Part shown: positions 1 through 64,000 of the stretch, one piece after another | How the letters are laid out: every line of letters starts with the position of its first letter | Position numbering within the stretch: position 1 is the first letter of the stretch | Source of the DNA: an uncultured Pseudomonadota bacterium | GTDB taxonomy: Bacteria; Myxococcota_A; Polyangia; Fen-1088 | Direction: 5' to 3' | NCBI GenBank assembly: GCA_963847705.1 | Contig: CAWKBC010000040.1 | Coordinates: 32,001 to 96,000 of the forward strand | DNA length: 64,000 bases | Translations under genes and position numbers: made by a program | Notes under the pieces: generated by a model | Told to the model about the DNA's origin: nothing | The model's input: only the letters and a program-made list of their open reading frames with translations | Database searches by the model: none

Positions 1-89
1 CGTCCGGCGCCCTGGTCGCCAAGTTCACCTCCAGCTCGTTCGGCTACTCCGAGTTCCGCGAGTCGCTCTACGGCCAGCCGCCCTACTAG
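1..89 (+). CDS. 3' end of an unidentified CDS (partial)
   Basis: Open frame ...SGALVAKFTSSSFGYSEFRESLYGQPPY* with GC-rich third positions, TAG at 87-89. Confidence 0.55.
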   Translation, partial: SGALVAKFTSSSFGYSEFRESLYGQPPY

Positions 90-173
90 GCTGTCCTGGC
101 CCGTCGGCCCCCTTCCCGTTTCCAGTGGCGCCCACGCCGCCTGAAATGCTAGGTTCCCGGCCTCACGAAATTC

Positions 174-257
174 GCGGTCGTGGCGGAACTGGTAGACGCG
201 CCAGATTCAGGTTCTGGTGATGGTAACATTGTGGGAGTTCGACTCTCCCCGACCGCA
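174..257 (+). tRNA. tRNA-Leu(CAG), CCA not encoded
   Basis: Acceptor GCGGTCG/CGACCGC+A, D-arm TGGCGGAACTGGTAGACGC, anticodon arm CCAGA-TTCAGGT-TCTGG (CAG 208-210), long variable arm, T-loop GTTCGACTC. Confidence 0.97.
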
Positions 258-279
258 CAAATTCAAGTACTTAGGCGAT

Positions 280-1350
280 TTATGCGGCGTCCCAATCGGG
301 TGCGGAACTCTTGCGGAAGTTCCGCAAAGAAGTCATCACCAGATCGGTTCTTGCGTCGATGACGGCCTCCGGTTTCGCGTAGTGATCCGCCGTCACCGCG
401 AACGACTCGTGACCGAGCGCCCGCGCCACGGCATCCCCGGTGACGCCCGCTTGAACGGCGAGCGTCGCGTGCGTCCCACGAAGGCCGTGTGGGCTCACGA
501 TCGGAGTTTTGGCCAAACGGCAGATACGCTGCACGGCCGAACGGAGCCACCATCGGTCGGCATCGGGCCCGAACAGACGCTCGGTCGGTTCCTTGCCCGC
601 CGCCAGCCGTGCCAGCAGCGGCTGAAGCACCGCCGGGAGCCGGAGGCGTCGAATGCCCGCCCTCGTCTTGGCGCGAGGAATCACCAAGACACGCCCGTCG
701 TCGTCGAGGTCGCGGACCAAACGGTCCGTCACCTCTGAGGCCCTCATCCCCATGAGCAGCGCCGTCGCTGCTGCCAGCGCGCCCACGTCGTCGGTCGCCA
801 GCTCCAACGCTGTCGCCAACCATCGGCGGGCATCGTCCACCCGGTCGAGCTGTTCCTTACCTCTGGAGCGCTCCCCGAGTATCTCGATGCCATCGAAGGG
901 CTCTGGGACCTTCGTCCAGCGCTGCTTCAGGCACCAGCGCATGAACGTCTTCGCTTCGTGAAGGACGTTGATCCGGGTATCGACGGCCGGCGGCTTCCCC
1001 GTGCGGGTCGGTCGCGAGACGTACCCGTTCCAGATTCTGACGGCGTCGTCGCAGGTGAGTGCCACGACGTAGTGGGTCTGGTCCTTGAACAGCGACCGAA
1101 GCCGCTCCAGCGTGCTGCAGATCGAGAGGGGCTTGTTCCCCTTCTCGGTCAGGTGCTTTTCGTAGGTCATCAGAGCCCCGTCGATGCTGATACCGATTTC
1201 CCTCTCAGCTTTACGGCGGAGTCTGTTGATGGCGCTTCTTGCTTCTATCTCGGTCGGAAACATCGTGTTGGTCGACTTGCCGGTGACGCGGTCGACGACC
1301 TTCACCCTCCAACCTTTTCTCTCTTGATATGGTCCATGAATGCGACGCAT
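280..1350 (-). CDS. Tyrosine recombinase/integrase (start likely MRRIHG at 1350; ORF open to 1524)
   Basis: GMRASEV, KTRAG, HGLRGTH, LGHES, HY catalytic motifs; abuts tRNA 3' end. Confidence 0.93.
   Translation of the reverse strand: MRRIHGPYQERKGWRVKVVDRVTGKSTNTMFPTEIEARSAINRLRRKAEREIGISIDGALMTYEKHLTEKGNKPLSICSTLERLRSLFKDQTHYVVALTCDDAVRIWNGYVSRPTRTGKPPAVDTRINVLHEAKTFMRWCLKQRWTKVPEPFDGIEILGERSRGKEQLDRVDDARRWLATALELATDDVGALAAATALLMGMRASEVTDRLVRDLDDDGRVLVIPRAKTRAGIRRLRLPAVLQPLLARLAAGKEPTERLFGPDADRWWLRSAVQRICRLAKTPIVSPHGLRGTHATLAVQAGVTGDAVARALGHESFAVTADHYAKPEAVIDARTDLVMTSLRNFRKSSAPDWDAA
301..327. repeat. Candidate integrase arm-type sites TGCGGAAC/GT, left end of island 1
   Basis: TGCGGAACT, TTGCGGAAGT and inverted TTCCGCAA; same motif recurs at 33435-33453. 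Confidence 0.55.
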
Positions 1351-1570
1351 CGGTTTCCCTTTCGACAGGGTTGATGCGTCGCCGGATTCGTCGGCTATTC
1401 CGTTCTCAGAGAGCTGGCCTTCACCCTGATCCTGCGCGGATTCGCTGTCAACCTCGGCCAGCAGCGCCCGCAGCGCAGCGATCTGATCGGGGGTGAGCGC
1501 CGTCGTCGGCATGGCTAGGCGCACAACCTTCGGACAGGCGCGCGGAGCCTGAGCCGGAGGTCACTGGTGC

Positions 1571-2332
1571 TCATGATCGCTTCGCCCTTCGACGGCGCGA
1601 AGCGTGGGCGCTTTCAGCCGCCCTCGTCGCCGCCTTCCGACGGACCCGCACGGCCTCGGGCGCCCTTTTCTCCAGGACCTTTCGAATGGTGGTCAGAACA
1701 AGCGTGTGCCTACGGCAGGCCCATGACCGACCGAAGCGCAGCTTCTGGGCCGCGTCACTCAGGCTCCGGTCCTCGCGGTAGCAGAGGTGGAGCAGTCGCC
1801 GATCGCGCTCGGGAAGACGCTCGATCTCCACCTTTGTGAGCGCTTCGAGCTGGTCGTCCTGGACCGCCGCCGGCTGCACGAACCGCCGCCCGTTCCACCA
1901 GGCGTTGCGCTCCGTTTCATCGACCTCGGCGACATCGAGGGACGCCCCGGCCGCCGGTCCAGTCCGTTGAGTGTAGGGCCCAGCCTCCGACCCCTTTGGC
2001 GTGCCCTGCAGTCGCTTGTAGGTGCGCTTTGGGACCCAGTGATGTTTGCGGATTCCGTCGAATATCGCTCCCTTGATCCGACGCCGAGCGAAGGCCTCGA
2101 AAGGAACCCCTCTTTCGGACTCGAAGGTTTGGGCGGCCTGGAGCAGCCCGAAAGCCCCCTCGCCGAAAAGATCCGCGAGGTCGATATTGCTGCCGGCAGA
2201 TGTTGCCGCGATGCCCTTGGCGATCTCATGGACGAGATCCATGTGAGCTTCGACGAGTCGGTTGCGCGCGACCAGGTCGACCGCGGCAGTAGGCCGACCG
2301 TGGCTCTTGCTGGGTCCCTTGGGCCTTGGCAT
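1571..2332 (-). CDS. Sigma-70 family sigma factor, FliA/WhiG-like
   Basis: Region 2 (RNRLVEAHMDLVHEIAK...DLFGEGAFGLLQAAQTFESERGVPFEAFARRRIKGAIFD), region 4 HTH (LPERDRRLLHLCYREDRSLSDAAQKL); ATG 2332 with upstream GAGG. Confidence 0.88.
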   Translation of the reverse strand: MPRPKGPSKSHGRPTAAVDLVARNRLVEAHMDLVHEIAKGIAATSAGSNIDLADLFGEGAFGLLQAAQTFESERGVPFEAFARRRIKGAIFDGIRKHHWVPKRTYKRLQGTPKGSEAGPYTQRTGPAAGASLDVAEVDETERNAWWNGRRFVQPAAVQDDQLEALTKVEIERLPERDRRLLHLCYREDRSLSDAAQKLRFGRSWACRRHTLVLTTIRKVLEKRAPEAVRVRRKAATRAAESAHASRRRRAKRS

Positions 2333-2378
2333 CTTTCGTCCCTCTTTCGCTCGCCGATGGCGGGCGGTAGGAACGAAT

Positions 2379-2394
2379 GGCAACTGCCGTGCCT
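2379..2394 (-). promoter_or_regulatory. Putative sigma-54 (-24/-12) promoter of the sigma factor gene
   Basis: Minus strand AGGCACGGCAGTTGCC vs consensus TGGCACG-N4-TTGC, GG-N10-GC spacing exact. Confidence 0.6.
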
Positions 2395-2467
2395 GGCGCA
2401 GTCAGCACTGACCGGCCCAGAAAAGGCCAGAATATCGGGATCTCGACAGCGATACGACGTAGCGGTT

Positions 2468-2514
2468 GTTTCAACCCGGCGTTTCACGCTGTTTCATGAA
2501 ACGCGCGTGAAACG
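2468..2514. promoter_or_regulatory. Nested palindrome / GTTTCA repeat array (operator or enhancer)
   Basis: CGTTTCACGC-T-GTTTCATGAAAC-GC-GCGTGAAACG (2480-2514) plus another GTTTCA at 2468. Confidence 0.6.
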
Positions 2515-2566
2515 GTCAGCCTCTCCACCTAGCCGTGCTACGTTTTAGGTGTCTAACGGGTTCACC

Positions 2567-2812
2567 ATGGCGCGCATCCAAGCCGAAGTGCAGGCACTTG
2601 CAGAGCGTATCCAAGCGCTGGCCGACGCCGATCGGGCGAAGATCCTCGCTCAGGTGATGCAGGCCGAGGGGACGAAGGTCCCCTGGTCCGCCGTTCAGCG
2701 GGTGCAGAGTCGCGTCCGCCGAATCGGGCTCCGCGGCGAGAAGCTTGACCGCGACATCGTCAGCACCGTCCGCCAGGTCCGCCGGGATCGCGCGCGCAAG
2801 TCCCGCGGATAA
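2567..2812 (+). CDS. Putative antitoxin (small protein upstream of PIN toxin)
   Basis: ~81-aa ORF ending 3 nt before the PIN gene. Confidence 0.6.
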   Translation: MARIQAEVQALAERIQALADADRAKILAQVMQAEGTKVPWSAVQRVQSRVRRIGLRGEKLDRDIVSTVRQVRRDRARKSRG

Positions 2813-2815
2813 GGC

Positions 2816-3295
2816 GTGCCCGCTCCACGGGCCGTCCTCGACACGAGCGTGCTCGTCAGCGCGATACTGCGTCCCGACGGTCCGTCTGGCGCCGTGCTGA
2901 GCGCTGCGCGACGAGGTAGGTTCGTGATGATCGCGTCGCCGGCGATTCTCGACGAGCTGGTCGACGTACTGACCCGGCCCAAGCTTCGCGCGCAGGCCCG
3001 ACTCACTTTCGAGGACGTCGCGAGGATCCGCGTCGGTCTCCAGCAATTCGCCGAGACCGTCCCTGGGGCGTATCGCGACCTGGATGCCGTTCCGACGGAT
3101 CCCCAGGACAACCCTGTTGTCGCGACCGCTCTAGAAGGGGAGGCCGACCACCTCGTGACCTTGGATGAACACGATCTCCTCGCTCTAAAAGTCATTCTCG
3201 GTCGTGCTCACCGCCCTGTGCAGATCGTCAGCCCGCCAGACTTCCTCGTGACGCTGTCCCTGCGTAGGCGCGGGCGCCGCCCACGGCGAGGCTGA
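2816..3295 (+). CDS. PIN-domain toxin (PIN_3/TIGR00305-like)
   Basis: RAVLDTSVLVSA, ILDELVDVL, DPQDNPVVATA, LVTLDEHDLL acidic motifs. Confidence 0.88.
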   Translation: MPAPRAVLDTSVLVSAILRPDGPSGAVLSAARRGRFVMIASPAILDELVDVLTRPKLRAQARLTFEDVARIRVGLQQFAETVPGAYRDLDAVPTDPQDNPVVATALEGEADHLVTLDEHDLLALKVILGRAHRPVQIVSPPDFLVTLSLRRRGRRPRRG

Positions 3296-3380
3296 GAGTC
3301 GGTAGGCGTGACGCGACGTCCCCTTCTTTCATCATATGGGCACATAGCAGTCTGCGAGCCGCTCTCCGCCGCGTGTAACA

Positions 3381-4901
3381 ATGAGCACGATGAACCTCAG
3401 CCCATCTCAGGAACGTGCCGTCGCGGCGCTCCGGCCCGATTGGCCGGATACCGAGTCGTTCGTGCTGTGGGCACCGTACGGTCTGGGGCGGTCCACGATG
3501 CTGCGCGCCGTGCAAAAGGAGCGCGGCGGAATCGTCCTCGACATGGCGTCGTATCTGGAACGCCTCACCGAGGCAGAGCCTTTGGCACTCGAAGAGACCT
3601 TGCACCAAATGCTGTTCGGCGCTCTGCGGGAGAATGAGGTCGTCCTCGTCGACGATCTTCACCTGTTGAACAGCGTCGTCTGCTGCAACAGCTTCTATCC
3701 GAAAAAGGACTTTCTCAACGCGCCACTCGAGGTGGCCGCGGCGTTCGCACGCGAAAAGGGTCGCAAGCTGGTCTTCACGATGCCGAGCGGGATGCCGCAG
3801 CCCATCGCCGGGCGCGCCCACTTCCAGGGATACAAGCGGCTCCAGCCCGCCGACTTTCGGTTCTTCTTCGACCTCTACCTCGGCGCCGACGGTGGGGATC
3901 TGGACGTCGCGAAGATTCATCGCTTTGCGCCCAAGTTGAATCTGCACCAGATCCGACTCGCCAGCCTGGAGCTGCGGCGCAAGGGGAAGCCAACCACCGA
4001 CGGCATGATCGACTACCTGCGCACGTCGCAGATGATCAGCAACGTCGACATCGGCGAGGTCCAGGATGTCGACCTCTCGTCGCTGCGCGGAGTCGACGAT
4101 ATCGTCGCTGCGCTCGAGGCGAACATCATCTTGCCGCTCGAGGACGACGTGCTGGCGACCGAGCTCAAGATCAAACCCAAGCGCGGCGTCTTGATCGCGG
4201 GTCCGCCCGGAACCGGAAAGACCACCATCGGCCGGGCGCTCGCCCGGCGCCTGCGTGGCAAGTTCTTCCTAATCGACGGAACGTTCATCAGCGGGTCGCG
4301 CAACTTCTACCAGCGCATCCATCAGGTCTTCGAAGGCGCGAAGCAGAACGCCCCAGCCGTTATCTTCATCGACGACAGCGACGTCATCTTCGAGAACGGC
4401 AAGGAGCATGGTCTGTACCGTTACCTCCTCACGGCGCTCGACGGGCTCGAGAGCGAGAGCGCCGGTCGCGTGTGCGTGATGATGACCGCCATGGACGTGG
4501 GCGCCCTCCCGGCGGCGTTGGTGCGCTCGGGACGCGTCGAGCTGTGGCTCGAGACGCGGCTGCCGGATCGTGGTGCGCGCCTGCAGATCCTGCAGGATCT
4601 GATGCGCGACGTGCCGCCGCCGTTTCCAGAGGCCGATCTCGAGAAGCTGGCCGACGAGACCAACGATATGACGGGTGCCGACGTCAAGCGCCTGATCGAG
4701 GACGGCAAGGTTCTCTTCGCCTACGACCGCTCCCGCAAGCTTCCCCTGAAGCCAGTGACGGATTACTTCGTCCAGGCTATCGCGACGGTCCGCGAGAACA
4801 AGAAGCGCTACGCCGAAGCCGAGGCCCGAATCCGCAGCCGCCCGCACATTCCGGAGAATCCGTACGGCTACGTCCCAGATTTCGGCGGCGACGACGACTG
4901 A
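3381..4901 (+). CDS. AAA+ ATPase with degenerate N-terminal P-loop domain and intact C-terminal AAA domain
   Basis: APYGLGRST (degenerate), GPPGTGKTT, IFIDDSD, LVRSGR. Confidence 0.85.
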   Translation: MSTMNLSPSQERAVAALRPDWPDTESFVLWAPYGLGRSTMLRAVQKERGGIVLDMASYLERLTEAEPLALEETLHQMLFGALRENEVVLVDDLHLLNSVVCCNSFYPKKDFLNAPLEVAAAFAREKGRKLVFTMPSGMPQPIAGRAHFQGYKRLQPADFRFFFDLYLGADGGDLDVAKIHRFAPKLNLHQIRLASLELRRKGKPTTDGMIDYLRTSQMISNVDIGEVQDVDLSSLRGVDDIVAALEANIILPLEDDVLATELKIKPKRGVLIAGPPGTGKTTIGRALARRLRGKFFLIDGTFISGSRNFYQRIHQVFEGAKQNAPAVIFIDDSDVIFENGKEHGLYRYLLTALDGLESESAGRVCVMMTAMDVGALPAALVRSGRVELWLETRLPDRGARLQILQDLMRDVPPPFPEADLEKLADETNDMTGADVKRLIEDGKVLFAYDRSRKLPLKPVTDYFVQAIATVRENKKRYAEAEARIRSRPHIPENPYGYVPDFGGDDD

Positions 4902-6001
4902 TGATCAGTCACCTTCACGTCGAAGGTTACCGCTCGATCCGCAAACTCCGCCTGGATCTCGGAGCGGTCAACGTCGTCTTGGGACCGAACGGGAGCGGCA
5001 AGACCAATCTCTATCGCGCTCTCTACCTCCTGGCGGAGGCCGCCCATGGGCGGTTCGCCCGCGCGCTCGCCGACGAGGGGGGCATGCCCTCGGCTCTCTG
5101 GGCAGGCACCCGTCGGAAAGGACCGGTCAGGATGGTCTTCGGTGCCACGATCGATGCGTTCACGTACGAACTGGCGTGCGGACTGCCCCAGGCCGTCGGC
5201 ATGGGTCGCTTCACGCTCGATCCACGCGTAAAGGAAGAGAGCGCGGCCTTCTTCGACGGCAAGCGCTCCACCCCGCTGCTTCAGAGGGAGAACGCCACAA
5301 CCTGGCTCCGCGACGCCGACGGGGTTCGCGTCAGCTATCCGATCGCGCTACGAGACGCTGAGTCGGTCCTTTCCCAGCTTCAAGACCCGCAGCGCTATCC
5401 AGTCGTCGCGAGCCTGGCTAGCGAGCTGCGCTCATGGCGCTTCTATCACCACTTCCGTACTGACCACGAGTCGCCCCTGCGCCAGCCGCAGGTAGGCATT
5501 CAAACTCCTGTTCTATCCTCCGACGGAACCGACCTCGCAGCGGCGCTCGAAACGATCTTCCAGATCGGCGACAGCCAAGCGCTGAATGAAGAGCTGGAAC
5601 GCGCGTTCCCAGGGGCAAAGCTGGAGATTGACGTCCGCGAGGGCGAAGCACGGTTCGCCGTCCAGATGACGATGCCTGGAATAACGCGCCCGCTTCGCGC
5701 CGCCGAGCTGTCCGACGGTACGCTCCGGTACCTCTGCTTGCTGGCCGCGCTGCTAAGCCCACGACCACCAACGTTCCTCGCGCTCAACGAGCCCGAAACC
5801 AGCCTGCACCCCGATCTCCTTGAACCGTTGGCCCACCTCGTCGCGCGCGCTGGGAAGACGTCGCAGATCTGTCTCACCACGCACGCGGAGCAGCTGGCCA
5901 CCACCATCGCCCGCCTCACGGGCAGGCCCGCCGTCCACCTCGAGAAGGTCGACGGGGAGACGCGTGTGGTCGAGGCGGATTCGGGTCGCGAGGACGAGTA
6001 G
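4901..6001 (+). CDS. ABC-type ATPase (AAA_21/COG4637-like)
   Basis: ATG overlaps upstream TGA; GPNGSGKTN, LSDGT, LNEPETSLHP, TTH. Confidence 0.88.
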   Translation: MISHLHVEGYRSIRKLRLDLGAVNVVLGPNGSGKTNLYRALYLLAEAAHGRFARALADEGGMPSALWAGTRRKGPVRMVFGATIDAFTYELACGLPQAVGMGRFTLDPRVKEESAAFFDGKRSTPLLQRENATTWLRDADGVRVSYPIALRDAESVLSQLQDPQRYPVVASLASELRSWRFYHHFRTDHESPLRQPQVGIQTPVLSSDGTDLAAALETIFQIGDSQALNEELERAFPGAKLEIDVREGEARFAVQMTMPGITRPLRAAELSDGTLRYLCLLAALLSPRPPTFLALNEPETSLHPDLLEPLAHLVARAGKTSQICLTTHAEQLATTIARLTGRPAVHLEKVDGETRVVEADSGREDE

Positions 6002-6014
6002 GGCCCCAGGCATG

Positions 6015-6275
6015 TCAGCCAGCCGATGGAAAATGTAGCTCGACACGATGTCCATCCGGGTCGTCGATCGTCACCGGCGAGCCCGGACGAGGCACAGCGC
6101 CGATCTCCACCAGCGCCGAAAGCACCGCTGAGAGATCGACGAGTCGCAGTCCCAACCGGAGACCACGCGTCGAACCGCTCGCGTCCCGATAGAGTTCGAG
6201 GACAGTCTCACCACTCGGGCCGACCAGTGCCGGGGGGCCCGGGCCGTGCTGCTCGGGTGTCAGCGTCAAACCAAG
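6015..6275 (-). pseudogene. 5'-truncated VOC/glyoxalase-family gene
   Basis: LGLTLTPEQHG... and C-terminal DPDGHRVEL; no N-terminus or RBS. Confidence 0.5.
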
Positions 6276-6352
6276 GGGGTGCGCGAGCTCTCCTCCGCGA
6301 CTAACTGCCCGCCCAGCGAGTGATCGATGAAGAAGATCCAGGGTTCAGGCAG
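6266..6352 (-). pseudogene. Truncated VapC45-like PIN toxin (about 20 recognisable codons)
   Basis: Overlaps the antitoxin stop; reads LPEPWIFFIDHSLGGQLVAEE then unrelated sequence and stop. Confidence 0.55.
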
Positions 6353-7040
6353 CAGCCGGGATCGCGGTCCTGATGGCATCGTTCACGTGGTCCGTGGGGA
6401 TGCGGTAGTCGCGGGCGATCTCGCTCGGATCTTCCCCCGCCCGGTACCGGCCAACGATGACGCTGACGGGGATGCCGGTCTCGAAGATGACGGGCTTCCC
6501 GAACGAGAGCTTCGGGTCCATCAAGATCACCTTCGGCCCTCCCTCGGTGCCCCGGACGAACGGGAACAGGCGAGAGGCCACACCCTCTTCGTCGCGGTCG
6601 ATACGGGCGAGCGACTTTCGAATCGCCTCGTCTATTTCCGTCTGGCCTGCGCCGGAGGCGTTGATCAGCCTCCCGAGCTCCTTGACGAAGAGATCGACCC
6701 CATCGGTCTCAAACTCCACCGTGATCAGGGGATGTGGCTGCTGGATCTTGCGCTGCACGAATCGGAGGGCCTTGCGAACCCGCTGCAAGGAGACCCCGTG
6801 CTGACAACGGATGGCCCCCAGGACGTGCGCCTCCACGAGATTCTGAAAGGACAGTAGGCCGCTGCTCGCGGGAAGCTTGATGACCGCTTCAGCCTGACGT
6901 CCGTCCTGGTCGACGCGACCATGAACCCAGGTCTTCAAGGTGGCACGGGGCAGGCGCAGGTACAGAGCCGCCTCGCCGACCGCGTAACGCGGCACCGTGC
7001 GGGGGTCCTTTCCGCCGTAGAGGTCGATCACATTGCCCAC
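6345..7040 (-). CDS. HTH + DUF433 antitoxin (VapB45/Rv2018-like)
   Basis: YAVGEAALYLRLPRATLKTW; LSFQNLVEA; DPKLSFGKPV...RYRAGEDPSEIARDY. Confidence 0.85.
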   Translation of the reverse strand: MGNVIDLYGGKDPRTVPRYAVGEAALYLRLPRATLKTWVHGRVDQDGRQAEAVIKLPASSGLLSFQNLVEAHVLGAIRCQHGVSLQRVRKALRFVQRKIQQPHPLITVEFETDGVDLFVKELGRLINASGAGQTEIDEAIRKSLARIDRDEEGVASRLFPFVRGTEGGPKVILMDPKLSFGKPVIFETGIPVSVIVGRYRAGEDPSEIARDYRIPTDHVNDAIRTAIPAAA

Positions 7041-7105
7041 GCGTCAAAAGTACTACAGCGTCCGACGGCCTTCCCCGCCAGTACCTTCCCGTCGCCGACG
7101 GGCCG

Positions 7106-8005
7106 TCAGTGAATGCACCCCTGCCAAACGTCGTCCGTCCTGACCTCGGCCGACGGAAACAGCGCCCGCGCCTTTTCCCCCACCGCGCGGGTCGACGGAT
7201 CATTCTTTGGGCCGCTGCCCAGAATGACCAGGTAGCCTTGCTCCTCGGCGTCGAAGAACCTGCGAGCCTCGTCGACGCTGACGTAAGCGCCGTCGTCGTC
7301 GCGGCCGCGGGACACGTAGCAGGGGTGCTCCCAGTCGTTGGCCTTGCAGTCGACGGGGGAAAAGGTCAGTCCCCCGTGGCCGTCCGGACGGGCACGTCGC
7401 AGGTCGAGCTTGAGGCCCAACCGCCGCGCGGCGGAGCTCGCGACCCGTCGGGCTTCTGCGTACGACGCAATGGCCGGCAAGACGACGAAGTCCTTTTCGG
7501 CCATCTCGGCGGGACGGGGAGGGATGGTCGGCAGCGGTCCGTACCCGCGCTTCGACGTGACGGTCCAAGGACATCCGACCGGCGTTCCCGGTCGGCCATT
7601 CAGCGAAACCTCAATCCATCCAGTCCTCAGTCCGGAGACGTCAATCCGGTCTCCGCAGGCTTCCCGCGCCGGCTCGGCTACGGAAGCGCTCGCCACGCTG
7701 TTGCTGTTGAGTTGGACCGTGAAGGTACCGCCGGCCAGCTCGAAGCACTTGAGCTCCTTCGCGACCACCAATCCGATCTCCTCCTGGGGTCGTCCCCCGT
7801 AGCCGACCGTGACGTACGTCGGACGCGCTTTCGTCACCCGGCTCCCTCCGGACCTCTGCACGCAAAGGTGCGGTGAAGGGACGGACCCTGCCGACGTCGG
7901 GGATGCGGCTGACACAGGTGGAGCAACCGAGGGCGGAGAGCCACCGTCCTTTGTCGCCGGGACCGCCGCGAGCAGGATCAAGGCGACCGACCACACAGGG
8001 GGCAT
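7106..8005 (-). CDS. Secreted hypothetical protein, Cys-containing, C-terminal GCIH
   Basis: Signal-like N-terminus, Pro/Ser linker. Confidence 0.6.
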   Translation of the reverse strand: MPPVWSVALILLAAVPATKDGGSPPSVAPPVSAASPTSAGSVPSPHLCVQRSGGSRVTKARPTYVTVGYGGRPQEEIGLVVAKELKCFELAGGTFTVQLNSNSVASASVAEPAREACGDRIDVSGLRTGWIEVSLNGRPGTPVGCPWTVTSKRGYGPLPTIPPRPAEMAEKDFVVLPAIASYAEARRVASSAARRLGLKLDLRRARPDGHGGLTFSPVDCKANDWEHPCYVSRGRDDDGAYVSVDEARRFFDAEEQGYLVILGSGPKNDPSTRAVGEKARALFPSAEVRTDDVWQGCIH

Positions 8006-8174
8006 TCTACAACCTTCGAACCGGTGCTCGGCACGTTCGGGCCCGACCGGCGGAAGCCACGCCCGATTCCGGCGCTCGGCGCCCGAATTCCCCGCACGAA
8101 GTCCCCGACATCGCTGGCAAACTAGACGACGCGGAAACGTCGAATGAGGCCTCTTCGTTGGTCTCGATCCAACG

Positions 8175-8892
8175 CTAAGCGGCGGAAGAAGGTTTTGGAG
8201 GCTCGGTCGTCAGACCGAGGATGTCGCCTTCCATGAGCAGACCACGTAAGTAGGCCACGACCCGAGGATGATCCCATTCGGCTGCGCCCTCATGCTTGAA
8301 CGCGACCCGAGAATCGGCGGCGATGACGTAGGTTGCCGGGATGAATTCGGAATCGAACATCCTGGGCATCTGATCGTCCATCAGCGCGAACACGGGAACC
8401 GAGACAGCTTTGTCAGCAACCCAGTTGCGCAAATATTCGAGGTCTCCGTCGCTCGCGATGCACATGAACACGACGCCCTCGGGAGCCAGGATGGTGTGCA
8501 GTCGCTCGATGGCGGCCAGCTCAACAACGCAGGGGGCGCACATGGTCGACCAAAAATTCAAGAACAGCACCCTGTGCATGAAATCGTCGATGGTGACCGA
8601 CGTTCCATCGAGCTTGCGGACCTTCCAGTGATAGATGGCCCGCTCACCACCCGGTACGGGCGCCTCCGGCAGCTTTACACGAAGCCTCTCCATCCGAATT
8701 GTCTCAACCTTCCGTTGCGTGGATGCGACGAAGCCGAATAGAGCAGCCAAACTCAACACCACGCCCACCACGACGCCAGACAGGAAACCCCCTGTGCCGA
8801 TCTTTGCTTCCAGCCACCGCAGCGAAAGCAACACCCCCACTGTTCCGGCGGTAAGGACGAGCAGGTAAGCGGAGCTCTTCTTGGAAACCATG
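8175..8892 (-). CDS. Membrane-anchored TlpA-family thiol-disulfide oxidoreductase
   Basis: Two TM segments, LNFWSTMCAPC, IPATYVI, GAAEW. Confidence 0.85.
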
Positions 8893-9305
8893 CCAGCGCG
8901 GCCAGCGTCGATGATACCTGGGCCGGCTCTACGGAGCGACGATATCGAGCCAAGGAGAGAGGAGAAGGTGACGCGAGCGTTCTGCATCCTGAAATGAGGT
9001 ACGTCGCGTTGGCCCCCCCTGTCGCTGCGCACATCCAGTGTAATCTCGTTGCGTGGGAGCCTGGGGTCCCGGCATCTACCAGAACGACGATGCGCTGGAC
9101 CTGCGTGATCGCTGGCGTGACCTCCTGGGCGCCGGCTTCGACGCCAAGGAGGTCGGTCGGCGCCTGCTCGGCGAACTCGACCTGAAAGACGACGCCGATC
9201 ATTCGCCGTCGTGGCTCGCCCTCGCCGATCTGCTGTGGCGCTCGGGACGACTTGCTGTAGACGGCCACGAAGATCCGAGGAAATCTGACCGTCGGGCCGT
9301 GGCCA

Positions 9306-10064
9306 TCACTTGGCCTTTTTAGGCGTGGGCGGCTGAGACTTCTGGCGCCAGGAGTCGGCGTCGATGTCGATGACGTGGCAGTGCTGGACGAAGCGGTCGA
9401 CGAGGGCGGCGACGCAGGCGGCACCGGGAAAGACCGTGCCCCACTGCTTGAAGGGCAAATTCGTGGTGATGACGACGGACCTGGTCTCGTGCCTGCGGCT
9501 GACGATGTTGTAGAGGAGATCGGCGGAGCGGCTGTCGCAGGGGAGGTAGCCGAGCTCATCGACAATCAAGAGCTTCGGCGCGAGGTACCTGTGGCGCAGA
9601 GCGCGTTCGAGAGCGGGCAGCGACTCGCGACGAAGGAGATCGGTCAGTAGCGCGGCGAGGCTAGAAAAGCGGACGGAGTGGCCGCGGGTGAGGGCGGCGA
9701 AGCCGAGATTCTGCGCGAGCGTGGTTTTGCCGACGCCGCTCGGCCCGCGCAGGAGCACGTTGTCGCCGCGCTCAAGGAAATCGAGGTTGGTGTGCAGGCT
9801 CTCATAGAGGTTGCGGTCGATGGAGCGGGGATGGTTCCAGTCGAAGCGGTCGAGGGTGGTGAATTTGCCGAGGGTTGCGAGGCGGGTGCGCGCGGCGAGA
9901 TTGCGGCTCTCGCGTTCGCGGCGCTCCATCTCGACCAGCTTCTCGCAGGCCTCGACGGGGCCGATGCGACTGTGGGTGGCGTGCTCGAAGAGAGCGCGGA
10001 GCGCGGCCAGCGAGACGCGGAAGCCGAGCTGGCGCAGCTGGGTGGCGATGTCATCGCTTGGCAT
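9306..10064 (-). CDS. istB: IS21 helper ATPase IstB
   Basis: GPSGVGKTT, LLIVDELGY, ITTNLPF, DRFVQH; start MPSDD overlaps istA end. Confidence 0.93.
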   Translation of the reverse strand: MPSDDIATQLRQLGFRVSLAALRALFEHATHSRIGPVEACEKLVEMERRERESRNLAARTRLATLGKFTTLDRFDWNHPRSIDRNLYESLHTNLDFLERGDNVLLRGPSGVGKTTLAQNLGFAALTRGHSVRFSSLAALLTDLLRRESLPALERALRHRYLAPKLLIVDELGYLPCDSRSADLLYNIVSRRHETRSVVITTNLPFKQWGTVFPGAACVAALVDRFVQHCHVIDIDADSWRQKSQPPTPKKAK

Positions 10065-11526
10065 CGTAGCCCCCGAGATCGTGCGGGATGACGTCGCGGT
10101 CGGGGATGCCATCCCCGAGCGGGATATCGATGGGGACGGGATGCTCGGCGGCGCGGCGGTGCTTCTCGCACAGCACGCCCACTTCGCCGGGGTCGTGCGT
10201 GCCGCGCTCGACGGTTTCCGCGACGGCCTTCCCGAAGATGTCGGCGCCGTAAAGGTCGAGCAGCTTGCCGGTCTGGGCCACCATGCTTCCGATGTTGCGG
10301 CCCGCCTCGACCCAGCGCTCGATGAGGACATCGACTTGTGGCGCGACGGTGCGCAGTCGATCGCGGCCGGCGGAGGGCGCGGCGCCGCGCTTGCGACGCA
10401 GGATCTCGGCACGGTGATCGGGATGCTCGATCTTCTGGCGGTGGCCCCACGAGCGGGGGTGCTGGGCGACGACGGCGGCGCCGTCGAGCAGACGGACGGA
10501 GCGATCGTCGGCGACGATGGTGAGGGTGCGCTCGACGTGGTCCGGCGGCACCGAATAGACGTTGGTGTCGAAGCGGGCGAAGGCGGTCTTGTCGACGAGC
10601 ACGGGCTGTACCACGTCAGTGGCGGGCATCGGGTCGGGCAGCGGGAGCAAGCGCTGCTTCTCCTCGACCAGGCAGTCGGCGATCGTGCGTTGCGGGAAAT
10701 TGGGATGTCGCTGCTGGTGCGCGATGGTGTCGATGAAGGCGAGCAGCTCCCGGTTGCCGTGCTCGACGTCGTAGATGTCGCGGCCAGCGAGGAAGCGCTC
10801 CCGAAGGAAGCGAATCTTTCGCTCCACGCGTCCCTTCTCGTTCCCCCGGTACGGGGCGCACAGCCGCAGCTGGACGTGCATGGCGCTGCCGAGGTCGAGG
10901 AGCAAGGGATGGAAGCGGGCCGCGTCGCCGTGCCGTTCGAGCACGACAATCTTCGGATTGTCGAAGAGCCACTGGCGGGTCGAGCCGCCGAAGTAGGTCG
11001 ACGCACGCGCCAGCGAGCGCAAGAGCGAGTGCACGGTGGTGTCGAAGCAGAATTCACCCCACATGGCGCGCGACCAGGCCAGCACCATCACGAAGAGCCA
11101 CAGTGAGCGGCTGCCCCCGCCCGGCACCGGAATCTGCCCGACGTGAGCCCAGTCGATCTGAGCCTGCTCGCCGATGAGGGGATCGAGACGCAGGAAGGCC
11201 TCGCGCTTGGGCGTGGGACGCGCCGTCATGACGAAGCGGCGCAGGGTACGGGCGCTGCCGCGAAAGCCGCGCTCCTTGAGCATGTCGAGCAGCCGCGTCG
11301 ATCGCAGGCGCGGATACTTGAGCAGCGTCTCATTGATGAAAGCGACGTACGGCACGACGAGGAGAGATCTCCGCTCGACCCGATCGGTTCGGGGCCGTAG
11401 CAGCCCCAGAACGCGGCGGACGACATCCTCGTGGACGCCGAGTTGGGCGGCGATGGTGCCCACCTTCCAGTGCTCGGCGTGATGAAGGCGCGCGATCTCC
11501 GCCTCGACTTCGGCGGCGACGGTCAT
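10051..11526 (-). CDS. istA: IS21 DDE transposase IstA
   Basis: N-terminal HTH, GEQAQIDW, LFDNPK, EKGRVER, NVYSVP. Confidence 0.95.
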   Translation of the reverse strand: MTVAAEVEAEIARLHHAEHWKVGTIAAQLGVHEDVVRRVLGLLRPRTDRVERRSLLVVPYVAFINETLLKYPRLRSTRLLDMLKERGFRGSARTLRRFVMTARPTPKREAFLRLDPLIGEQAQIDWAHVGQIPVPGGGSRSLWLFVMVLAWSRAMWGEFCFDTTVHSLLRSLARASTYFGGSTRQWLFDNPKIVVLERHGDAARFHPLLLDLGSAMHVQLRLCAPYRGNEKGRVERKIRFLRERFLAGRDIYDVEHGNRELLAFIDTIAHQQRHPNFPQRTIADCLVEEKQRLLPLPDPMPATDVVQPVLVDKTAFARFDTNVYSVPPDHVERTLTIVADDRSVRLLDGAAVVAQHPRSWGHRQKIEHPDHRAEILRRKRGAAPSAGRDRLRTVAPQVDVLIERWVEAGRNIGSMVAQTGKLLDLYGADIFGKAVAETVERGTHDPGEVGVLCEKHRRAAEHPVPIDIPLGDGIPDRDVIPHDLGGYDAKR

Positions 11527-11903
11527 CGGCGCTCTCCGTGAACGAGACTGAGCTGCCGCAGATCACGAAAGTCGCCGATGCCGGCGATGCGCCTGCGGCG
11601 GCGGCGGGTCGGTCGCTCCACGACCTCGACGGTGTAGTAGACGCTGCGCTGGGGATTGCCTATCTCGTCGGTGAGCCCGAATGAATATGTAGCGTCCGCT
11701 TCGGCCGCAGACACAACAACGCGCGGGCAGCGATCGAGCCACAGGGCCAACGCTTCCAAGAGCGAGAGGACTGCCCGGTCGTTTCGGACCTGCCCCGGCG
11801 GTGGCAGCACCGCGCGCATCAGCTCGTCCGCCCCCGCCGTCACCAGGATCCGGCTGCGCGCCGTCGAGAAGGACATGGTCACCGTGTACTCGCTCATCGT
11901 CAT
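11523..11903 (-). CDS. IS21 accessory small protein, coupled to istA
   Basis: Upstream GGGAG; its stop overlaps the istA start (ATGA). Confidence 0.65.
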
Positions 11904-12246
11904 CGCTCCCGCCGGTGATCTCGGGCCCGACGGAGATCGGCGGGGTCGGACCACTCGGCCCCTGCGATTTCGAGCGAAACGCAACTTTCTCGGTACCCAT
12001 ATCCGTCACCGGCGCGCGCCTGGTGACGGCAAGTCGCCGCCGCCATGCCCGAACGTGATCACGGTGATCGAGCCGTCCTTCTTCGCTCCGTCGGTGGCGC
12101 GCATTGGCTGCGCGTCGGGCGCGCGCTCGACCTACGTCACGACAGCTCGGGCAATAGATCTGCCCGCGGAAATCTCGCCGGCACACGAAGAAGACGCGTC
12201 GGCACAACGCGCAACCCAGCTGAAATAGAGGCTCTTCGTCTTCCAT
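11563..12246 (-). CDS. IS21 accessory Cys-rich (zinc-finger-like) basic protein
   Basis: CALC-x5-C-x9-CPSC, Arg-rich segment, C-terminal CCVCG. Confidence 0.6.
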
Positions 12247-12251
12247 CCGCC

Positions 12252-12370
12252 GCGGGCGGAAGGAACTGGACGATCGATCCTCTCAGCCTTATCGTCCCTG
12301 CTCGTCAGACTTTCATCCGCCTGACAGAGGGCCCAGGGCGGCAACCCTGGGTCCTCATCCTTCTGCCCGC
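12252..12370. ncRNA. Predicted four-way-junction structured RNA in the IS21 leader
   Basis: 13-bp closing stem 12252-12264/12358-12370 enclosing hairpins 12268-12297, 12304-12325, 12327-12356. Confidence 0.55.
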
Positions 12371-13499
12371 CGCTGCCGTTTACGCCGGGCCCGCGGCTGT
12401 CGCGACTTTTGCTGCCGCGCCGATTTCGGCCACGACCCGAAGGTCAGATCTCCTCGGATCGAGATGGCCGTCTACAACTTGCTTCCGACGTGCGACGACG
12501 CGCTCTGCGAATCATCCGAGACGGCGTCGACCTGCAGCGCTGGGACGATGCCCATCGTCGCGCGCGCGAAAGAGCGCTGGAGCAACTCGAACAAAGGCTG
12601 CTTTCGCGGATGCCATCGCCTCGACCGATCCGACCCCGTCACCCGTGCGACTGGAAACGCGGCGAGTACATCGTCTGGCGGATGGCCGACGGCGGATCGG
12701 CGGTCCTCCGCGTGGTGAGCTTCGACCCCCGATGGGGTGGTGGCGGATCCCCGGTGTGCGAGTTGGTGGACTCGGGAGGTCCCGGATATCGGCCGGCCCT
12801 CGTCGACATCATGAACGCCAATGCTCGCCCGGTGGCGCACGGCCTCAACCTAACCAGTGGGCGCCGTTGGAAGGGAGCCCGATTCAAGATTGGAGTCCTC
12901 GAGCCCGAGACCTACAGCGCCCGCCGTGTCCACAGAATGAAGCCGTCCTCACCCGCTCGCCGGTTTCCTGCGACCAAGGTCGAAGCGATTGGCACTCGCT
13001 GGAACGGCCTCGATGGATTCCTCTTCAGGGGATTCAATCTGCCCTGGCCCCGAGGATCCATCCTCCGTGTCGCCTCCAACGGCTCACCGATATGGTTGGT
13101 CGTGGTCGATGTCACAACCCGTTCGAAGTTGCCCGCGATCGTCTGCGAGGTGCTCGACTGGCACCAGAAAGCCGACCCATCTCCGACAATCTTGCGCGGC
13201 CTCGACACGCATCGGACTGGCGACACAGTGAGCATCGTTCGTGCGCGCATCGTCGATCCTAGGAACCGGCAATCGGTCGCGAAGATGAAGCGCCATCTCG
13301 GCGTGCGGGATGTCGACGAGCGAGCCCCGTTTCGCGTGACCCTTCTCGGCTATTGCCCGACGAACGCGAAAGTTGTGGGACGACGGCGAGTCACTGTCCC
13401 GATGTCCAGCTCGAACGTGGTCGAGTGGACCAATCTCGAAACCGCGGTGAGCGGCCTCGCCGAGGTGGCGGCCTCGTAAGCCATGGTCCGTGCGCGAAG

Positions 13500-13598
13500 A
13501 TGCCCCCGGAGTTGAACTCCTCGCCGCGCTCTTTGGGCCAGCTTGAGAAGCCGCTGGCGAACGGACGCGACCAGATCGCGCGGGGGCCGTGCCTTCAC
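13500..13598 (-). pseudogene. Truncated/frameshifted AbiEii-like toxin N-terminus (3' limit approximate)
   Basis: GTGA overlap with abiEi; MKARPPRDLVASVRQRLLKLA then shifted ERGEEFN and loss of the rest. Confidence 0.65.
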
Positions 13599-14209
13599 GA
13601 GACGACCGCTTCCAGATAGGGCCTCATCACGTTCACTACGCGCACGACGGACGCGGCCTCGGTGAGGTCGTCCATGGGCCGGCGCGAACGACGGTGCTCG
13701 CGGAGGGCCTCTAGCGCCACGTCGAGCCCGATCTTGTTGCGGTACTTGAAGCAGTCGGCGACGGTGCGGGCGACGGTCGTGACCCTGACGGGTACGCCCT
13801 CGATGACGTGAACCTCGACACCGTGCTTGAGCGCGGCTCCGGAGAACCGGACGATCCGGAGCGGAAGATCATGAACGGTCGGCTTGCGATCCTTGACCCC
13901 GATGGCAAGCCAGGTCTCGAAGGGAGCCTGGGTCCCGAGGCCGTGAAACTGCAGGGCCGACAGAAGGCAGACCACACCATTCGGTACGCGGAGGGCAGCG
14001 GCAGCGAGGCCGTGGTGCTCCGTGGCCTGGAATCCCGCCGCCGGGTAGAGGCCTCGCCCCAGCCGTTCCAGCTTGCCAGCCTCGACCAGTCTGCGGATGG
14101 CGGGACGCGACGTCCCTTTGGCTTCCAGGTCACGGCTACGCATGAGCCTGCGCCGGCGGCTCAGGTCAGCTTGATGCCTTGGGCCAGGCTGTGTACGTTT
14201 CGTCGGCAT
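13595..14209 (-). CDS. Type IV TA antitoxin, AbiEi family
   Basis: GKLERLGRGLY wHTH, GVVCLLSALQFHGL, ARTVADCFKYRNKIGLDVALEAL. Confidence 0.9.
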   Translation of the reverse strand: MPTKRTQPGPRHQADLSRRRRLMRSRDLEAKGTSRPAIRRLVEAGKLERLGRGLYPAAGFQATEHHGLAAAALRVPNGVVCLLSALQFHGLGTQAPFETWLAIGVKDRKPTVHDLPLRIVRFSGAALKHGVEVHVIEGVPVRVTTVARTVADCFKYRNKIGLDVALEALREHRRSRRPMDDLTEAASVVRVVNVMRPYLEAVVS

Positions 14210-14227
14210 TTATAAATAACTACCGAC
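14202..14227. promoter_or_regulatory. Inverted repeat overlapping abiEi start (candidate autoregulatory operator)
   Basis: GTCGGCATTTA-TAAA-TAACTACCGAC, 9/11 symmetric, AT-rich centre. Confidence 0.5.
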
Positions 14228-14320
14228 ATACTGTATCAGCCGTCCGACGGGGACTGCAATATCCAGCCGAGAACCCATGCCCACGAGCCTAGCGAGAGAA
14301 GCTGGCTCCTCGCTACGCGA

Positions 14321-14725
14321 CTACCCAGCGATTCGATCGAACCGCGACCAGTTTTCGTGTGCGGCGCACCTAACCGATATCCAGCCGTTTCTCTCCGCCA
14401 AGACGCCCGCGGAGCCGCACACTTCGCACGTCACCATAGAGGCTTCGCTAGCCTCGCCGATCGCAGCCCACATCGCTGGCGTGGGGGCCTCCGACAGATA
14501 GACGGTCAACGTGCCGAACTTTTGCCGGAGCTCGACGACCGTGAACATCCGCCGCTCGTCGGAAGGTAGCTCCTTGACGATGGTCGAGAGGCGTTCGAGG
14601 AGGCGAACGAGGATAGGCTTCCACCCCTCGAAGCAGGTAAACGCAGCAGACCCCGCAATCGGAAATCGTGCGCGCAGGGAGGCCGTCCATTCCTCGGGCT
14701 GAGCCTCTTGATCTGAGCCCATCAT
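14321..14725 (-). CDS. Hypothetical protein, phage-like (QKFGTL...TCEVCG)
   Basis: GW..., RQKFGTLTVY, TCEVCG...C..H motif pattern. Confidence 0.7.
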   Translation of the reverse strand: MMGSDQEAQPEEWTASLRARFPIAGSAAFTCFEGWKPILVRLLERLSTIVKELPSDERRMFTVVELRQKFGTLTVYLSEAPTPAMWAAIGEASEASMVTCEVCGSAGVLAERNGWISVRCAAHENWSRFDRIAG

Positions 14726-14839
14726 CGCGAAACAACCCTAGCACCTGTTGCGCCACCTAGGATGCGACCTGCCGCACTTCGCAAGCAGATCCGTATGGTC
14801 GCCGGGCCGGAACAGCAGTCTGTGTCTTGGTTCCTCATG

Positions 14840-15223
14840 CTAGAGGGGAAGATCATCGAGGTACCCGCCCTCCACCGACTGAGATGGGACGCTTGGCACG
14901 GGCTGCCCGATTTCTTTCTGTGCTTCTAAGCGAACACTCGAATTCCCGTGGCAGTTGATGTGAATGGTGCTTCTGCCGATGAGAGCCCGATCGATTATCA
15001 GCTCGATCCGAACGGGCCCCCGTCCGGTACTTAGGTCGGCGTCTATCTGACTTTGAATTCGCTGAAGGGCGTCAGAGGTACCGTCGGGAGGCACGGTGAC
15101 TCGTGCGTTTCTTGTCCCCGTCCCCCGCCCCGGTACCCGATACCGGAGGGCCAGATAGACGGCTCCGAAGCAACCAGCAGCGGTCAGAGCAGCGCGCAGG
15201 ATGTCTGTGGCGTTCATGATCAT
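14840..15223 (-). CDS. Hypothetical protein with N-terminal hydrophobic segment
   Basis: Purine-rich RBS, co-oriented downstream of mobE. Confidence 0.5.
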   Translation of the reverse strand: MIMNATDILRAALTAAGCFGAVYLALRYRVPGRGTGTRNARVTVPPDGTSDALQRIQSQIDADLSTGRGPVRIELIIDRALIGRSTIHINCHGNSSVRLEAQKEIGQPVPSVPSQSVEGGYLDDLPL

Positions 15224-15317
15224 GATCCTCTCTTTCGTCTGGAGCCCGAAGATCGGTCGCGGTCTGGGGCAGGGCCGGATCGCCGACGAACACTCGAGCG
15301 TCGGAGATTCGCGAAGG

Positions 15318-15977
15318 TTAGTTTTTCAAGGCAGCGTCAGGGACACCGCGCAAGCGCCATCCCTGAGCCTTCGACGTCGCGTAGCAGACTTCGTCTCGCG
15401 CCACCCATCCTCGACCCGAACAGGTCGCGAGGTCGCGCAGGCTTCCGGCTTTGGCGAGGGCGTAGCCGAGCTCTCCCTCCGGCGTGTTGGCCCACGAGGC
15501 CAGGGCCGCCGCGCTCGCGTATTGGCGTCGCGTCAGCTCGCTCCCGTTTGCGAAGCCTGCGATTTGGCCGTGCGAGTAGGCGAACCAGGCGACAAGCGTG
15601 AGGCACCCAGTCGCCGCCCCAACGCAGGCGGTAGCCCATTTCAAAGGGTTCATCCGCTGGCTGTCCCGCTTAGTGACTGCGGCTGACGCCTCGGCCGCCG
15701 CGCGAGAGACGGCCGCCTTCGCCGTTTCCAGGGCGGCGCTGATCTGCGCCGCTGCGGTCGCCTGAACGTCCCGCGTCGCAGCTCTTGCAGCCTCCGTGAT
15801 CAGCGCCGGGATGCGTTCGTAAAGCGTCCTGTAGTGCTCGAGCACCATGAGCAAGAGCCAGAGGGAGTCGTTGCCTTTCAGCTTCAGCGCGTCCCTGACT
15901 CTGTACAGATTTTGCCTCTCCTTCTCGGTCGCCTGACGTCCGAGGAGAAGCGCAAAGCTCTCCTCGATATTAGCCAT
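15318..15977 (-). CDS. mobE: MobE-like mobilization protein (TraM-like), one TM
   Basis: FALLLGRQATEKERQNLYRVRDAL...DSLW; WANTPEG; position after mobD. Confidence 0.72.
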   Translation of the reverse strand: MANIEESFALLLGRQATEKERQNLYRVRDALKLKGNDSLWLLLMVLEHYRTLYERIPALITEAARAATRDVQATAAAQISAALETAKAAVSRAAAEASAAVTKRDSQRMNPLKWATACVGAATGCLTLVAWFAYSHGQIAGFANGSELTRRQYASAAALASWANTPEGELGYALAKAGSLRDLATCSGRGWVARDEVCYATSKAQGWRLRGVPDAALKN

Positions 15978-16653
15978 GGACGACCTCCGCCAGCATCAGG
16001 CGACATTCTTCCCGCCACCGCTCGAGCTCCATTCGATCGCCCAGCGACAACTCCGTCGACGCCTTGGTGATCGTGAGCCGTCCTTTGTTCATCGCGTCTG
16101 TCACTCGATCTGCCAGCTCGGGGAAGTTGAGCGACCTGCCGCCGGCATCCTCGATGGACACCTTCATCTTCGAGCCGTTGTAGAGCTCGAACTTCCCCTC
16201 GGTCCCGAGATAGGTATTCCGGACGACGTGCATCTCTGCTTCAGGGATGGCCCCGGCGAAGTCCTTGAGCAGCTCGAGACTTTCCCGCTTTCGATCGATC
16301 AGCCAGAAGACGACCAGCTTCCTTTTGAGCTCTGGAAGCGCCATCCCCAGGGTCTTGCCGAAATTGCTGATGCCGGTCTGATTCCGTGCCCCCGTGTTGA
16401 TGACGATCGCGCTCTCGGCCTTGCTCTCGATCAGGTTCACGAGGTCGATCCAGCCCTCGCGTTCGTCCAGGTTCACCAGCTCGCCTCCGATCGTGTCCCT
16501 GTAGGTCTTGTAGACGTCGGGAACCGATGTGTCCGTCTCGACGAGGAATGGCCCCTCGCCGCTGCCTTCGAGGTAGTCGATGAGCGCGATTGAGAAGAGC
16601 GACTTACCGACTCCGCCCTTGCCACCTCCGACGAGAAAAACTGACTTCGACAT
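15970..16653 (-). CDS. mobD: MobD-like P-loop protein (TraL-like)
   Basis: GGGKGGVGKS deviant Walker A, VETDTSVPDV, INTGARN. Confidence 0.8.
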   Translation of the reverse strand: MSKSVFLVGGGKGGVGKSLFSIALIDYLEGSGEGPFLVETDTSVPDVYKTYRDTIGGELVNLDEREGWIDLVNLIESKAESAIVINTGARNQTGISNFGKTLGMALPELKRKLVVFWLIDRKRESLELLKDFAGAIPEAEMHVVRNTYLGTEGKFELYNGSKMKVSIEDAGGRSLNFPELADRVTDAMNKGRLTITKASTELSLGDRMELERWREECRLMLAEVVHG

Positions 16654-16667
16654 GTTCGTCCTCCTGG

Positions 16668-17063
16668 TTAGTAGCTGTCCTTGTCCGTCACGAGAAATGC
16701 CTCTTTGCCTGCCCGCTTGACGCCTTCATCCGTTGCCGGTTTTGCCCGCGAAGGCGTCTCCGCCTTCGCTTGTGGGGGTGGCGCGGCGGATCGCGTTCGC
16801 GTTGCGACCGCGTCCTTGCCCCGTCGCCGCTTGGCTCTCTGCAGGTAGCTCTTCAGCGTCGGGGTGGTGATGTCGAGCCCGACACCGTGCAGGCTCTCGA
16901 CGACCTGCTCGATCGTGTATCCGCGTGCCTGCAGGGCGGCGATCTCCCGAGCGAGCCGTCGTACCACCGCCTGTTTGGTCAGCTTGCGTTTCGAGCTGTC
17001 CATCGGAGGAAGCCCGCGCAGTGCGCTCGCCATCAGGTCGGATTGTTCCAACGTGTATGCCAT
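16668..17063 (-). CDS. mobC: MobC-like oriT-binding protein (TraK-like)
   Basis: EIAALQARGYTIEQVVESL...TTPTLKSYL; divergent from mobB across oriT. Confidence 0.75.
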   Translation of the reverse strand: MAYTLEQSDLMASALRGLPPMDSSKRKLTKQAVVRRLAREIAALQARGYTIEQVVESLHGVGLDITTPTLKSYLQRAKRRRGKDAVATRTRSAAPPPQAKAETPSRAKPATDEGVKRAGKEAFLVTDKDSY

Positions 17064-17340
17064 CTGCTTTCTCCCGGATGCGCGCTCCGCCCTCACGGGG
17101 AACGAGCGCTTTGTCTGTCGAGCTCTCCGCTATTCCAGTCGGCCAGTTCTCCGGCGTTGTTTCCTGCTTCGAGCTGCGAAGCGAAAATAGTTCCCGCTGC
17201 GGCGCTCTCCTTTCCTACCGCCCAGGTGCCGTGGCTCCGTCCACGTGACGGTGCCGGCGGAAACATCGCGAGGCGTCCGGCCGACTGGAAGAACGTGCCG
17301 ACCGTGCCTACGCGAATGCCTTCATCGAGTGTCGATGGAC

Positions 17341-17370
17341 GGATAGCAGGATGGGGGCTTGTCCGGACAC
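17341..17370 (-). other. oriT with MOB_P-type nic site
   Basis: Minus strand CATCCTG^C (17353-17346) matches YATCCTG^Y; adjacent palindrome TGTCCGGACA; lies between mobC and mobB. Confidence 0.75.
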
Positions 17371-17514
17371 ATGCGGCTTCCGCCGCACGTGCCCTCCCAA
17401 GCCCCGCTCCGCCCCGCCCGTTCGGCGCTCCGCTTCTCACGGACAGGGCTGCGCCAGACTCGGAGCTGCTCGGCGCTACCGCTTCTCGCAGTCGGTCGGT
17501 CGGAGGCGACAGCG

Positions 17515-17826
17515 ATGCCGTTTCGTAGGAAGGGAAAAGCGGGTCTCACGGCCCGCCTCGACGTGCGCGTCTCGCCCGCCGAGAAGAAGCAGCTTGGGGG
17601 CATCGCTCGCGAAGCGGGCCTCCCCGTCGCCGAGCTGGTGCGCCTGCGCGCGCTCGGGCGGCCGGTCGTGTCCCGCACGGACGCCACGACCATCCGGGAG
17701 CTACGGCGCCTCGGGGGCCTGCTCAAGATGGTCCACGTCGAGAGCGGCGGCGCCTACCGCCAGCAGACGGCCGAGCTGCTCACGATGCTGCGCGCCGCGG
17801 TCGGCAAGCTGGCGGGCGGGCAGTAG
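17515..17826 (+). CDS. mobB: MobB-like RHH relaxosome protein (TraJ-like)
   Basis: GGAGG RBS; RLDVRVSPAEK...ELRRLGGLLK. Confidence 0.82.
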   Translation: MPFRRKGKAGLTARLDVRVSPAEKKQLGGIAREAGLPVAELVRLRALGRPVVSRTDATTIRELRRLGGLLKMVHVESGGAYRQQTAELLTMLRAAVGKLAGGQ

Positions 17827-17839
17827 GGAGGCAGGGACG

Positions 17840-19861
17840 ATGATCGTCAAGAAGGTCCCCACGTCCAAGCACGCCCCGGCCAAGAGCAAGGCCCACAACG
17901 TGCGCGCCCTCGCCGACTACATCGCCGGCCCCAAGGCCGGCGGCGCCGGTGAGAAGGTGGAGCACCGCGGGGCTCTGAACCTCCTCAACCTCGATCACGA
18001 GGGACAGGTGCAGGAGATGATCGACCTCGCCGAGACGGCCAAGCGCAGCCCGCAGCCGGTGCAGCACTGGATCATGAGCTGGCGGGAGGGGGAGCAGCCG
18101 ACGTCGGCCCAGGCCGATCAGGCGGCCAGGATGTTCCTGGACGAGATGGGCTTGGCCGGCCACCAGGCGCTCTATGGATTGCACCGCGACACGGAGAACT
18201 GGCACCTCCACCTGGCCGTCAACCGCGTCCACCCCGAGACGGAGAAGCTCGTCACCGTCAACAACGGCTTCGACCACGAGGTCGCCCACCGGGCGATCGC
18301 TCGCATCGAGCACGCGCAGGGGTGGCAGAGGGAGGAGCGCGGCCTGTTCCAGATGCGGGAGGACGGGCGCGTTGAGCGCGCACGTCCGCGCGACGAGCAA
18401 GAACGCAAGCCATCCGTTCGAGCCCGCGATTTCGAAGAGCGGGTGGGCGCCCGGAGCGCCGAGCGTGTGGCCATCGAGGACGGAGCGCCCGCCATCCGCG
18501 CGGCCGGGAGTTGGCGGGAAATGCACGAGGCCCTGGCCGAGAAGGGGATGCGCCTCGAGAGGAAGGGCTCAGGCGCGATTCTGTGGATCGGCGATCAACC
18601 GGTGAAGGCGAGCAGCGCCGGCCGCGACTGTTCCATGTCGGCGCTCCAGAAGCGTCTGGGCGAGTTTCAACCTGCGAGGGATACCGCGCGCGTGATGACA
18701 CGCACCCGAGCCCCCGAGCCGATCATGCCCAGCGCCCCCGGCTGGAAGCAGTACACCGACGCACGACGACAGCACTACCTGGAGCGTTCCCGCAGACGGG
18801 AACGGCAGATGGAGCAGCAGAGGAAGGGTCGGGAACGCATGGCCGCTCGTCATCGGCAAGAGCGAGCAGACATCTTTCGCGGATCCTGGAAGGGACGGGG
18901 CGCTCTCCTCAACGCGACCAGGAATCTGCTCGCCGGTCGTCAAGCGCAGGAAAAGGCCGAGCAGCTTGATCGCCAAAGGCTGGAGCGCGGGGTACCGGAC
19001 AAGGACCGGGGACGGTTCCCGAGCTACGAAGAATGGCTTCACCAAAGGGATCACGGGCTCGCGCAGGGGTGGCGACATCGAGAACGACGGCCGCCTGGCA
19101 TAGAGGGGCCGACGTTCGTGCGGCCCGCGCCCCAAGATATCCGCGCGTTCGCCCCGGTCGTCGAAGGTTGGCACGTCCACTATCGTCGCGTCGGCGAGCG
19201 CGGCTCCCCTGCCTTCACAGACCGGGGTAAGGAGATCGACATCTACGACAGCAACCGACGGGAAAGCGTCCTCGCCGCCCTCCAGTTGAGCGCCCAGAAG
19301 TGGGGCGCGTTCACCATTCGCGGAAACGAGCGGTTCCGGAGCATGTGCGTCGAGTTGGCAGCAGAGCACGGCTTCAAGATCGCGAACCCGGAGCTCCAGC
19401 AAGCCATCGTCGCCGAGCGGAAACGGATTCGGACACGTGGAAGAGAGCGCACGACGGCGCCTGTGCGCCGCGCGGTCGAGATCGTGGCGACTCGGACGCC
19501 AGCGGACGTCTATCGGCGTCACCTGGCGGATGTCACCCGGGAGCGCCCGGGTCAGCCCGTCGACCCCTCGCGGGTCGATACCGAGATCGCTGTTCGCATG
19601 CGTCTTGCGGGCCATCGCCGGGGCGAAATCGAGCGAGCGATCAGAGAGGCCGTACCGGCAGATCGGCGCGGCGAGACGCGCGATTGGGATGTTTACGCGA
19701 AGCGCACGGTGGCAGTCGCCTTCGGTATTCCTGGGGACCGCCTATCTGAGCACCTCAGACGGCAGCACGACCGATTCCGCCGCCTCCAAGAGCGCCATCG
19801 CGAAGAGCCCGAACGCCTACCGCCTGGCGATCCATTCTCCCGCTCTGGACCCGAACGCTAA
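17840..19861 (+). CDS. mobA: MOB_P relaxase MobA with LPD7-like and RepB'-C-terminal-like regions
   Basis: LADYI, HWIMSWREGE, HRDTENWHLHLAVNR; FTDRGKEI...AQKWG; DPSRVDTEIAVRMRLAGH. Confidence 0.92.
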   Translation: MIVKKVPTSKHAPAKSKAHNVRALADYIAGPKAGGAGEKVEHRGALNLLNLDHEGQVQEMIDLAETAKRSPQPVQHWIMSWREGEQPTSAQADQAARMFLDEMGLAGHQALYGLHRDTENWHLHLAVNRVHPETEKLVTVNNGFDHEVAHRAIARIEHAQGWQREERGLFQMREDGRVERARPRDEQERKPSVRARDFEERVGARSAERVAIEDGAPAIRAAGSWREMHEALAEKGMRLERKGSGAILWIGDQPVKASSAGRDCSMSALQKRLGEFQPARDTARVMTRTRAPEPIMPSAPGWKQYTDARRQHYLERSRRRERQMEQQRKGRERMAARHRQERADIFRGSWKGRGALLNATRNLLAGRQAQEKAEQLDRQRLERGVPDKDRGRFPSYEEWLHQRDHGLAQGWRHRERRPPGIEGPTFVRPAPQDIRAFAPVVEGWHVHYRRVGERGSPAFTDRGKEIDIYDSNRRESVLAALQLSAQKWGAFTIRGNERFRSMCVELAAEHGFKIANPELQQAIVAERKRIRTRGRERTTAPVRRAVEIVATRTPADVYRRHLADVTRERPGQPVDPSRVDTEIAVRMRLAGHRRGEIERAIREAVPADRRGETRDWDVYAKRTVAVAFGIPGDRLSEHLRRQHDRFRRLQERHREEPERLPPGDPFSRSGPER

Positions 19862-20257
19862 CGGAGTGCCGCGGGCCATGGCGGGTCTAGATCGCACCGG
19901 CGCGCGGCCGGGTCTCAGATTCGAAAGCCGATGGTTCCGTCCTGCCTGACGCGCAGCTCTTGGCGTACTCGCTTCGCACAGTGCTTGAGTCCGACGACTC
20001 AGGAGCTGCACCTCGACTACCAATCTACCGGGACGCGGCTTGGCGGCAGTCTGGATGCGCCTATTTGGCGCGGTTCAGGTCGAGGCTCCGGTAACCGGCT
20101 CCCATCCGTGATCTAGGGGGTCGAAATCCGGACACCTCGACCCCGGACCGGCAAGCCGATGCGATAACGCGCCGAGTTATGTTGGCGAGCGACGCATCAG
20201 TGTTGCTTCGACGTCTACAAAGCCGCTGGTCAGACTCGCAGTCCCGCCTTCCAAGAG

Positions 20258-20273
20258 TGGCACCGGGGATGCA
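20258..20273 (+). promoter_or_regulatory. Putative sigma-54 promoter upstream of the small ORF + phosphoesterase operon
   Basis: TGGCACCGGGGATGCA, GG-N10-GC. Confidence 0.45.
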
Positions 20274-20450
20274 ACGGCATGCTAGGGAATAAAGTGCCAC
20301 GAGTTGTCGTTCAAAAACTTGAACCGTCCAGCTGCACCGGATGTACTCTCTGGGGCGTGCAGGATGGGTGTAGGCGATTTTGGAGAGCGTCGCTAGGTTG
20401 CTACCGTGCGTCGTTCGACAGCAGGCGTGAGGCGCCCGAGGAGGGCAAAG

Positions 20451-20648
20451 ATGGCCGAGAAAGCTGACGAGACGAGGCCGCTGCCCCCGACTTCCGGGCA
20501 GAGAGCTACCGACGAGGCGTTTCGCGAACCAACTGTGGAGCGAGTTGTCCTTGGCCGAAGCATCACATACCGCGCAGACGCCGCGATCGCCGCAAGCCGA
20601 GTTGTCGAACGTGTACTGGCCCGAATAGCAGCATCCACGGACGAGTAG
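20451..20648 (+). CDS. Small hypothetical protein (65 aa)
   Basis: GAGGAGG RBS before ATG; ends 17 nt before the phosphoesterase gene. Confidence 0.6.
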   Translation: MAEKADETRPLPPTSGQRATDEAFREPTVERVVLGRSITYRADAAIAASRVVERVLARIAASTDE

Positions 20649-20665
20649 GCGCTTAGCCCTCGCCC

Positions 20666-23086
20666 GTGAAGATCCTCCATATCTCTGACCTGCACGTAAC
20701 ACCACCGAACAAGAGTCTACGTCAGGTCTGGTCACCCGCGGCAGCGGAGCTCTCGCGGGGAGGCCACGAATCCTTTGATTTCGTGGTCGTAAGCGGTGAC
20801 CTCAGTCAGCAGGCCCAGAAGAGCGAGTACGATGCCCTTCTGAAGTTCTCTCGGGACTACCTGGTGCCACTGGTCTCGAATGAAGTGACCCGTGTTGTCT
20901 TCGTCCCAGGAAATCACGATGTGGACTGGACCGCAGAGTTCGCCGAGCCGGTTCAGATGTCCCATATCAAGGATCGGGCAGACCTAGAGCAACTCGAGAA
21001 GACCTTCAAGGCGGTCAGCAAGTCGCCTCAGGACTGTGGTCACCGCGTTGCGCTCAGCCGGTTCGGACACCTTGAACTTCTCAAGATTGATCCAACTGCC
21101 TACAGGAACCGGTTAACAACGGCCCAGGCGTTCCTAGATGCCTTCTATGATGGCTCATTAACGAAGCCGACAGGTGTGTCAAAGCATTTTGAACTCATGG
21201 CCGATCCCATCGAAGGGAAGGATTGGTCCGCTCACGTGTTTCCAAGTTCCAATGTGGCGTTTTTCGGACTTAATTCCTGCCATCTAAACGATACGTACTG
21301 GCACGGCGCGCACTTTAACCCGGAAGCGCTTGCGAACGTGACATCGCGTGTTGCCTCGTTGAAACGTCTCCACAAAGACATGCAATTCGTTGCGGTTTGG
21401 CATCATGGATTTGTCTCCGAAAGGGGAAGGCCTGACCGCCTGACGCTGGAAGACATCGGCGACCTCCTCAATGCAGGCTTCGTCGCGGGCTTCCATGGGC
21501 ATACCCACAAAGCTGACCAGCAGATCGTCGACCTGCTCCGGACTCGAATTGCAATCATTTCCACCGGGTCTCTTGGCGCCGGTGCGAGCGAACGACCCGG
21601 AGCGGTCGGCAATCAGTTTTCTATTGTGACTTTAAAGCCGGGCAGAATTCGCTCTGACGTCTTCTCACTGGATGACCAAAACAAACAGTACTCTGGCGGA
21701 CATCACAGATCGTTCTCGATTTCGCCGCGCGACCGGATTCGCATTTCTGAAGTTGCTGTCGCCACTCACGAACGAACTTGGACGGTCCGCGAAGATGGAA
21801 TTTCCCAGGTGTCGGTCAAGCTGACCACTGTGCGAACGGATGACCGCGTTGTTCTCGCTCAATTGTGTCCTCCTTTCTGCAATACGCTTTTCGACAAGCA
21901 AGCCGTCGTCGACCGGGGATATCTACCGGTTAGTGAGACCGTAATGGCCGATGGAAAGATTCGTTACACAGTATCGCCGCCGGCGACATCCTACGACGAT
22001 CTCTCCTGGCAGTACTCCGTTTCGAACGCGATCGCCCTGACCCAAGCAGACCTGTCTATTGTGCCCAATCGGCCGTCGCTGTTTCCGAATCTCCCGCAGC
22101 GATTCGAGACTCGAGGACACACCGTAAAGATGGAGACCGAACGCCTCATCTTGAGGATCGTCCTTCCGAGTCCCTATTCAGCCGTCGAGAAGGTTGGAGT
22201 GCAGGTCGAGAAGCAGATTACCGTCGCTGACGAAATCCATTGGGAGCGGGTGCCGTCCGAAGAACGCCGATGTACGATTGAAACCACGAAAGAGGTTCTA
22301 GAGTTGGCAGTTAGCTACCCGGTCGTCGGCTATCGATACAGCATCATCTACATACCGCCGACCGTGGGTGAGCCGCTGAGGCGCGCTGTATTGCAATTAG
22401 GTGGCCGTCTGATTGAGCAGTGCCGGTTGCGGGTTCGAAGCGACGCTAACCGTTCCCTTTCGTCAGCTCTTCAATCTGCAGTTCGAGACGTCTTCAGCGG
22501 AGTTTTCTCGGACGTTGTCCCAGAGAATGGGGCCGCCGAGCTCTTGCTTGGGGAGGAGGACGGCTGGATTGCTCACGTCTGGGACCACAGAGATCGTACG
22601 CTATATCCGATCTTTGGGCAGTTCAGCCCGCGCGCGTGGGGAAGAACCTTCCGTGCAGGGAATGGCGTCGCCGGGCACGCGTTTCGATTTGCGAAGGCCG
22701 CCTTTTGGTATCTCGGCGACGAAGGAATCGGCTCGTGCGTTTACGAACAGGCCGTCCGAACGAACTGTGAGTGGATTTTAGCAATTCCGATCCAAGTCAA
22801 GCCCCAAGGGGCGGCGATCGCCGTGGTGTCGTTCTCCGGTACTGCCAGCGCGCACCCTCTCAATCGACGTCTGTTTAGCCTCGTCCAACATCTGTCGGCA
22901 AAGAGCGATGGAGAGCCTGGCCTGTCAAGCAAAGATCAGGACGACCTCGATTCTCTGGCAACCCAACTGAATGTTTCATTCTGGCAGCTGCTCGAAAAGG
23001 GCGCCTGGCTGCAGCCTGCCGATCGTCGATATGCGCGTGAAATCGTGTCTGCCTTTGCGCCTACGTTATCTAATCCAAGTAATTGA
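20666..23086 (+). CDS. Calcineurin-like metallophosphoesterase fused to beta-rich domain and C-terminal GAF-like domain
   Basis: SDLH, SGDL, PGNHD, WHH, HGHTH; C-terminal GNGVAGHAF...ILAIPI...AVVSF. Confidence 0.85.
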   Translation: MKILHISDLHVTPPNKSLRQVWSPAAAELSRGGHESFDFVVVSGDLSQQAQKSEYDALLKFSRDYLVPLVSNEVTRVVFVPGNHDVDWTAEFAEPVQMSHIKDRADLEQLEKTFKAVSKSPQDCGHRVALSRFGHLELLKIDPTAYRNRLTTAQAFLDAFYDGSLTKPTGVSKHFELMADPIEGKDWSAHVFPSSNVAFFGLNSCHLNDTYWHGAHFNPEALANVTSRVASLKRLHKDMQFVAVWHHGFVSERGRPDRLTLEDIGDLLNAGFVAGFHGHTHKADQQIVDLLRTRIAIISTGSLGAGASERPGAVGNQFSIVTLKPGRIRSDVFSLDDQNKQYSGGHHRSFSISPRDRIRISEVAVATHERTWTVREDGISQVSVKLTTVRTDDRVVLAQLCPPFCNTLFDKQAVVDRGYLPVSETVMADGKIRYTVSPPATSYDDLSWQYSVSNAIALTQADLSIVPNRPSLFPNLPQRFETRGHTVKMETERLILRIVLPSPYSAVEKVGVQVEKQITVADEIHWERVPSEERRCTIETTKEVLELAVSYPVVGYRYSIIYIPPTVGEPLRRAVLQLGGRLIEQCRLRVRSDANRSLSSALQSAVRDVFSGVFSDVVPENGAAELLLGEEDGWIAHVWDHRDRTLYPIFGQFSPRAWGRTFRAGNGVAGHAFRFAKAAFWYLGDEGIGSCVYEQAVRTNCEWILAIPIQVKPQGAAIAVVSFSGTASAHPLNRRLFSLVQHLSAKSDGEPGLSSKDQDDLDSLATQLNVSFWQLLEKGAWLQPADRRYAREIVSAFAPTLSNPSN

Positions 23087-23189
23087 GTGCTGCCCGAGCA
23101 TGGTATCGAGCCGGCGCCGGAGCGGAAGCGACAGTATTCGGGGGCGGCGTTCATCAAGGCGCACCTGGACGACAGCGTCTCGGAACCCT

Positions 23190-24365
23190 TCACCTCGCAC
23201 GGAGTCGCCTTTCCGAGGTCTCCACCACCTCGAACAATCCGACGGCTTCCCAGGCGCGGTTACGCTTTCCTGCGTTGACTCGCTTGATCACGCCGGCTTC
23301 CTCAAGCTGAATCATGGCCAGACGGGCCGCCTGGTTCGAGACACTGGCGATTTTCTCCGCGGCTCCGACGTCGAGGATTGGGTGTCCTGGTAAGGCCTCG
23401 ATGAGCTTGTCGGCGGCTGAACCCGAGCGGGGCCGACCGACCGCTTCTCGCCACTGCGTGCGTAATCGGTCGATCGCCGACGCCAGTCTGCCCGCCTCGT
23501 CAGCCGCCGTTCGGACTGCCGCCGAAAATACTCCGCACCACTCAGCCACTTTTCCCGCCCGGAAGGCCACCAGTCCCCGAACATAGGCCTTCGCGTTAGC
23601 CCCGAGCACCAGGCTCACCGGCGGGACGAACCCAGGAGTCAGACCTCGGCGGCGCAGGACGGCGTGGATGAGGCAGCGACCCACACGACCGTTTCCGTCC
23701 GCGAACGGATGGATCGTCTCGAACTGGGCGTGGACGATCGCCGCCTGGATGACCGCGGGCAGGTCGTCTCGGGACGCGAAGATGCAGAGATCGGCCACCA
23801 AGCTAGGGACTCGATCCTCTGGCGGCGGGATGAAGTCTGCGTGTTCCGGCGTACTCCCGCCTCCGATCCAGCCCTGGGCCGTCCGAAGCTTTCCGCCAAG
23901 GTGCCGATCGGGCGTGGCCTCGAGCAGTATCCGGTGGACGTTTAGGACGTCGCGAGTCGCGAGCGGTTTGCTTCGACTTCCGAGCGCGACAGCTGCTTCC
24001 ATCGCCGCGACGTTTCCCAAAACAGAGTCAGCCGTCAGGTCCTTGTGGGTCCGGCCAAAGTCGGCCCGGGCGAGGCGCCGGTGTGAGATCTCGAGACCCT
24101 CGATCCGTGACGAGGCAACCGATTCGGCGCGAAGAAGCTGCCGCCCAAGCGCTTCCCAAGAGACTCCGCCGGGTGGTTGAGCTCCGAGCTGCCGCACAGC
24201 CGTCGTCGCGGCCTCGGCCGCTTCGGCGACATCCGCCGGAATCGCCAGGTCTAGCTCGCCGATTTCGTCAGGGACGAAGGCCTCGTAGTAGAAGCCGCTT
24301 CGCGACTTTCGACCTCCGAACGCCTCCAGGTCCGCCCGCCAGTGGCGCTTCACGAGCGTCGGCAT
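23190..24365 (-). CDS. Fic-family protein
   Basis: ESVASSRIEG, HPFADGNGRVGR, C-terminal wHTH-like region. Confidence 0.93.
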   Translation of the reverse strand: MPTLVKRHWRADLEAFGGRKSRSGFYYEAFVPDEIGELDLAIPADVAEAAEAATTAVRQLGAQPPGGVSWEALGRQLLRAESVASSRIEGLEISHRRLARADFGRTHKDLTADSVLGNVAAMEAAVALGSRSKPLATRDVLNVHRILLEATPDRHLGGKLRTAQGWIGGGSTPEHADFIPPPEDRVPSLVADLCIFASRDDLPAVIQAAIVHAQFETIHPFADGNGRVGRCLIHAVLRRRGLTPGFVPPVSLVLGANAKAYVRGLVAFRAGKVAEWCGVFSAAVRTAADEAGRLASAIDRLRTQWREAVGRPRSGSAADKLIEALPGHPILDVGAAEKIASVSNQAARLAMIQLEEAGVIKRVNAGKRNRAWEAVGLFEVVETSERRLRAR

Positions 24366-24406
24366 CGCTGGATCAAGATACCGTCGAACCTTTGCTTCGG
24401 CAAGGC

Positions 24407-24440
24407 TATGTCAAATCATGTCGACATAACATTTGATATA
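24407..24440. promoter_or_regulatory. AT-rich nested palindrome between fic and divergent gene
   Basis: TATGTCAAAT..ATGTCGACAT..ATTTGATATA. Confidence 0.45.
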
Positions 24441-24454
24441 CTCTTCGCGAGGAC

Positions 24455-24916
24455 ATGGATATGTCGGACTCAGAATCAGATGTCGATCAGCGTCCAGCCG
24501 CTCAGGAGTTGTTCGCGAATCTGAAAGGCGCGCTGCCCGACCTAAAGGCGCTCCTCGAGAAGTGCGGCAGCCACTGGGGCTACGAGGATCCTGTGTATCG
24601 ATTCTATCACCACAGCTTCAAGGTCTATCGTCTCTAGGAGACCACGGCCGAGATCGTAAAGGCACTCCAGACCCTGGCGCCAGGGCGGGAGCTCCACGAC
24701 GAGTTCATGCGGATCGTTCGAGAAGGCACCGGGAAGGCGTTCGCGCTCGAGCACAACGCGGTCTGGCTGGAAACGACGCGTCCGATCCTGGAGGCCTTCT
24801 TCCATGCCCGCTTCTTCCTCGAGATGGCGGTCCGATACGGCGAGGGACTGGAGTCACCGCCGAACCTGCTGCCAAGTGGCTGGGCCGCGCTACTCTATCT
24901 CTACGACTTGCGCTGA
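24455..24916 (+). pseudogene. Hypothetical gene with an in-frame TAG at 24635-24637
   Basis: ORFs 24455-24637 and 24707-24916 share one frame: ...HHSFKVYRL*ETTAEIV... Confidence 0.7.
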
Positions 24917-26379
24917 CGACCCGGCCAGCGCTGTTCGATGGTGCGCTTTAGTCCGGGGCTCTTGCGGACCCGACGCCAGAGGGTGACACGCGTTGTTCGT
25001 GAATACGCAGCGACGTCGCCGCGGTTGCCGTGGAACCTTTCGAACAATGCCAGGATCTGTTCGTCCGTGAGTTTGGTGTGGGCCGTCGACCTGCCCCTGA
25101 CGATCGATGCATCATTCTGACTAGAACCAGAAGCGTGGCCAGCCAGAAACTTCTTCACAACTCGGTGGGTGTCGTACGGGGGATCGGTCGCCTTGTGGAG
25201 AAGGTTTCGCGCCAGACCGAGGAGGTCCCGAGCATTCGCGGGGAGCGGGGATAAAGCCACGGCCGCGACGTCGCGCGCCAAAAGCCATGGGCGGGACAAC
25301 GGGCGATCATCAAGGAAGCGTTGAAATTCCGCGGCGTCTCCCGCCTCATTTCGCAGGAAGTGCACGAGCAGGCAGCCGACATCTTCCCGTCGCTCCCGTA
25401 GTGGCGCAAGAGCTATAGAAACGGCGCTTTCGAGCCGGTTGTTGAGCGTGCGCTCGAATCGCTCTTCTTTGACCCACTCTTTCAGCTTGCGGTCGGTGGC
25501 GGCTACGACACGAACGTCGACCCTTTCAGGCTTGGAAGTTCCCAGCGGCAGTATCTCGTGATCGTCGAGGACCCGGAGCAGCATGGGTTGAACTTCACTG
25601 GTCAAATGGCCGATTTCATCGAGGAAGATCGTCCCACCGGCAGCCGAGCGAAAATGGCCGGGTACGTCCGCGGTCGCTCCTGTGAATGCCCCCTTCCTGT
25701 GACCGAACAACTCAGCACGGGCCTGTCCGGCTTCCAAAGTGGCCATGTTGACGGGAACGAACGGTCCCTTGGCCCGAGGTCCGGCCTCGTGCAGGGCGCG
25801 GGCGGCAAGCTCCTTTCCGGTTCCACTCTCCCCCTGCAGGAGAACAAACGTGTCGTTTCTCGCAGCGCGCAGGACCGATCGCCGAAGCTCCTCAATAGCG
25901 TCGCTGGTCCCGAGGAGACCAGACACCGCGGACCGAGTGATCGGTGGGTGAACTAAGTGCAAGCAGAACACGAAATGCCGCCCGACCGTGATCACCACTC
26001 CGGCGCGCACCTCTTCGGGTGACAGATTGCGGGAACCTGCGAGAGGCTCGAGGTTTACCTGGACTTCGATCCCCGGGTCGCACCGTTCAAGTTTGAATCC
26101 CTTCTCATAGCGGATGGCGAGAGCAGGAGCCTCACGGCGACCGATTGCAGGGTGGGCGAGCGGTTGCCCCTCGTCCAGTCCCGGCACGAGAAAATCCGGC
26201 TCGGATCTGCTGAGGTGCACAACTCCCGAGCCCACGATCAGCGTCTCTAACAGCGCGATCTGGCCGACGCGCTCGAGGTTTGGGTGCCAGACGATTGTCA
26301 ACGCCGGGAAGGCGAACAGCGGTCCGGAGTTGGACGGATCGCTTGGACCAAACCTGAGCGTCGCTTCGTCATCAACCAT
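24901..26379 (-). CDS. Sigma-54 enhancer-binding protein, myxobacterial type with FHA-like N-terminus
   Basis: [31 protein letters not shown]-terminal HTH. Confidence 0.92.
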
Positions 26380-26647
26380 GCGGCTCTCCTGACGGCACCA
26401 TCCACGGACGGTTCCCCTCCACTATATCGGCTCCTGGGCGGGACGCAGCGAAATGGTCCGACTACAACGAGGCTGGCGATGGGGGCGGATGCGCAGTCCA
26501 ATGTGGTCGGAGTCGAAACGACTGAAGCGAGCGCAGGACTGGCCAGCATTCCCTCTACCGGGAACGTAGGCCGGAAGAACGCGGCACCTCGCGCGGAGTT
26601 GCGACTTTGCGAATCGCCGGGTGGCGCCACGCGGCTAGAATCCGACC

Positions 26648-28867
26648 GTGAATGACGCTCTGTCAGCCCTGCTGGACACGTTTGAGCATCAACTCTTGGG
26701 CCTCACGCGACGTCAGTTCCTGATCGACGCATTCCAGGCCGACCTCGACAAGGTGACGCGGGGTGAGCCATTCAGGTACCGAAACGAGGTCCTGTGGCGG
26801 ATGTTCCTCGACACGCGCGACGCCCACGTCGTCAGCCTGGCGAGCTGGGCACGCTCCGTCTACCAGCCGGACGGCCTGATCGACCGACTGCGGGCCTATC
26901 ACGCTCATGATCTGCCGACCAAGCGGCCACCGGGACCGCTCGACGACGATCCCTCTTGGCGCGCGGGCCGAGATCGTGAACACGCTGACGCGTTGGCCCG
27001 GCTGTTTCCGGGAATGCCGGGGGCGTACCCGGGCGACCAGCAGTTCGACCAACTCCGCGACGCGTTCGTCGCGCGGATGAAACCCGTCGTCGAGGACGCC
27101 TCCAACCGCGTCCGACCGTTCGACCGGGACCCGCAGGTAGGCAGCGTGAAGATGCTTGATTTCGGGGAACTCCGGGACGCCATCAGGTACGCCGAGCAGC
27201 TGATGAACGACCTCAGCATGGTCGGATGCCAGCGCAAGGACGACTATCGAGAGACGAACAACCCGGACGCTGCCGACGTGGTCCCTGACCTGGTCGACGC
27301 TATCGTGCTAGGAGCCCGCGAAGAGATCGAGCGGGCGCGAGGTGAGCTGGATAGGATCGCGTTCTACGACGAGCTCCGCCACCGGCACGCCACTCACACG
27401 AAGAGACCGACGCGGTTCTTCAACGACAAGATATTCGCCGAGTCGGACGACGGCAGCCCGACGCAGTCCGAGACGAGATACGTCGGGTTCTTTCCGGCCC
27501 TCCCGCTCGACAAGAACCTCGAGCTTGGCGAGTGGGTTGTCGGCACTCCACCGGCCGCCACGCCTTGGGCGTCGGATAGGTTTCGCGAGCTCTCGGAATC
27601 CTTGATCCGCTCGTTCAAGAAGCGAGATTTCGAGGGGGGCGCGATGCTCTGGCACCGGGACCGTGGCTTCGACGGGTCGAAGCCGACTAACGAGGAGATC
27701 GGCGCGATCCGCGCCGCCGTGACCTTCGCGGTGCTCGACACAAACGACCGTCTCCGGTTGACCGAGCCTGACCACGCGAACCAAGCCCGCGAGATGGCGA
27801 CGACGGAGAACGCGGACCTGTTCATACAGCCGATCACCGACGACAACGGCGGGATCACTCATCGGCGGGGCGGCCTCCTGAGGGGGATGCTGGTGGGCAA
27901 CATGAAGATCGGCGGCGCCCCCCCACCGCTTGCGGACGCGGTTGAGAAGATCGACAGGCCTGTCCCGGTGTCGGCCTTCCTCGCGCGCGCGGTCTACGAC
28001 ACCGTCCGCACCGAGAACCGGCGGGGACGGGCCATCGCGACGGCGGCGGAGTGGCACCGAGTGGCCCTGTCGAATCCCGAGGCCGTCACGATGGGCCAGC
28101 GGCTCATTGTCCTGAAGACCGGCTTCGAGGCGCTGTTCCGCACGAGCAACTCCCGCGTTGCTGCGCGGAAGCTGCGGTCTCTGTTCGAGAGCAGGACGCG
28201 GGCGCGGAAACACCTCGACCTCCTTCCCTGGGATGGGCTGCTTTGGTCTCCGAGGGAAAAGAGGTACCTCTGGCGCTGGTGCTGGATCGATGGGGAGCGA
28301 CAGATTGAGGCGTTCAGCGAGATCGAGCACTGGTTCATGGCACTCGCCGACGCGAGGAACGCCGTCATTCACGAGGGGCGGCTGACGACCTGGACCTACG
28401 AAGCGCCGCCCGAGCGCCCGCTGTCGGTCTATGCCGGCTGGCTTCTCTGGGTCGGCGAGCGCGTGCTGCGAGAGGCGATCAAAGCGAAGATCGGCCCGGA
28501 GGTGCTCCTGTGCGGGGCTATCGCCCGGCGAGCGTGGGCTGAGAAACAGTTCGGTGATCAGGCCCGCCAGCTGATGGCTGCGGCGAAGGCGCGTGCGAAA
28601 GCGCGCGCCGCCGCGGGGACGGAACCGGCGAGGCCCGCCGAGGCGCACGCGCCCCGCTCCCTGTCGAAGATTTTGGCCTTTCTAGGCGTCCCGGCGGCCA
28701 ATTTGGTGGTGGTCGAGGTCCTTACGCAACTGGTAGCTGGCTACACACACGGGGCGAGCGCGCGCCGCGGCCGGGTCAAGATGTCGATCACCGAGTCCGA
28801 GTTCCTCGCACTCCGCGCCGCCGGCGCCGAAGACAAGCTGCACCGGTTTTGGTACCCATGCCCGTAG
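26648..28867 (+). CDS. 739-aa multidomain protein with HEPN-like motif (ApeA-like C-terminal part)
   Basis: LKTGFEALF ... ARNAVIHEG (Rx4H). Confidence 0.7.
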   Translation: MNDALSALLDTFEHQLLGLTRRQFLIDAFQADLDKVTRGEPFRYRNEVLWRMFLDTRDAHVVSLASWARSVYQPDGLIDRLRAYHAHDLPTKRPPGPLDDDPSWRAGRDREHADALARLFPGMPGAYPGDQQFDQLRDAFVARMKPVVEDASNRVRPFDRDPQVGSVKMLDFGELRDAIRYAEQLMNDLSMVGCQRKDDYRETNNPDAADVVPDLVDAIVLGAREEIERARGELDRIAFYDELRHRHATHTKRPTRFFNDKIFAESDDGSPTQSETRYVGFFPALPLDKNLELGEWVVGTPPAATPWASDRFRELSESLIRSFKKRDFEGGAMLWHRDRGFDGSKPTNEEIGAIRAAVTFAVLDTNDRLRLTEPDHANQAREMATTENADLFIQPITDDNGGITHRRGGLLRGMLVGNMKIGGAPPPLADAVEKIDRPVPVSAFLARAVYDTVRTENRRGRAIATAAEWHRVALSNPEAVTMGQRLIVLKTGFEALFRTSNSRVAARKLRSLFESRTRARKHLDLLPWDGLLWSPREKRYLWRWCWIDGERQIEAFSEIEHWFMALADARNAVIHEGRLTTWTYEAPPERPLSVYAGWLLWVGERVLREAIKAKIGPEVLLCGAIARRAWAEKQFGDQARQLMAAAKARAKARAAAGTEPARPAEAHAPRSLSKILAFLGVPAANLVVVEVLTQLVAGYTHGASARRGRVKMSITESEFLALRAAGAEDKLHRFWYPCP

Positions 28868-28962
28868 GAGCGTCGGCGACAAAGGCCGGAGGACCGCCGG
28901 TCCGCGCAGCCCATCGGGCCGCGCAGCCGACAACCGAGCATGACGCCCCGGCTCCGACGCCC

Positions 28963-29931
28963 CTAGGCCCTGGACGGAAGCCGCGGTCCGCGGCCGAGCA
29001 CCGCGACGATCCGATCCGTCAGTCGTTTGGTCAGCTCCTCCAGCTTGCCGTCCTCCCACGTGAGGAGGTTCATGTGCTGCACGTCGAAGTGGACGCGGGT
29101 TTCGCTCTCCGGCCGCACCTGATCCTGGTTGCACAGCATAAAGACAGGGAGGTTGAGGCCGAAGGCAACCCCCGCCTCGTAGTACACGCCGCCCCGGTTT
29201 CCCCAAAAATCGGCCACCACGAACCGGCTCTCTCGGATCTTGGCGATGATCTCGTCCGTCACGCCGCCGATGAATTCCTCGCGATCGATCCGGCTTGGTC
29301 GGAACCCGGCCCTTTCGATCCCCGCCGCGATCGCGTTGAAAAGGCGGTCCGAGTCCTTGAACCACATCGCGATGAAGCCCTGGTCGCCAGCGGCTCTGGG
29401 GCGCGCCTCGAGCAGCTCCCAGCCCTTGTCGGTGAGGCGGACCTTGCCGTTGCCGATCTCGCTGATCAGCCCGTCTCGCACGAGGGGCTGGAAGACGAAG
29501 TTCCACTCGTCCCAGTTGCCATCGTCGACGGAGTGGCAGTAGGCGACCGGATAGTCGCGAGACGGGTCGTAGTCCACCAGCGCCCCGTGTGGCCTCCGCG
29601 ATTTTCTCGACTCGTAAGCGAGCCAGTCCAGGAGCGCATCTCGCTTCTCGGTGAAGGTGCGCTCGCGGATCTCCCCCCTCATCAGCGCCTTGAACAGGTC
29701 TTCATTGACGAGCACGGGAGGCACCTGGCGGACCGGAGCTGTTCGAGTGAGGGCGCTCAAGAGATCGCGATCGCCAGGAAACGCGTTCATTCCCCTGCCC
29801 GCGTACCAGACGCCGGTCGTGACGTTGAACGAGCCACACCGGCGGCACTCGACCGGGTAGATGTACGAATCTGACCGACGGCCAAAATCGGTCGTAACCG
29901 GCTGCCTGCAGAGGGGGCACGTTTCGCTCAT
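28963..29931 (-). CDS. Zn-ribbon + wHTH + nucleoside 2-deoxyribosyltransferase/TIR-like protein
   Basis: CPLC/CRRC; LTDKGW; FIAMWF, FVVADF, GGVYYEAGVA, HFDV. Confidence 0.82.
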   Translation of the reverse strand: MSETCPLCRQPVTTDFGRRSDSYIYPVECRRCGSFNVTTGVWYAGRGMNAFPGDRDLLSALTRTAPVRQVPPVLVNEDLFKALMRGEIRERTFTEKRDALLDWLAYESRKSRRPHGALVDYDPSRDYPVAYCHSVDDGNWDEWNFVFQPLVRDGLISEIGNGKVRLTDKGWELLEARPRAAGDQGFIAMWFKDSDRLFNAIAAGIERAGFRPSRIDREEFIGGVTDEIIAKIRESRFVVADFWGNRGGVYYEAGVAFGLNLPVFMLCNQDQVRPESETRVHFDVQHMNLLTWEDGKLEELTKRLTDRIVAVLGRGPRLPSRA

Positions 29932-30127
29932 GGGCGCCATCCTGCACCAATCCCGTGAGCGCCAGTGAGCGCTCCTGGGCGAAAGGCCCCTGGCGCGCGC
30001 TCTGAGGGGCGTTCGCCACCGCGGTCGGCGCCCAGGCCGACGACGCCGACGAACGCTGAGCGTCGGGGCCAGCGGCTACGCCCCCCGATGAACAGCAGGA
30101 GGCACTGTGGCGTGGAGTTCGTGGAGC

Positions 30128-30931
30128 TTAGCCCGAACTCACAAGGATCTTCAGCAAGTCGGCCACGTTCCCGGCCGTTGACGACGGCAACACGTTCTCT
30201 CGCCGCATAGCCTTCTCTGCCTCTACGTCTCCCTGCGTCCAGTGGCTGACGTCACGCAGCAGGTTGTAGGCATCGCCGTCGCGGTCACAGCCGTACTTCG
30301 CGTACACGTCGCTCACGGCGCACTTCTTCGCCATCGCGATGTCCCGAAACAGACTGTCTCCGACGTACACGGTCTCTTCGGCGGCTGAGCCGTTGTGCGC
30401 GATCACGAATTGAAGTGCCTTCGGATCGGGCTTCCGCTCTTGGATTGTGACCACATCGCGTGCGGTTGATACGGGCATTCGATTCGGGAACCGCTCGTTC
30501 GCCGTGGCATAGACTCGCTTCACCAAGGTGGTATCAATGCCAAGCGCTTCGCACCGAGCCGCAGCAAGCGCTGAGGGAGCATCGGTATGAAGGACGACGG
30601 TGTCGCCGTTCCTCTGGAGAGCAGCCCAAAGATCCTTAATTCCAGAGAAGAGGTGATGTCCGGCCCTTCGAGAGGCGCTAAGACCGTCGGCGAGCCCATG
30701 CGCCTCCTGTTCACCGAGCCCGGGAAACAGCGCCTTCAGATCGTCGGAGGAGAACGGAAACTCTGACGTGCCGACGCTCTGATGAAAGCTTCGAATAGTC
30801 CTTCGGACGTTCAGATCGTCTAGACCGGTGACGCGTCCGAGGGTGCTCAAGAACTCAGAAAAGGACGAACTCCACATCTTCAGCCAGTCGAAGATGGTGT
30901 CGTCGATATCGAAGACGATCAGCCGCGACAT
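30128..30931 (-). CDS. HAD-superfamily hydrolase
   Basis: FDIDDT motif I, HTD, RKPDP, YVGDSLFRDI. Confidence 0.9.
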   Translation of the reverse strand: MSRLIVFDIDDTIFDWLKMWSSSFSEFLSTLGRVTGLDDLNVRRTIRSFHQSVGTSEFPFSSDDLKALFPGLGEQEAHGLADGLSASRRAGHHLFSGIKDLWAALQRNGDTVVLHTDAPSALAAARCEALGIDTTLVKRVYATANERFPNRMPVSTARDVVTIQERKPDPKALQFVIAHNGSAAEETVYVGDSLFRDIAMAKKCAVSDVYAKYGCDRDGDAYNLLRDVSHWTQGDVEAEKAMRRENVLPSSTAGNVADLLKILVSSG

Positions 30932-30938
30932 CTGACGG

Positions 30939-32120
30939 CTATGCCGGCGCCGGGGCTGGGGACGGCGACGGATGTCCTTCCTCGTTCACCTTGAGCATCA
31001 GCTTGGAAAGCAACACCCGCAGGGGATAGATGGTGTGGCCAAACTTCTGCGCCGCCCTAGCATGGTCGAGAATGTCAGCAGCGGACCAATGAACGTTTAG
31101 AACTCCAATCGCTTCTCGATCTGCTTGCTCTTTGAAGTCCGAGGTAGGGATCAAGACTGGCAACGACATGAAGCCTGCAATGGATGGATCGCCTCGAAAA
31201 TACGCGCCTACAGCCTTCGCGACAGACGGGGAAAAGTCGCCGTACTTGACCATCCATCCCTCAATATCTTTGGCAGGATGAAAGTGCTCGAAGTCTTTTT
31301 TGACGAAACAGAACGGCGCACCGGGGAGAACGCTCCATCCACCATCCTGAGATCCGATCTTGAGAGGAACATCTAGGGCAAAATTCGGCAGCCCGTGTTT
31401 GTTATCCTCCCGGCTTGTAGCCACGGAGAAGGCACTGGGCATTGCCAGAACGCCTCGAACACCTTCGAGGGTCGTGCCGGTAGCTCTGAACGCCACGTGC
31501 TGATCCCACTGCTGTGCCTTCTCGCTTGGGATGTACCACATCACGTTCGCTACAAAGTCGGGCTTCGCGGTCGGATCCTTACGACTGTCGTAGACGCTGG
31601 CTAGCTTTGCGATTGCCTTCAGTATTAACTGAATGGCTCGTCTGCATTGCTCAGGGTTGCTGGCTGCGCTGAAAACGGTGTGGCTCTTTTCAAACGTAAG
31701 GCCAAACTCGGATAGATAGTCCGGAGAAGCGTTCGTCGCGACTGCGTCTTCGATCTTCGCCGCGGCGAGTTCAAACTTCCTTTGCGTCTTCCGTTGGTGA
31801 AACTGCGACGCAGCGGCCCGAGCAATGTGCAGGACCGAAGTGATCGCGAGAAGCTCCCAAAACAGTCGCGCCCCACCAGGAAGCGTGGGGAACGCGGCGT
31901 CTCCGTGACGCCAGATAGTCAGCCCACTCGCCCAGCTCTTCAGCTCATCTGCGAAGACAGCGCCGACAAGGCCCGCGAGGATCGCCAGGGCAGCTTCGAC
32001 CGCGCCGAGGACCGGACTGGACCACAGCCACTTCAGCGCCCTCCACAGCGCCTTCAGGGCTTTCCAAATCCATTTCGACGCCGCCCAAACAGCCCGGCCT
32101 GCCTGCCGGTCACTCATCAA
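30939..32120 (-). CDS. Membrane protein (about 2 TM) with C-terminal GAF-like domain
   Basis: Hydrophobic N-terminal helices; LPGAPFCF, FMSLPV, IGVLNVH. Confidence 0.7.
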   Translation of the reverse strand: MMSDRQAGRAVWAASKWIWKALKALWRALKWLWSSPVLGAVEAALAILAGLVGAVFADELKSWASGLTIWRHGDAAFPTLPGGARLFWELLAITSVLHIARAAASQFHQRKTQRKFELAAAKIEDAVATNASPDYLSEFGLTFEKSHTVFSAASNPEQCRRAIQLILKAIAKLASVYDSRKDPTAKPDFVANVMWYIPSEKAQQWDQHVAFRATGTTLEGVRGVLAMPSAFSVATSREDNKHGLPNFALDVPLKIGSQDGGWSVLPGAPFCFVKKDFEHFHPAKDIEGWMVKYGDFSPSVAKAVGAYFRGDPSIAGFMSLPVLIPTSDFKEQADREAIGVLNVHWSAADILDHARAAQKFGHTIYPLRVLLSKLMLKVNEEGHPSPSPAPAPA

Positions 32121-32314
32121 CGAGGACTGGAACTGCTGCTGTCGCTGCCGGCCGTCCTCGACGACGCAGGCTTCTGATCCTGATTTTGCGTGGTGACCGC
32201 CGGGAACGAACGCGGACCCTCGCTAATGATGGTCGCCTTTCGCAACTTCCCCGTGCCCACCACGCTCAGAGCAGCGGCAGCCTCCGCGAGCGTTTCATCA
32301 AACGTCTTGCTCAT
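32117..32314 (-). CDS. Small hypothetical protein (65 aa), first gene of the HAD operon
   Basis: AGGAGG RBS; stop overlaps next start. Confidence 0.6.
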   Translation of the reverse strand: MSKTFDETLAEAAAALSVVGTGKLRKATIISEGPRSFPAVTTQNQDQKPASSRTAGSDSSSSSPR

Positions 32315-32332
32315 GGCTGCCTCCTGTTTTTT

Positions 32333-32361
32333 AGTGTACTGAACACTTGGTCAGTCGTCAA
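32333..32361 (-). promoter_or_regulatory. Near-consensus sigma-70 promoter
   Basis: TTGACG-17 nt-TACACT, 18 nt upstream of ATG 32314. Confidence 0.7.
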
Positions 32362-32587
32362 CGGGCTTTCTCAGAACCTCGTCTGGTCGGGTGCTCGCAC
32401 TTTAGCAGACCCGCGGATCGCGACTCCAAATTTAGACACGTTCCGTCGTCGGAGCCGGTGCGCTCGGGCACTTGAGCGGTAGCTCACAGTAGCGGCCCAA
32501 CCGCCGCCCAGCTCTGGCACCGGGTGACGAAGGAGGTCACACATTGAGCGTGACCTCTTGTGCCAGGTCGGGTGCATCATCTCGACC

Positions 32588-32890
32588 ATGAAGTGGCTCT
32601 GGACATGGGGCGGAACCTCATTCGGATACCGCGTGGACGATGACCTCCGGACGCACGACGGACGTCATGTTGGAAGGTTCCACGGGGATGAGGTCTACGG
32701 AACCGATGGCCGGTATCTAGGCGAGCTGAAGAGTGACAATCGACTGATCACATCTCGGTCGAAGAGCGCGCGTCGACAGGGTGCGTTCACTCCGTACGCT
32801 CGGAACGCACCATACTCCCGATACGCCAGCTACGCGGGCTACGCGATGTACGCGGGCTACGAAGACTTCCCCTCTCCCGACGAAATCTGA
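32588..32890 (+). CDS. Small beta-repeat protein (4-fold beta-flower-like)
   Basis: WLWTWGGTSFGY...DGRHVG...DGRYLGE repeats, Tyr-rich tail. Confidence 0.72.
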   Translation: MKWLWTWGGTSFGYRVDDDLRTHDGRHVGRFHGDEVYGTDGRYLGELKSDNRLITSRSKSARRQGAFTPYARNAPYSRYASYAGYAMYAGYEDFPSPDEI

Positions 32891-33434
32891 CGCATCGTCG
32901 GCCCTCACGATTGGTTTCATCACCGCCCCCCGAACGCCTGCTAGCGGGCCCAGCCGCTACGCACACTGGCGTGGGGAGCGACCGGCTCCCGCCGGGTCGG
33001 ATCGGCCAGGCGGCGGGCGATCTCGGCGAGGCAGCCCGAGCACGAGACCTACCTCCGTTCGTTCGTGAACAACGTGGTGAAGGCCGGCGCGCCGCAGAGG
33101 GGTTTTTCGGGTGGGTGATCGGCGGGCGCAGATCGGCTGTGGCTGCCAGGTCAGAGGGTCCCGATCCACGTCCAGAATTCTGGACCCACCGTGACCCAAT
33201 CGGCGATGCTTTCGTGTCGCCTGCCGCGAACACGCGCGATCATCTCCGAGACGGGAGCCGCGACCTGACCGGACTTACGCGCCAGAGCGGCGATCGTGTG
33301 CGCGCTCTGGCCGTGCTCTATCAGCCTAGCCTATCGAACCTCGTCCGATCACTTAAGTCCCCCTTCGCGAACCGTCCCTCCAGGCCAGACGCCCGAAATC
33401 CTTGACGAAACAGCCTTCGAATCCGGCGACGCGG

Positions 33435-33453
33435 TTGCGGAACTTTCGGAACT
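33435..33453. repeat. Candidate arm-type sites, right end of island 1
   Basis: TTGCGGAACT-TTCGGAACT, same motif as 301-320. Confidence 0.55.
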
Positions 33454-33505
33454 TTCTGAGAACGCTAACTAAGCCAGACTGCTAAGCGATTCCTCACCAT
33501 GCGGA

Positions 33506-33558
33506 ATTCAGGTTCTGGTGATCGTAAGATTGTGGGAGTTCGACTCTCCCCGACCGCA
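33506..33558 (+). repeat. att site: tRNA-Leu 3' half (junction of islands 1 and 2)
   Basis: 51/53 identity to 205-257. Confidence 0.95.
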
Positions 33559-33559
33559 C

Positions 33560-34756
33560 TCAAGAAATTCGCAGGGTTGTAGCTGGTTCGGATTCTGGTG
33601 AGATGGGTGGTTTGGCTCGATCCCCCACCTGATCCCCCACTTGGCTGGCCGGAGCCAGTAGGAGGAGGATCTTAGACGCCGCCGCCAGCTTCTCCCGAGC
33701 GTCTACGTGGGAGTAGTGCTCGGTCATCGCCGCCGTGACGTGGCCGGTGATCGACCTCGTCACGATCTCGCCCGCCACCTGACGAGCCAGGTTGTTGAAC
33801 GTCCGGCGCAGGCCGTGCACGCTCACCCGCTTCGTGATGCCGCAGCCCTTGAGCGCCCGACGGAGCGGGAACCGAAGAGCGTTCGGCCGCAACAACCCAC
33901 CGTCCGGTTCCGGGAACACCCACCCTTCCCCAAGCCCTACCGCCTGCCGAGCCAGAAGACGCACCCGATGCTTCTGAAGCGTGTCCGCCAGCTCACCCAC
34001 CAGCGGCACCGTGCGGCTGGTCCCTGTCTTCGTCGTCGACACCACCCCGTGCCACTGCGCCCGACGGACCCGAATGATCCCGGCATCCGCGTCCAGATCG
34101 GCCCACTTCAGTGCGGTCGCCTCACCGTAGCGCAGACCCGTGAGGGCCAGCGTCGCGGCGAGCGGATGATGGTCCGGCTCCTTTGCGGCGAGCCAGGTCA
34201 GAACGCAACCCAGCTCGGCCCCCGTGAGAAGGTTCGGCTCTTCGTCGGTTGGCCTGCGAACCGGAAGACGGCGAACCCGACGTGACGGGTTCCTCGGCAG
34301 ATCGAATTCCTGCACCGCGTCTTCCAGCACCATCCGCAACATCACCAGCGCCCCGTTCACCGTTGCTCCGGACTTCTTGCGCGCGAGCCGCGCCTGCCAC
34401 CCCCGAACATCCGATTCCATGATTCGATCGACGAAGAAATCGCCGAGATACGGCAACACGTAGGTGTCGAGCACCTCCGCGTACCGGCTACTCGACGACG
34501 CCTTGAGCCCGACTATGCGCGACGCCAACCACGAGGTCGCGTAGTCGCCGAGCCGGGGCACCTGGACGTCCCCACGTGCGTCGTTCCTGATTTGCTTCTG
34601 GAGCTCCGTTCGAAAGGACGCCGCTTCCTGCACGGTCCCCTCGACGACGCGATCCACCTCCTTCATCCGGCCGGTCCTTGGGTCGACGGCGCGGAGCCGG
34701 ATTCGCTTCCGTCCGTCGGACAACGTAGTGATTCCCGGATATCGACTCTTCGACAT
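33560..34756 (-). CDS. Tyrosine recombinase/integrase (phage-type)
   Basis: TGLRYGE, TTKT, HGLRRT, TGH, EHY; start MSKSRY or 34792. Confidence 0.93.
   Translation of the reverse strand: MSKSRYPGITTLSDGRKRIRLRAVDPRTGRMKEVDRVVEGTVQEAASFRTELQKQIRNDARGDVQVPRLGDYATSWLASRIVGLKASSSSRYAEVLDTYVLPYLGDFFVDRIMESDVRGWQARLARKKSGATVNGALVMLRMVLEDAVQEFDLPRNPSRRVRRLPVRRPTDEEPNLLTGAELGCVLTWLAAKEPDHHPLAATLALTGLRYGEATALKWADLDADAGIIRVRRAQWHGVVSTTKTGTSRTVPLVGELADTLQKHRVRLLARQAVGLGEGWVFPEPDGGLLRPNALRFPLRRALKGCGITKRVSVHGLRRTFNNLARQVAGEIVTRSITGHVTAAMTEHYSHVDAREKLAAASKILLLLAPASQVGDQVGDRAKPPISPESEPATTLRIS
33619..33642. repeat. Tandem GATCCCCCAC(C/T)T, candidate arm sites (left end of island 2)
   Basis: 12-bp period; recurs at 43016-43038. 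Confidence 0.65.
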
Positions 34757-34958
34757 GTTCAGCATCTCCATCCGGGGCCACAGGAGTGCCATGACCCAGG
34801 ATTATAGCGTCGAGATCTTCGCGTCTAAAGAGCCATATCCGGCCGCGACGACCGGCGGGGAGCAGCGCACCCGAGCAGACGAGATTCCGAACCGCCGAGG
34901 CCGAGCGATAGCGTAGGTAGGCGGCCGCCTCGAGTGTGGTGAGGTACGGTGAATTCAC
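34488..34958 (-). CDS. Excisionase-like HTH_17 protein (frame runs on into the integrase)
   Basis: YLTTLEAAAYLRY...GRIWLFRREDLDA directly upstream of int. Confidence 0.7.
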   Translation of the reverse strand: MNSPYLTTLEAAAYLRYRSASAVRNLVCSGALLPAGRRGRIWLFRREDLDAIILGHGTPVAPDGDAEHVEESISGNHYVVRRTEANPAPRRRPKDRPDEGGGSRRRGDRAGSGVLSNGAPEANQERRTWGRPGAPARRLRDLVVGVAHSRAQGVVE

Positions 34959-35287
34959 GTCGCTGCTTCGAGCACTCGGGCGAAGGCCGGTCGGGTTGCG
35001 GCTTGGCGCGCGCGGACGAGCTCGATTCTCTAATTCGGAGCCGGGCCTCAGACGGCCCACTGAGAGCCGCAAGTCTCCTCGAACGCCGGGCTACACAGCT
35101 CAGGTGTCGCAGGTGACTTTCGAATAGATCTCTTCTTCCCCAATGAGCCAGTTCGCAGCCTGCTGTCGTTCGCGAGCGATGCTCATCACCTCCCGCCATA
35201 CGGACTCAGGAGCTTGGGAAATAGGTGCTCCTTTACGGCGCCGACGAGGCGGCATGATTCCGTCGGCACGCCACGCTTCCCGCAGCG

Positions 35288-36031
35288 GTGACGGCACCAC
35301 TCACTTGGCAGGCGAGCGTGAAAGCCGCTGTCGAGAACCTCGTGAGGAGCCGCCCTCTGACTTCTGCCGAACTGGCGAGGGCTCAACCTCTTTACGAGGA
35401 GCTGAAACGCAAGCTTGCCGCGCCCAGCGAATTCGACCAGGCTCTGATCGAAAGCGCTACCGGCCAGTCGTTCGCTGAGTTCCTGGAGGGCGCACGCACG
35501 GCCGTCGGCGACAGCACCTTCAAGGCCTTGGTTTCGCCCCTGATCGACGTCGGTGGCTGGGCGGATCTCATCGTGCCTGGCGTAGACCGCAATTTCTCGC
35601 CAACTGGGTCGACCTTCGAAGAACGCGTTCGTTCCATCGCCGCAGTTCTTCACCGAGCCGCGGAGACCGCATACAAGCCCCTCCTCCAGGTTGCTTTGAA
35701 GCTGACGCCAACGCGCGCGTCACCAGCACCCCGCAGCCAGGTTCCGAGCACCGTGGGAGCCCTGCTCGAACAATGCCGGGATGCCTGGCAGCGAACCGGA
35801 GGGCCCGTCGGCATCCTCTATGATCGGATAGAGATCGTACGAAACTCTGAAGGGCACGTTCAGACGGAGTTCGACTTCACTCAGGCAACGGTCTCATTCG
35901 TCAACCGGCCCGAAGGCAGGCCACCCGAGCTAGTCGGTCCCTGGCAGGAGCAGGAGCTTGGGAACTACGCGCGTGGATTCCTCGATCTGGTGGCGCTGTT
36001 GTCCCTTGTCTATCGACGCTCGTTGAACTGA
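35288..36031 (+). CDS. Hypothetical helical protein with possible HEPN motif
   Basis: VRNSEGH (Rx4H) in the C-terminal third. Confidence 0.55.
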   Translation: MTAPLTWQASVKAAVENLVRSRPLTSAELARAQPLYEELKRKLAAPSEFDQALIESATGQSFAEFLEGARTAVGDSTFKALVSPLIDVGGWADLIVPGVDRNFSPTGSTFEERVRSIAAVLHRAAETAYKPLLQVALKLTPTRASPAPRSQVPSTVGALLEQCRDAWQRTGGPVGILYDRIEIVRNSEGHVQTEFDFTQATVSFVNRPEGRPPELVGPWQEQELGNYARGFLDLVALLSLVYRRSLN

Positions 36032-36069
36032 CCGGGGGGGAGCCGGCGAGAAATCGATTCTCGGCGCCG

Positions 36070-36477
36070 ATGAGTGGCCCACTGGTCAGCAAACCGGGAA
36101 CCAGCCCCTCCACTAAGGCCAGTAGCGTCGCCAGCGCATGCCGGCCAGGCGCCCAAGCGCACACCACCGCAAGGAGCCAGCCCCCCCTGGCGGCGCAGAT
36201 CGGCGCGCGTATCAAGGCCCTCCGCGGCGAGAAGAAGTTCACTTTCGACGCGTTCACCGAGGAGCTCGGCATGGGCAGGGGCTATCTGTCCGAACTCGAA
36301 CGCGGGCTGGTCGAGCCGTCGGTCACCGCTCTCGCCCGTGTCGCCGAGGCCCTGGAAGTCACCATGGCGGACTCGGTGTTGGGCGCGTCGACCCGTAAGC
36401 AGCTCTTTGCGGTGACGCGGGACCTCCCGCGAAATGCGTCGACGAACTGCTGTCGCGTGCCCGGCAGCTCGTCGTGA
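36070..36477 (+). CDS. XRE-family HTH regulator (C-terminus possibly frameshifted)
   Basis: IGARIKALR...YLSELERG...LARVAEAL. Confidence 0.75.
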   Translation: MSGPLVSKPGTSPSTKASSVASACRPGAQAHTTARSQPPLAAQIGARIKALRGEKKFTFDAFTEELGMGRGYLSELERGLVEPSVTALARVAEALEVTMADSVLGASTRKQLFAVTRDLPRNASTNCCRVPGSSS

Positions 36478-36494
36478 CGTAGGTCTCTCGGGCC

Positions 36495-37406
36495 TTACCT
36501 CCGTAACGCTAGCGCGAACACCGGCGTCCGGCTGACCACCTCGAAGTCAAAGCTACGGTAGAGAGCCAGCGCCCGATCGTTCTGCGCCTCGACAGTGAGC
36601 TCTACCTCGTTGGCCTCCCGATCGGCGAGCAGGCGCAACCCCTCGCCAACCAAGAGGGCGCCGAGGCCGCGCCCCCGGTAGCGGGGAAGCCGGCCAACCA
36701 CCTCCAGGTCGCCGCGCGGGCCGTGGGGAGCCACCTGGACGAACCCGGCGATTGCCTCGCCGTCGAGCAGGAGCCGCGAGACCCGGTGTCCGGTCGCGAT
36801 CGCCCGCCGGAATTCGTCGAGCGGCGGCAAACCCAGCGATGCCTGTCCGTAGAACGCTTCGGCGATCGCGGCGTGCGCGTCCGCCGCTCGCCCGTCGTCG
36901 AGCTTCGCCCATCGCCACCCATCGGCGAGCGCAACCGGCGCCGGCGGCGCGGGTGCCCCGGCCCCCCGCCGCATGTGAAACGTGTCGTAGGCGTGGCTCC
37001 ACCCCGCGGCCAACAGCGCCCGCTCAGCGGCCTCGACCTCGACCAGCGCCTCGCGGAGCGCGAGGTGCAGCACTCGCCTTACGCCCGCGCGCGCGAACGC
37101 CGCCGCCGGTGCGACCACCTGCGTGAGCAGCGCCTCGGCCCCGAGCCGGGCCCGCGTCCCGAGGATCTCGAGGTTGGCGGCGTCGGCGGCGTTGCTGGTC
37201 CTGTCGACGACCGTCGCCACAGCCGCCGTCCCCGCCCCGTCGGCCAAGACCACCACGCCCGCCAAATCGCTGGTCAGCTCGCCGAGCAGCCGCCCAAGTA
37301 GCCTCCGGTCGAACGGGCTTACATGCGCGACGCAGAACGCCGCAAGCGCGTCCCTGTCGCTGGGCGAAAATATTGCCCGTCGGAGGTCAGCGTCGAATCG
37401 CACCAC
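36495..37406 (-). CDS. GNAT N-acetyltransferase
   Basis: RYRGRGLG, VEAQNDRALALYRSFDF. Confidence 0.85.
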   Translation of the reverse strand: MVRFDADLRRAIFSPSDRDALAAFCVAHVSPFDRRLLGRLLGELTSDLAGVVVLADGAGTAAVATVVDRTSNAADAANLEILGTRARLGAEALLTQVVAPAAAFARAGVRRVLHLALREALVEVEAAERALLAAGWSHAYDTFHMRRGAGAPAPPAPVALADGWRWAKLDDGRAADAHAAIAEAFYGQASLGLPPLDEFRRAIATGHRVSRLLLDGEAIAGFVQVAPHGPRGDLEVVGRLPRYRGRGLGALLVGEGLRLLADREANEVELTVEAQNDRALALYRSFDFEVVSRTPVFALALRR

Positions 37407-37615
37407 GGCTCGCTTTTACCACTCCCGCCCGGACTACCACCCGCCGGCCCTTGGAGGTGCTACGCCTTCGCCCCGACGCGCGACCTCCCACGAAGTCCGT
37501 CGACGAGTTGCTCTCGCGCCCGACAGCTCGCGGCGAAGTAGGCTGCCGGGCTCTACGGGCACCTGCCTCAAGACGATCGTGGCGGTCGACGGCGAATGCG
37601 CCGACAATCGTCGCC

Positions 37616-38770
37616 ATGGCGAATGAGACCGTCGCATGGGCGCCGGGGAGCAGCGATCCCAAGATCGCGTTCGCCGAATTTCAGCTCCACCTGCGCGAGA
37701 TCACGCCACGCCTCCGCGTGGTGCCGGTGCTGGTCACGCTCAACGTCTTGGTGTTCGGGATCATGGTCGCCGCTGGGGCCAACGTCCTCAGTCCGACGAC
37801 CGAGCAAGTGCTTCGCTGGGGGGCCGATTATGGGCCGGTCACGTTGGGGGGACAGCCCTGGCGCGTCCTGACGAACGTCTTCGTCCACTTCGGGGTCGTC
37901 CATCTGTTGGCGAACATGGTTGCGCTTCTGAGCGCGGGGCCCATCGTCGAGCGGTTGTTCGGGCCGCTGGCGTTCGCGGCGATCTACTTCGCGGCGGGGA
38001 TCGCCGGCAGTCTCCTCAGCGTCGGTGCGCACCCGGTGGTGGTTTCGGCCGGCGCCTCGGGGGCGATCTTCGGCGTTTACGGTGCGCTGGGGGTGTTCGC
38101 GCTGCGCCAGCGAGGCACGATCCCGCGCGTCGTCTTCTCTAAGCTGGGTAGCGTGGCAGGCACCTTTATCGCTTACAACATCATGTACGGCGCGGCGCAC
38201 GCCGCGATCGACAATGCCGCGCATCTCGGTGGCCTGCTGGGCGGTGCGGCGGCCGGTGCGTTCCTTATTCGTCCGCTGGTGCCGGCGCGGCCGAGCGCCC
38301 CGCGCCTGCCCGCGCTGGTCGCCGCCGCGGCGTGCATTTTGGCGGCCGGGGTGACATTCGCGCTGCCAAAGCCCGTGGCGTTCGAGACGATCCTCAAGAC
38401 CTACCAGAATGGCGAGGACACCATCCTCGCCCAATACAACGACATGGTTCGCCGGCTGAGCGCCGGAAAGATCGGCATGCGCGAGGTCGCCCACGAGATC
38501 GATCACACGACCGTCCCTGCCTGGCAGACGCTCGGCGCCGCGGTCAAGCGACAACGCCAGGACTGGGAAAGGAGGCGGAAGCCCACGCCGGCGCAGGGCC
38601 GCCTGCTCGATCTCCTGGAACAGTTGGTCGCGACGCGGGAGGACGGTTGGACGCGAATGTCCGCGGCACTCGGCGTCCAAGACGCCGACGCTTTCGAGCA
38701 GACCTCCGCCGACACCGAAGTAGCCGTCCGCGAGATCCTGAAACAAGTGGAGGATCTGAAATCGCAGTAA
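37616..38770 (+). CDS. Rhomboid intramembrane serine protease with C-terminal helical domain
   Basis: PWR, HLLANM, GASGAIFG, AHLGG. Confidence 0.93.
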   Translation: MANETVAWAPGSSDPKIAFAEFQLHLREITPRLRVVPVLVTLNVLVFGIMVAAGANVLSPTTEQVLRWGADYGPVTLGGQPWRVLTNVFVHFGVVHLLANMVALLSAGPIVERLFGPLAFAAIYFAAGIAGSLLSVGAHPVVVSAGASGAIFGVYGALGVFALRQRGTIPRVVFSKLGSVAGTFIAYNIMYGAAHAAIDNAAHLGGLLGGAAAGAFLIRPLVPARPSAPRLPALVAAAACILAAGVTFALPKPVAFETILKTYQNGEDTILAQYNDMVRRLSAGKIGMREVAHEIDHTTVPAWQTLGAAVKRQRQDWERRRKPTPAQGRLLDLLEQLVATREDGWTRMSAALGVQDADAFEQTSADTEVAVREILKQVEDLKSQ

Positions 38771-39016
38771 GGGACGTCGCTCCGGCCCCCGAGCCGCCGA
38801 TCGACGGCGCCGCCCCAGAGGGCTTGCTCGTCGTTCGAGCGGCGCGCCTGGACAACGGACGGACCTGGCCACGCCTCCAGCCGCCGGACAGGGTATAGAC
38901 GTTGACGCGGAGGGGGTGGCCCGGAAACCCGTGGCGTGAAGCCCAATCATGTCACCACGTTGGACTAGGGGTGCGCAACCACCTCTAAGAAGATGATTCT
39001 CATAAGCAGTTGCATA

Positions 39017-39283
39017 CTACTGCTCTGGTCGCCGCCTTTCGCCGCCAGGCACCAAGCCATAGCTAAAGACCGGCTCTCGCCGGTCAAGGTGCTCACCCCC
39101 CTGACGAGCCTCGAGCCGGCGACCGACGACGAAGGTCGACGGCGGCGCCATCGCCAGGAAGCGGGAGAGGCGTCGCGGGTACACCGCCAGCGGGGAACCG
39201 TAGCTCCAGAGCAAATCGGCGAACCACTCGCCGCCGATCTGGAAGAAAGGCACCCGATTGGCCACCACCTTCCTGCCGCTCAC
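39017..39283 (-). CDS. Small hypothetical protein coupled to the nuclease remnant
   Basis: GTGA overlap with upstream stop; MSGRKVVANRVPFFQIGGEWF. Confidence 0.4.
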   Translation of the reverse strand: MSGRKVVANRVPFFQIGGEWFADLLWSYGSPLAVYPRRLSRFLAMAPPSTFVVGRRLEARQGGEHLDRREPVFSYGLVPGGERRRPEQ

Positions 39284-39506
39284 GACTCTCTCCCGCACGG
39301 TCCGGCATACGGGCACGATCGGCACTGGAACCCGCGGACCGGGAAGAAGATGCCCGCGTCGACGGCCCGCAGAACACCGATGACGGTCTGCAGCGCCTCG
39401 ATCTCATCCTCAGGTCATCGAGGTAGACCGCTGGCACCCTGGTCTTCGTGAGCACCTGCCATGGGCACCGGAGGTAGGTCTTCACCTGGCTGACGCTGAC
39501 ATGGAG
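39280..39506 (-). pseudogene. Internally deleted PD-(D/E)XK (Cas4/AddB-like, Fe-S) nuclease remnant
   Basis: HVSVSQVKTYLRCP joined almost directly, with a frame change, to GIFFPVRGFQCRSCPYAGPC. Confidence 0.65.
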
Positions 39507-39545
39507 GCCGTCAGCGTCGTGGACCCCGGGTCAGTCGAGTACCAT

Positions 39546-41144
39546 CTACGCCGACGGGCTTTCGCAACCGCCGTCGGGTCCCGTCGGCAGCTGAAGCGCA
39601 CACTCGATCGTCTCGCTGAGGGATTCGGCCTGCATGTCAGCCGGGCTATTGGTGATGCTGAGCTGCAGGCCCGCGCAGTTCATGTTCCCCGGCGTCAGCG
39701 ACCAGCAGGGGGGGGCGTTGCCATTCTCGGCGCAGTGCTGGAGAGCGACGTCCGTCCTGTTGCCCTGCGAGTCGACGATGTGTTCGATGACCGAGCACAT
39801 CGGATTCCCTTGCGAGTCGTTCTGAATGTTGCCCGTGATGCAAGGAGGCGTGATGAGTGTGGCTAGCTTGGTGGCGATGTTGGTCATCGACGCCGCGTAG
39901 TCGGGATCGCAGATCGACGCCGTCACGCTGTTGGGGAAAGCTTCCAGGAACTGGGCCAAGCGGATGCCCGGATCGCCGAAGCTCCCGTCCGTGGTGAACT
40001 CGCTGGCGTTTGGGCTGACCTTGTCGCCCCCTTGGGCGCCGCAGGAGTGCATTGCATCGGGCCAGAGCTCGCCCGGCGCCAGGTCCTGTCCATCCGTCGG
40101 GGGGTACCATCCGATCTCGACGGGTGTGACGGGAGCAATGATGCCCGAGACCAGAATCTGATTGTCAGGATCGGGCTTGAGGGCCCTGATGTCGCTGACG
40201 AGCTTGCTCACAGGAATGAAGGCGCTCGAGCCGCTGTCGTTATCCTTGCAGTTCACAAGATTGAGGGTGGGAGCGGCCGCTGTCCCTTGTGCGTCCGCAG
40301 GGACGAGGAGGGGCGGCGTCTCGAACGCCGTCGGGTTCCCGCTTGCGGGATCCTGACAAAGGTGTGGGCTGCGAGGACCACCGGTCCGGCGGTAATCAGC
40401 GAGAGGTCCATCCGGGTTCGTGATGTTCTGCGGATAGCCGTTGAGCGAAAAGATCGTGGTTTTCTCGGGCGCCGAGGCGTCGTCCTCGTTCGTGAGCATG
40501 ACGATGTCGAGATACGCCTCCGGCCGAAGAAAGGCGCCGGTCGCCGCCGGCGGCGGCGACTTTCCGTCGGCGCCGAGCGCCCGATCAATCGACGCGAGCT
40601 GATGCCCGAAGCCGCACCCTGAAGTGCCAAGGAGAGCGATGCACTGGAAGACGGTGGCGATCGGGTCGGTGAAGTTCGCCACGCCGTCGGCTTCGGCGAT
40701 GTAGGTGCTGCCCGCCATGAGCGTCGTTTCCGTACACATTCCCTCTGGCGCGTAGTGAAATGCACCGTCGTCACCCAGCTCCGTGCATCCGATGCTGGCG
40801 TCGCTATGAGCGCCCATATCGGAGGAGACCACGGCGACGTGCAGGCTCGGGGGCCCCATCGGCATGTTCTCAAGCACCTGCATAAACGTCGGGAGTTGCG
40901 CGAGCAGCTTCTGCTGCATCGACGCCATCGACGGTGAGTCGTCGATCATGAACAAGAGATCCATCTCGTTGTTGATTTTCTGCGTGAAGTTTGTCTGGAG
41001 GGTCGCCGTCGCACACGCCTTGGGCTGCGGCTGGAGGGGGGCGCTGCACGCCCAGAGGCCCGGCACCCCGGCTGCCAACGCCGCCCAACGAAGCCCGCGC
41101 CAGCTGCGCAGACGATGCGAATCGGCACGCGAGCGAGTGCTCAT
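39546..41144 (-). CDS. Cys-rich lipoprotein with VWA-like domain (myxobacterial type)
   Basis: Lipobox LWAC, DLLFMIDDSPSM, VSSDMG, FLRPEA...TNEDD. Confidence 0.82.
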   Translation of the reverse strand: MSTRSRADSHRLRSWRGLRWAALAAGVPGLWACSAPLQPQPKACATATLQTNFTQKINNEMDLLFMIDDSPSMASMQQKLLAQLPTFMQVLENMPMGPPSLHVAVVSSDMGAHSDASIGCTELGDDGAFHYAPEGMCTETTLMAGSTYIAEADGVANFTDPIATVFQCIALLGTSGCGFGHQLASIDRALGADGKSPPPAATGAFLRPEAYLDIVMLTNEDDASAPEKTTIFSLNGYPQNITNPDGPLADYRRTGGPRSPHLCQDPASGNPTAFETPPLLVPADAQGTAAAPTLNLVNCKDNDSGSSAFIPVSKLVSDIRALKPDPDNQILVSGIIAPVTPVEIGWYPPTDGQDLAPGELWPDAMHSCGAQGGDKVSPNASEFTTDGSFGDPGIRLAQFLEAFPNSVTASICDPDYAASMTNIATKLATLITPPCITGNIQNDSQGNPMCSVIEHIVDSQGNRTDVALQHCAENGNAPPCWSLTPGNMNCAGLQLSITNSPADMQAESLSETIECALQLPTGPDGGCESPSA

Positions 41145-41514
41145 GCCGAACACCCGGAGCAATCTTCGCGCCACGGCAAAGGGCACGGAGCGGGCCGCGT
41201 CGGGAACGGTCGTGACCAACCGAGTTGGCGCCAGCGCCAACGGACACTGTGCCCGCCGCGACAGGACGTCCCAATAACCTGGGGGATCTGGTTCGACGTG
41301 CGAGGCCAGGATGTCCGGAAGTTCGGTAAGAGGGCGGGTGCTTCGGCGTTTCTCGGCCTTGATCGTCTGCGTCCCGGCAGGGCCCGCAGCGCCAGGGGAA
41401 ACACGGGGAGGGTGTTGACGTAGGGCCCCAGTATCAGACCAAAGCCTGCTTGTTCTACCTATCCTCACTGGAGCCTTCCAAGGACTCCCTGGCCGCCGGT
41501 ACAATCCGAGAGCT

Positions 41515-42897
41515 ATGCGATCCTCCACGGCGATTGCGGGCGCGATGTGGCTCGCGGCTGCGGCGGGGTGCGGTCGCAACCTCGGCGGTGCCGCCAGGAC
41601 GGACGGTGCGCCGGGCTGGACCAGCGCGGACGCCTGGACGGAGGCCGCGGGCTCGTTCGACGGCAGTCGAGCGGGCGACGTGCACGGATTTGTGGATCGG
41701 CCGTCGGATGAAGGCGCGACCGGTGCCGATGCAGCGGTCGACAGCGGCGTGGACACGAAAGGAGGGGCCGACGGCGCGGCGAGCGACGCGGAGCCGCCTC
41801 GTTGTGTATCGAGCGGCGGCCTCTGGTTCTCGCCGCCACAAGCGTTGCCCGTTGTCGGGGGGAACCGCGGATTCCGGATGGCCGCCGGCGTCGATCGGCA
41901 GCTCGCGGTGGCGGCGGACTCGGCGGGTGGCCCCGGCGTCTTCTATGTCGACTCGTTGGACGGCGGCCGGACGTTCCGCCCGGCCATGCAGCTCGGCAAC
42001 TTCGGGCCCGACAACGTGCAGATCGCGCTCGGTCCCAATCACGTGTACCTCACGTCCGCGTTGTTCACGCTCTCCGCCTCGACGGTCCTATGGGACGGAC
42101 AGCTCGATTCGCTAATCGATCCATCGAGCTTCGAGGTCATCCAGTTCGGCCCCGAGGGGACGTACATGGGGACGCCGGTGACCGCAGGCGACGGGCGCGT
42201 CGCGCTGCTGCTGCAGAACGGAACGGTGGACACCGCCCCCACTGAGGGCGAATACATCTCCACCGCCTCGAGCGACGCTTCGTTTGGCGATCCGCACCTG
42301 CTCTTCTGGCCAGCCGTGTGCGCCGGGGGCATCTACCACTCGAACGGAAGCTTGTTCATCGCGTATGTGCTCCAGGACGTCAGCGGCAACTCCTTTATGG
42401 AGATGCGCTGGTCGTCCGACAATGGGGCGACGTTCTCCGATCCGGTCTCTGGGGGCGCGTCGGCAGGCCAGATCGGGTGTCCGAAGCTCTACGAACTGCC
42501 GAGCGGCCAGCTGCTGGCAATCACCAGTGTGGGATCCGCGCTCAACTCACCGGCACGGACCATCGCTAGGCCGTTTGACGTGTCGGCGAACCAGTTCGGC
42601 GCCACGGTCATCGTCGAGGAAGGCAAGGTGCTCTGCTTCGATGCCGCCCGCACGGCGAGCGGCCGACAATTCGTCACCAGCACCTTCGGCGATCCGGGCA
42701 TGCCCCCGACGGGCGTCGACCTGCGCTACTCGGATGACGGCGGTCTTACGTGGAGCGGCCCGCTCGCCATCCCGGGGATATCCCCGAGGGACGAGTGCCC
42801 TGTTCTCGCGGCGTCCGCCGACGAACTCTACATCCTTCGGTGGGATGCTGCCCAACTGGTTCTCAGCCGGGCCGGCGCCAGCTCCGTCTGCGAGTGA
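41515..42897 (+). CDS. Lipoprotein with BNR/Asp-box repeats
   Basis: AAGC lipobox; SLDGGRTF, SSDNGATF, SDDGGLTW. Confidence 0.78.
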   Translation: MRSSTAIAGAMWLAAAAGCGRNLGGAARTDGAPGWTSADAWTEAAGSFDGSRAGDVHGFVDRPSDEGATGADAAVDSGVDTKGGADGAASDAEPPRCVSSGGLWFSPPQALPVVGGNRGFRMAAGVDRQLAVAADSAGGPGVFYVDSLDGGRTFRPAMQLGNFGPDNVQIALGPNHVYLTSALFTLSASTVLWDGQLDSLIDPSSFEVIQFGPEGTYMGTPVTAGDGRVALLLQNGTVDTAPTEGEYISTASSDASFGDPHLLFWPAVCAGGIYHSNGSLFIAYVLQDVSGNSFMEMRWSSDNGATFSDPVSGGASAGQIGCPKLYELPSGQLLAITSVGSALNSPARTIARPFDVSANQFGATVIVEEGKVLCFDAARTASGRQFVTSTFGDPGMPPTGVDLRYSDDGGLTWSGPLAIPGISPRDECPVLAASADELYILRWDAAQLVLSRAGASSVCE

Positions 42898-43015
42898 ATG
42901 GGCGGGCCGCGCTGCGAGCCCGCCAAGCGGTGGCGAGGAAAGGACAGGTGCAGGGATTTCTGCTCCCCGGGCATGCAGCTCGCAGACGATCCCACCGATC
43001 CCAGAAGACGCCGCC

Positions 43016-43038
43016 ATCCCCCACTTGATCCCCCACTC
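43016..43038. repeat. Tandem (G)ATCCCCCACT, candidate arm sites (right end of island 2)
   Basis: Same motif and orientation as 33619-33642. Confidence 0.65.
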
Positions 43039-43130
43039 GGTCGTGGCGGAGCGTGGCGCTCCGTGACCCCGTGTGACGTTAAGTGCCCGCCACGACACGA
43101 GTTGGGTTGATGCCCTACCGGGCCTTTTCC

Positions 43131-43184
43131 GATTCAGGTTCTGGTGATCGTAAGATTGTGGGAGTTCGACTCTCCCCGCCCGCA
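43131..43184 (+). repeat. att site: tRNA-Leu 3' half (distal end of island 2)
   Basis: One mismatch to 33506-33558, three to the tRNA. Confidence 0.93.
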
Positions 43185-44100
43185 CAATTCTAACGGACAC
43201 CCTCCTCGGGAACCGGTTCCTTCCGAGAATAGACGTGCGGGGCCTTCCCGCTTCGCCGCGAGTCTGATCCGTGCTGAACGATGCGCGACTCGCGACAGCC
43301 GTGACGACGGCTGCCGCTCGAACGCATCGACCACGCTCGTCGCGGGATGGGTGGTTGTTATGGCTTGCCGTCGTCGGGGCGACAGCGCTCTCCCTGCGGA
43401 TAGTCCGGATGGTAGTGGTGCGGTTTCGGACGCGACACGCAACGCAGACATTGCGCCCGCTCGCCTTCCCTCTCAGTTCCCGGTAAGCGCTCGCACTGCG
43501 CGGGAGTACGGGACTCGTGGCCGTTGGAGTGGGCGAACGAGCGCGACCGGCCGGCCAACGCGCCGGAGAACATGGCCACGACGAGTGCCCATTTCAGAAC
43601 AGGACTCTTGCTTCCGTTCATAGCGAACCTCCCTGCGGCGATGGAGCGCCACGATCAAGGGGCGCTTCCAGGTCGGGAAACATTTGACTTGATGACTTCC
43701 GGCATCGACGGCAGCGGGCTCCACTTGAGCGGCGGCCCTTGGACCGTGACCGCGATCGCCATCGGGACACACGACAGCTCGGTGAGAACGCGAGGGCTCA
43801 GCCGGACCCGCACAGTCGGTGAAGGCGGCCGTGCAGATACGGAGGCGCGCATCCCGAAGGCCAAGATCGTCCCTCGGCCCGCCTCGCACATCACTCGACC
43901 TTTAGCGCGGCCGATCGGCGCGCGCGGACAGCGCCCGAGGCTGCGCTGTGCGGCGCTCATCACGCCGCGCTAATCTCCGCAGATCTCGAAAGTTCGAGCG
44001 GATGGCGCGGCGCATTGTCTGCGGTTTGATGACCGCCGGCCTTCTCGGGGCACCAATCAAGAGCAGAAGTAGGTACGCCCCCTTGCTGGTTAGGAGTCCT

Positions 44101-44889
44101 GTGCGCCGCATCGTCTGGTTCGCAAGCTCACTCGTGATCCTCTCCTGCTCGCTCGACACTAGGAACCTCAATGGAGGCGGAGGGACCGGCGGCGCCGTCG
44201 GCACCGGCGGAACCATCTCGACAGGTGGCCAGCGCGGCGATGGCGGCAGTGCCACCGGCGGCCAGGTCGGCGGCGGCGGCAGCGCGACGGGCGGCCAGAT
44301 CAGCGCTGGGGGTGAAACCGGCGGTCAGACAGCGACAGGCGGCAGCGCCACCGGCGGGCAGATCGGCACCGGCGGCCAGATCGGCGCCGGAGGTGAAACC
44401 GGCGGCCAGACAGGGACAGGCGGCAGCACCACCGGCGGGCAGATCGGCACCGGCGGAAGTGCCACCGGCGGCCAGATCGGGACGGGCGGCGACACGGGTA
44501 CGGGGGGCAGCTCCACTGGCGGTCAGACCGGAATCGGCGGCAACAAAGGAACCGGCGGCGAGAGCTGCCAGCAGCTCGGTATGGATTACGTCAACGCACT
44601 TCCGGCGGCGAAGGACTGCACCTACGGCGTGACGGGCCAATGCCAGCAGTTGGTCGGGAGCTCGCTGACCTGCGGCTGCGAAGTGTATGTCAATGACACC
44701 ACCACGCTCAACGCGATCAAGGCGCAGTACATGAGCCAGGGATGCGGGGGCCCTATCTGCAACATCGCCTGCGTGGCCGCACCGGCGAGTTGCACGCTCC
44801 CCGCCGCGACGCCACGGAGCCCGGGACCCGGAGGCGCTGGCGCCGGGGGCGGGACGGCGGCCGTGCTCGGAACCTGCACCTCCAACTGA
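44101..44889 (+). CDS. Lipoprotein with Thr-Gly-Gly low-complexity linker and Cys-rich C-terminus
   Basis: AGGAG RBS, GTG start, ILSC lipobox, TGGQ repeats. Confidence 0.78.
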   Translation: MRRIVWFASSLVILSCSLDTRNLNGGGGTGGAVGTGGTISTGGQRGDGGSATGGQVGGGGSATGGQISAGGETGGQTATGGSATGGQIGTGGQIGAGGETGGQTGTGGSTTGGQIGTGGSATGGQIGTGGDTGTGGSSTGGQTGIGGNKGTGGESCQQLGMDYVNALPAAKDCTYGVTGQCQQLVGSSLTCGCEVYVNDTTTLNAIKAQYMSQGCGGPICNIACVAAPASCTLPAATPRSPGPGGAGAGGGTAAVLGTCTSN

Positions 44890-44984
44890 CGTCCCCGCCC
44901 GGCTGGCGGGCCGAAAGCTGGCTCTCCGGAGGCGACGACAGAAAGATCGCGGGCTCGTTCGATCGAGCGGCTTTCTGCCCGCCG

Positions 44985-45239
44985 CTAGGGTGGGCCGTAG
45001 AGATCGGCGGACCAGAGGCTGTCGTAGGGGACCTTGGCGGAGTGAAAGGCCTCGCGCACGGTCTCGGCGTCGGCCGCCACGAACTCGCAGAAACCGCGCT
45101 TGCGGTCCTTTGAAAGGTAGGTGCGCAGGCGTCGGACCCCTCGCATCTCGAGGCAGGGGTTGAGCGCCGCGCTCGACGAGTTGAGCGCCTCGTCCGTCAG
45201 CGGCGGGTTGTAGACGTAGTTGACGATGATGTACGACAT
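44985..45239 (-). CDS. DUF4242-like small protein
   Basis: TYLSKDRKRGFCEFVAADAETVREA; AGGAG RBS. Confidence 0.75.
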   Translation of the reverse strand: MSYIIVNYVYNPPLTDEALNSSSAALNPCLEMRGVRRLRTYLSKDRKRGFCEFVAADAETVREAFHSAKVPYDSLWSADLYGPP

Positions 45240-45258
45240 GGCATCTCCTTTTCGTGGG

Positions 45259-48200
45259 TCATGAGGGTGGGGCAGAGCGGCGCGCGCGCCCGGTCAGGGC
45301 GCGCCGACCCGAACCGGATCCAGCGCCGAGCGCATCGGCCAGCTCGTCGACAGCCTTCGTCGCGCGCGCCGACAGCCGCAAGGGCGTGGCGCGATCTGCG
45401 TGGGTGGCTTCGAGCTCGGCCTCGGCAGCGGCTCGATCGCCGCGGGCCAGAGCCAGCCGACCGAGCGTCGCGCGCGCCAGCGCCGCTTCACTGCGGCGAT
45501 CCAACACGCCGGCTGCCGCCAGCGCGGCGGTCGCGCGCCGTTCGGCGTCGGCCGAGTTGCCGGCGGCCAGATCTTGCGCGGCCGCTGTGTTGAGCACGTA
45601 CGCGAGGGCGGCGTTCGCGTCCAGTGTGCGCAACTCGTCGATCGCGGTCGCCAGCGCCGCGTCGGCGGCGCGCTCCCCGAGGGCCCGGGCCGCCAGCGCA
45701 TCCAGCGCCGCAGCGACTGACGGTTCGCTTCCGCCGGTCATCTTGGCCGCGATCTCGCGCAGCGGGGCGCACAGCTGGCGCGCCGCCGCGGGATTCCCAT
45801 GCTCGAGCTCCAGCATCACCCGCTGCGCCATCGCCTGACAGCGCTCCCAGTGCGTCTCTTCGCGAGCGAACCCGTCGACCGCCTCGGCCAGCGCCTGCGC
45901 CGCGGTCGCGCGATCCCCGATGTAACGGTTGATGAGCCCCACCGCCCAGGCCACGTTCACGACCCGCGCGGCGTCGGCCCCCAGCAGCGCGCACGCCTCG
46001 CCGATGAGCGCCTGCGCCCGCGGCACCTCCCGCTCCAGCAGCAGGAAGCAGCGGGCGGAATCGGCCAGCTGCCGCCCGCGCACATCGGGACCGGTGCCGC
46101 CGACCTCTTCGATCGCGCGCAAGGAGGCCTCTCGGGCGCCTTCGAAGTTCTGGTCGGTGAAATTCAGGATGGAGCGTGCGTGGAACCCGCGGGCCGCCTC
46201 GCTGTGCAAGCCGACCTCTTGCGCCTCGACGATCGCGCGCGCGAGGCTGGCTTCCAGATCGGTGACCCGGCGCCATCCCGCCTGCCCGGTCTGGACCAGC
46301 ACGGTGTAAAGCTCGATCTGGAGTCGGACGCGCGTCAGGCGCTCCACGCGCGCGAGGTGCGCCAGGCCGCGCGTCGCCAGTTCGGCCGCTTCGGCCGGCG
46401 CGAAGAGCCGCAGGCTGCGCCGGGCGGCCGCCGCCGACGCCTCGGCCGCCAGCGTCGCGTCGCCGCCGATCGCGGCGTGGTGCGCGATCTCGCCGGCGCG
46501 CGTGTCGTCGCCGGCCCGGGACCGGTCGAGAGCGCGGGCGATCTGCATGTGGACGAGCCGGCGGCGGGGCTCGGACAGCCGCCGGTAAGCTGCCTGGCGG
46601 ATCAGATCGTGGGCGAAGTCGTAGCCGGTCGCTCCCGGGCGGACCACGCCGCGCGCCTCCAGGTGCTCGAGCGCGCGCAGCAGATCGGTCGAGGAGAGCC
46701 CGGTCACTGCCCCGAGCACCTCGGGGGCGAATGATCGCCCGAGCGCCGCCGCCCACGGCAAGAGATCCCGCGCGGCCGGATCGAGGCGCCCGAGCCGCTC
46801 GTCGAGCAGAGCCTCCAGCGATCCGTCGAGCCCGGGCGATCCGGCGGCGGCGGCGCGCGCCAGCTCGAGCGCATAGAGCGGATTCCCCTCGCTCGCCGTG
46901 AACACCTCCGCCACGTCGACGGCGGCGTCCACGGTGCGCACCAGCGCCGCTGTCTCGGCCGGTCCGAGCGGTTCGAGCCGATGCTGGGCCAGGCGGCGCT
47001 CGCGGCCGAGCGTGCGCACCACCCGCAGCGCGGCCGGATTGTCGCCGAGCTCGCCGGGCCGTGCCGCGCAGGCCAGCAGCACCCGTCCGCCCAGCGGCGC
47101 GCGCCCGATGAAGTGGAGCAGCGCCGCCGAGGCTTCGTCGAGCCATTGCACGTCGTCGAGCAGGATGGCCACCGGTCCAGCAGCCGCCAGCGCCCGCAGC
47201 GAATCGGCGACCGTCTCGAACAGCCGCGTCCGATCCGCGGCGGCGTCCCCCGCCAGCCACCCAGCGGGCAGCGCGTCCAGCCAGGGCCCGTACGGGCGGA
47301 TCATTTCGGCCTCGAACGCGCGCCCGCGCAGCACGGTTCCCGAGCTGGTCTCGACCTCGTCGGCGACGAGGTCCATGAGCCGCGTCTTGCCGATCCCTGC
47401 ATCGCCCACGAAAAGCAGCACCGGTGTCGCGCCGCCTCTCCCGGCGACGAGGTCCGCGACCGCCTGCTCGATCGCCCCGCGCACGACGTCGCGGCCCACC
47501 AGAGGCAGCGCCTCGCGCACGATCGCCGCGGGAATCGCGTCCTGCGCGACCGCCGCGGAGGTCGGTAGGATCGTGGGCGAAGGAGCGGCGGGCGTCCCGG
47601 CCGGGGCCGGTGTCCCGCGCGTGGCCTCGCCCGCTGTCTCGGGCGCGCCGCCCCGCGCGCCCAGCTCGCGCCGCGCTTGCTCGAGCGCCGTCGAGATCCG
47701 CGAGCCGAGCTCCGTCTCGACGATCCGGCGGCAGGTCTCGTATTGGGAGAGTGCCTCGCGGGTGCGTCCGAGTCTCCCGAGGATGCGGACCACATCGACG
47801 TGGGCCGCTTCGGTCAGCGGATCGACCGCCACCCGATCCCGCGCGTACCGCAGCGCCGTCTCCCAATCGCCGTCGGCGCCGGCGCGCGCCACCAACTCGG
47901 TGAGCGCCGCTGTCCGCAGCCCGCGCAGGGTCTCGCGTTCGCCCACGCACCATTGGTGATACCGGTAGCAGCCTGGCAGCTCGAGCCCCTCCAGGAACTC
48001 GCCGCGGTAGAGCGCCACCGCCTCGCGCAGGGTGTCGGTCGTGGCCCCGCCGACGCCGGCGGCGAGCAGCCCCCGCCCGAGCTCGACGTCGATCCGTGTG
48101 TCGCCGGCGCCCACGAACCCGACGCGCTCGCGATCGGCGACCAGCGCAGCACCGGCGTACCCGAGCAGCGGGCGGAGCTTGGTCAAGCTCCAGCGCAGCG

Positions 48201-48405
48201 CCGCCCGCGGATCATCCGGACCGTCCCACAGGAGCGCGCACAGCCGTTCGCGCAAGTGCGAGCGGTTGTTGGTCGCAGCCAGATACGCCAGCAGCGCGCG
48301 CGTCTTTTTCGACGCGGGGAGCGGTTGCGGATGTCCGTCGTGCCAGACCTCCAGCTCGCCGAGCAACCTCACTTCGACCGCCGCCGATGACCCCTTCCGG
48401 CTCAC
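45259..48405 (-). CDS. SARP/BTAD + AAA_16 ATPase + TPR transcriptional regulator
   Basis: RLLGELEV, LYRGEFLEG, DPLTEAAH, GDAGIGKT, LLDDVQW, GNPL. Confidence 0.92.
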   Translation of the reverse strand: MSRKGSSAAVEVRLLGELEVWHDGHPQPLPASKKTRALLAYLAATNNRSHLRERLCALLWDGPDDPRAALRWSLTKLRPLLGYAGAALVADRERVGFVGAGDTRIDVELGRGLLAAGVGGATTDTLREAVALYRGEFLEGLELPGCYRYHQWCVGERETLRGLRTAALTELVARAGADGDWETALRYARDRVAVDPLTEAAHVDVVRILGRLGRTREALSQYETCRRIVETELGSRISTALEQARRELGARGGAPETAGEATRGTPAPAGTPAAPSPTILPTSAAVAQDAIPAAIVREALPLVGRDVVRGAIEQAVADLVAGRGGATPVLLFVGDAGIGKTRLMDLVADEVETSSGTVLRGRAFEAEMIRPYGPWLDALPAGWLAGDAAADRTRLFETVADSLRALAAAGPVAILLDDVQWLDEASAALLHFIGRAPLGGRVLLACAARPGELGDNPAALRVVRTLGRERRLAQHRLEPLGPAETAALVRTVDAAVDVAEVFTASEGNPLYALELARAAAAGSPGLDGSLEALLDERLGRLDPAARDLLPWAAALGRSFAPEVLGAVTGLSSTDLLRALEHLEARGVVRPGATGYDFAHDLIRQAAYRRLSEPRRRLVHMQIARALDRSRAGDDTRAGEIAHHAAIGGDATLAAEASAAAARRSLRLFAPAEAAELATRGLAHLARVERLTRVRLQIELYTVLVQTGQAGWRRVTDLEASLARAIVEAQEVGLHSEAARGFHARSILNFTDQNFEGAREASLRAIEEVGGTGPDVRGRQLADSARCFLLLEREVPRAQALIGEACALLGADAARVVNVAWAVGLINRYIGDRATAAQALAEAVDGFAREETHWERCQAMAQRVMLELEHGNPAAARQLCAPLREIAAKMTGGSEPSVAAALDALAARALGERAADAALATAIDELRTLDANAALAYVLNTAAAQDLAAGNSADAERRATAALAAAGVLDRRSEAALARATLGRLALARGDRAAAEAELEATHADRATPLRLSARATKAVDELADALGAGSGSGRRALTGRARRSAPPS

Positions 48406-48439
48406 GTTTCCCCCCGAGCGGTGACTATCCCACGAATTT

Positions 48440-48469
48440 CAACGCTGGTCCCAACGCAGGCTCCAACGC
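48440..48469. promoter_or_regulatory. Three CAACGC direct repeats, 12-bp period (candidate operator of the BTAD regulator)
   Basis: 48440, 48452, 48464 in the divergent intergenic region. Confidence 0.55.
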
Positions 48470-48544
48470 CCAGGTCGCAGTTTGGGTTTGCAAGTCGGAG
48501 GGCATTTCGCCCTTCGCCAACAGACCCGAAACAGGAGAACGACC

Positions 48545-48856
48545 ATGCGCAACCTCATCAAGAACGTCACGGCTCTCGCCTTCCTCTCGATCCCCGCCCT
48601 CGTCCCCGCGTTCACGACCGTCGCGCGTGCCGAGGTCGAGGCGGCCCAGCCGGCCGCCGTGAAACCCGACCTCGCGCGGGTCAAGCAGCACCTCGTCGCG
48701 CACCAGACCTACCCGGCCACGCGCGCCGAGCTGCTCGCGTCGTGCCACAACCTGATGGAGTTCTCGGCCGGCGAAAAGCGCTGGTTCGCGGATTGGCTGC
48801 CCGACGGAACGTACAGGTCGGCGGACGAGGTCATGAAGACCATCTCCCGTAACTAA
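48545..48856 (+). CDS. Small secreted protein (DUF2795-like)
   Basis: AGGAG RBS, signal peptide, YPATRAEL...LPDGTYRSADEV. Confidence 0.7.
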   Translation: MRNLIKNVTALAFLSIPALVPAFTTVARAEVEAAQPAAVKPDLARVKQHLVAHQTYPATRAELLASCHNLMEFSAGEKRWFADWLPDGTYRSADEVMKTISRN

Positions 48857-48893
48857 CCTCGACCAGGCACACAGAAAGAGAGCGAGGAGAGTC

Positions 48894-49961
48894 ATGACCA
48901 CCACGGCAATCGACCAAGACAAGCTGAACGCGTTCATGGGGCGCGCCGTCGGCGACATCGGCGCCGCCATGAGCGCGGCGCTGGTGCTGATCGGCGACGA
49001 GCTCGGCCTCTACAAGGCAATGGCGGCCGCCGGGCCGCTCACGCCGGCGGAGCTGGCCAAGCGGACCGAGACCACCGAACGCTACGTGCGCGAGTGGCTG
49101 AACAACCAGGCGGCTGGCGGCTACGTCACCTACGACCCGAGCACCGCTCGGTACAGTCTGCCGCCCGAGCAGGCTGCCGCCCTGGCCGACGAGGCGAGCC
49201 CGGCCTTCATTCCCGGCGCGTTCCAGGTGATCGCGGCGGTGATGAAGGGGGCGCCGAAGATCGCGCAGGCCTTCCGCAGCGGCGGCGGCCTCGACTGGGG
49301 GGATCAGGATCCGATCCTGTTCGTCGGCACCGAGCGCTTCTTTCGTTCGGGGTACCTCGGCAACCTGATCACCAGCTGGATCCCGGCGCTCGACGGCGTC
49401 GAGGCCAAGTTGAAACGGGGCGCGCGCGTCGCCGACGTCGGCTGCGGCCACGGCGCATCGACCATCCAGATGGCGCTCGCCTATCCCCACTCGACCTTCC
49501 TCGGGATCGACACGCACGCCGGCTCGATCGAGACGGCGCGCAGGCGGGCCCGGGACGCCGGCGTCACGGACCGCGTCAAATTCGAGGTGGCCGGCGCGCA
49601 GGACTTCTCGGGGACGGGCTACGACCTCGTGGCCTGCTTCGACTGCCTGCACGACATGGCTGATCCGAGCGGCGCGGTCCGCCACATCCGGCGGGCGCTG
49701 GCGTCCGACGGCACCTGGCTGCTGGTCGAGCCGTTCGCGCAAGACAAGGTCGAGGACAACCTGAACCCGGTCGGCCGCGTGTTCTACGGCGCGTCGACCA
49801 TGCTGTGCGTCCCGTGTTCGCTGGCGGGACACGGGCCCGCGCTCGGCGCACAGGCCGGCGAGGCCCGGCTGCGGGAGGTGGTGGTCGGGGAGGGGGGCTT
49901 CACCCGCTTCCGGCGCGCCACCGAGACGCCGTTCAACCTGGTGCTCGAAGCGCGCCCGTAG
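48894..49961 (+). CDS. wHTH + class I SAM methyltransferase (Rv2258c-like)
   Basis: ERYVREWL, VADVGCGHG, FDCLHDM. Confidence 0.92.
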   Translation: MTTTAIDQDKLNAFMGRAVGDIGAAMSAALVLIGDELGLYKAMAAAGPLTPAELAKRTETTERYVREWLNNQAAGGYVTYDPSTARYSLPPEQAAALADEASPAFIPGAFQVIAAVMKGAPKIAQAFRSGGGLDWGDQDPILFVGTERFFRSGYLGNLITSWIPALDGVEAKLKRGARVADVGCGHGASTIQMALAYPHSTFLGIDTHAGSIETARRRARDAGVTDRVKFEVAGAQDFSGTGYDLVACFDCLHDMADPSGAVRHIRRALASDGTWLLVEPFAQDKVEDNLNPVGRVFYGASTMLCVPCSLAGHGPALGAQAGEARLREVVVGEGGFTRFRRATETPFNLVLEARP

Positions 49962-50228
49962 CGGGGCGCGCGCTCACGTCGGGTGCGGGCTGCGTCGTGG
50001 CGGCCTGCACCCGATCTCCATTCCCGCGTGTGAAGGATTGCCCCCTTCGCGTCCCCGGAAAGCTGTCCCGCAACCTGCCGGCCGCAATGATCGTCAGCGA
50101 ACCAGCGCGATGACCAACAGGCAAGACGACATCTTGGTCGATCCGCCGCACGCGCCGGTGCAGCCAATCAAGGCCCCAGAGTGACGCTCATGCACCTGCG
50201 CACGTATTCGCTCACTCCACGGCCTGTT

Positions 50229-51506
50229 TCATGATGAGAGCGTGAAGGCGACGAGCGCGTTGCAGTCGCAGGCAGCGATTCGTCGCTCGATGAAGCGGCG
50301 CTCGGCGTCGTTGCGCGCCAGTCGATGCGCCTCCTCGAGGTGACGGAGCGCGCCGTCGGCGTTGCCGAGCCTGAGCTCGAGCTCGCCGAGCGCCGCCGCA
50401 TAGAACGGATAGCCCGCCAGGCGCTCCTTGCCCTGCAGGGCGTGGAGCGCCGCCAGCCCCGCCGCCGCGCCCTCGTGCTGGGAGATCGCCATCGCTCGAT
50501 TGAGGGCGACGACCGGCGACGGAGCGATCCGCATCAGCACGTGGTAGAGGCCGACGATCTCGGCCCAAGGGGTCTCGCTGGCCGCGGGAGCCATGGCGTG
50601 CAGGGCGGCGATTCGAGCCTCGAGGTGATAGGGGCTGAGCGCGTCCCCCGTCGCCGAATCGGCCAGCAGCTGCACCCCTTCGGCGATGAGGCGCGCGTCC
50701 CAGCGCCCGCGATCCTGGTCGAACAGGCCTTTCAGGTCGCCGGCGTCGTCGGTGCGCGCGGCCAAGCGCGCCGCGAGCAGGCACATGAGCGACGCCAGCG
50801 CCTTCGTCGAGGGGGTCGCCGAGGGCGCGTGCTCGACGAGCATCGTCACCAGACGCATCGCCTGTCGGCACAGGTCCGTGCGCACGACCGCCTCCGGGGA
50901 TGCGCCGTGATAACCCTCGTTGAACAGGAGGTAGAGCGCGCGCTGGACGGCGGACAGGCGCTCCGCGAAATCGTCAGCGCCCAGATCGAACAGGCGCCGT
51001 GACCCCGCCAGGAGCTTCTTGCTCCGTTGCAGGCGCTTGTGGATGGCCGCCACGCTGGCCAGGAACGCCGCCGCGATCTCGCCGACGCCGAAGCCGCACA
51101 GGATGTTCAAGATCAGCGCCACCTGCGCCTCCTCCGGGAGGCGGGGATGACAGCACGAGAACATCATCCGCAGCTCGTCGTCCTCGAGCGCAGCTGGTTG
51201 AAACATGTCGTCGACGGCCGGCCGCAGCGTCCATTCACACTCGACGAACCGCGCGAGCTCGGGGGCGAACTTCCGCGCCGTCCGTTCGCGGCGAAACACG
51301 TCGATCGCGCGGTTCTTGGCCGCGGTGGTCAACAGCGCCGCGTAGTGCTCGGGCACGCCGCTGTAGCTCCACGCCTCGAAGGCGCTGGCCAGCGTCTCCT
51401 GCACGACGTCCTCGGCGAGCGCGAGGTTCTCGACGCCGAAGACGCGGGTCAGGACGGAGACGAGTCGTGCAGACTCGCGCCGTGAGAAGGGGCCGTCCGG
51501 CTGCAC
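50229..51506 (-). CDS. ECF sigma factor with C-terminal TPR extension (ECF42/DUF6596-like)
   Basis: AEDVVQE, FSCCHPRL, YLLFNEGY, DQDRGRWD, LNRA; next to YciI genes. Confidence 0.9.
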   Translation of the reverse strand: MQPDGPFSRRESARLVSVLTRVFGVENLALAEDVVQETLASAFEAWSYSGVPEHYAALLTTAAKNRAIDVFRRERTARKFAPELARFVECEWTLRPAVDDMFQPAALEDDELRMMFSCCHPRLPEEAQVALILNILCGFGVGEIAAAFLASVAAIHKRLQRSKKLLAGSRRLFDLGADDFAERLSAVQRALYLLFNEGYHGASPEAVVRTDLCRQAMRLVTMLVEHAPSATPSTKALASLMCLLAARLAARTDDAGDLKGLFDQDRGRWDARLIAEGVQLLADSATGDALSPYHLEARIAALHAMAPAASETPWAEIVGLYHVLMRIAPSPVVALNRAMAISQHEGAAAGLAALHALQGKERLAGYPFYAAALGELELRLGNADGALRHLEEAHRLARNDAERRFIERRIAACDCNALVAFTLSS

Positions 51507-51856
51507 TACATCTTCAGGATCGGCCGCACCTCGACCATCCCGCCCTCGTCGTCGAGGATCGGCAGGCCCTCGGTGAGCCGGACCGCCTCCGCGAAGTCCC
51601 TCGCAGCGATCACCGAGTAGCCGATCACGATGTCCTTCGTCTCGGCGTAGGGGCCGTCGGTGACGGTCCCCTTGGCGTCGCGGACGACGCCGCCCCCGGT
51701 CTCTGCGAATGGCTGCCCGAGGTTCACCAGGTGTCCCCCCTTCTGGAGCTTGTCGACCCAGGCCTTGAATCGCTCCGTCCGTTCCTCGATCTGCTTCGGT
51801 GAGAGGTTCTGAGCCGGCCTCCGCGGCTGCCGATAGAGGAAGATGAACTCGCTCAT
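51506..51856 (-). CDS. YciI/DGPF-domain protein
   Basis: TDGPYAETKD...EVRP. Confidence 0.9.
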   Translation of the reverse strand: MSEFIFLYRQPRRPAQNLSPKQIEERTERFKAWVDKLQKGGHLVNLGQPFAETGGGVVRDAKGTVTDGPYAETKDIVIGYSVIAARDFAEAVRLTEGLPILDDEGGMVEVRPILKM

Positions 51857-51860
51857 GGTC

Positions 51861-52271
51861 TCATTTCTCCTTTGATGTGTCGTCGCTGTCGGCAAGGATG
51901 AAGAATGCGTCCCTTTCTTCTTTGATCTTCTTGTCGTCGTCCAGCGCATAGAGGCAAGACCTCGCCATCGTCACCATCGTCCCGCCGGCGCCCAGGCCGA
52001 TTCGAAAGGTGACCAGGACCAGTGCGTTGACCTCATCGCCGATCGTCGAGAGCACCTGGACGCTTCCTGGCTCGATCAGCCGCGCGGCCTTCGTCTTGCG
52101 CTCCATGTAGGCGTCGACGCCGGTGAATTCGCCCCCCCGAAACTGTCGATGGGTGCTGGTGACCAGCGCGTGGACGTCTGGCGCCAACATGTTCCGTGTC
52201 TTGTCCCAGTCGTGATGGGTCCAGGCGTCAATGTGGGCGAGCGCGATTGAAACGGCCGTCGACTCTGGCAT
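51861..52271 (-). CDS. SnoaL/NTF2-like protein
   Basis: AWTHHDWD...LAPDV; KIKEERDAF. Confidence 0.78.
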   Translation of the reverse strand: MPESTAVSIALAHIDAWTHHDWDKTRNMLAPDVHALVTSTHRQFRGGEFTGVDAYMERKTKAARLIEPGSVQVLSTIGDEVNALVLVTFRIGLGAGGTMVTMARSCLYALDDDKKIKEERDAFFILADSDDTSKEK

Positions 52272-52305
52272 CTCGATTCTCCCAGTCTGGTTGGTCGTCC
52301 ATCCG

Positions 52306-52647
52306 TTACATCTTCTGGACCGGCCGCACCTCGAGCACTCCGCCCTCGGCGAAGGCGGGCCAGCCCTCGGTGAGCCGGACCGCCTCCGCGAAGTCGGTCG
52401 CGGCGATCACCGAGTAGCCGATTACGATGTCTTTCGTCTCCGCATACGGGCCGTCGGTCATCGTCCCCTTGGCGTCGCGGACGACCCCGCCGCCCTTGTC
52501 TGCCAGCGGCTGGCCGATGCTCAGCAGGTGGCCGCCCTTTTCGAGCTTGTCGAACCACGCCCGCCATCGGTGCATCCGTTCCTCGAGCTGTTTCGGTGAG
52601 AGGTCGGGCGTCTGCGGCCGGCGGTACAGAAAGATGAACTCGCTCAT
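52306..52647 (-). CDS. YciI/DGPF-domain protein (paralog)
   Basis: TDGPYAETKD...EVRP. Confidence 0.9.
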   Translation of the reverse strand: MSEFIFLYRRPQTPDLSPKQLEERMHRWRAWFDKLEKGGHLLSIGQPLADKGGGVVRDAKGTMTDGPYAETKDIVIGYSVIAATDFAEAVRLTEGWPAFAEGGVLEVRPVQKM

Positions 52648-52893
52648 GGCTTCATTTCTCCAGCTGTCCTTGTTTGTCGATCAGTGGGCACACATCGGAC
52701 GAGCTCCATGGTGCCACTCCTTGCTGGGCCCGGGGACTCTCCGCCCCCTTCAGCTCGGTAACGTCCCGGCCGGCTCGCCGTGGACAACTCTTCTTGGAAG
52801 AAGCGCGAGGGCGGCCCCGAAGACATCACCCCGGAGGTGGTCGTTGCCAGAACACTCGCAGGGTAAGTTGCAAAATGTTAGTCTGAAGCGACC

Positions 52894-53430
52894 TTGAACA
52901 AATCGGTCGCTGTCGTCGTCCTGTCGGTCGCGTTGGCTCTGGGATCGGGCGGGTGTTCCTGGCTCTTTGTGCAGCCGCTGGCGCCCACCTACGAGAGAGG
53001 CGATCCGGCCATCAACTGCACATCGAACGTCGCCGCGCCGGTGATCGACACCATCTTCACCGTCCTGGACACGGTGGAGCTGATCGCGATCGGCGGCAGC
53101 AGCTCGAATGTGCAGAACAAGGACTCCGTGCTCCTGGGCGCGACGCTGGGGATCATCATCTGGGGGTCGTCGGCGATCTACGGGTACCGGCACACCAGCG
53201 AATGTTCCGACGCCCAGGCCGATGCGCAGGCTACCTATCGTCCTTACCGGCGCGCGCGACCGCCGGCGCCCGGCTGGGGGCAGCCGGCTCCGCCTCCGCG
53301 GCTGGCTCCGCCGGGCCCGCCGCCCCCGGCCGGTGCTCCCGAGGAGGCGGCACCGCTACCCGCGCCGTCCGTCACCGTTCCCAGCGCTCCGGCGGCACCG
53401 CAGCAGCGAGACAACGACGGCCCGAACTAA
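52894..53430 (+). CDS. Hypothetical lipoprotein/membrane protein with Pro-rich tail
   Basis: SGGC lipobox-like, hydrophobic segments. Confidence 0.7.
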   Translation: MNKSVAVVVLSVALALGSGGCSWLFVQPLAPTYERGDPAINCTSNVAAPVIDTIFTVLDTVELIAIGGSSSNVQNKDSVLLGATLGIIIWGSSAIYGYRHTSECSDAQADAQATYRPYRRARPPAPGWGQPAPPPRLAPPGPPPPAGAPEEAAPLPAPSVTVPSAPAAPQQRDNDGPN

Positions 53431-53802
53431 CGCTTCCCAAGAAGCCGAGCGGACACGGTCTTTTCACTCAACGACTGAGTCTGAAACCGAAAGAGAAGCG
53501 GCTGACGGCGGCGGGTACAGGCGGGTACAACACCCGCGCACGGTTAACTAACCTCTTTCGCTCGCACTTCGTCTGACTGGTCGACGTCTTCGCGTCGGTG
53601 ATCCAGAGCAGCCGTCCGTCGTCGTCCAGGTTGCAGACGATCCGGTCTCATCCAGCAGAAGCTTTGGAGGAGACACGGGGCCGGCCGACGCGAGGATAGG
53701 CGCGCACGTACCGTGGAGCGAATTCGACATCCTCCGCGCTCAAGTACGGATAGTCAGCCGAGTCTCGATTCCACCCACCTTGTTGGAGGGAGGGACCGGC
53801 TC

Positions 53803-53856
53803 GGGTTCTTGGTCAACCGCCGGGAGGTTCGACTTCCGACGCCTTCCCAAGAACCC
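53803..53856. terminator. Hairpin just downstream of the APC gene (possible terminator)
   Basis: GGGTTCTTGG...CCAAGAACCC 10-bp stem. Confidence 0.35.
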
Positions 53857-53873
53857 CCGTGATTGTGCTCAGC

Positions 53874-55271
53874 TCAGATGTGCTGCGCGATGACCTCGTT
53901 TTGAATCTCGCGCAGGCGCTCGGGCACCCGCGTCCGCATCCAGAGGACCCGGCCGACGCCCATGAGCAGGTAGGCCAGGAAGATGTAGGGGAAATAGCGC
54001 ACTGGCGGATCGGGCACCGGGTAAACGCTGCCGATGGCGGGGATCAACATGAGGAGAACGGCCGCTGCGCACAGAGCGACGTCCTTGGGCCTCCGCTCGC
54101 CGAGCTTCTTCACGAAGAGCGGCGCCGCGATCGTCACCAGGAAGTAGGCGCCCAGGAAGCCGAAGGCCCCCATCGTCCCGGCGTCATTGAACTCGTCGAG
54201 CACCTGCAGCTTGAAGACGTAGCGGCAGGCGCTCACCACGACGAACATGATGACGGCCATCGCGCCCAGCGCGACGTGCGGCGTCCCGTGCTTCTCGTGG
54301 GCGGCGCTGGTCGCCTTGTGGAAGAACTGGTGGCGACCCATGGCGAACATCACGCGCGCGCCGGCGTTCATGCACGACGAGGCCAGCGCGAAGAAGCTGA
54401 ACATGGCGCCTGCCGACAGCAGCGGCGACAGGAAGGGCACCTTGTAAATCGTCGCCAGCACGTTGAGGGGCGCGTCGATCTTGTCGAGCGTGTCGCTGTA
54501 GCCGCGCGTGCCCAGCACCTCGAAGTAGCTGACGACGATGAAGAAGCCGCCCGTCAGGATCAGGCTCCAGATGATGGAGCGCGGGATGGTCTTGAGCGGG
54601 TTGATCGACTCCTCGCCGAACGCCGTCGAGCTCTCGAAGCCGACCAGGCTGAAAATGGCGACGACGACCCCCATGCCCAGCTTGGGAAGGGACAGCTCGT
54701 TGAGGTGAAACTGCGCGCCGTCGGGCGCGGGATGGTGGACGAACACCACGACGCAGAGCGCGAGGATGAAGAAGCACGAGAACGCCTCGAGTCCCAGCAT
54801 CACCAGCGTCGAGATCTTGATGTCCTTGTAGGCCAGCAGGAAGCTCGCGCCCAGGCAGACGACGAACAGCAGCACAGGTGGTGCTTCGACGTGGATCATC
54901 TCCAGCAGCTTGCCCGAGAAGATCGCGAAGCCCGTCGTTCCGGCCAGACCGATGAAGCAGTAGGCCCAGACCAGGCACCAGCCGCACAGCGCGCCGCCCC
55001 CGAAGCCGAGGCCCACGGACGCGTAGCCGTACATCGAGCCGGCGTTGGTCGATCGCTTGGCAAACTGGTTCAGGTTGAAGGTCACGAAGAGCAGCATGAG
55101 CGTGCCCACCGCGTAGGCCACCCAGCTCAGGTTGCCGCAGTTCGAAAACATGAGCGGCACGATCAGCGCCGCCGTCATGGTGGGCGAGATGAGCGCGATG
55201 TTCTGCGCCAGCAGCTCGATGAAATTCAGCCGGTTGGCCCTCAGCTTCGGTTCGCTTGTTGCGGTGTTCAT
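53874..55271 (-). CDS. APC-family amino acid/polyamine permease
   Basis: About 12 TM, AGSMY, GFES, GEES..P. Confidence 0.92.
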   Translation of the reverse strand: MNTATSEPKLRANRLNFIELLAQNIALISPTMTAALIVPLMFSNCGNLSWVAYAVGTLMLLFVTFNLNQFAKRSTNAGSMYGYASVGLGFGGGALCGWCLVWAYCFIGLAGTTGFAIFSGKLLEMIHVEAPPVLLFVVCLGASFLLAYKDIKISTLVMLGLEAFSCFFILALCVVVFVHHPAPDGAQFHLNELSLPKLGMGVVVAIFSLVGFESSTAFGEESINPLKTIPRSIIWSLILTGGFFIVVSYFEVLGTRGYSDTLDKIDAPLNVLATIYKVPFLSPLLSAGAMFSFFALASSCMNAGARVMFAMGRHQFFHKATSAAHEKHGTPHVALGAMAVIMFVVVSACRYVFKLQVLDEFNDAGTMGAFGFLGAYFLVTIAAPLFVKKLGERRPKDVALCAAAVLLMLIPAIGSVYPVPDPPVRYFPYIFLAYLLMGVGRVLWMRTRVPERLREIQNEVIAQHI

Positions 55272-55350
55272 GTCGAATTCCTCCGGATGTGGACGTTGTT
55301 CGGCTCGTTGACGTCGTGACCCGGGGGCGGGGAGACCGTGAACGCGCGCG

Positions 55351-56145
55351 TCAGCTCTCGACGAGCGGATCTCCTATTCTCAGCCGCTTGCCGACTTCGA
55401 CGGCTGAGATGGAGGTGTTCACGGCGAAGCGATAGTAGTGATTGAAGCGGCGGACATCGGACCACGGGGGCAAGCGCCGCTGTCGCCGCTGGGCGAAGCT
55501 CTTCTGAAATCCCGGGATCACTTCACCCGTGTCGGGATCGCGCGTGGGCACGACACAACGCTGGCACGGGTTGTGACCCAGCAGCGCCACCTCTCCCAGG
55601 TGGAACGGCTTGCGCTCGCCGGGCGCGCCGAAGAGGCGGTCCTCGGCGAAAGCCACGTTCCCTTCGAGCTCGATGTTGCTGCGAAAGCGCCGCCGGAGGC
55701 TGGCCAGCGAGATCTGCGGGTACCAATCCTGTACCTCGAGCAGGCTGGCCTCGCTGCTGACCGTGGGACCCGAAGCCTCCCCGTCGTCCGGGAAGCCGCG
55801 GCGGGAGTCGTGCTTGAGCGTCACCGGCATCTCGAAGAAGTCGCTCAACCACCGTTCGAGCGGGGCCCGATCCTCGAGACTGAACTGGGGCCGCGAGGTG
55901 TCGCCTCTTTCCCACAGCGTGACCTCCGTCAGCGAAGGTTCGTAGTGGCAGCGCAGATCGTGCACGCGCGGGGTGCGCTTGCCATTCAGGAAGACGCCCT
56001 CCGCGTCGACCATGGCCCAGACACGATCGTGCTCGAGGATTCCGCCTTCGGTGATGCGAGCCTCGTCGAGCGAAACTCCGGCCAACGACTTGATCGGAAA
56101 GACGTCGATGCGCGCGACGCGGACAGTATTGGAGGTCGACGACAT
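55351..56145 (-). CDS. MOSC-domain protein
   Basis: FPIKSL, HDR, RRFRSNI, PCQRCVV. Confidence 0.9.
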   Translation of the reverse strand: MSSTSNTVRVARIDVFPIKSLAGVSLDEARITEGGILEHDRVWAMVDAEGVFLNGKRTPRVHDLRCHYEPSLTEVTLWERGDTSRPQFSLEDRAPLERWLSDFFEMPVTLKHDSRRGFPDDGEASGPTVSSEASLLEVQDWYPQISLASLRRRFRSNIELEGNVAFAEDRLFGAPGERKPFHLGEVALLGHNPCQRCVVPTRDPDTGEVIPGFQKSFAQRRQRRLPPWSDVRRFNHYYRFAVNTSISAVEVGKRLRIGDPLVES

Positions 56146-56457
56146 GGCTTTCTAAGCAACGATACTGACCTTGGATTGGCAAGCGTGTTGTTTCATTTGC
56201 AAATGACTTGCGTAAACAGGACACGAGCGATTCGTCACAACACGATTGCACGCATCGCAAATGTCGGGGCGCACCAGGCGCACCTCGCTCGGGGCCACGA
56301 TGTTGTCGTCCCGAAAAACGACGTCGACCCGCTCTTTGCATGCATGTCGTTTCATTTAGCGATGCCTGTCGTAAACGTGATGCGAGCGCCTCGTTGCAAA
56401 TGTTTGTGAGCCTGGCAAACGACCGCCGCTCCTCGCATGGGAGCGAACGCTGGCCGG

Positions 56458-57183
56458 CTACGCCTTGAAACCGGGAAAGTAACTGTCCTGGAGCAGCATG
56501 TCTTCGTAGAAGGCGCCGTACTTCTCGGTCGGATGCCGGATGTGAATCTCCAGCACCCAGAGCGGACCGGCGGAGGGCGTAAAGTCGAGATCGGCCATGG
56601 AGCCGGCGTAGTGGGCCTCGTGCGGAAATTCAGAGATCCGGTGGCCCGACAGGTCCATGTTGAGCTCCCAGCCCATGCGCCGCGCCTCGGCGACCGCAAA
56701 GTCGTAGAGCGCTCGCCCCGAGCTCCGCTCGGTCTCCCACTTCCTGCGCACCACGTGAAACAGCGTGCGCGCGTCAGCGGCGCAGCGCGCCTTGTCGGGG
56801 TCGGCTCCGGTGACGAAGGTGTCGCCGCCATCGCCCTCCCACTTCTCGAACACTGGACCGATGTCGATCAGGAAGATGTCGTCGGCACCCAAGACGACGC
56901 CCGGATCCGACGCCGCGCCGAACGTCTTGGTCGTGTTGCTCCCGAAGCGGACGTAGACCGCGTGCCAGCCGCGGATCATGCCGCTCTCGGCGAGGATGTC
57001 CTGGGCCATCTGGACGGCGTCCTCCTCGACCATGCCGGGCTTCACGCGGGCGGCGATCTCGTTGATCGCCGCTCGCGTCATGCCGCGAACCTTGAACATC
57101 TTGTCGATCGCGTAGTCCTTACCGACCTTTTCGAGCGGTGACGTCTCCAGCACGGTCGTCGTTTCCAGTGCGGTCGTGGTCAT
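56458..57183 (-). CDS. M24-family metallopeptidase-like protein
   Basis: IDIGP..EGDGG, SGH, LEIH, FYED. Confidence 0.85.
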   Translation of the reverse strand: MTTTALETTTVLETSPLEKVGKDYAIDKMFKVRGMTRAAINEIAARVKPGMVEEDAVQMAQDILAESGMIRGWHAVYVRFGSNTTKTFGAASDPGVVLGADDIFLIDIGPVFEKWEGDGGDTFVTGADPDKARCAADARTLFHVVRRKWETERSSGRALYDFAVAEARRMGWELNMDLSGHRISEFPHEAHYAGSMADLDFTPSAGPLWVLEIHIRHPTEKYGAFYEDMLLQDSYFPGFKA

Positions 57184-58277
57184 GGTGAGTCTCCTTGGTT
57201 TTCGACACAGGTATGCAGCTCGAGGCCGTCGAGGCCGGCCGTGAGCGGGATCTGGCACGACAGTCGGTCGCCTTCACCGGCCCCCAGGTATTGCAGCAGG
57301 CGCTCCTCGCGCCTCGCGGGCTGTCCGGTCCTCCCTCTCCAGGACGGCGCGACGTGAACGAGGCAGGTGCCGCAGGCCCCTTGTCCGCCGCAGACCGCCT
57401 GAAGGGGAACGCCCGCCCGCTTGAGGGCGAACAGCAGCGCCTCGCCCGTGACGCCCGGGATGGCGCACGGGCGGACCTTCCGGTCGAGGAACAGGTTGAC
57501 CGGCTCGCCGCGGGTCGGCAGTGCGAGGCCTTCCGGGACAGGACCAACCGAGAACACGTCGGCGACCATGCGCCTGGGGTCGAACCCCCGCTCGGCGGCG
57601 CAATCGCGGGCGAGCGCCTCGATCATGGCGGGCGCCCCACAGGCGTAGATGTCGTAGTCCGAAAGGTCGTCGAAGTCTTCGACGACCGCGCGATGAACGT
57701 GGCCCGTGCGTGTCGCAAGATCAGGATGGCCCTGGCTCAACACCGGGGTGAAGCGCACGCCGGGCAGCCGTTCGACCAGCGCGACCACAGCGCCGATGTC
57801 GTAGAGGTCCTCGAGCGAACGTGCGCCCCAGTAGAAGTGGAGGGGGCGGTCCCTGTGGCGGCCGGCGCGCACGGTGGCCATCCGCTCGAGGCAAGCCTTG
57901 ATGGGAGCGAAGCCGGTGCCGCCCGCCACGATGATCGTGCGCGGCGAGGCGTCAGGCGGGATCAAAAACTCTCCGTAGGGTCCTACCAGCCAGAAGCGGT
58001 CGCCGACCTGCGCTGTCTCGAACAGGGCGCTGGTGAAGACGCCCCCGGCCGCGCGGCTCACATGCAGCTCCAGCTCGTCGCCGATGGGCTCGGCGTTGGC
58101 GATGGAGAAGAAGCGTGGCCGCCCGTCATCGGCTTCCAGGCCGATGAACTGCCCGGGCCGATAGCTGAAGTCCTCTCTGTCCTGGAGCTTCAGCTTCAGG
58201 ATCAGGGTCCGACGGGAAGCGCGACGCAGCGCCGAGAGCGTCACCTGGTAGCGCTTTGTCGAGAATCGTTCGTGCAT
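57180..58277 (-). CDS. FAD/NAD(P)-binding oxidoreductase with C-terminal 2Fe-2S ferredoxin
   Basis: RFFSIAN, AGGTGFAP, YACG, CGGQGACGTC...RLSCQ. Confidence 0.88.
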   Translation of the reverse strand: MHERFSTKRYQVTLSALRRASRRTLILKLKLQDREDFSYRPGQFIGLEADDGRPRFFSIANAEPIGDELELHVSRAAGGVFTSALFETAQVGDRFWLVGPYGEFLIPPDASPRTIIVAGGTGFAPIKACLERMATVRAGRHRDRPLHFYWGARSLEDLYDIGAVVALVERLPGVRFTPVLSQGHPDLATRTGHVHRAVVEDFDDLSDYDIYACGAPAMIEALARDCAAERGFDPRRMVADVFSVGPVPEGLALPTRGEPVNLFLDRKVRPCAIPGVTGEALLFALKRAGVPLQAVCGGQGACGTCLVHVAPSWRGRTGQPARREERLLQYLGAGEGDRLSCQIPLTAGLDGLELHTCVENQGDSP

Positions 58278-58407
58278 CACCGCTCCTCGGCTGCGGCGCC
58301 GGTCCCCCCCTGGGAAAGCCGACACGCCGTTCAGCGCGGACTTTCGTGGGCTCCCGTACCGACACCGGTCGACGTTCATTGCAGCGATTGAGGACGCTAT
58401 GATAGTT

Positions 58408-58452
58408 ACTGGACCAGTAGATCACCCAGATTCAAAAAACCGGATGGTCCAG
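58408..58452. promoter_or_regulatory. Candidate MocR operator
   Basis: CTGGACCA (in ACTGGACCAGT) and inverted TGGTCCAG in the divergent intergenic region. Confidence 0.45.
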
Positions 58453-58454
58453 AG

Positions 58455-59924
58455 ATGTTGCGCCCTTGGCCCCTGAGGATCGTGCTCGACCGGCGAAGCG
58501 ACACGCCGGTGGGCCAGCAGATCGTGCACGCCATCATCGAGGAGGTGCGCCGGGGGCGGCTCAAGCCGGGGGCGCCGCTTCCTGGAAGCCGGGAGCTGGC
58601 CGACAGCCTCGGCGTGAACCGGAAGACGGTCATCGTCGCCTTCGAGGAGCTGCAGGCTCAGGGATGGCTGGCCAGCGAGAAGCGGCGCGGGACCTTCGTC
58701 GCGGAGAATTTGCCTCTGATGGACGCCGCCGGCGGCGGGGCCGCGGGGATGCCCGAGCAACCTTTGTTCCGGCCGGCGCGCGCCGCGGCAGGCCTCCTCG
58801 CCGATCTCCCGCCCCGCGACATGCTGTCCTTCGACGACGGCGCGCCGGACCTCCGCTACGTGCCGATCGACCTGCTTGCGCGCGGCTATCGCGACGCTCT
58901 GCGAAGCACGCTGCAGCGGCGCCGGCTGGGCTACGGCGATCCGCGCGGCTCCGAAGCGCTGCGGACGTCGATCGCCGCCATGCTCAGCGCCGAGCGCGGC
59001 CTGGCGGTCACGGCCGAGAACCTCTGTCTCACGCGCGGCAGCCAGATGGCCATCTTCGTGGTCGCCCAGACGCTGGTCTCAGGCGGCGATACGGTGGTGG
59101 TGGAGTCGTTGACCTACCCGCCCGCGCGCGAGGCCTTCCGGCGCGCGGGGGCGGACATTTCGACGGTGGGCGTCGACGAGCGGGGTCTGGTCCCCGCCGA
59201 TCTGGAGCGCATCTGCCGGCGCAAGCGCGTGCGCGCCGTCTACGTGACGCCGCACCACCACTTCCCCACGACGGTGCTGATGACGCCGGAACGGCGCATG
59301 CGCCTGATGCTGCTGGCCTCGCAGTTTGGCTTCGCGGTCGTCGAGGACGACTACGACCACGATTTTCACTTCACGCACCAGCCGATGCTCCCCCTGGCCG
59401 CCTTCGACGGCGAAGGGCGGGTCGTCTATGTCGGCTCTCTGTCGAAGCTGCTGAGCCCCAGCCTGCGCATTGGCTACGTGTCGGCGCCCAAGGCCCTGGC
59501 CCAGCGCCTCGGCGCAGAGGTCATGGTGGTGGACCGCCAGGGAGATCCTGCGATGGAGGCCGCGATCGCAGAGTTCATCGAAGCGGGAGAGCTCCAGCGT
59601 CACACCCGCAAGATGATGCGGCTTTACGCTGAGCGCCGGCAGCGATTCGCCGAGCTACTCGCCGACCACTTCGGCGACGACATCTCGGTCTCGGTTCCCC
59701 CTGGTGGCCTGGCGTTCTGGGTGCGCTTCAAGGGCGTCGATCTCGGCCGCCTGCTCGAGCGCAGCCACGCGCGGCGCGTGCACTTCCAGTCGCCGCAAGC
59801 GTTCGCCTCCAATGGCGCCACGGTCGATGCTCTGCGTCTGGGCTTCGCCAGCCTGGACGTCGACGAGCTGAAGACCGCGACGAAGCGGCTGCGGGCGGCA
59901 TTTCGCGACGTCACCGACCAGTAA
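58455..59924 (+). CDS. MocR/GabR-family regulator (GntR wHTH + PLP aminotransferase-like)
   Basis: LPGSRELA..LGVNR, EDDYD, GSLSK...LRIG. Confidence 0.93.
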   Translation: MLRPWPLRIVLDRRSDTPVGQQIVHAIIEEVRRGRLKPGAPLPGSRELADSLGVNRKTVIVAFEELQAQGWLASEKRRGTFVAENLPLMDAAGGGAAGMPEQPLFRPARAAAGLLADLPPRDMLSFDDGAPDLRYVPIDLLARGYRDALRSTLQRRRLGYGDPRGSEALRTSIAAMLSAERGLAVTAENLCLTRGSQMAIFVVAQTLVSGGDTVVVESLTYPPAREAFRRAGADISTVGVDERGLVPADLERICRRKRVRAVYVTPHHHFPTTVLMTPERRMRLMLLASQFGFAVVEDDYDHDFHFTHQPMLPLAAFDGEGRVVYVGSLSKLLSPSLRIGYVSAPKALAQRLGAEVMVVDRQGDPAMEAAIAEFIEAGELQRHTRKMMRLYAERRQRFAELLADHFGDDISVSVPPGGLAFWVRFKGVDLGRLLERSHARRVHFQSPQAFASNGATVDALRLGFASLDVDELKTATKRLRAAFRDVTDQ

Positions 59925-60042
59925 CAACCGAGTGGGTTGTTGGCGGCCGCGCACTGTCCGAGGTTGGGCACCATGCAGGCGAACCCCCGCCGCCTTTCTA
60001 CCCGCGCGTGCGCGCGGCCCGCGGGGCGACGTGGCGGCACGG

Positions 60043-60279
60043 CTATCGGTCGCGCCGCTTCTGCTCGCGCAGCATGAAGAGATAGAGGCTCTCGACCTTC
60101 TCGCGCGCCCACGGCGTGCGCCGGAGGAACTTCAAGCTGGAGGGGATGCTGGGCTCCGTGGTGAAGCAGCGGATGTTCACCTGCCGGCCGAGCTCCGGCC
60201 AACCGAAGTGCGCCACCAGCTCCTTGAGAATCTGCTCGAGCGTGATGCCGTGAAGCGGGTTGTGCGGTTGCGTGCTCAT
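60043..60279 (-). CDS. VF530/DUF2132-family protein
   Basis: NPLHGITLE...[17 protein letters not shown]; GAGGAG RBS. Confidence 0.88.
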
Positions 60280-60429
60280 TGGCTCCTCGGGGACGGTGCG
60301 CCGGGCCAGGAGACTACCGGGCACCGGCCGCCTTCGGGAGATTGGATCGCGGCGATTCCGGCGCCGGTGTTGAAAGCAGGGAGGCTCGCCCATGCGGCAA
60401 TCTTTCGTCGGCGCAGCCGATGTCGGCGT

Positions 60430-62049
60430 ATGACTACGGCATTGGCGCCCCACCCGCCCAGCGAACTGCGTCCCTACCAGCGCGCCGCGATCGAGGCCGT
60501 GCTGGCGGCGCGCCGCGCGGGCCGGCGTCGCCTGCTGGTCCACCTGCCCACGGGCGCCGGCAAGACGGTGATCTTCTCACACCTGGCCAGGCTGGCGCGA
60601 CGCCAGGTGCTGGTGCTCGCTCATCGCGAGGAGCTGCTGACCCAGGCGCGGGAGAAGCTGGTCCGGGCGCTCGGGGGCGACGCCGTCGTCGAGATCGAGC
60701 GCGGCGCGCTCCGGGCGTCGGCCGGGGCGAAGGTGCTCGTCTGCTCGATCCGCTCGCTGCACGAGGAGCGGCTGGCGCGCGTCCTGCGGGGCCGCGACGT
60801 GGGGCTCATCGTCTATGACGAGTGCCACCACGCGGCGGCCGAGGACAACCTGCGCGTCCTGCGGCAGCTGGGCGTGTTCGAGCCCGCCTTCGACGGCACG
60901 CTGCTCGGCTTCACGGCCACCACCGCGCGCGGCGACGGTCAGGGGCTCGACCGGGTGTTCGAGGAGGTCGTCTACACACGCGCCCTGCCCGAGCTGATCG
61001 ACGATGGCTACCTGGCGCCATTGCGCGGCTTCCGGATCTCGACGACGGCGGATCTCCGCAAGCTGTCGCCCGGGGGCCTCGACTACGACGAGGAGGAGCT
61101 GGCCGAAGCGATCGACATCGAGGAGCGCAACGCCCTGGTCGCGCGGTCGATCCAGGAGCTGGCGCGCGACCGGCGCACCATCGCCTTCTGCGTGACGGTC
61201 AATCACGCGCGGCATCTGGCGCACGCCCTGAACGCGCTGGGCGTGCCCACGGGCATCGTTCACGGCGCCATGCCCGGACCCACCCGCGCGCAGACCCTGC
61301 GCGACTTTCGCGAAGGGCGCACGCAGGTCCTCACCAACGTGGGCGTCTTGACCGAAGGCTTCGACGATCCGGAGGTGTCGTGCGTCGCGATGGCGCGGCC
61401 CACGCGCTCGGAGGGCCTCTACGCCCAGTGCGTGGGGCGCGGGACGCGCCTCTTCCCCGGCAAGACCGACTGCCTGATCCTGGACTTCGTCGATCTGACG
61501 ACGCTGAGCCTCTGCACGTTGCCGTCGCTGTTCGGCGCGCCGCGGGATCTGGATCTGCGCGGGGGAGATGCGAACGAGGCGCGGCGCCTGTGGCAGCGCA
61601 TCGAGTTCGATCGGCCGGGCTTCGAGCTGGAGGCGGGCGCGGTCACGCTGGCGGAGATTCAGGACCGCGCCGCCAGCTTTGATCCGCTGACGCTGCGGCC
61701 CGACGAGGAGATCCGCGCGATCTCGATCAACGCCTGGTTCTCGCTGGGCCGCCACGGCCTGGGGCTGCATTTTCAGCCGGGCGCCGGCCGCGTGACCGAG
61801 GTGCTGGTCCTGCGGCGCCCCGGCCGCGGGAAGGTGTGGGAGGCCGTCATGGACGACCGGCCGATGGCGCGCTTCGGGCGGATCGAGGAGGCCGTCGACG
61901 CGGTGGACTTCGAGATTGAGCGGATGGGCCGAGCAACGGCGCTCTCGGCCAGGCACGACGCCGGCTGGCGCCGGGCCGCCGATCGAGCCGATGCCCTGCG
62001 CCTGGCGGTGTGGCATCGCCTCCACCCGCCGGTCACTCGACGGCGATGA
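60430..62049 (+). CDS. Superfamily 2 DExH helicase (ResIII/IRC3-like)
   Basis: LRPYQ, PTGAGKT, DECHH, FTAT, TEGFD, QCVGRG. Confidence 0.92.
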
Positions 62050-62225
62050 CGGAGAAGGTCGGGCGGGTGCGGACGTGCAAGCTCGGCCCACACCGACTGG
62101 AGGAGGAGACGGCCTGAATCGAGAGGCACCGCCAGCTCTGGGGCTCACGCTTCGACGAGCTGGACCAGGTCGTCGAGGAGCTGAAACAGAAGGAGAAGAC
62201 CAATGGACGCAGGAAGAGCAGGTGA
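62046..62225 (+). pseudogene. C-terminal remnant of ArsR/SmtB regulator with internal TGA
   Basis: [34 protein letters not shown]; directly before SRPBCC gene. Confidence 0.7.
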
Positions 62226-62730
62226 GACCACCCCCGTGAAGAGCCGCACGACGGTGGAACGGAAGTCCGAGCGTGAGCTCGTCGTGACGCGAACCTTCAA
62301 CGGCCCGGCGCGCCTGGTGTTCGAGGCGTGGACCGAGCCCGAGCTGTTCAAGCGGTGGTGGGTGCCGAAGTCGATCGGCATCTCCCTCCTTTCCTGCGAG
62401 ATGGACGTTCGCGTCGGGGGCGGGTACCGCCTCGTGTTCGGCCAGCAAGCCTCGACGATCGACGCCTCGAAGACCACGGCGTTCTTCGGCAGATACCTCG
62501 AAGTGACACCGCACGCGCGCCTCGTCTGGACCAATGAGGAAGGTGATGGCGGTCAAGCCGTCACCACGGTGACCTTCGAGGAAAAGGGCGGCAAGACGCT
62601 GTTGGTTCTGCACGAGCTCCATCCCTCGAAGGAAGCTCTCGACGAGGCCATCGGCTTCGGGGAGGGGCTGCGCGAGACGTTCCAGCAACTGGACGAGCTT
62701 CTCGTCACCCTGGAAGATGGGTCGCAATGA
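62203..62730 (+). CDS. SRPBCC/AHSA1-family protein
   Basis: RTFNGPARLVFEAWTEPEL...DVRVGGGYR. Confidence 0.9.
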   Translation: MDAGRAGETTPVKSRTTVERKSERELVVTRTFNGPARLVFEAWTEPELFKRWWVPKSIGISLLSCEMDVRVGGGYRLVFGQQASTIDASKTTAFFGRYLEVTPHARLVWTNEEGDGGQAVTTVTFEEKGGKTLLVLHELHPSKEALDEAIGFGEGLRETFQQLDELLVTLEDGSQ

Positions 62731-63146
62731 CGAAGGCATCGGGAACGGCGGCACTGCTGGCATGGATGGCGCTCGGCGTTGGTTGCGGCGGCAGCGGAAC
62801 GTCGGCGAGCAGTCCTCCCGCGGATTCGAGCACGATTGCGAGCTTGGGGGACGGAGAGCTCGGGGCGTTCTGCGCGGAGCTGGCGTCGGTCGAGGGCGGG
62901 TACAGCAAGCTCCATGACCTCGCCTGCGAAGGTGGCTCTTCCTCCGTCAGTTTTCAGATCGGGACTGACCAGACATCGTGCGAGGCCCTCTTCAAGGCTC
63001 TCCCCGCAAGTTGCGGGACCTTGACGGTCGGTCAGCTCAAGGCCTGCGTCGCCGACACCTACGCCGCGACCTGCGACACCAGCAACCTGGTCACTGCGTC
63101 TTGCGATCCCTTTTTCACCTGCGCGTTCGGCGCTTCAGGGGGCTGA
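62727..63146 (+). CDS. Cys-rich lipoprotein
   Basis: GVGC lipobox; ATGA overlap. Confidence 0.7.
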   Translation: MTKASGTAALLAWMALGVGCGGSGTSASSPPADSSTIASLGDGELGAFCAELASVEGGYSKLHDLACEGGSSSVSFQIGTDQTSCEALFKALPASCGTLTVGQLKACVADTYAATCDTSNLVTASCDPFFTCAFGASGG

Positions 63147-63200
63147 CCGCGCGCCATCCGCGCGGGGGCCTCCGACTGCACCAGCCGCTGGTTTGGCGCG

Positions 63201-63719
63201 CTAGAACGGCGGCTCGCGCTCGGCGGCCGTGGCGGCGCTTCGACGTTTGGGGGGCTTCTGGGCGGCCTTGAGGCGCTCGACCACCGCCGGGATGTCGGCG
63301 AGGTCGATGCGCTGTTCAGCGCCCTCGGGTGTGCGGTGGATGACCGCGACGACGTCGAGGTGGTCGATGGCGACCTTGATGTTGCGGTTGCGCCCGCGCG
63401 AGGTCGTCGTCACCTCGATCTTGGGGCGCAGGCCGGGCCGGCGGTCGCGCAGCATGCGGGCCAGGAAGGGGCGGACGGTGTTGCTGAACCTGAGGTGATA
63501 CCGGCGCCGCATCTCGCCGGTCACGAGGTCGATGGAGATCAGCTCGTCGCCGCGGGCCGCCCACTCCAGGGCGACGCTCTCGGCCGCCGGGTACAGTGTC
63601 TCCAGGTCGGCCATCTTGAACCCGTACTCCGAAAGCTTGTCGGCGACCCATTTCGCGTCGACCGACAGCGCCCGGACGTTGGGGTCTGGGGCTCGGGTGG
63701 GCAGTTCGAGCTGGCTCAT
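63201..63719 (-). CDS. Hypothetical protein
   Basis: GC-biased codon use, globular-looking sequence. Confidence 0.65.
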   Translation of the reverse strand: MSQLELPTRAPDPNVRALSVDAKWVADKLSEYGFKMADLETLYPAAESVALEWAARGDELISIDLVTGEMRRRYHLRFSNTVRPFLARMLRDRRPGLRPKIEVTTTSRGRNRNIKVAIDHLDVVAVIHRTPEGAEQRIDLADIPAVVERLKAAQKPPKRRSAATAAEREPPF

Positions 63720-63860
63720 GGCGTCTGTCGCCACTGTAACTCGCCGAGCGCCGACCTGGGAACGGCCGGTCACGTTTCCGGACGGTCAGCGCGATCCCCG
63801 GTGGACGCTCTCGCCTCTCGAATTGATCTGTCCGAAGGACAGTGATACGCCTGCCGGGTG

Positions 63861-64000
63861 ATGGGGTGGTCTCGGAGACTGATGGTCGGTCTGCTGGTGG
63901 CCTGCGGCGGGGCCTGTGGGGGAAGCGGCAGCGCGCCGTACACGCCGGTGTCGGTGACAACCGACGCCACCGGGACGCTCTACACGCTCGACATGGGCGC
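63861..64000 (+). CDS. 5' end of a probable lipoprotein (partial)
   Basis: MGWSRRLMVGLLVACGGACGG..., open to window end. Confidence 0.5.
   Translation, partial: MGWSRRLMVGLLVACGGACGGSGSAPYTPVSVTTDATGTLYTLDMG

Follow-up and report, generated by a model that had tools for sequence, protein, structure and literature searches.

We found a cassette of three genes on a mobile element in the window (the whole 64,000-nt stretch of DNA analyzed here), in which a small ORF precedes a membrane protein with a predicted GAF fold and a HAD phosphatase. A role in conflict or defense is probable. The explanation that we favor for the cassette, put forward tentatively and at a little less than even confidence, is that it may form an anti-phage module of the toxin-antitoxin (TA) type, in which the membrane GAF protein would be the effector, held back by the small protein, while the HAD would serve as an accessory nucleotide phosphatase. 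The features on which the analysis draws are as follows.

32333..32361, - strand: sigma-70-like promoter TTGACG-17-TACACT, 9/12 consensus
32320..32325, - strand: RBS AGGAGG, 5 nt ahead of the ATG of the small ORF
32117..32314, - strand: small ORF, 65 aa, ATG start
30939..32120, - strand: membrane protein ORF, 393 aa from TTG or 392 aa from ATG
Parts of the membrane protein: amphipathic N-helix, TM1 (~aa 36-55), TM2 (~aa 82-100), helical stalk, predicted cytoplasmic GAF fold (~aa 133-380)
30128..30931, - strand: HAD phosphatase gene, 267 aa
174-258: tRNA-Leu
280-1524: phage-type integrase, beside the tRNA-Leu
17351-19861: relaxase
28963-29940: zinc-finger/TIR-type gene, downstream of the operon
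33560-34792: second integrase

The operon is read on the minus strand in the order small ORF, membrane protein and HAD, the HAD being last. The arrangement described in an earlier note on this DNA, with its RBS, a 65-aa ORF overlapping the membrane gene and a HAD gene that starts 7 nt beyond the membrane protein stop, was confirmed in the sequence. The membrane protein does have an ORF of the 393 aa given there, counted from TTG, but translation probably begins at the ATG at 32117 (392 aa), since the family alignment has a methionine in this column in 118 of the 122 filled rows. This ATG overlaps the stop of the small ORF as TGATG. The same note had given the operon its own sigma-70 promoter. 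The two hexamers are present 8 nt ahead of the RBS, a fitting position, but a motif scan of 4.5 kb counted one site of this type, and shuffled sequences gave 0.7 +/- 0.9; because the count is within chance, it is the position that backs the promoter call. A 250-nt contig from an RNA library matches 32133-32380 and is not counted as evidence of transcription, because it includes sequence upstream of the predicted transcription start. In the sequencing runs scored for the locus every share was at most 0.14, and one soil DNA run held pieces of the HAD and membrane genes with 96-99% identity, with no piece spanning both. The visibly lower GC reported from the letters was borne out: the GC content of 30128-32361 is 0.585 versus 0.691 genome-wide, and values as low occur in 0.18% of the genome windows of equal size.

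The operon is located between the tRNA-Leu with its phage-type integrase and the second integrase. According to profile searches, the cargo of this element comprises AbiEi, an AAA_21 ATPase, a SoFic-like Fic protein, a metallophosphoesterase and a match to a TIR-type effector. We read it as an integrative mobilizable element with conflict cargo, and a defense-type island as the setting of the cassette is supported by the relaxase, the integrases, AbiEi, SoFic and the TIR-type match. The zinc-finger/TIR-type gene downstream and a beta-flower gene upstream of the operon were considered as parts of the system and left out; neither recurs in any related locus. The neighbors of other loci of the membrane family include BREX (L029), a methylase with a PLD-SNF2 helicase (L026), integrases (L011, L021), tRNAs (L003, L011, L012), a coupling protein (L021) and a terminase (L014). 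A recognized defense system adjoins in only two or three loci, a raw count from contigs that are mostly short.

An AlphaFold2 model of the membrane protein (pLDDT 93.8, 134-sequence alignment), a check proposed in the earlier note, contains a GAF fold and, in agreement with hydropathy, two TM helices, not three. With its alpha/beta domain, Foldseek gave seven matches at E<=0.001 in the PDB. The matches listed are mostly phosphodiesterase, cyclase, phytochrome and isolated GAF domains, with target TM-scores of 0.56-0.69 for four single-domain GAFs at 9-13% identity, and the nearest folds are the nucleotide-binding GAF domains of PDE6/PDE2 and of a cyanobacterial adenylyl cyclase. The GAF-like C-terminus noticed from the letters is thus supported by structure prediction and fold search, but not by sequence families: Pfam gives no sequence-level GAF match for the protein, and it has no match of any kind in Pfam, PADLOC or NCBIfam. 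The same applies to the relatives scanned, taken from 150 listed relatives, in Pfam (four scanned), PADLOC (19) and NCBIfam (three), while a search with the family profile among the sequences of solved structures reached E=0.21 at best. The conserved LPGAP and GVLNxH motifs of the membrane protein are located where, presumably, GAF domains carry structural motifs. Both TM segments could be scored in 120 of the 134 rows, with a mean hydropathy of 1.81 and 1.72. The N-flank contains 2.5 and the C-flank 3.8 basic residues per 15 residues, compared to 1.5 in the ~21 residues of the connecting loop. The GAF domain is placed in the cytoplasm because the flanks are richer in basic residues than the loop, a call made by a simple basic-residue rule rather than by a dedicated predictor.

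There are 404 relatives (clusters) of the membrane protein at E<=0.001 among 1.84 billion representatives at 50% identity. Its spread is patchy (2/61, 2/401 and 2/401 genomes, its own included), and the family is uncommon among genome representatives; it was not found in plasmids or viral contigs, and neither it nor its relative P0052 was found in phage records. We consider the protein likely to be a membrane effector or toxin.

To this family belongs a second, small gene. We compared 26 other loci of the membrane family (L003, L009-L033), including two near-duplicate pairs. Twenty-four of them were found with the pattern VLPGAP[LMF]AF, and since this pattern misses the VLPGAPFCF of the window itself, the sample is biased against the subclade to which the window protein belongs. 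Across the 26 loci, the only recurring neighbor family besides integrases is an ORF of 56-86 aa. It adjoins the membrane gene in 16/26 loci, or 15/24 after merging the near-duplicates. In 15 of these loci (the 13 seeds, L025 and the duplicate L016) the ORF immediately follows the membrane gene, and in L012 it immediately precedes it. Its members share an amphipathic helix, a glycine and a short hairpin-like segment, and the four examined have no Pfam match. The 13 seeds were picked by position, in part by visual judgment, and include some close pairs; in a leave-one-out comparison, 11 of the 13 score above all 4000 null ORFs from the genome, the exceptions being L010 (equalled by two null ORFs) and L032 (equalled by 78). 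Hexamers resembling a -10 element precede the downstream small gene in 10/14 loci, a raw count without a chance baseline that is given no weight here.

The small ORF of the window has no homologue in a database search. It scores 5.0 bits against the seed model, with 32 of the 4000 null ORFs as high (one being the ORF itself), and 3.6 bits against a 17-sequence model, with 76 null ORFs as high; hhalign against the family gives a probability of 0.45%, which is not significant. The connection to the family is provided by L012. The membrane protein of this locus falls into a 98-supported clade with the window protein in a quick tree, and its small ORF, as in the window, lies upstream of the membrane gene with a TTGA overlap; overlaps between the two genes (TGATG or TTGA) are found in the window, L012 and L009. 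The two small ORFs match by BLASTP at E=7e-5, a score attained by 8 of 5000 shuffles. Once L012 and L025 are added to the model, the score of the window ORF is 12.0 bits, which no null ORF other than itself attains. On these sequence comparisons it is a probable member of the small-partner family. The small and the membrane gene form a conserved and coupled two-gene unit, as in the layout of type II TA systems. The model of the small protein has a helix at residues 5-20, the remainder being low-confidence or disordered (pLDDT 58), and a function as antitoxin is likely. In L028, L029 and L030/L031 no small partner was found even though the flanking DNA sufficed, nor was one found in L003, L013 and L018, where the upstream DNA spans only 18-153 nt. 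L022 ends inside a weak candidate for the small gene, and downstream DNA is lacking in L026 and L033. Loci without a small partner count against the toxin reading, because loss of the antitoxin should be a rare event if the toxin is lethal.

The HAD of the window matches Pfam HAD_2 above the cut-off, and its motifs I-IV are intact (D8-x-D10, T116, K167, G191-D192 and D197) and invariant in all six aligned proteins. It also matches PDLC03008, the profile for the hydrolase of the Hydrolase-3TM system, with E=1.5e-36 and 124 bits over profile positions 5-279 of 288; true Hydrolase-3TM HADs score 197-270 bits on this profile, versus 114-143 bits for the lineage of the window HAD. A quick tree of 16 HADs, one of them distant, rooted at the midpoint and with SH-aLRT support values, falls into three groups according to the partner. 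Group 1 holds five HADs (L004-L007, L037) whose partner is a 3TM protein, either separate or fused. Group 2 holds four HADs; the context is known for three of them (L035, L038, L039), and there the HAD comes after a PUA-metallophosphoesterase gene. Group 3 consists of the window HAD and its relatives P0004-P0008 on a long branch, with a support of 100 versus both other groups. Judged by this tree, the window HAD represents a third lineage of the defense HAD clade, with a third partner type. The protein is likely a nucleotide phosphatase; that it acts on nucleotides we hold to be rather probable. Searches for its gene context gave no confirmed locus in metagenomes (62 candidates), viral contigs (601 candidates) or phage records, and among the genomes of the family and order the context occurs in 1/89, the window's own genome.

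None of the 26 other membrane-family loci, 21 of which have at least 400 nt of downstream DNA, encodes a HAD of the defense clade. The membrane protein therefore does not generally need the HAD, and the HAD was rejected as a family-wide partner, on the sample with the pattern bias given above. Of the three-gene synteny that the earlier note had proposed to check, the small partner recurs in these loci, but the HAD does not. The link to the HAD appears to be confined to a narrow subclade. P0011 and P0012 are the nearest relatives of the window membrane protein and form a 99-supported group with it in a quick tree. The HAD P0006 and the membrane protein P0011 each come from a Logan contig of 3631 nt, and the HAD P0008 and the membrane protein P0012 each come from a Logan contig of 2951 nt, sizes that leave room for all three genes. 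Among 24 same-source pairs looked up, these are two exact matches in contig size, which, for an assumed per-pair probability between 1/1000 and 1/3000, gives P ~3e-4 to 3e-5; co-location in the subclade is read from these equal sizes. One size equality arose by chance (HAD P0009 and L023, both 1192 nt, too short for both genes), and the argument is therefore a statistical one. Pairwise identities within the subclade run parallel, at 64, 46 and 44% for the HAD and 62, 42 and 45% for the membrane protein. Indirectly, this indicates that the HAD has travelled with the sub-branch since its members were ~45% identical. It is probably not a passenger in the window's subclade, and it looks like a later recruit in the window's lineage.

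The family combines a membrane protein that has no catalytic or DNA-binding output with a tightly coupled small, mostly disordered protein on one side of it or the other, and it occurs on mobile elements beside BREX, methylase-helicase and integrase genes; this is the layout of a type II TA or abortive-infection pair. Because of this layout, the mobile defense-type neighbors and the precedent of toxFtsL(D9), we favor a membrane GAF effector controlled by a small brake. That the small protein inhibits the membrane protein directly seems, on balance, slightly the better supposition. It would be made first from the operon promoter and would fold onto the GAF domain or the stalk, holding the effector inactive. 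Phage infection would lift this brake, either through host shut-off or because a protein or nucleotide of the phage enters the GAF pocket. The freed membrane protein would then oligomerize and block division or permeabilize the membrane, resulting in abortive infection. The HAD may strip the gamma-phosphate from (d)NTPs, like its relative in the sister lineage, and would form a second arm, one that reduces the supply of nucleotides or alters the input to the GAF domain. A more far-reaching version, in which membrane-GAF proteins are widespread, hitherto undescribed immune receptors that sense an infection-derived nucleotide and kill the cell, gated by a small disordered inhibitor, and in which one lineage took up a third branch of the anti-phage HAD clade for making or removing the ligand, is possible but doubtful.

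The main rival explanation assigns the HAD a signaling role and is partly compatible with the favored model. The HAD would make or destroy a phosphorylated small molecule, either a dNDP or a nucleotide modified by the phage, whose binding in the GAF pocket switches the membrane effector on, and the small protein would be a regulator rather than a classical antitoxin. We regard this as unlikely, though less so than the other rivals. The nucleotide-binding nature of the closest GAF folds argues for it, as do the stepwise parallel divergence of the HAD and the membrane protein within the subclade and the pairing of the HAD clade with an unrelated 3TM protein, which suggests that such HADs have repeatedly served membrane effectors. 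However, the GAF protein of the 26 other loci works without a HAD, a fold match at 9-13% identity says nothing on the ligand, and LPGAP and GVLNxH lie at what are presumably structural-motif positions of GAF domains. The roles could also be reversed in the subclade, so that the membrane GAF protein is a sensor or scaffold and the docked HAD is an effector draining dNTPs, as in PUA-Cal-HAD. The preprint on that system describes a sister-lineage HAD that binds a partner and starts dNTP depletion (bioRxiv 10.64898/2026.01.15.699771), and the intact, invariant catalytic motifs of the window HAD and its translational closeness (7-nt gap) agree with such a role. This reading is improbable in our judgment: it leaves the HAD-less majority of the membrane family without an output, and PUA-Cal-HAD requires a second enzyme, of which there is none in the window operon.

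Equally improbable is an addiction module, or a lysis switch of the holin/antiholin kind, that serves the mobile element and has no anti-phage role, with the HAD as a hitch-hiker. The location of the family on integrative and phage-like elements would suit it, and so would the AbiEi- and DUF433-type genes on the same element as the cassette. A viral fold search moreover gives phage TM-GAF proteins (best E=3.6e-5) and weak fold matches to class III holins (E=0.055 and 0.41). On the other hand, the two other partner types of the HAD clade belong to validated anti-phage systems, the GAF domain is predicted to be cytoplasmic here while the GAF-like domain of the T4 holin is periplasmic, and no endolysin-like gene is annotated beside the family loci scanned. 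GAF domains are mostly sensory, and this usual role is what speaks for a non-toxic membrane sensor of ordinary signaling or stress, for which the small protein would be either the output or the piece that a split GAF lacks. We consider that highly improbable. The modeled membrane protein is complete without a partner and aligns to whole GAFs with the TM-scores given above; no kinase, cyclase or DNA-binding output is present in the operon or recurs among the neighbors, and the patchy, mobile distribution is ill-suited to a housekeeping sensor.

If the more far-reaching version is true, the cassette would contain the first GAF-gated membrane effector in phage defense and would offer a direct route to what the HADs of Hydrolase-3TM-type systems do. 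What HADs do in defense has been established for a single partner type (PUA-Cal-HAD), and the locus in the window adds a third partner type to the same HAD clade. The two- and three-gene versions provide a natural comparison. The membrane family of about 400 clusters has no Pfam, NCBIfam or PADLOC model for the members scanned and comes with a previously unrecognized small partner gene, and annotation tools would miss the cassette or miscall it as a partial Hydrolase-3TM.

Among known systems, Hydrolase-3TM is the one to which the earlier note had related the cassette, under the DefenseFinder name Rst_Hydrolase-3Tm; the models used here are PADLOC PDLC03008 and PDLC03009. Hydrolase+3TM blocks T7 by a mechanism given as not known in its description, and the gene order listed there is HAD first and then TM (Rousset et al. 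2022, Table S2A, PMC9122126). As in that system, a membrane protein in the window adjoins a HAD of this clade, and the pair is carried by a mobile element. Scoring against the models was positive for the HAD alone: the window membrane protein has no match to PDLC03009 at E<=0.1, its 19 relatives have none at E<=0.001, and the window's own genome (85% complete) and the control genomes contain none either, whereas all five positive controls (L004-L007, L037) match at E<=5e-18. The partner differs as well, with two TM helices and a GAF fold in 392 aa compared to three TM helices and a 210-position model, and so does the layout, with three genes including an extra small gene and the HAD last, compared to two genes with the HAD first. 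Since its membrane protein does not match PDLC03009, the cassette is not Hydrolase-3TM, and this assignment was rejected on partner and gene order. A full match, which would have removed its novelty, was thus not found, and the suggestion of a variant rather than the known system stands, given the different membrane partner and the separate HAD lineage.

The PUA-Calcineurin-HAD architecture corresponds to DS-9 of DefensePredictor in a paper that calls the role of HADs in defense unknown (PMC13092281). In the PUA-Cal-HAD preprint, which supplies the closest biochemical precedent, the HAD is a dNTP gamma-phosphatase that alone turns dATP and dGTP into diphosphates and ATP into ADP; loaded on a sensor scaffold, it starts a dNTP depletion that a second enzyme is required to complete (bioRxiv 10.64898/2026.01.15.699771). 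The window HAD is of the same clade and is also last in its operon (cf. L035, L038, L039). Unlike PUA-Cal-HAD, the window operon has no PUA or metallophosphoesterase gene and its partner is a membrane GAF protein; the gene upstream of the HAD has no Pfam match, whereas true PUA-Cal-HAD loci match PF24405 and PF00149.

The toxin toxFtsL(D9) of Gelidibacter mesophilus (NetFlax D9, WP_027127282.1), from a type II TA system, is described as a 281-aa TM+GAF protein that blocks division and lyses cells and is neutralized by PanA (PMC10440598). Like this validated toxin, the window protein combines a membrane-anchored helical stalk with a predicted GAF domain, a likeness in described architecture. 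It differs in its length of 392 aa and in the accompanying HAD, and the antitoxin of toxFtsL(D9) is a Panacea protein, while the candidate here is an unrelated protein of 56-86 aa; no Panacea-type Pfam match is present among the family-locus neighbors scanned. An Atlas cluster of 274 aa, mostly from Bacteroidota, with GAF on 14% of its members and a score of 0.94, is no more than a lead for toxFtsL(D9). In Septu-ii, a GAF-like domain without a membrane anchor is reported (PMC11381338). We found no description of a 2TM-GAF protein with a small protein or with a HAD in the literature covered, which is mostly non-subscription and excludes the gene-neighborhood table of the PUA-Cal-HAD preprint, which could list such an arrangement.

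Class III holins of the T4 type have an amphipathic N-helix, one TM helix and a periplasmic GAF-like domain, and they are controlled by small proteins. The window protein shares the amphipathic N-helix, the TM anchoring and the GAF fold, and has the weak holin fold matches given above, but it has two TM helices and a GAF domain predicted to be cytoplasmic, and the family loci seen are not lysis cassettes. The parts of the cassette thus resemble known kinds, namely a TA system with a TM-GAF toxin and a defense HAD with a membrane partner, whereas their combination and the membrane family lie outside the profile libraries tested.

The operon, a three-gene cassette of a small ORF, a membrane-GAF protein and a HAD, lies on what is probably a roughly 35-kb integrative mobilisable element (window 174-34792) at tRNA-Leu(CAG). 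The following genes are assigned to this element:

280-1524, first integrase
10051-11526, transposase
13595-14209, AbiEi
17351-19861, relaxase with LPD7 and RepB-primase-like domains
33560-34792, second integrase

Further genes were found beside the operon or elsewhere on the element:

20666-23086 (+), 806-aa protein of low GC (0.559) with an N-terminal metallophosphoesterase
23190-24365 (-), Fic protein (PADLOC SoFic, E=2.4e-70)
26648-28867 (+), 739-aa ORF
28963-29940 (-), 325-aa protein, 187 nt downstream of the HAD gene and on the same strand
32558-32890 (+), 110-aa protein, beta-flower-like by a sub-threshold match to PF21784, transcribed divergently from the operon

The 325-aa protein combines an N-terminal CxxC zinc-finger-like region with a C-terminal domain that is TIR- or nucleoside-deoxyribosyltransferase-like (PADLOC Effector TIR, E=1.5e-8), and it did not turn up in the 26 other membrane-GAF loci compared. 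The metallophosphoesterase of the 806-aa protein partially matches PADLOC PDC-S60 and Effector, and the C-terminal region looks GAF-like by eye; this protein is a candidate second defence protein on the element that carries the operon. The 739-aa ORF, for which the Pfam and PADLOC scans returned no match, was judged by eye to be a putative fusion of two HEPN-like halves with a putative RxxxxH-type motif.

Within the window's clade, the membrane-GAF genes of L003 and L012 each immediately adjoin a tRNA-Arg(CCG) (L003:11104-11178; L012:4840-4914), toward which both are oriented. The membrane-GAF locus L011 is flanked by tRNA-Gly/Cys on one side and an integrase on the other. This tRNA-side placement possibly reflects a shared insertion hotspot. 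Elsewhere, a BREX cluster (brxB, brxC, pglX) lies directly downstream of one membrane-GAF gene (L029:411-7718), and a methylase with a PLD-SNF2 helicase directly upstream of another (L026:3-6961).

In a fold search, window 30942-32120 matched TM-GAF-like proteins, 190-260 aa long, from many phages; a Gordonia phage Finkle membrane protein scored best (E=3.6e-5). In the known Hydrolase-3TM system, two loci (L006:2971-4473; L007:2926-4419), carried on plasmids of Arthrobacter and Rhizobium, encode HAD and 3TM as one fused protein of about 500 aa.
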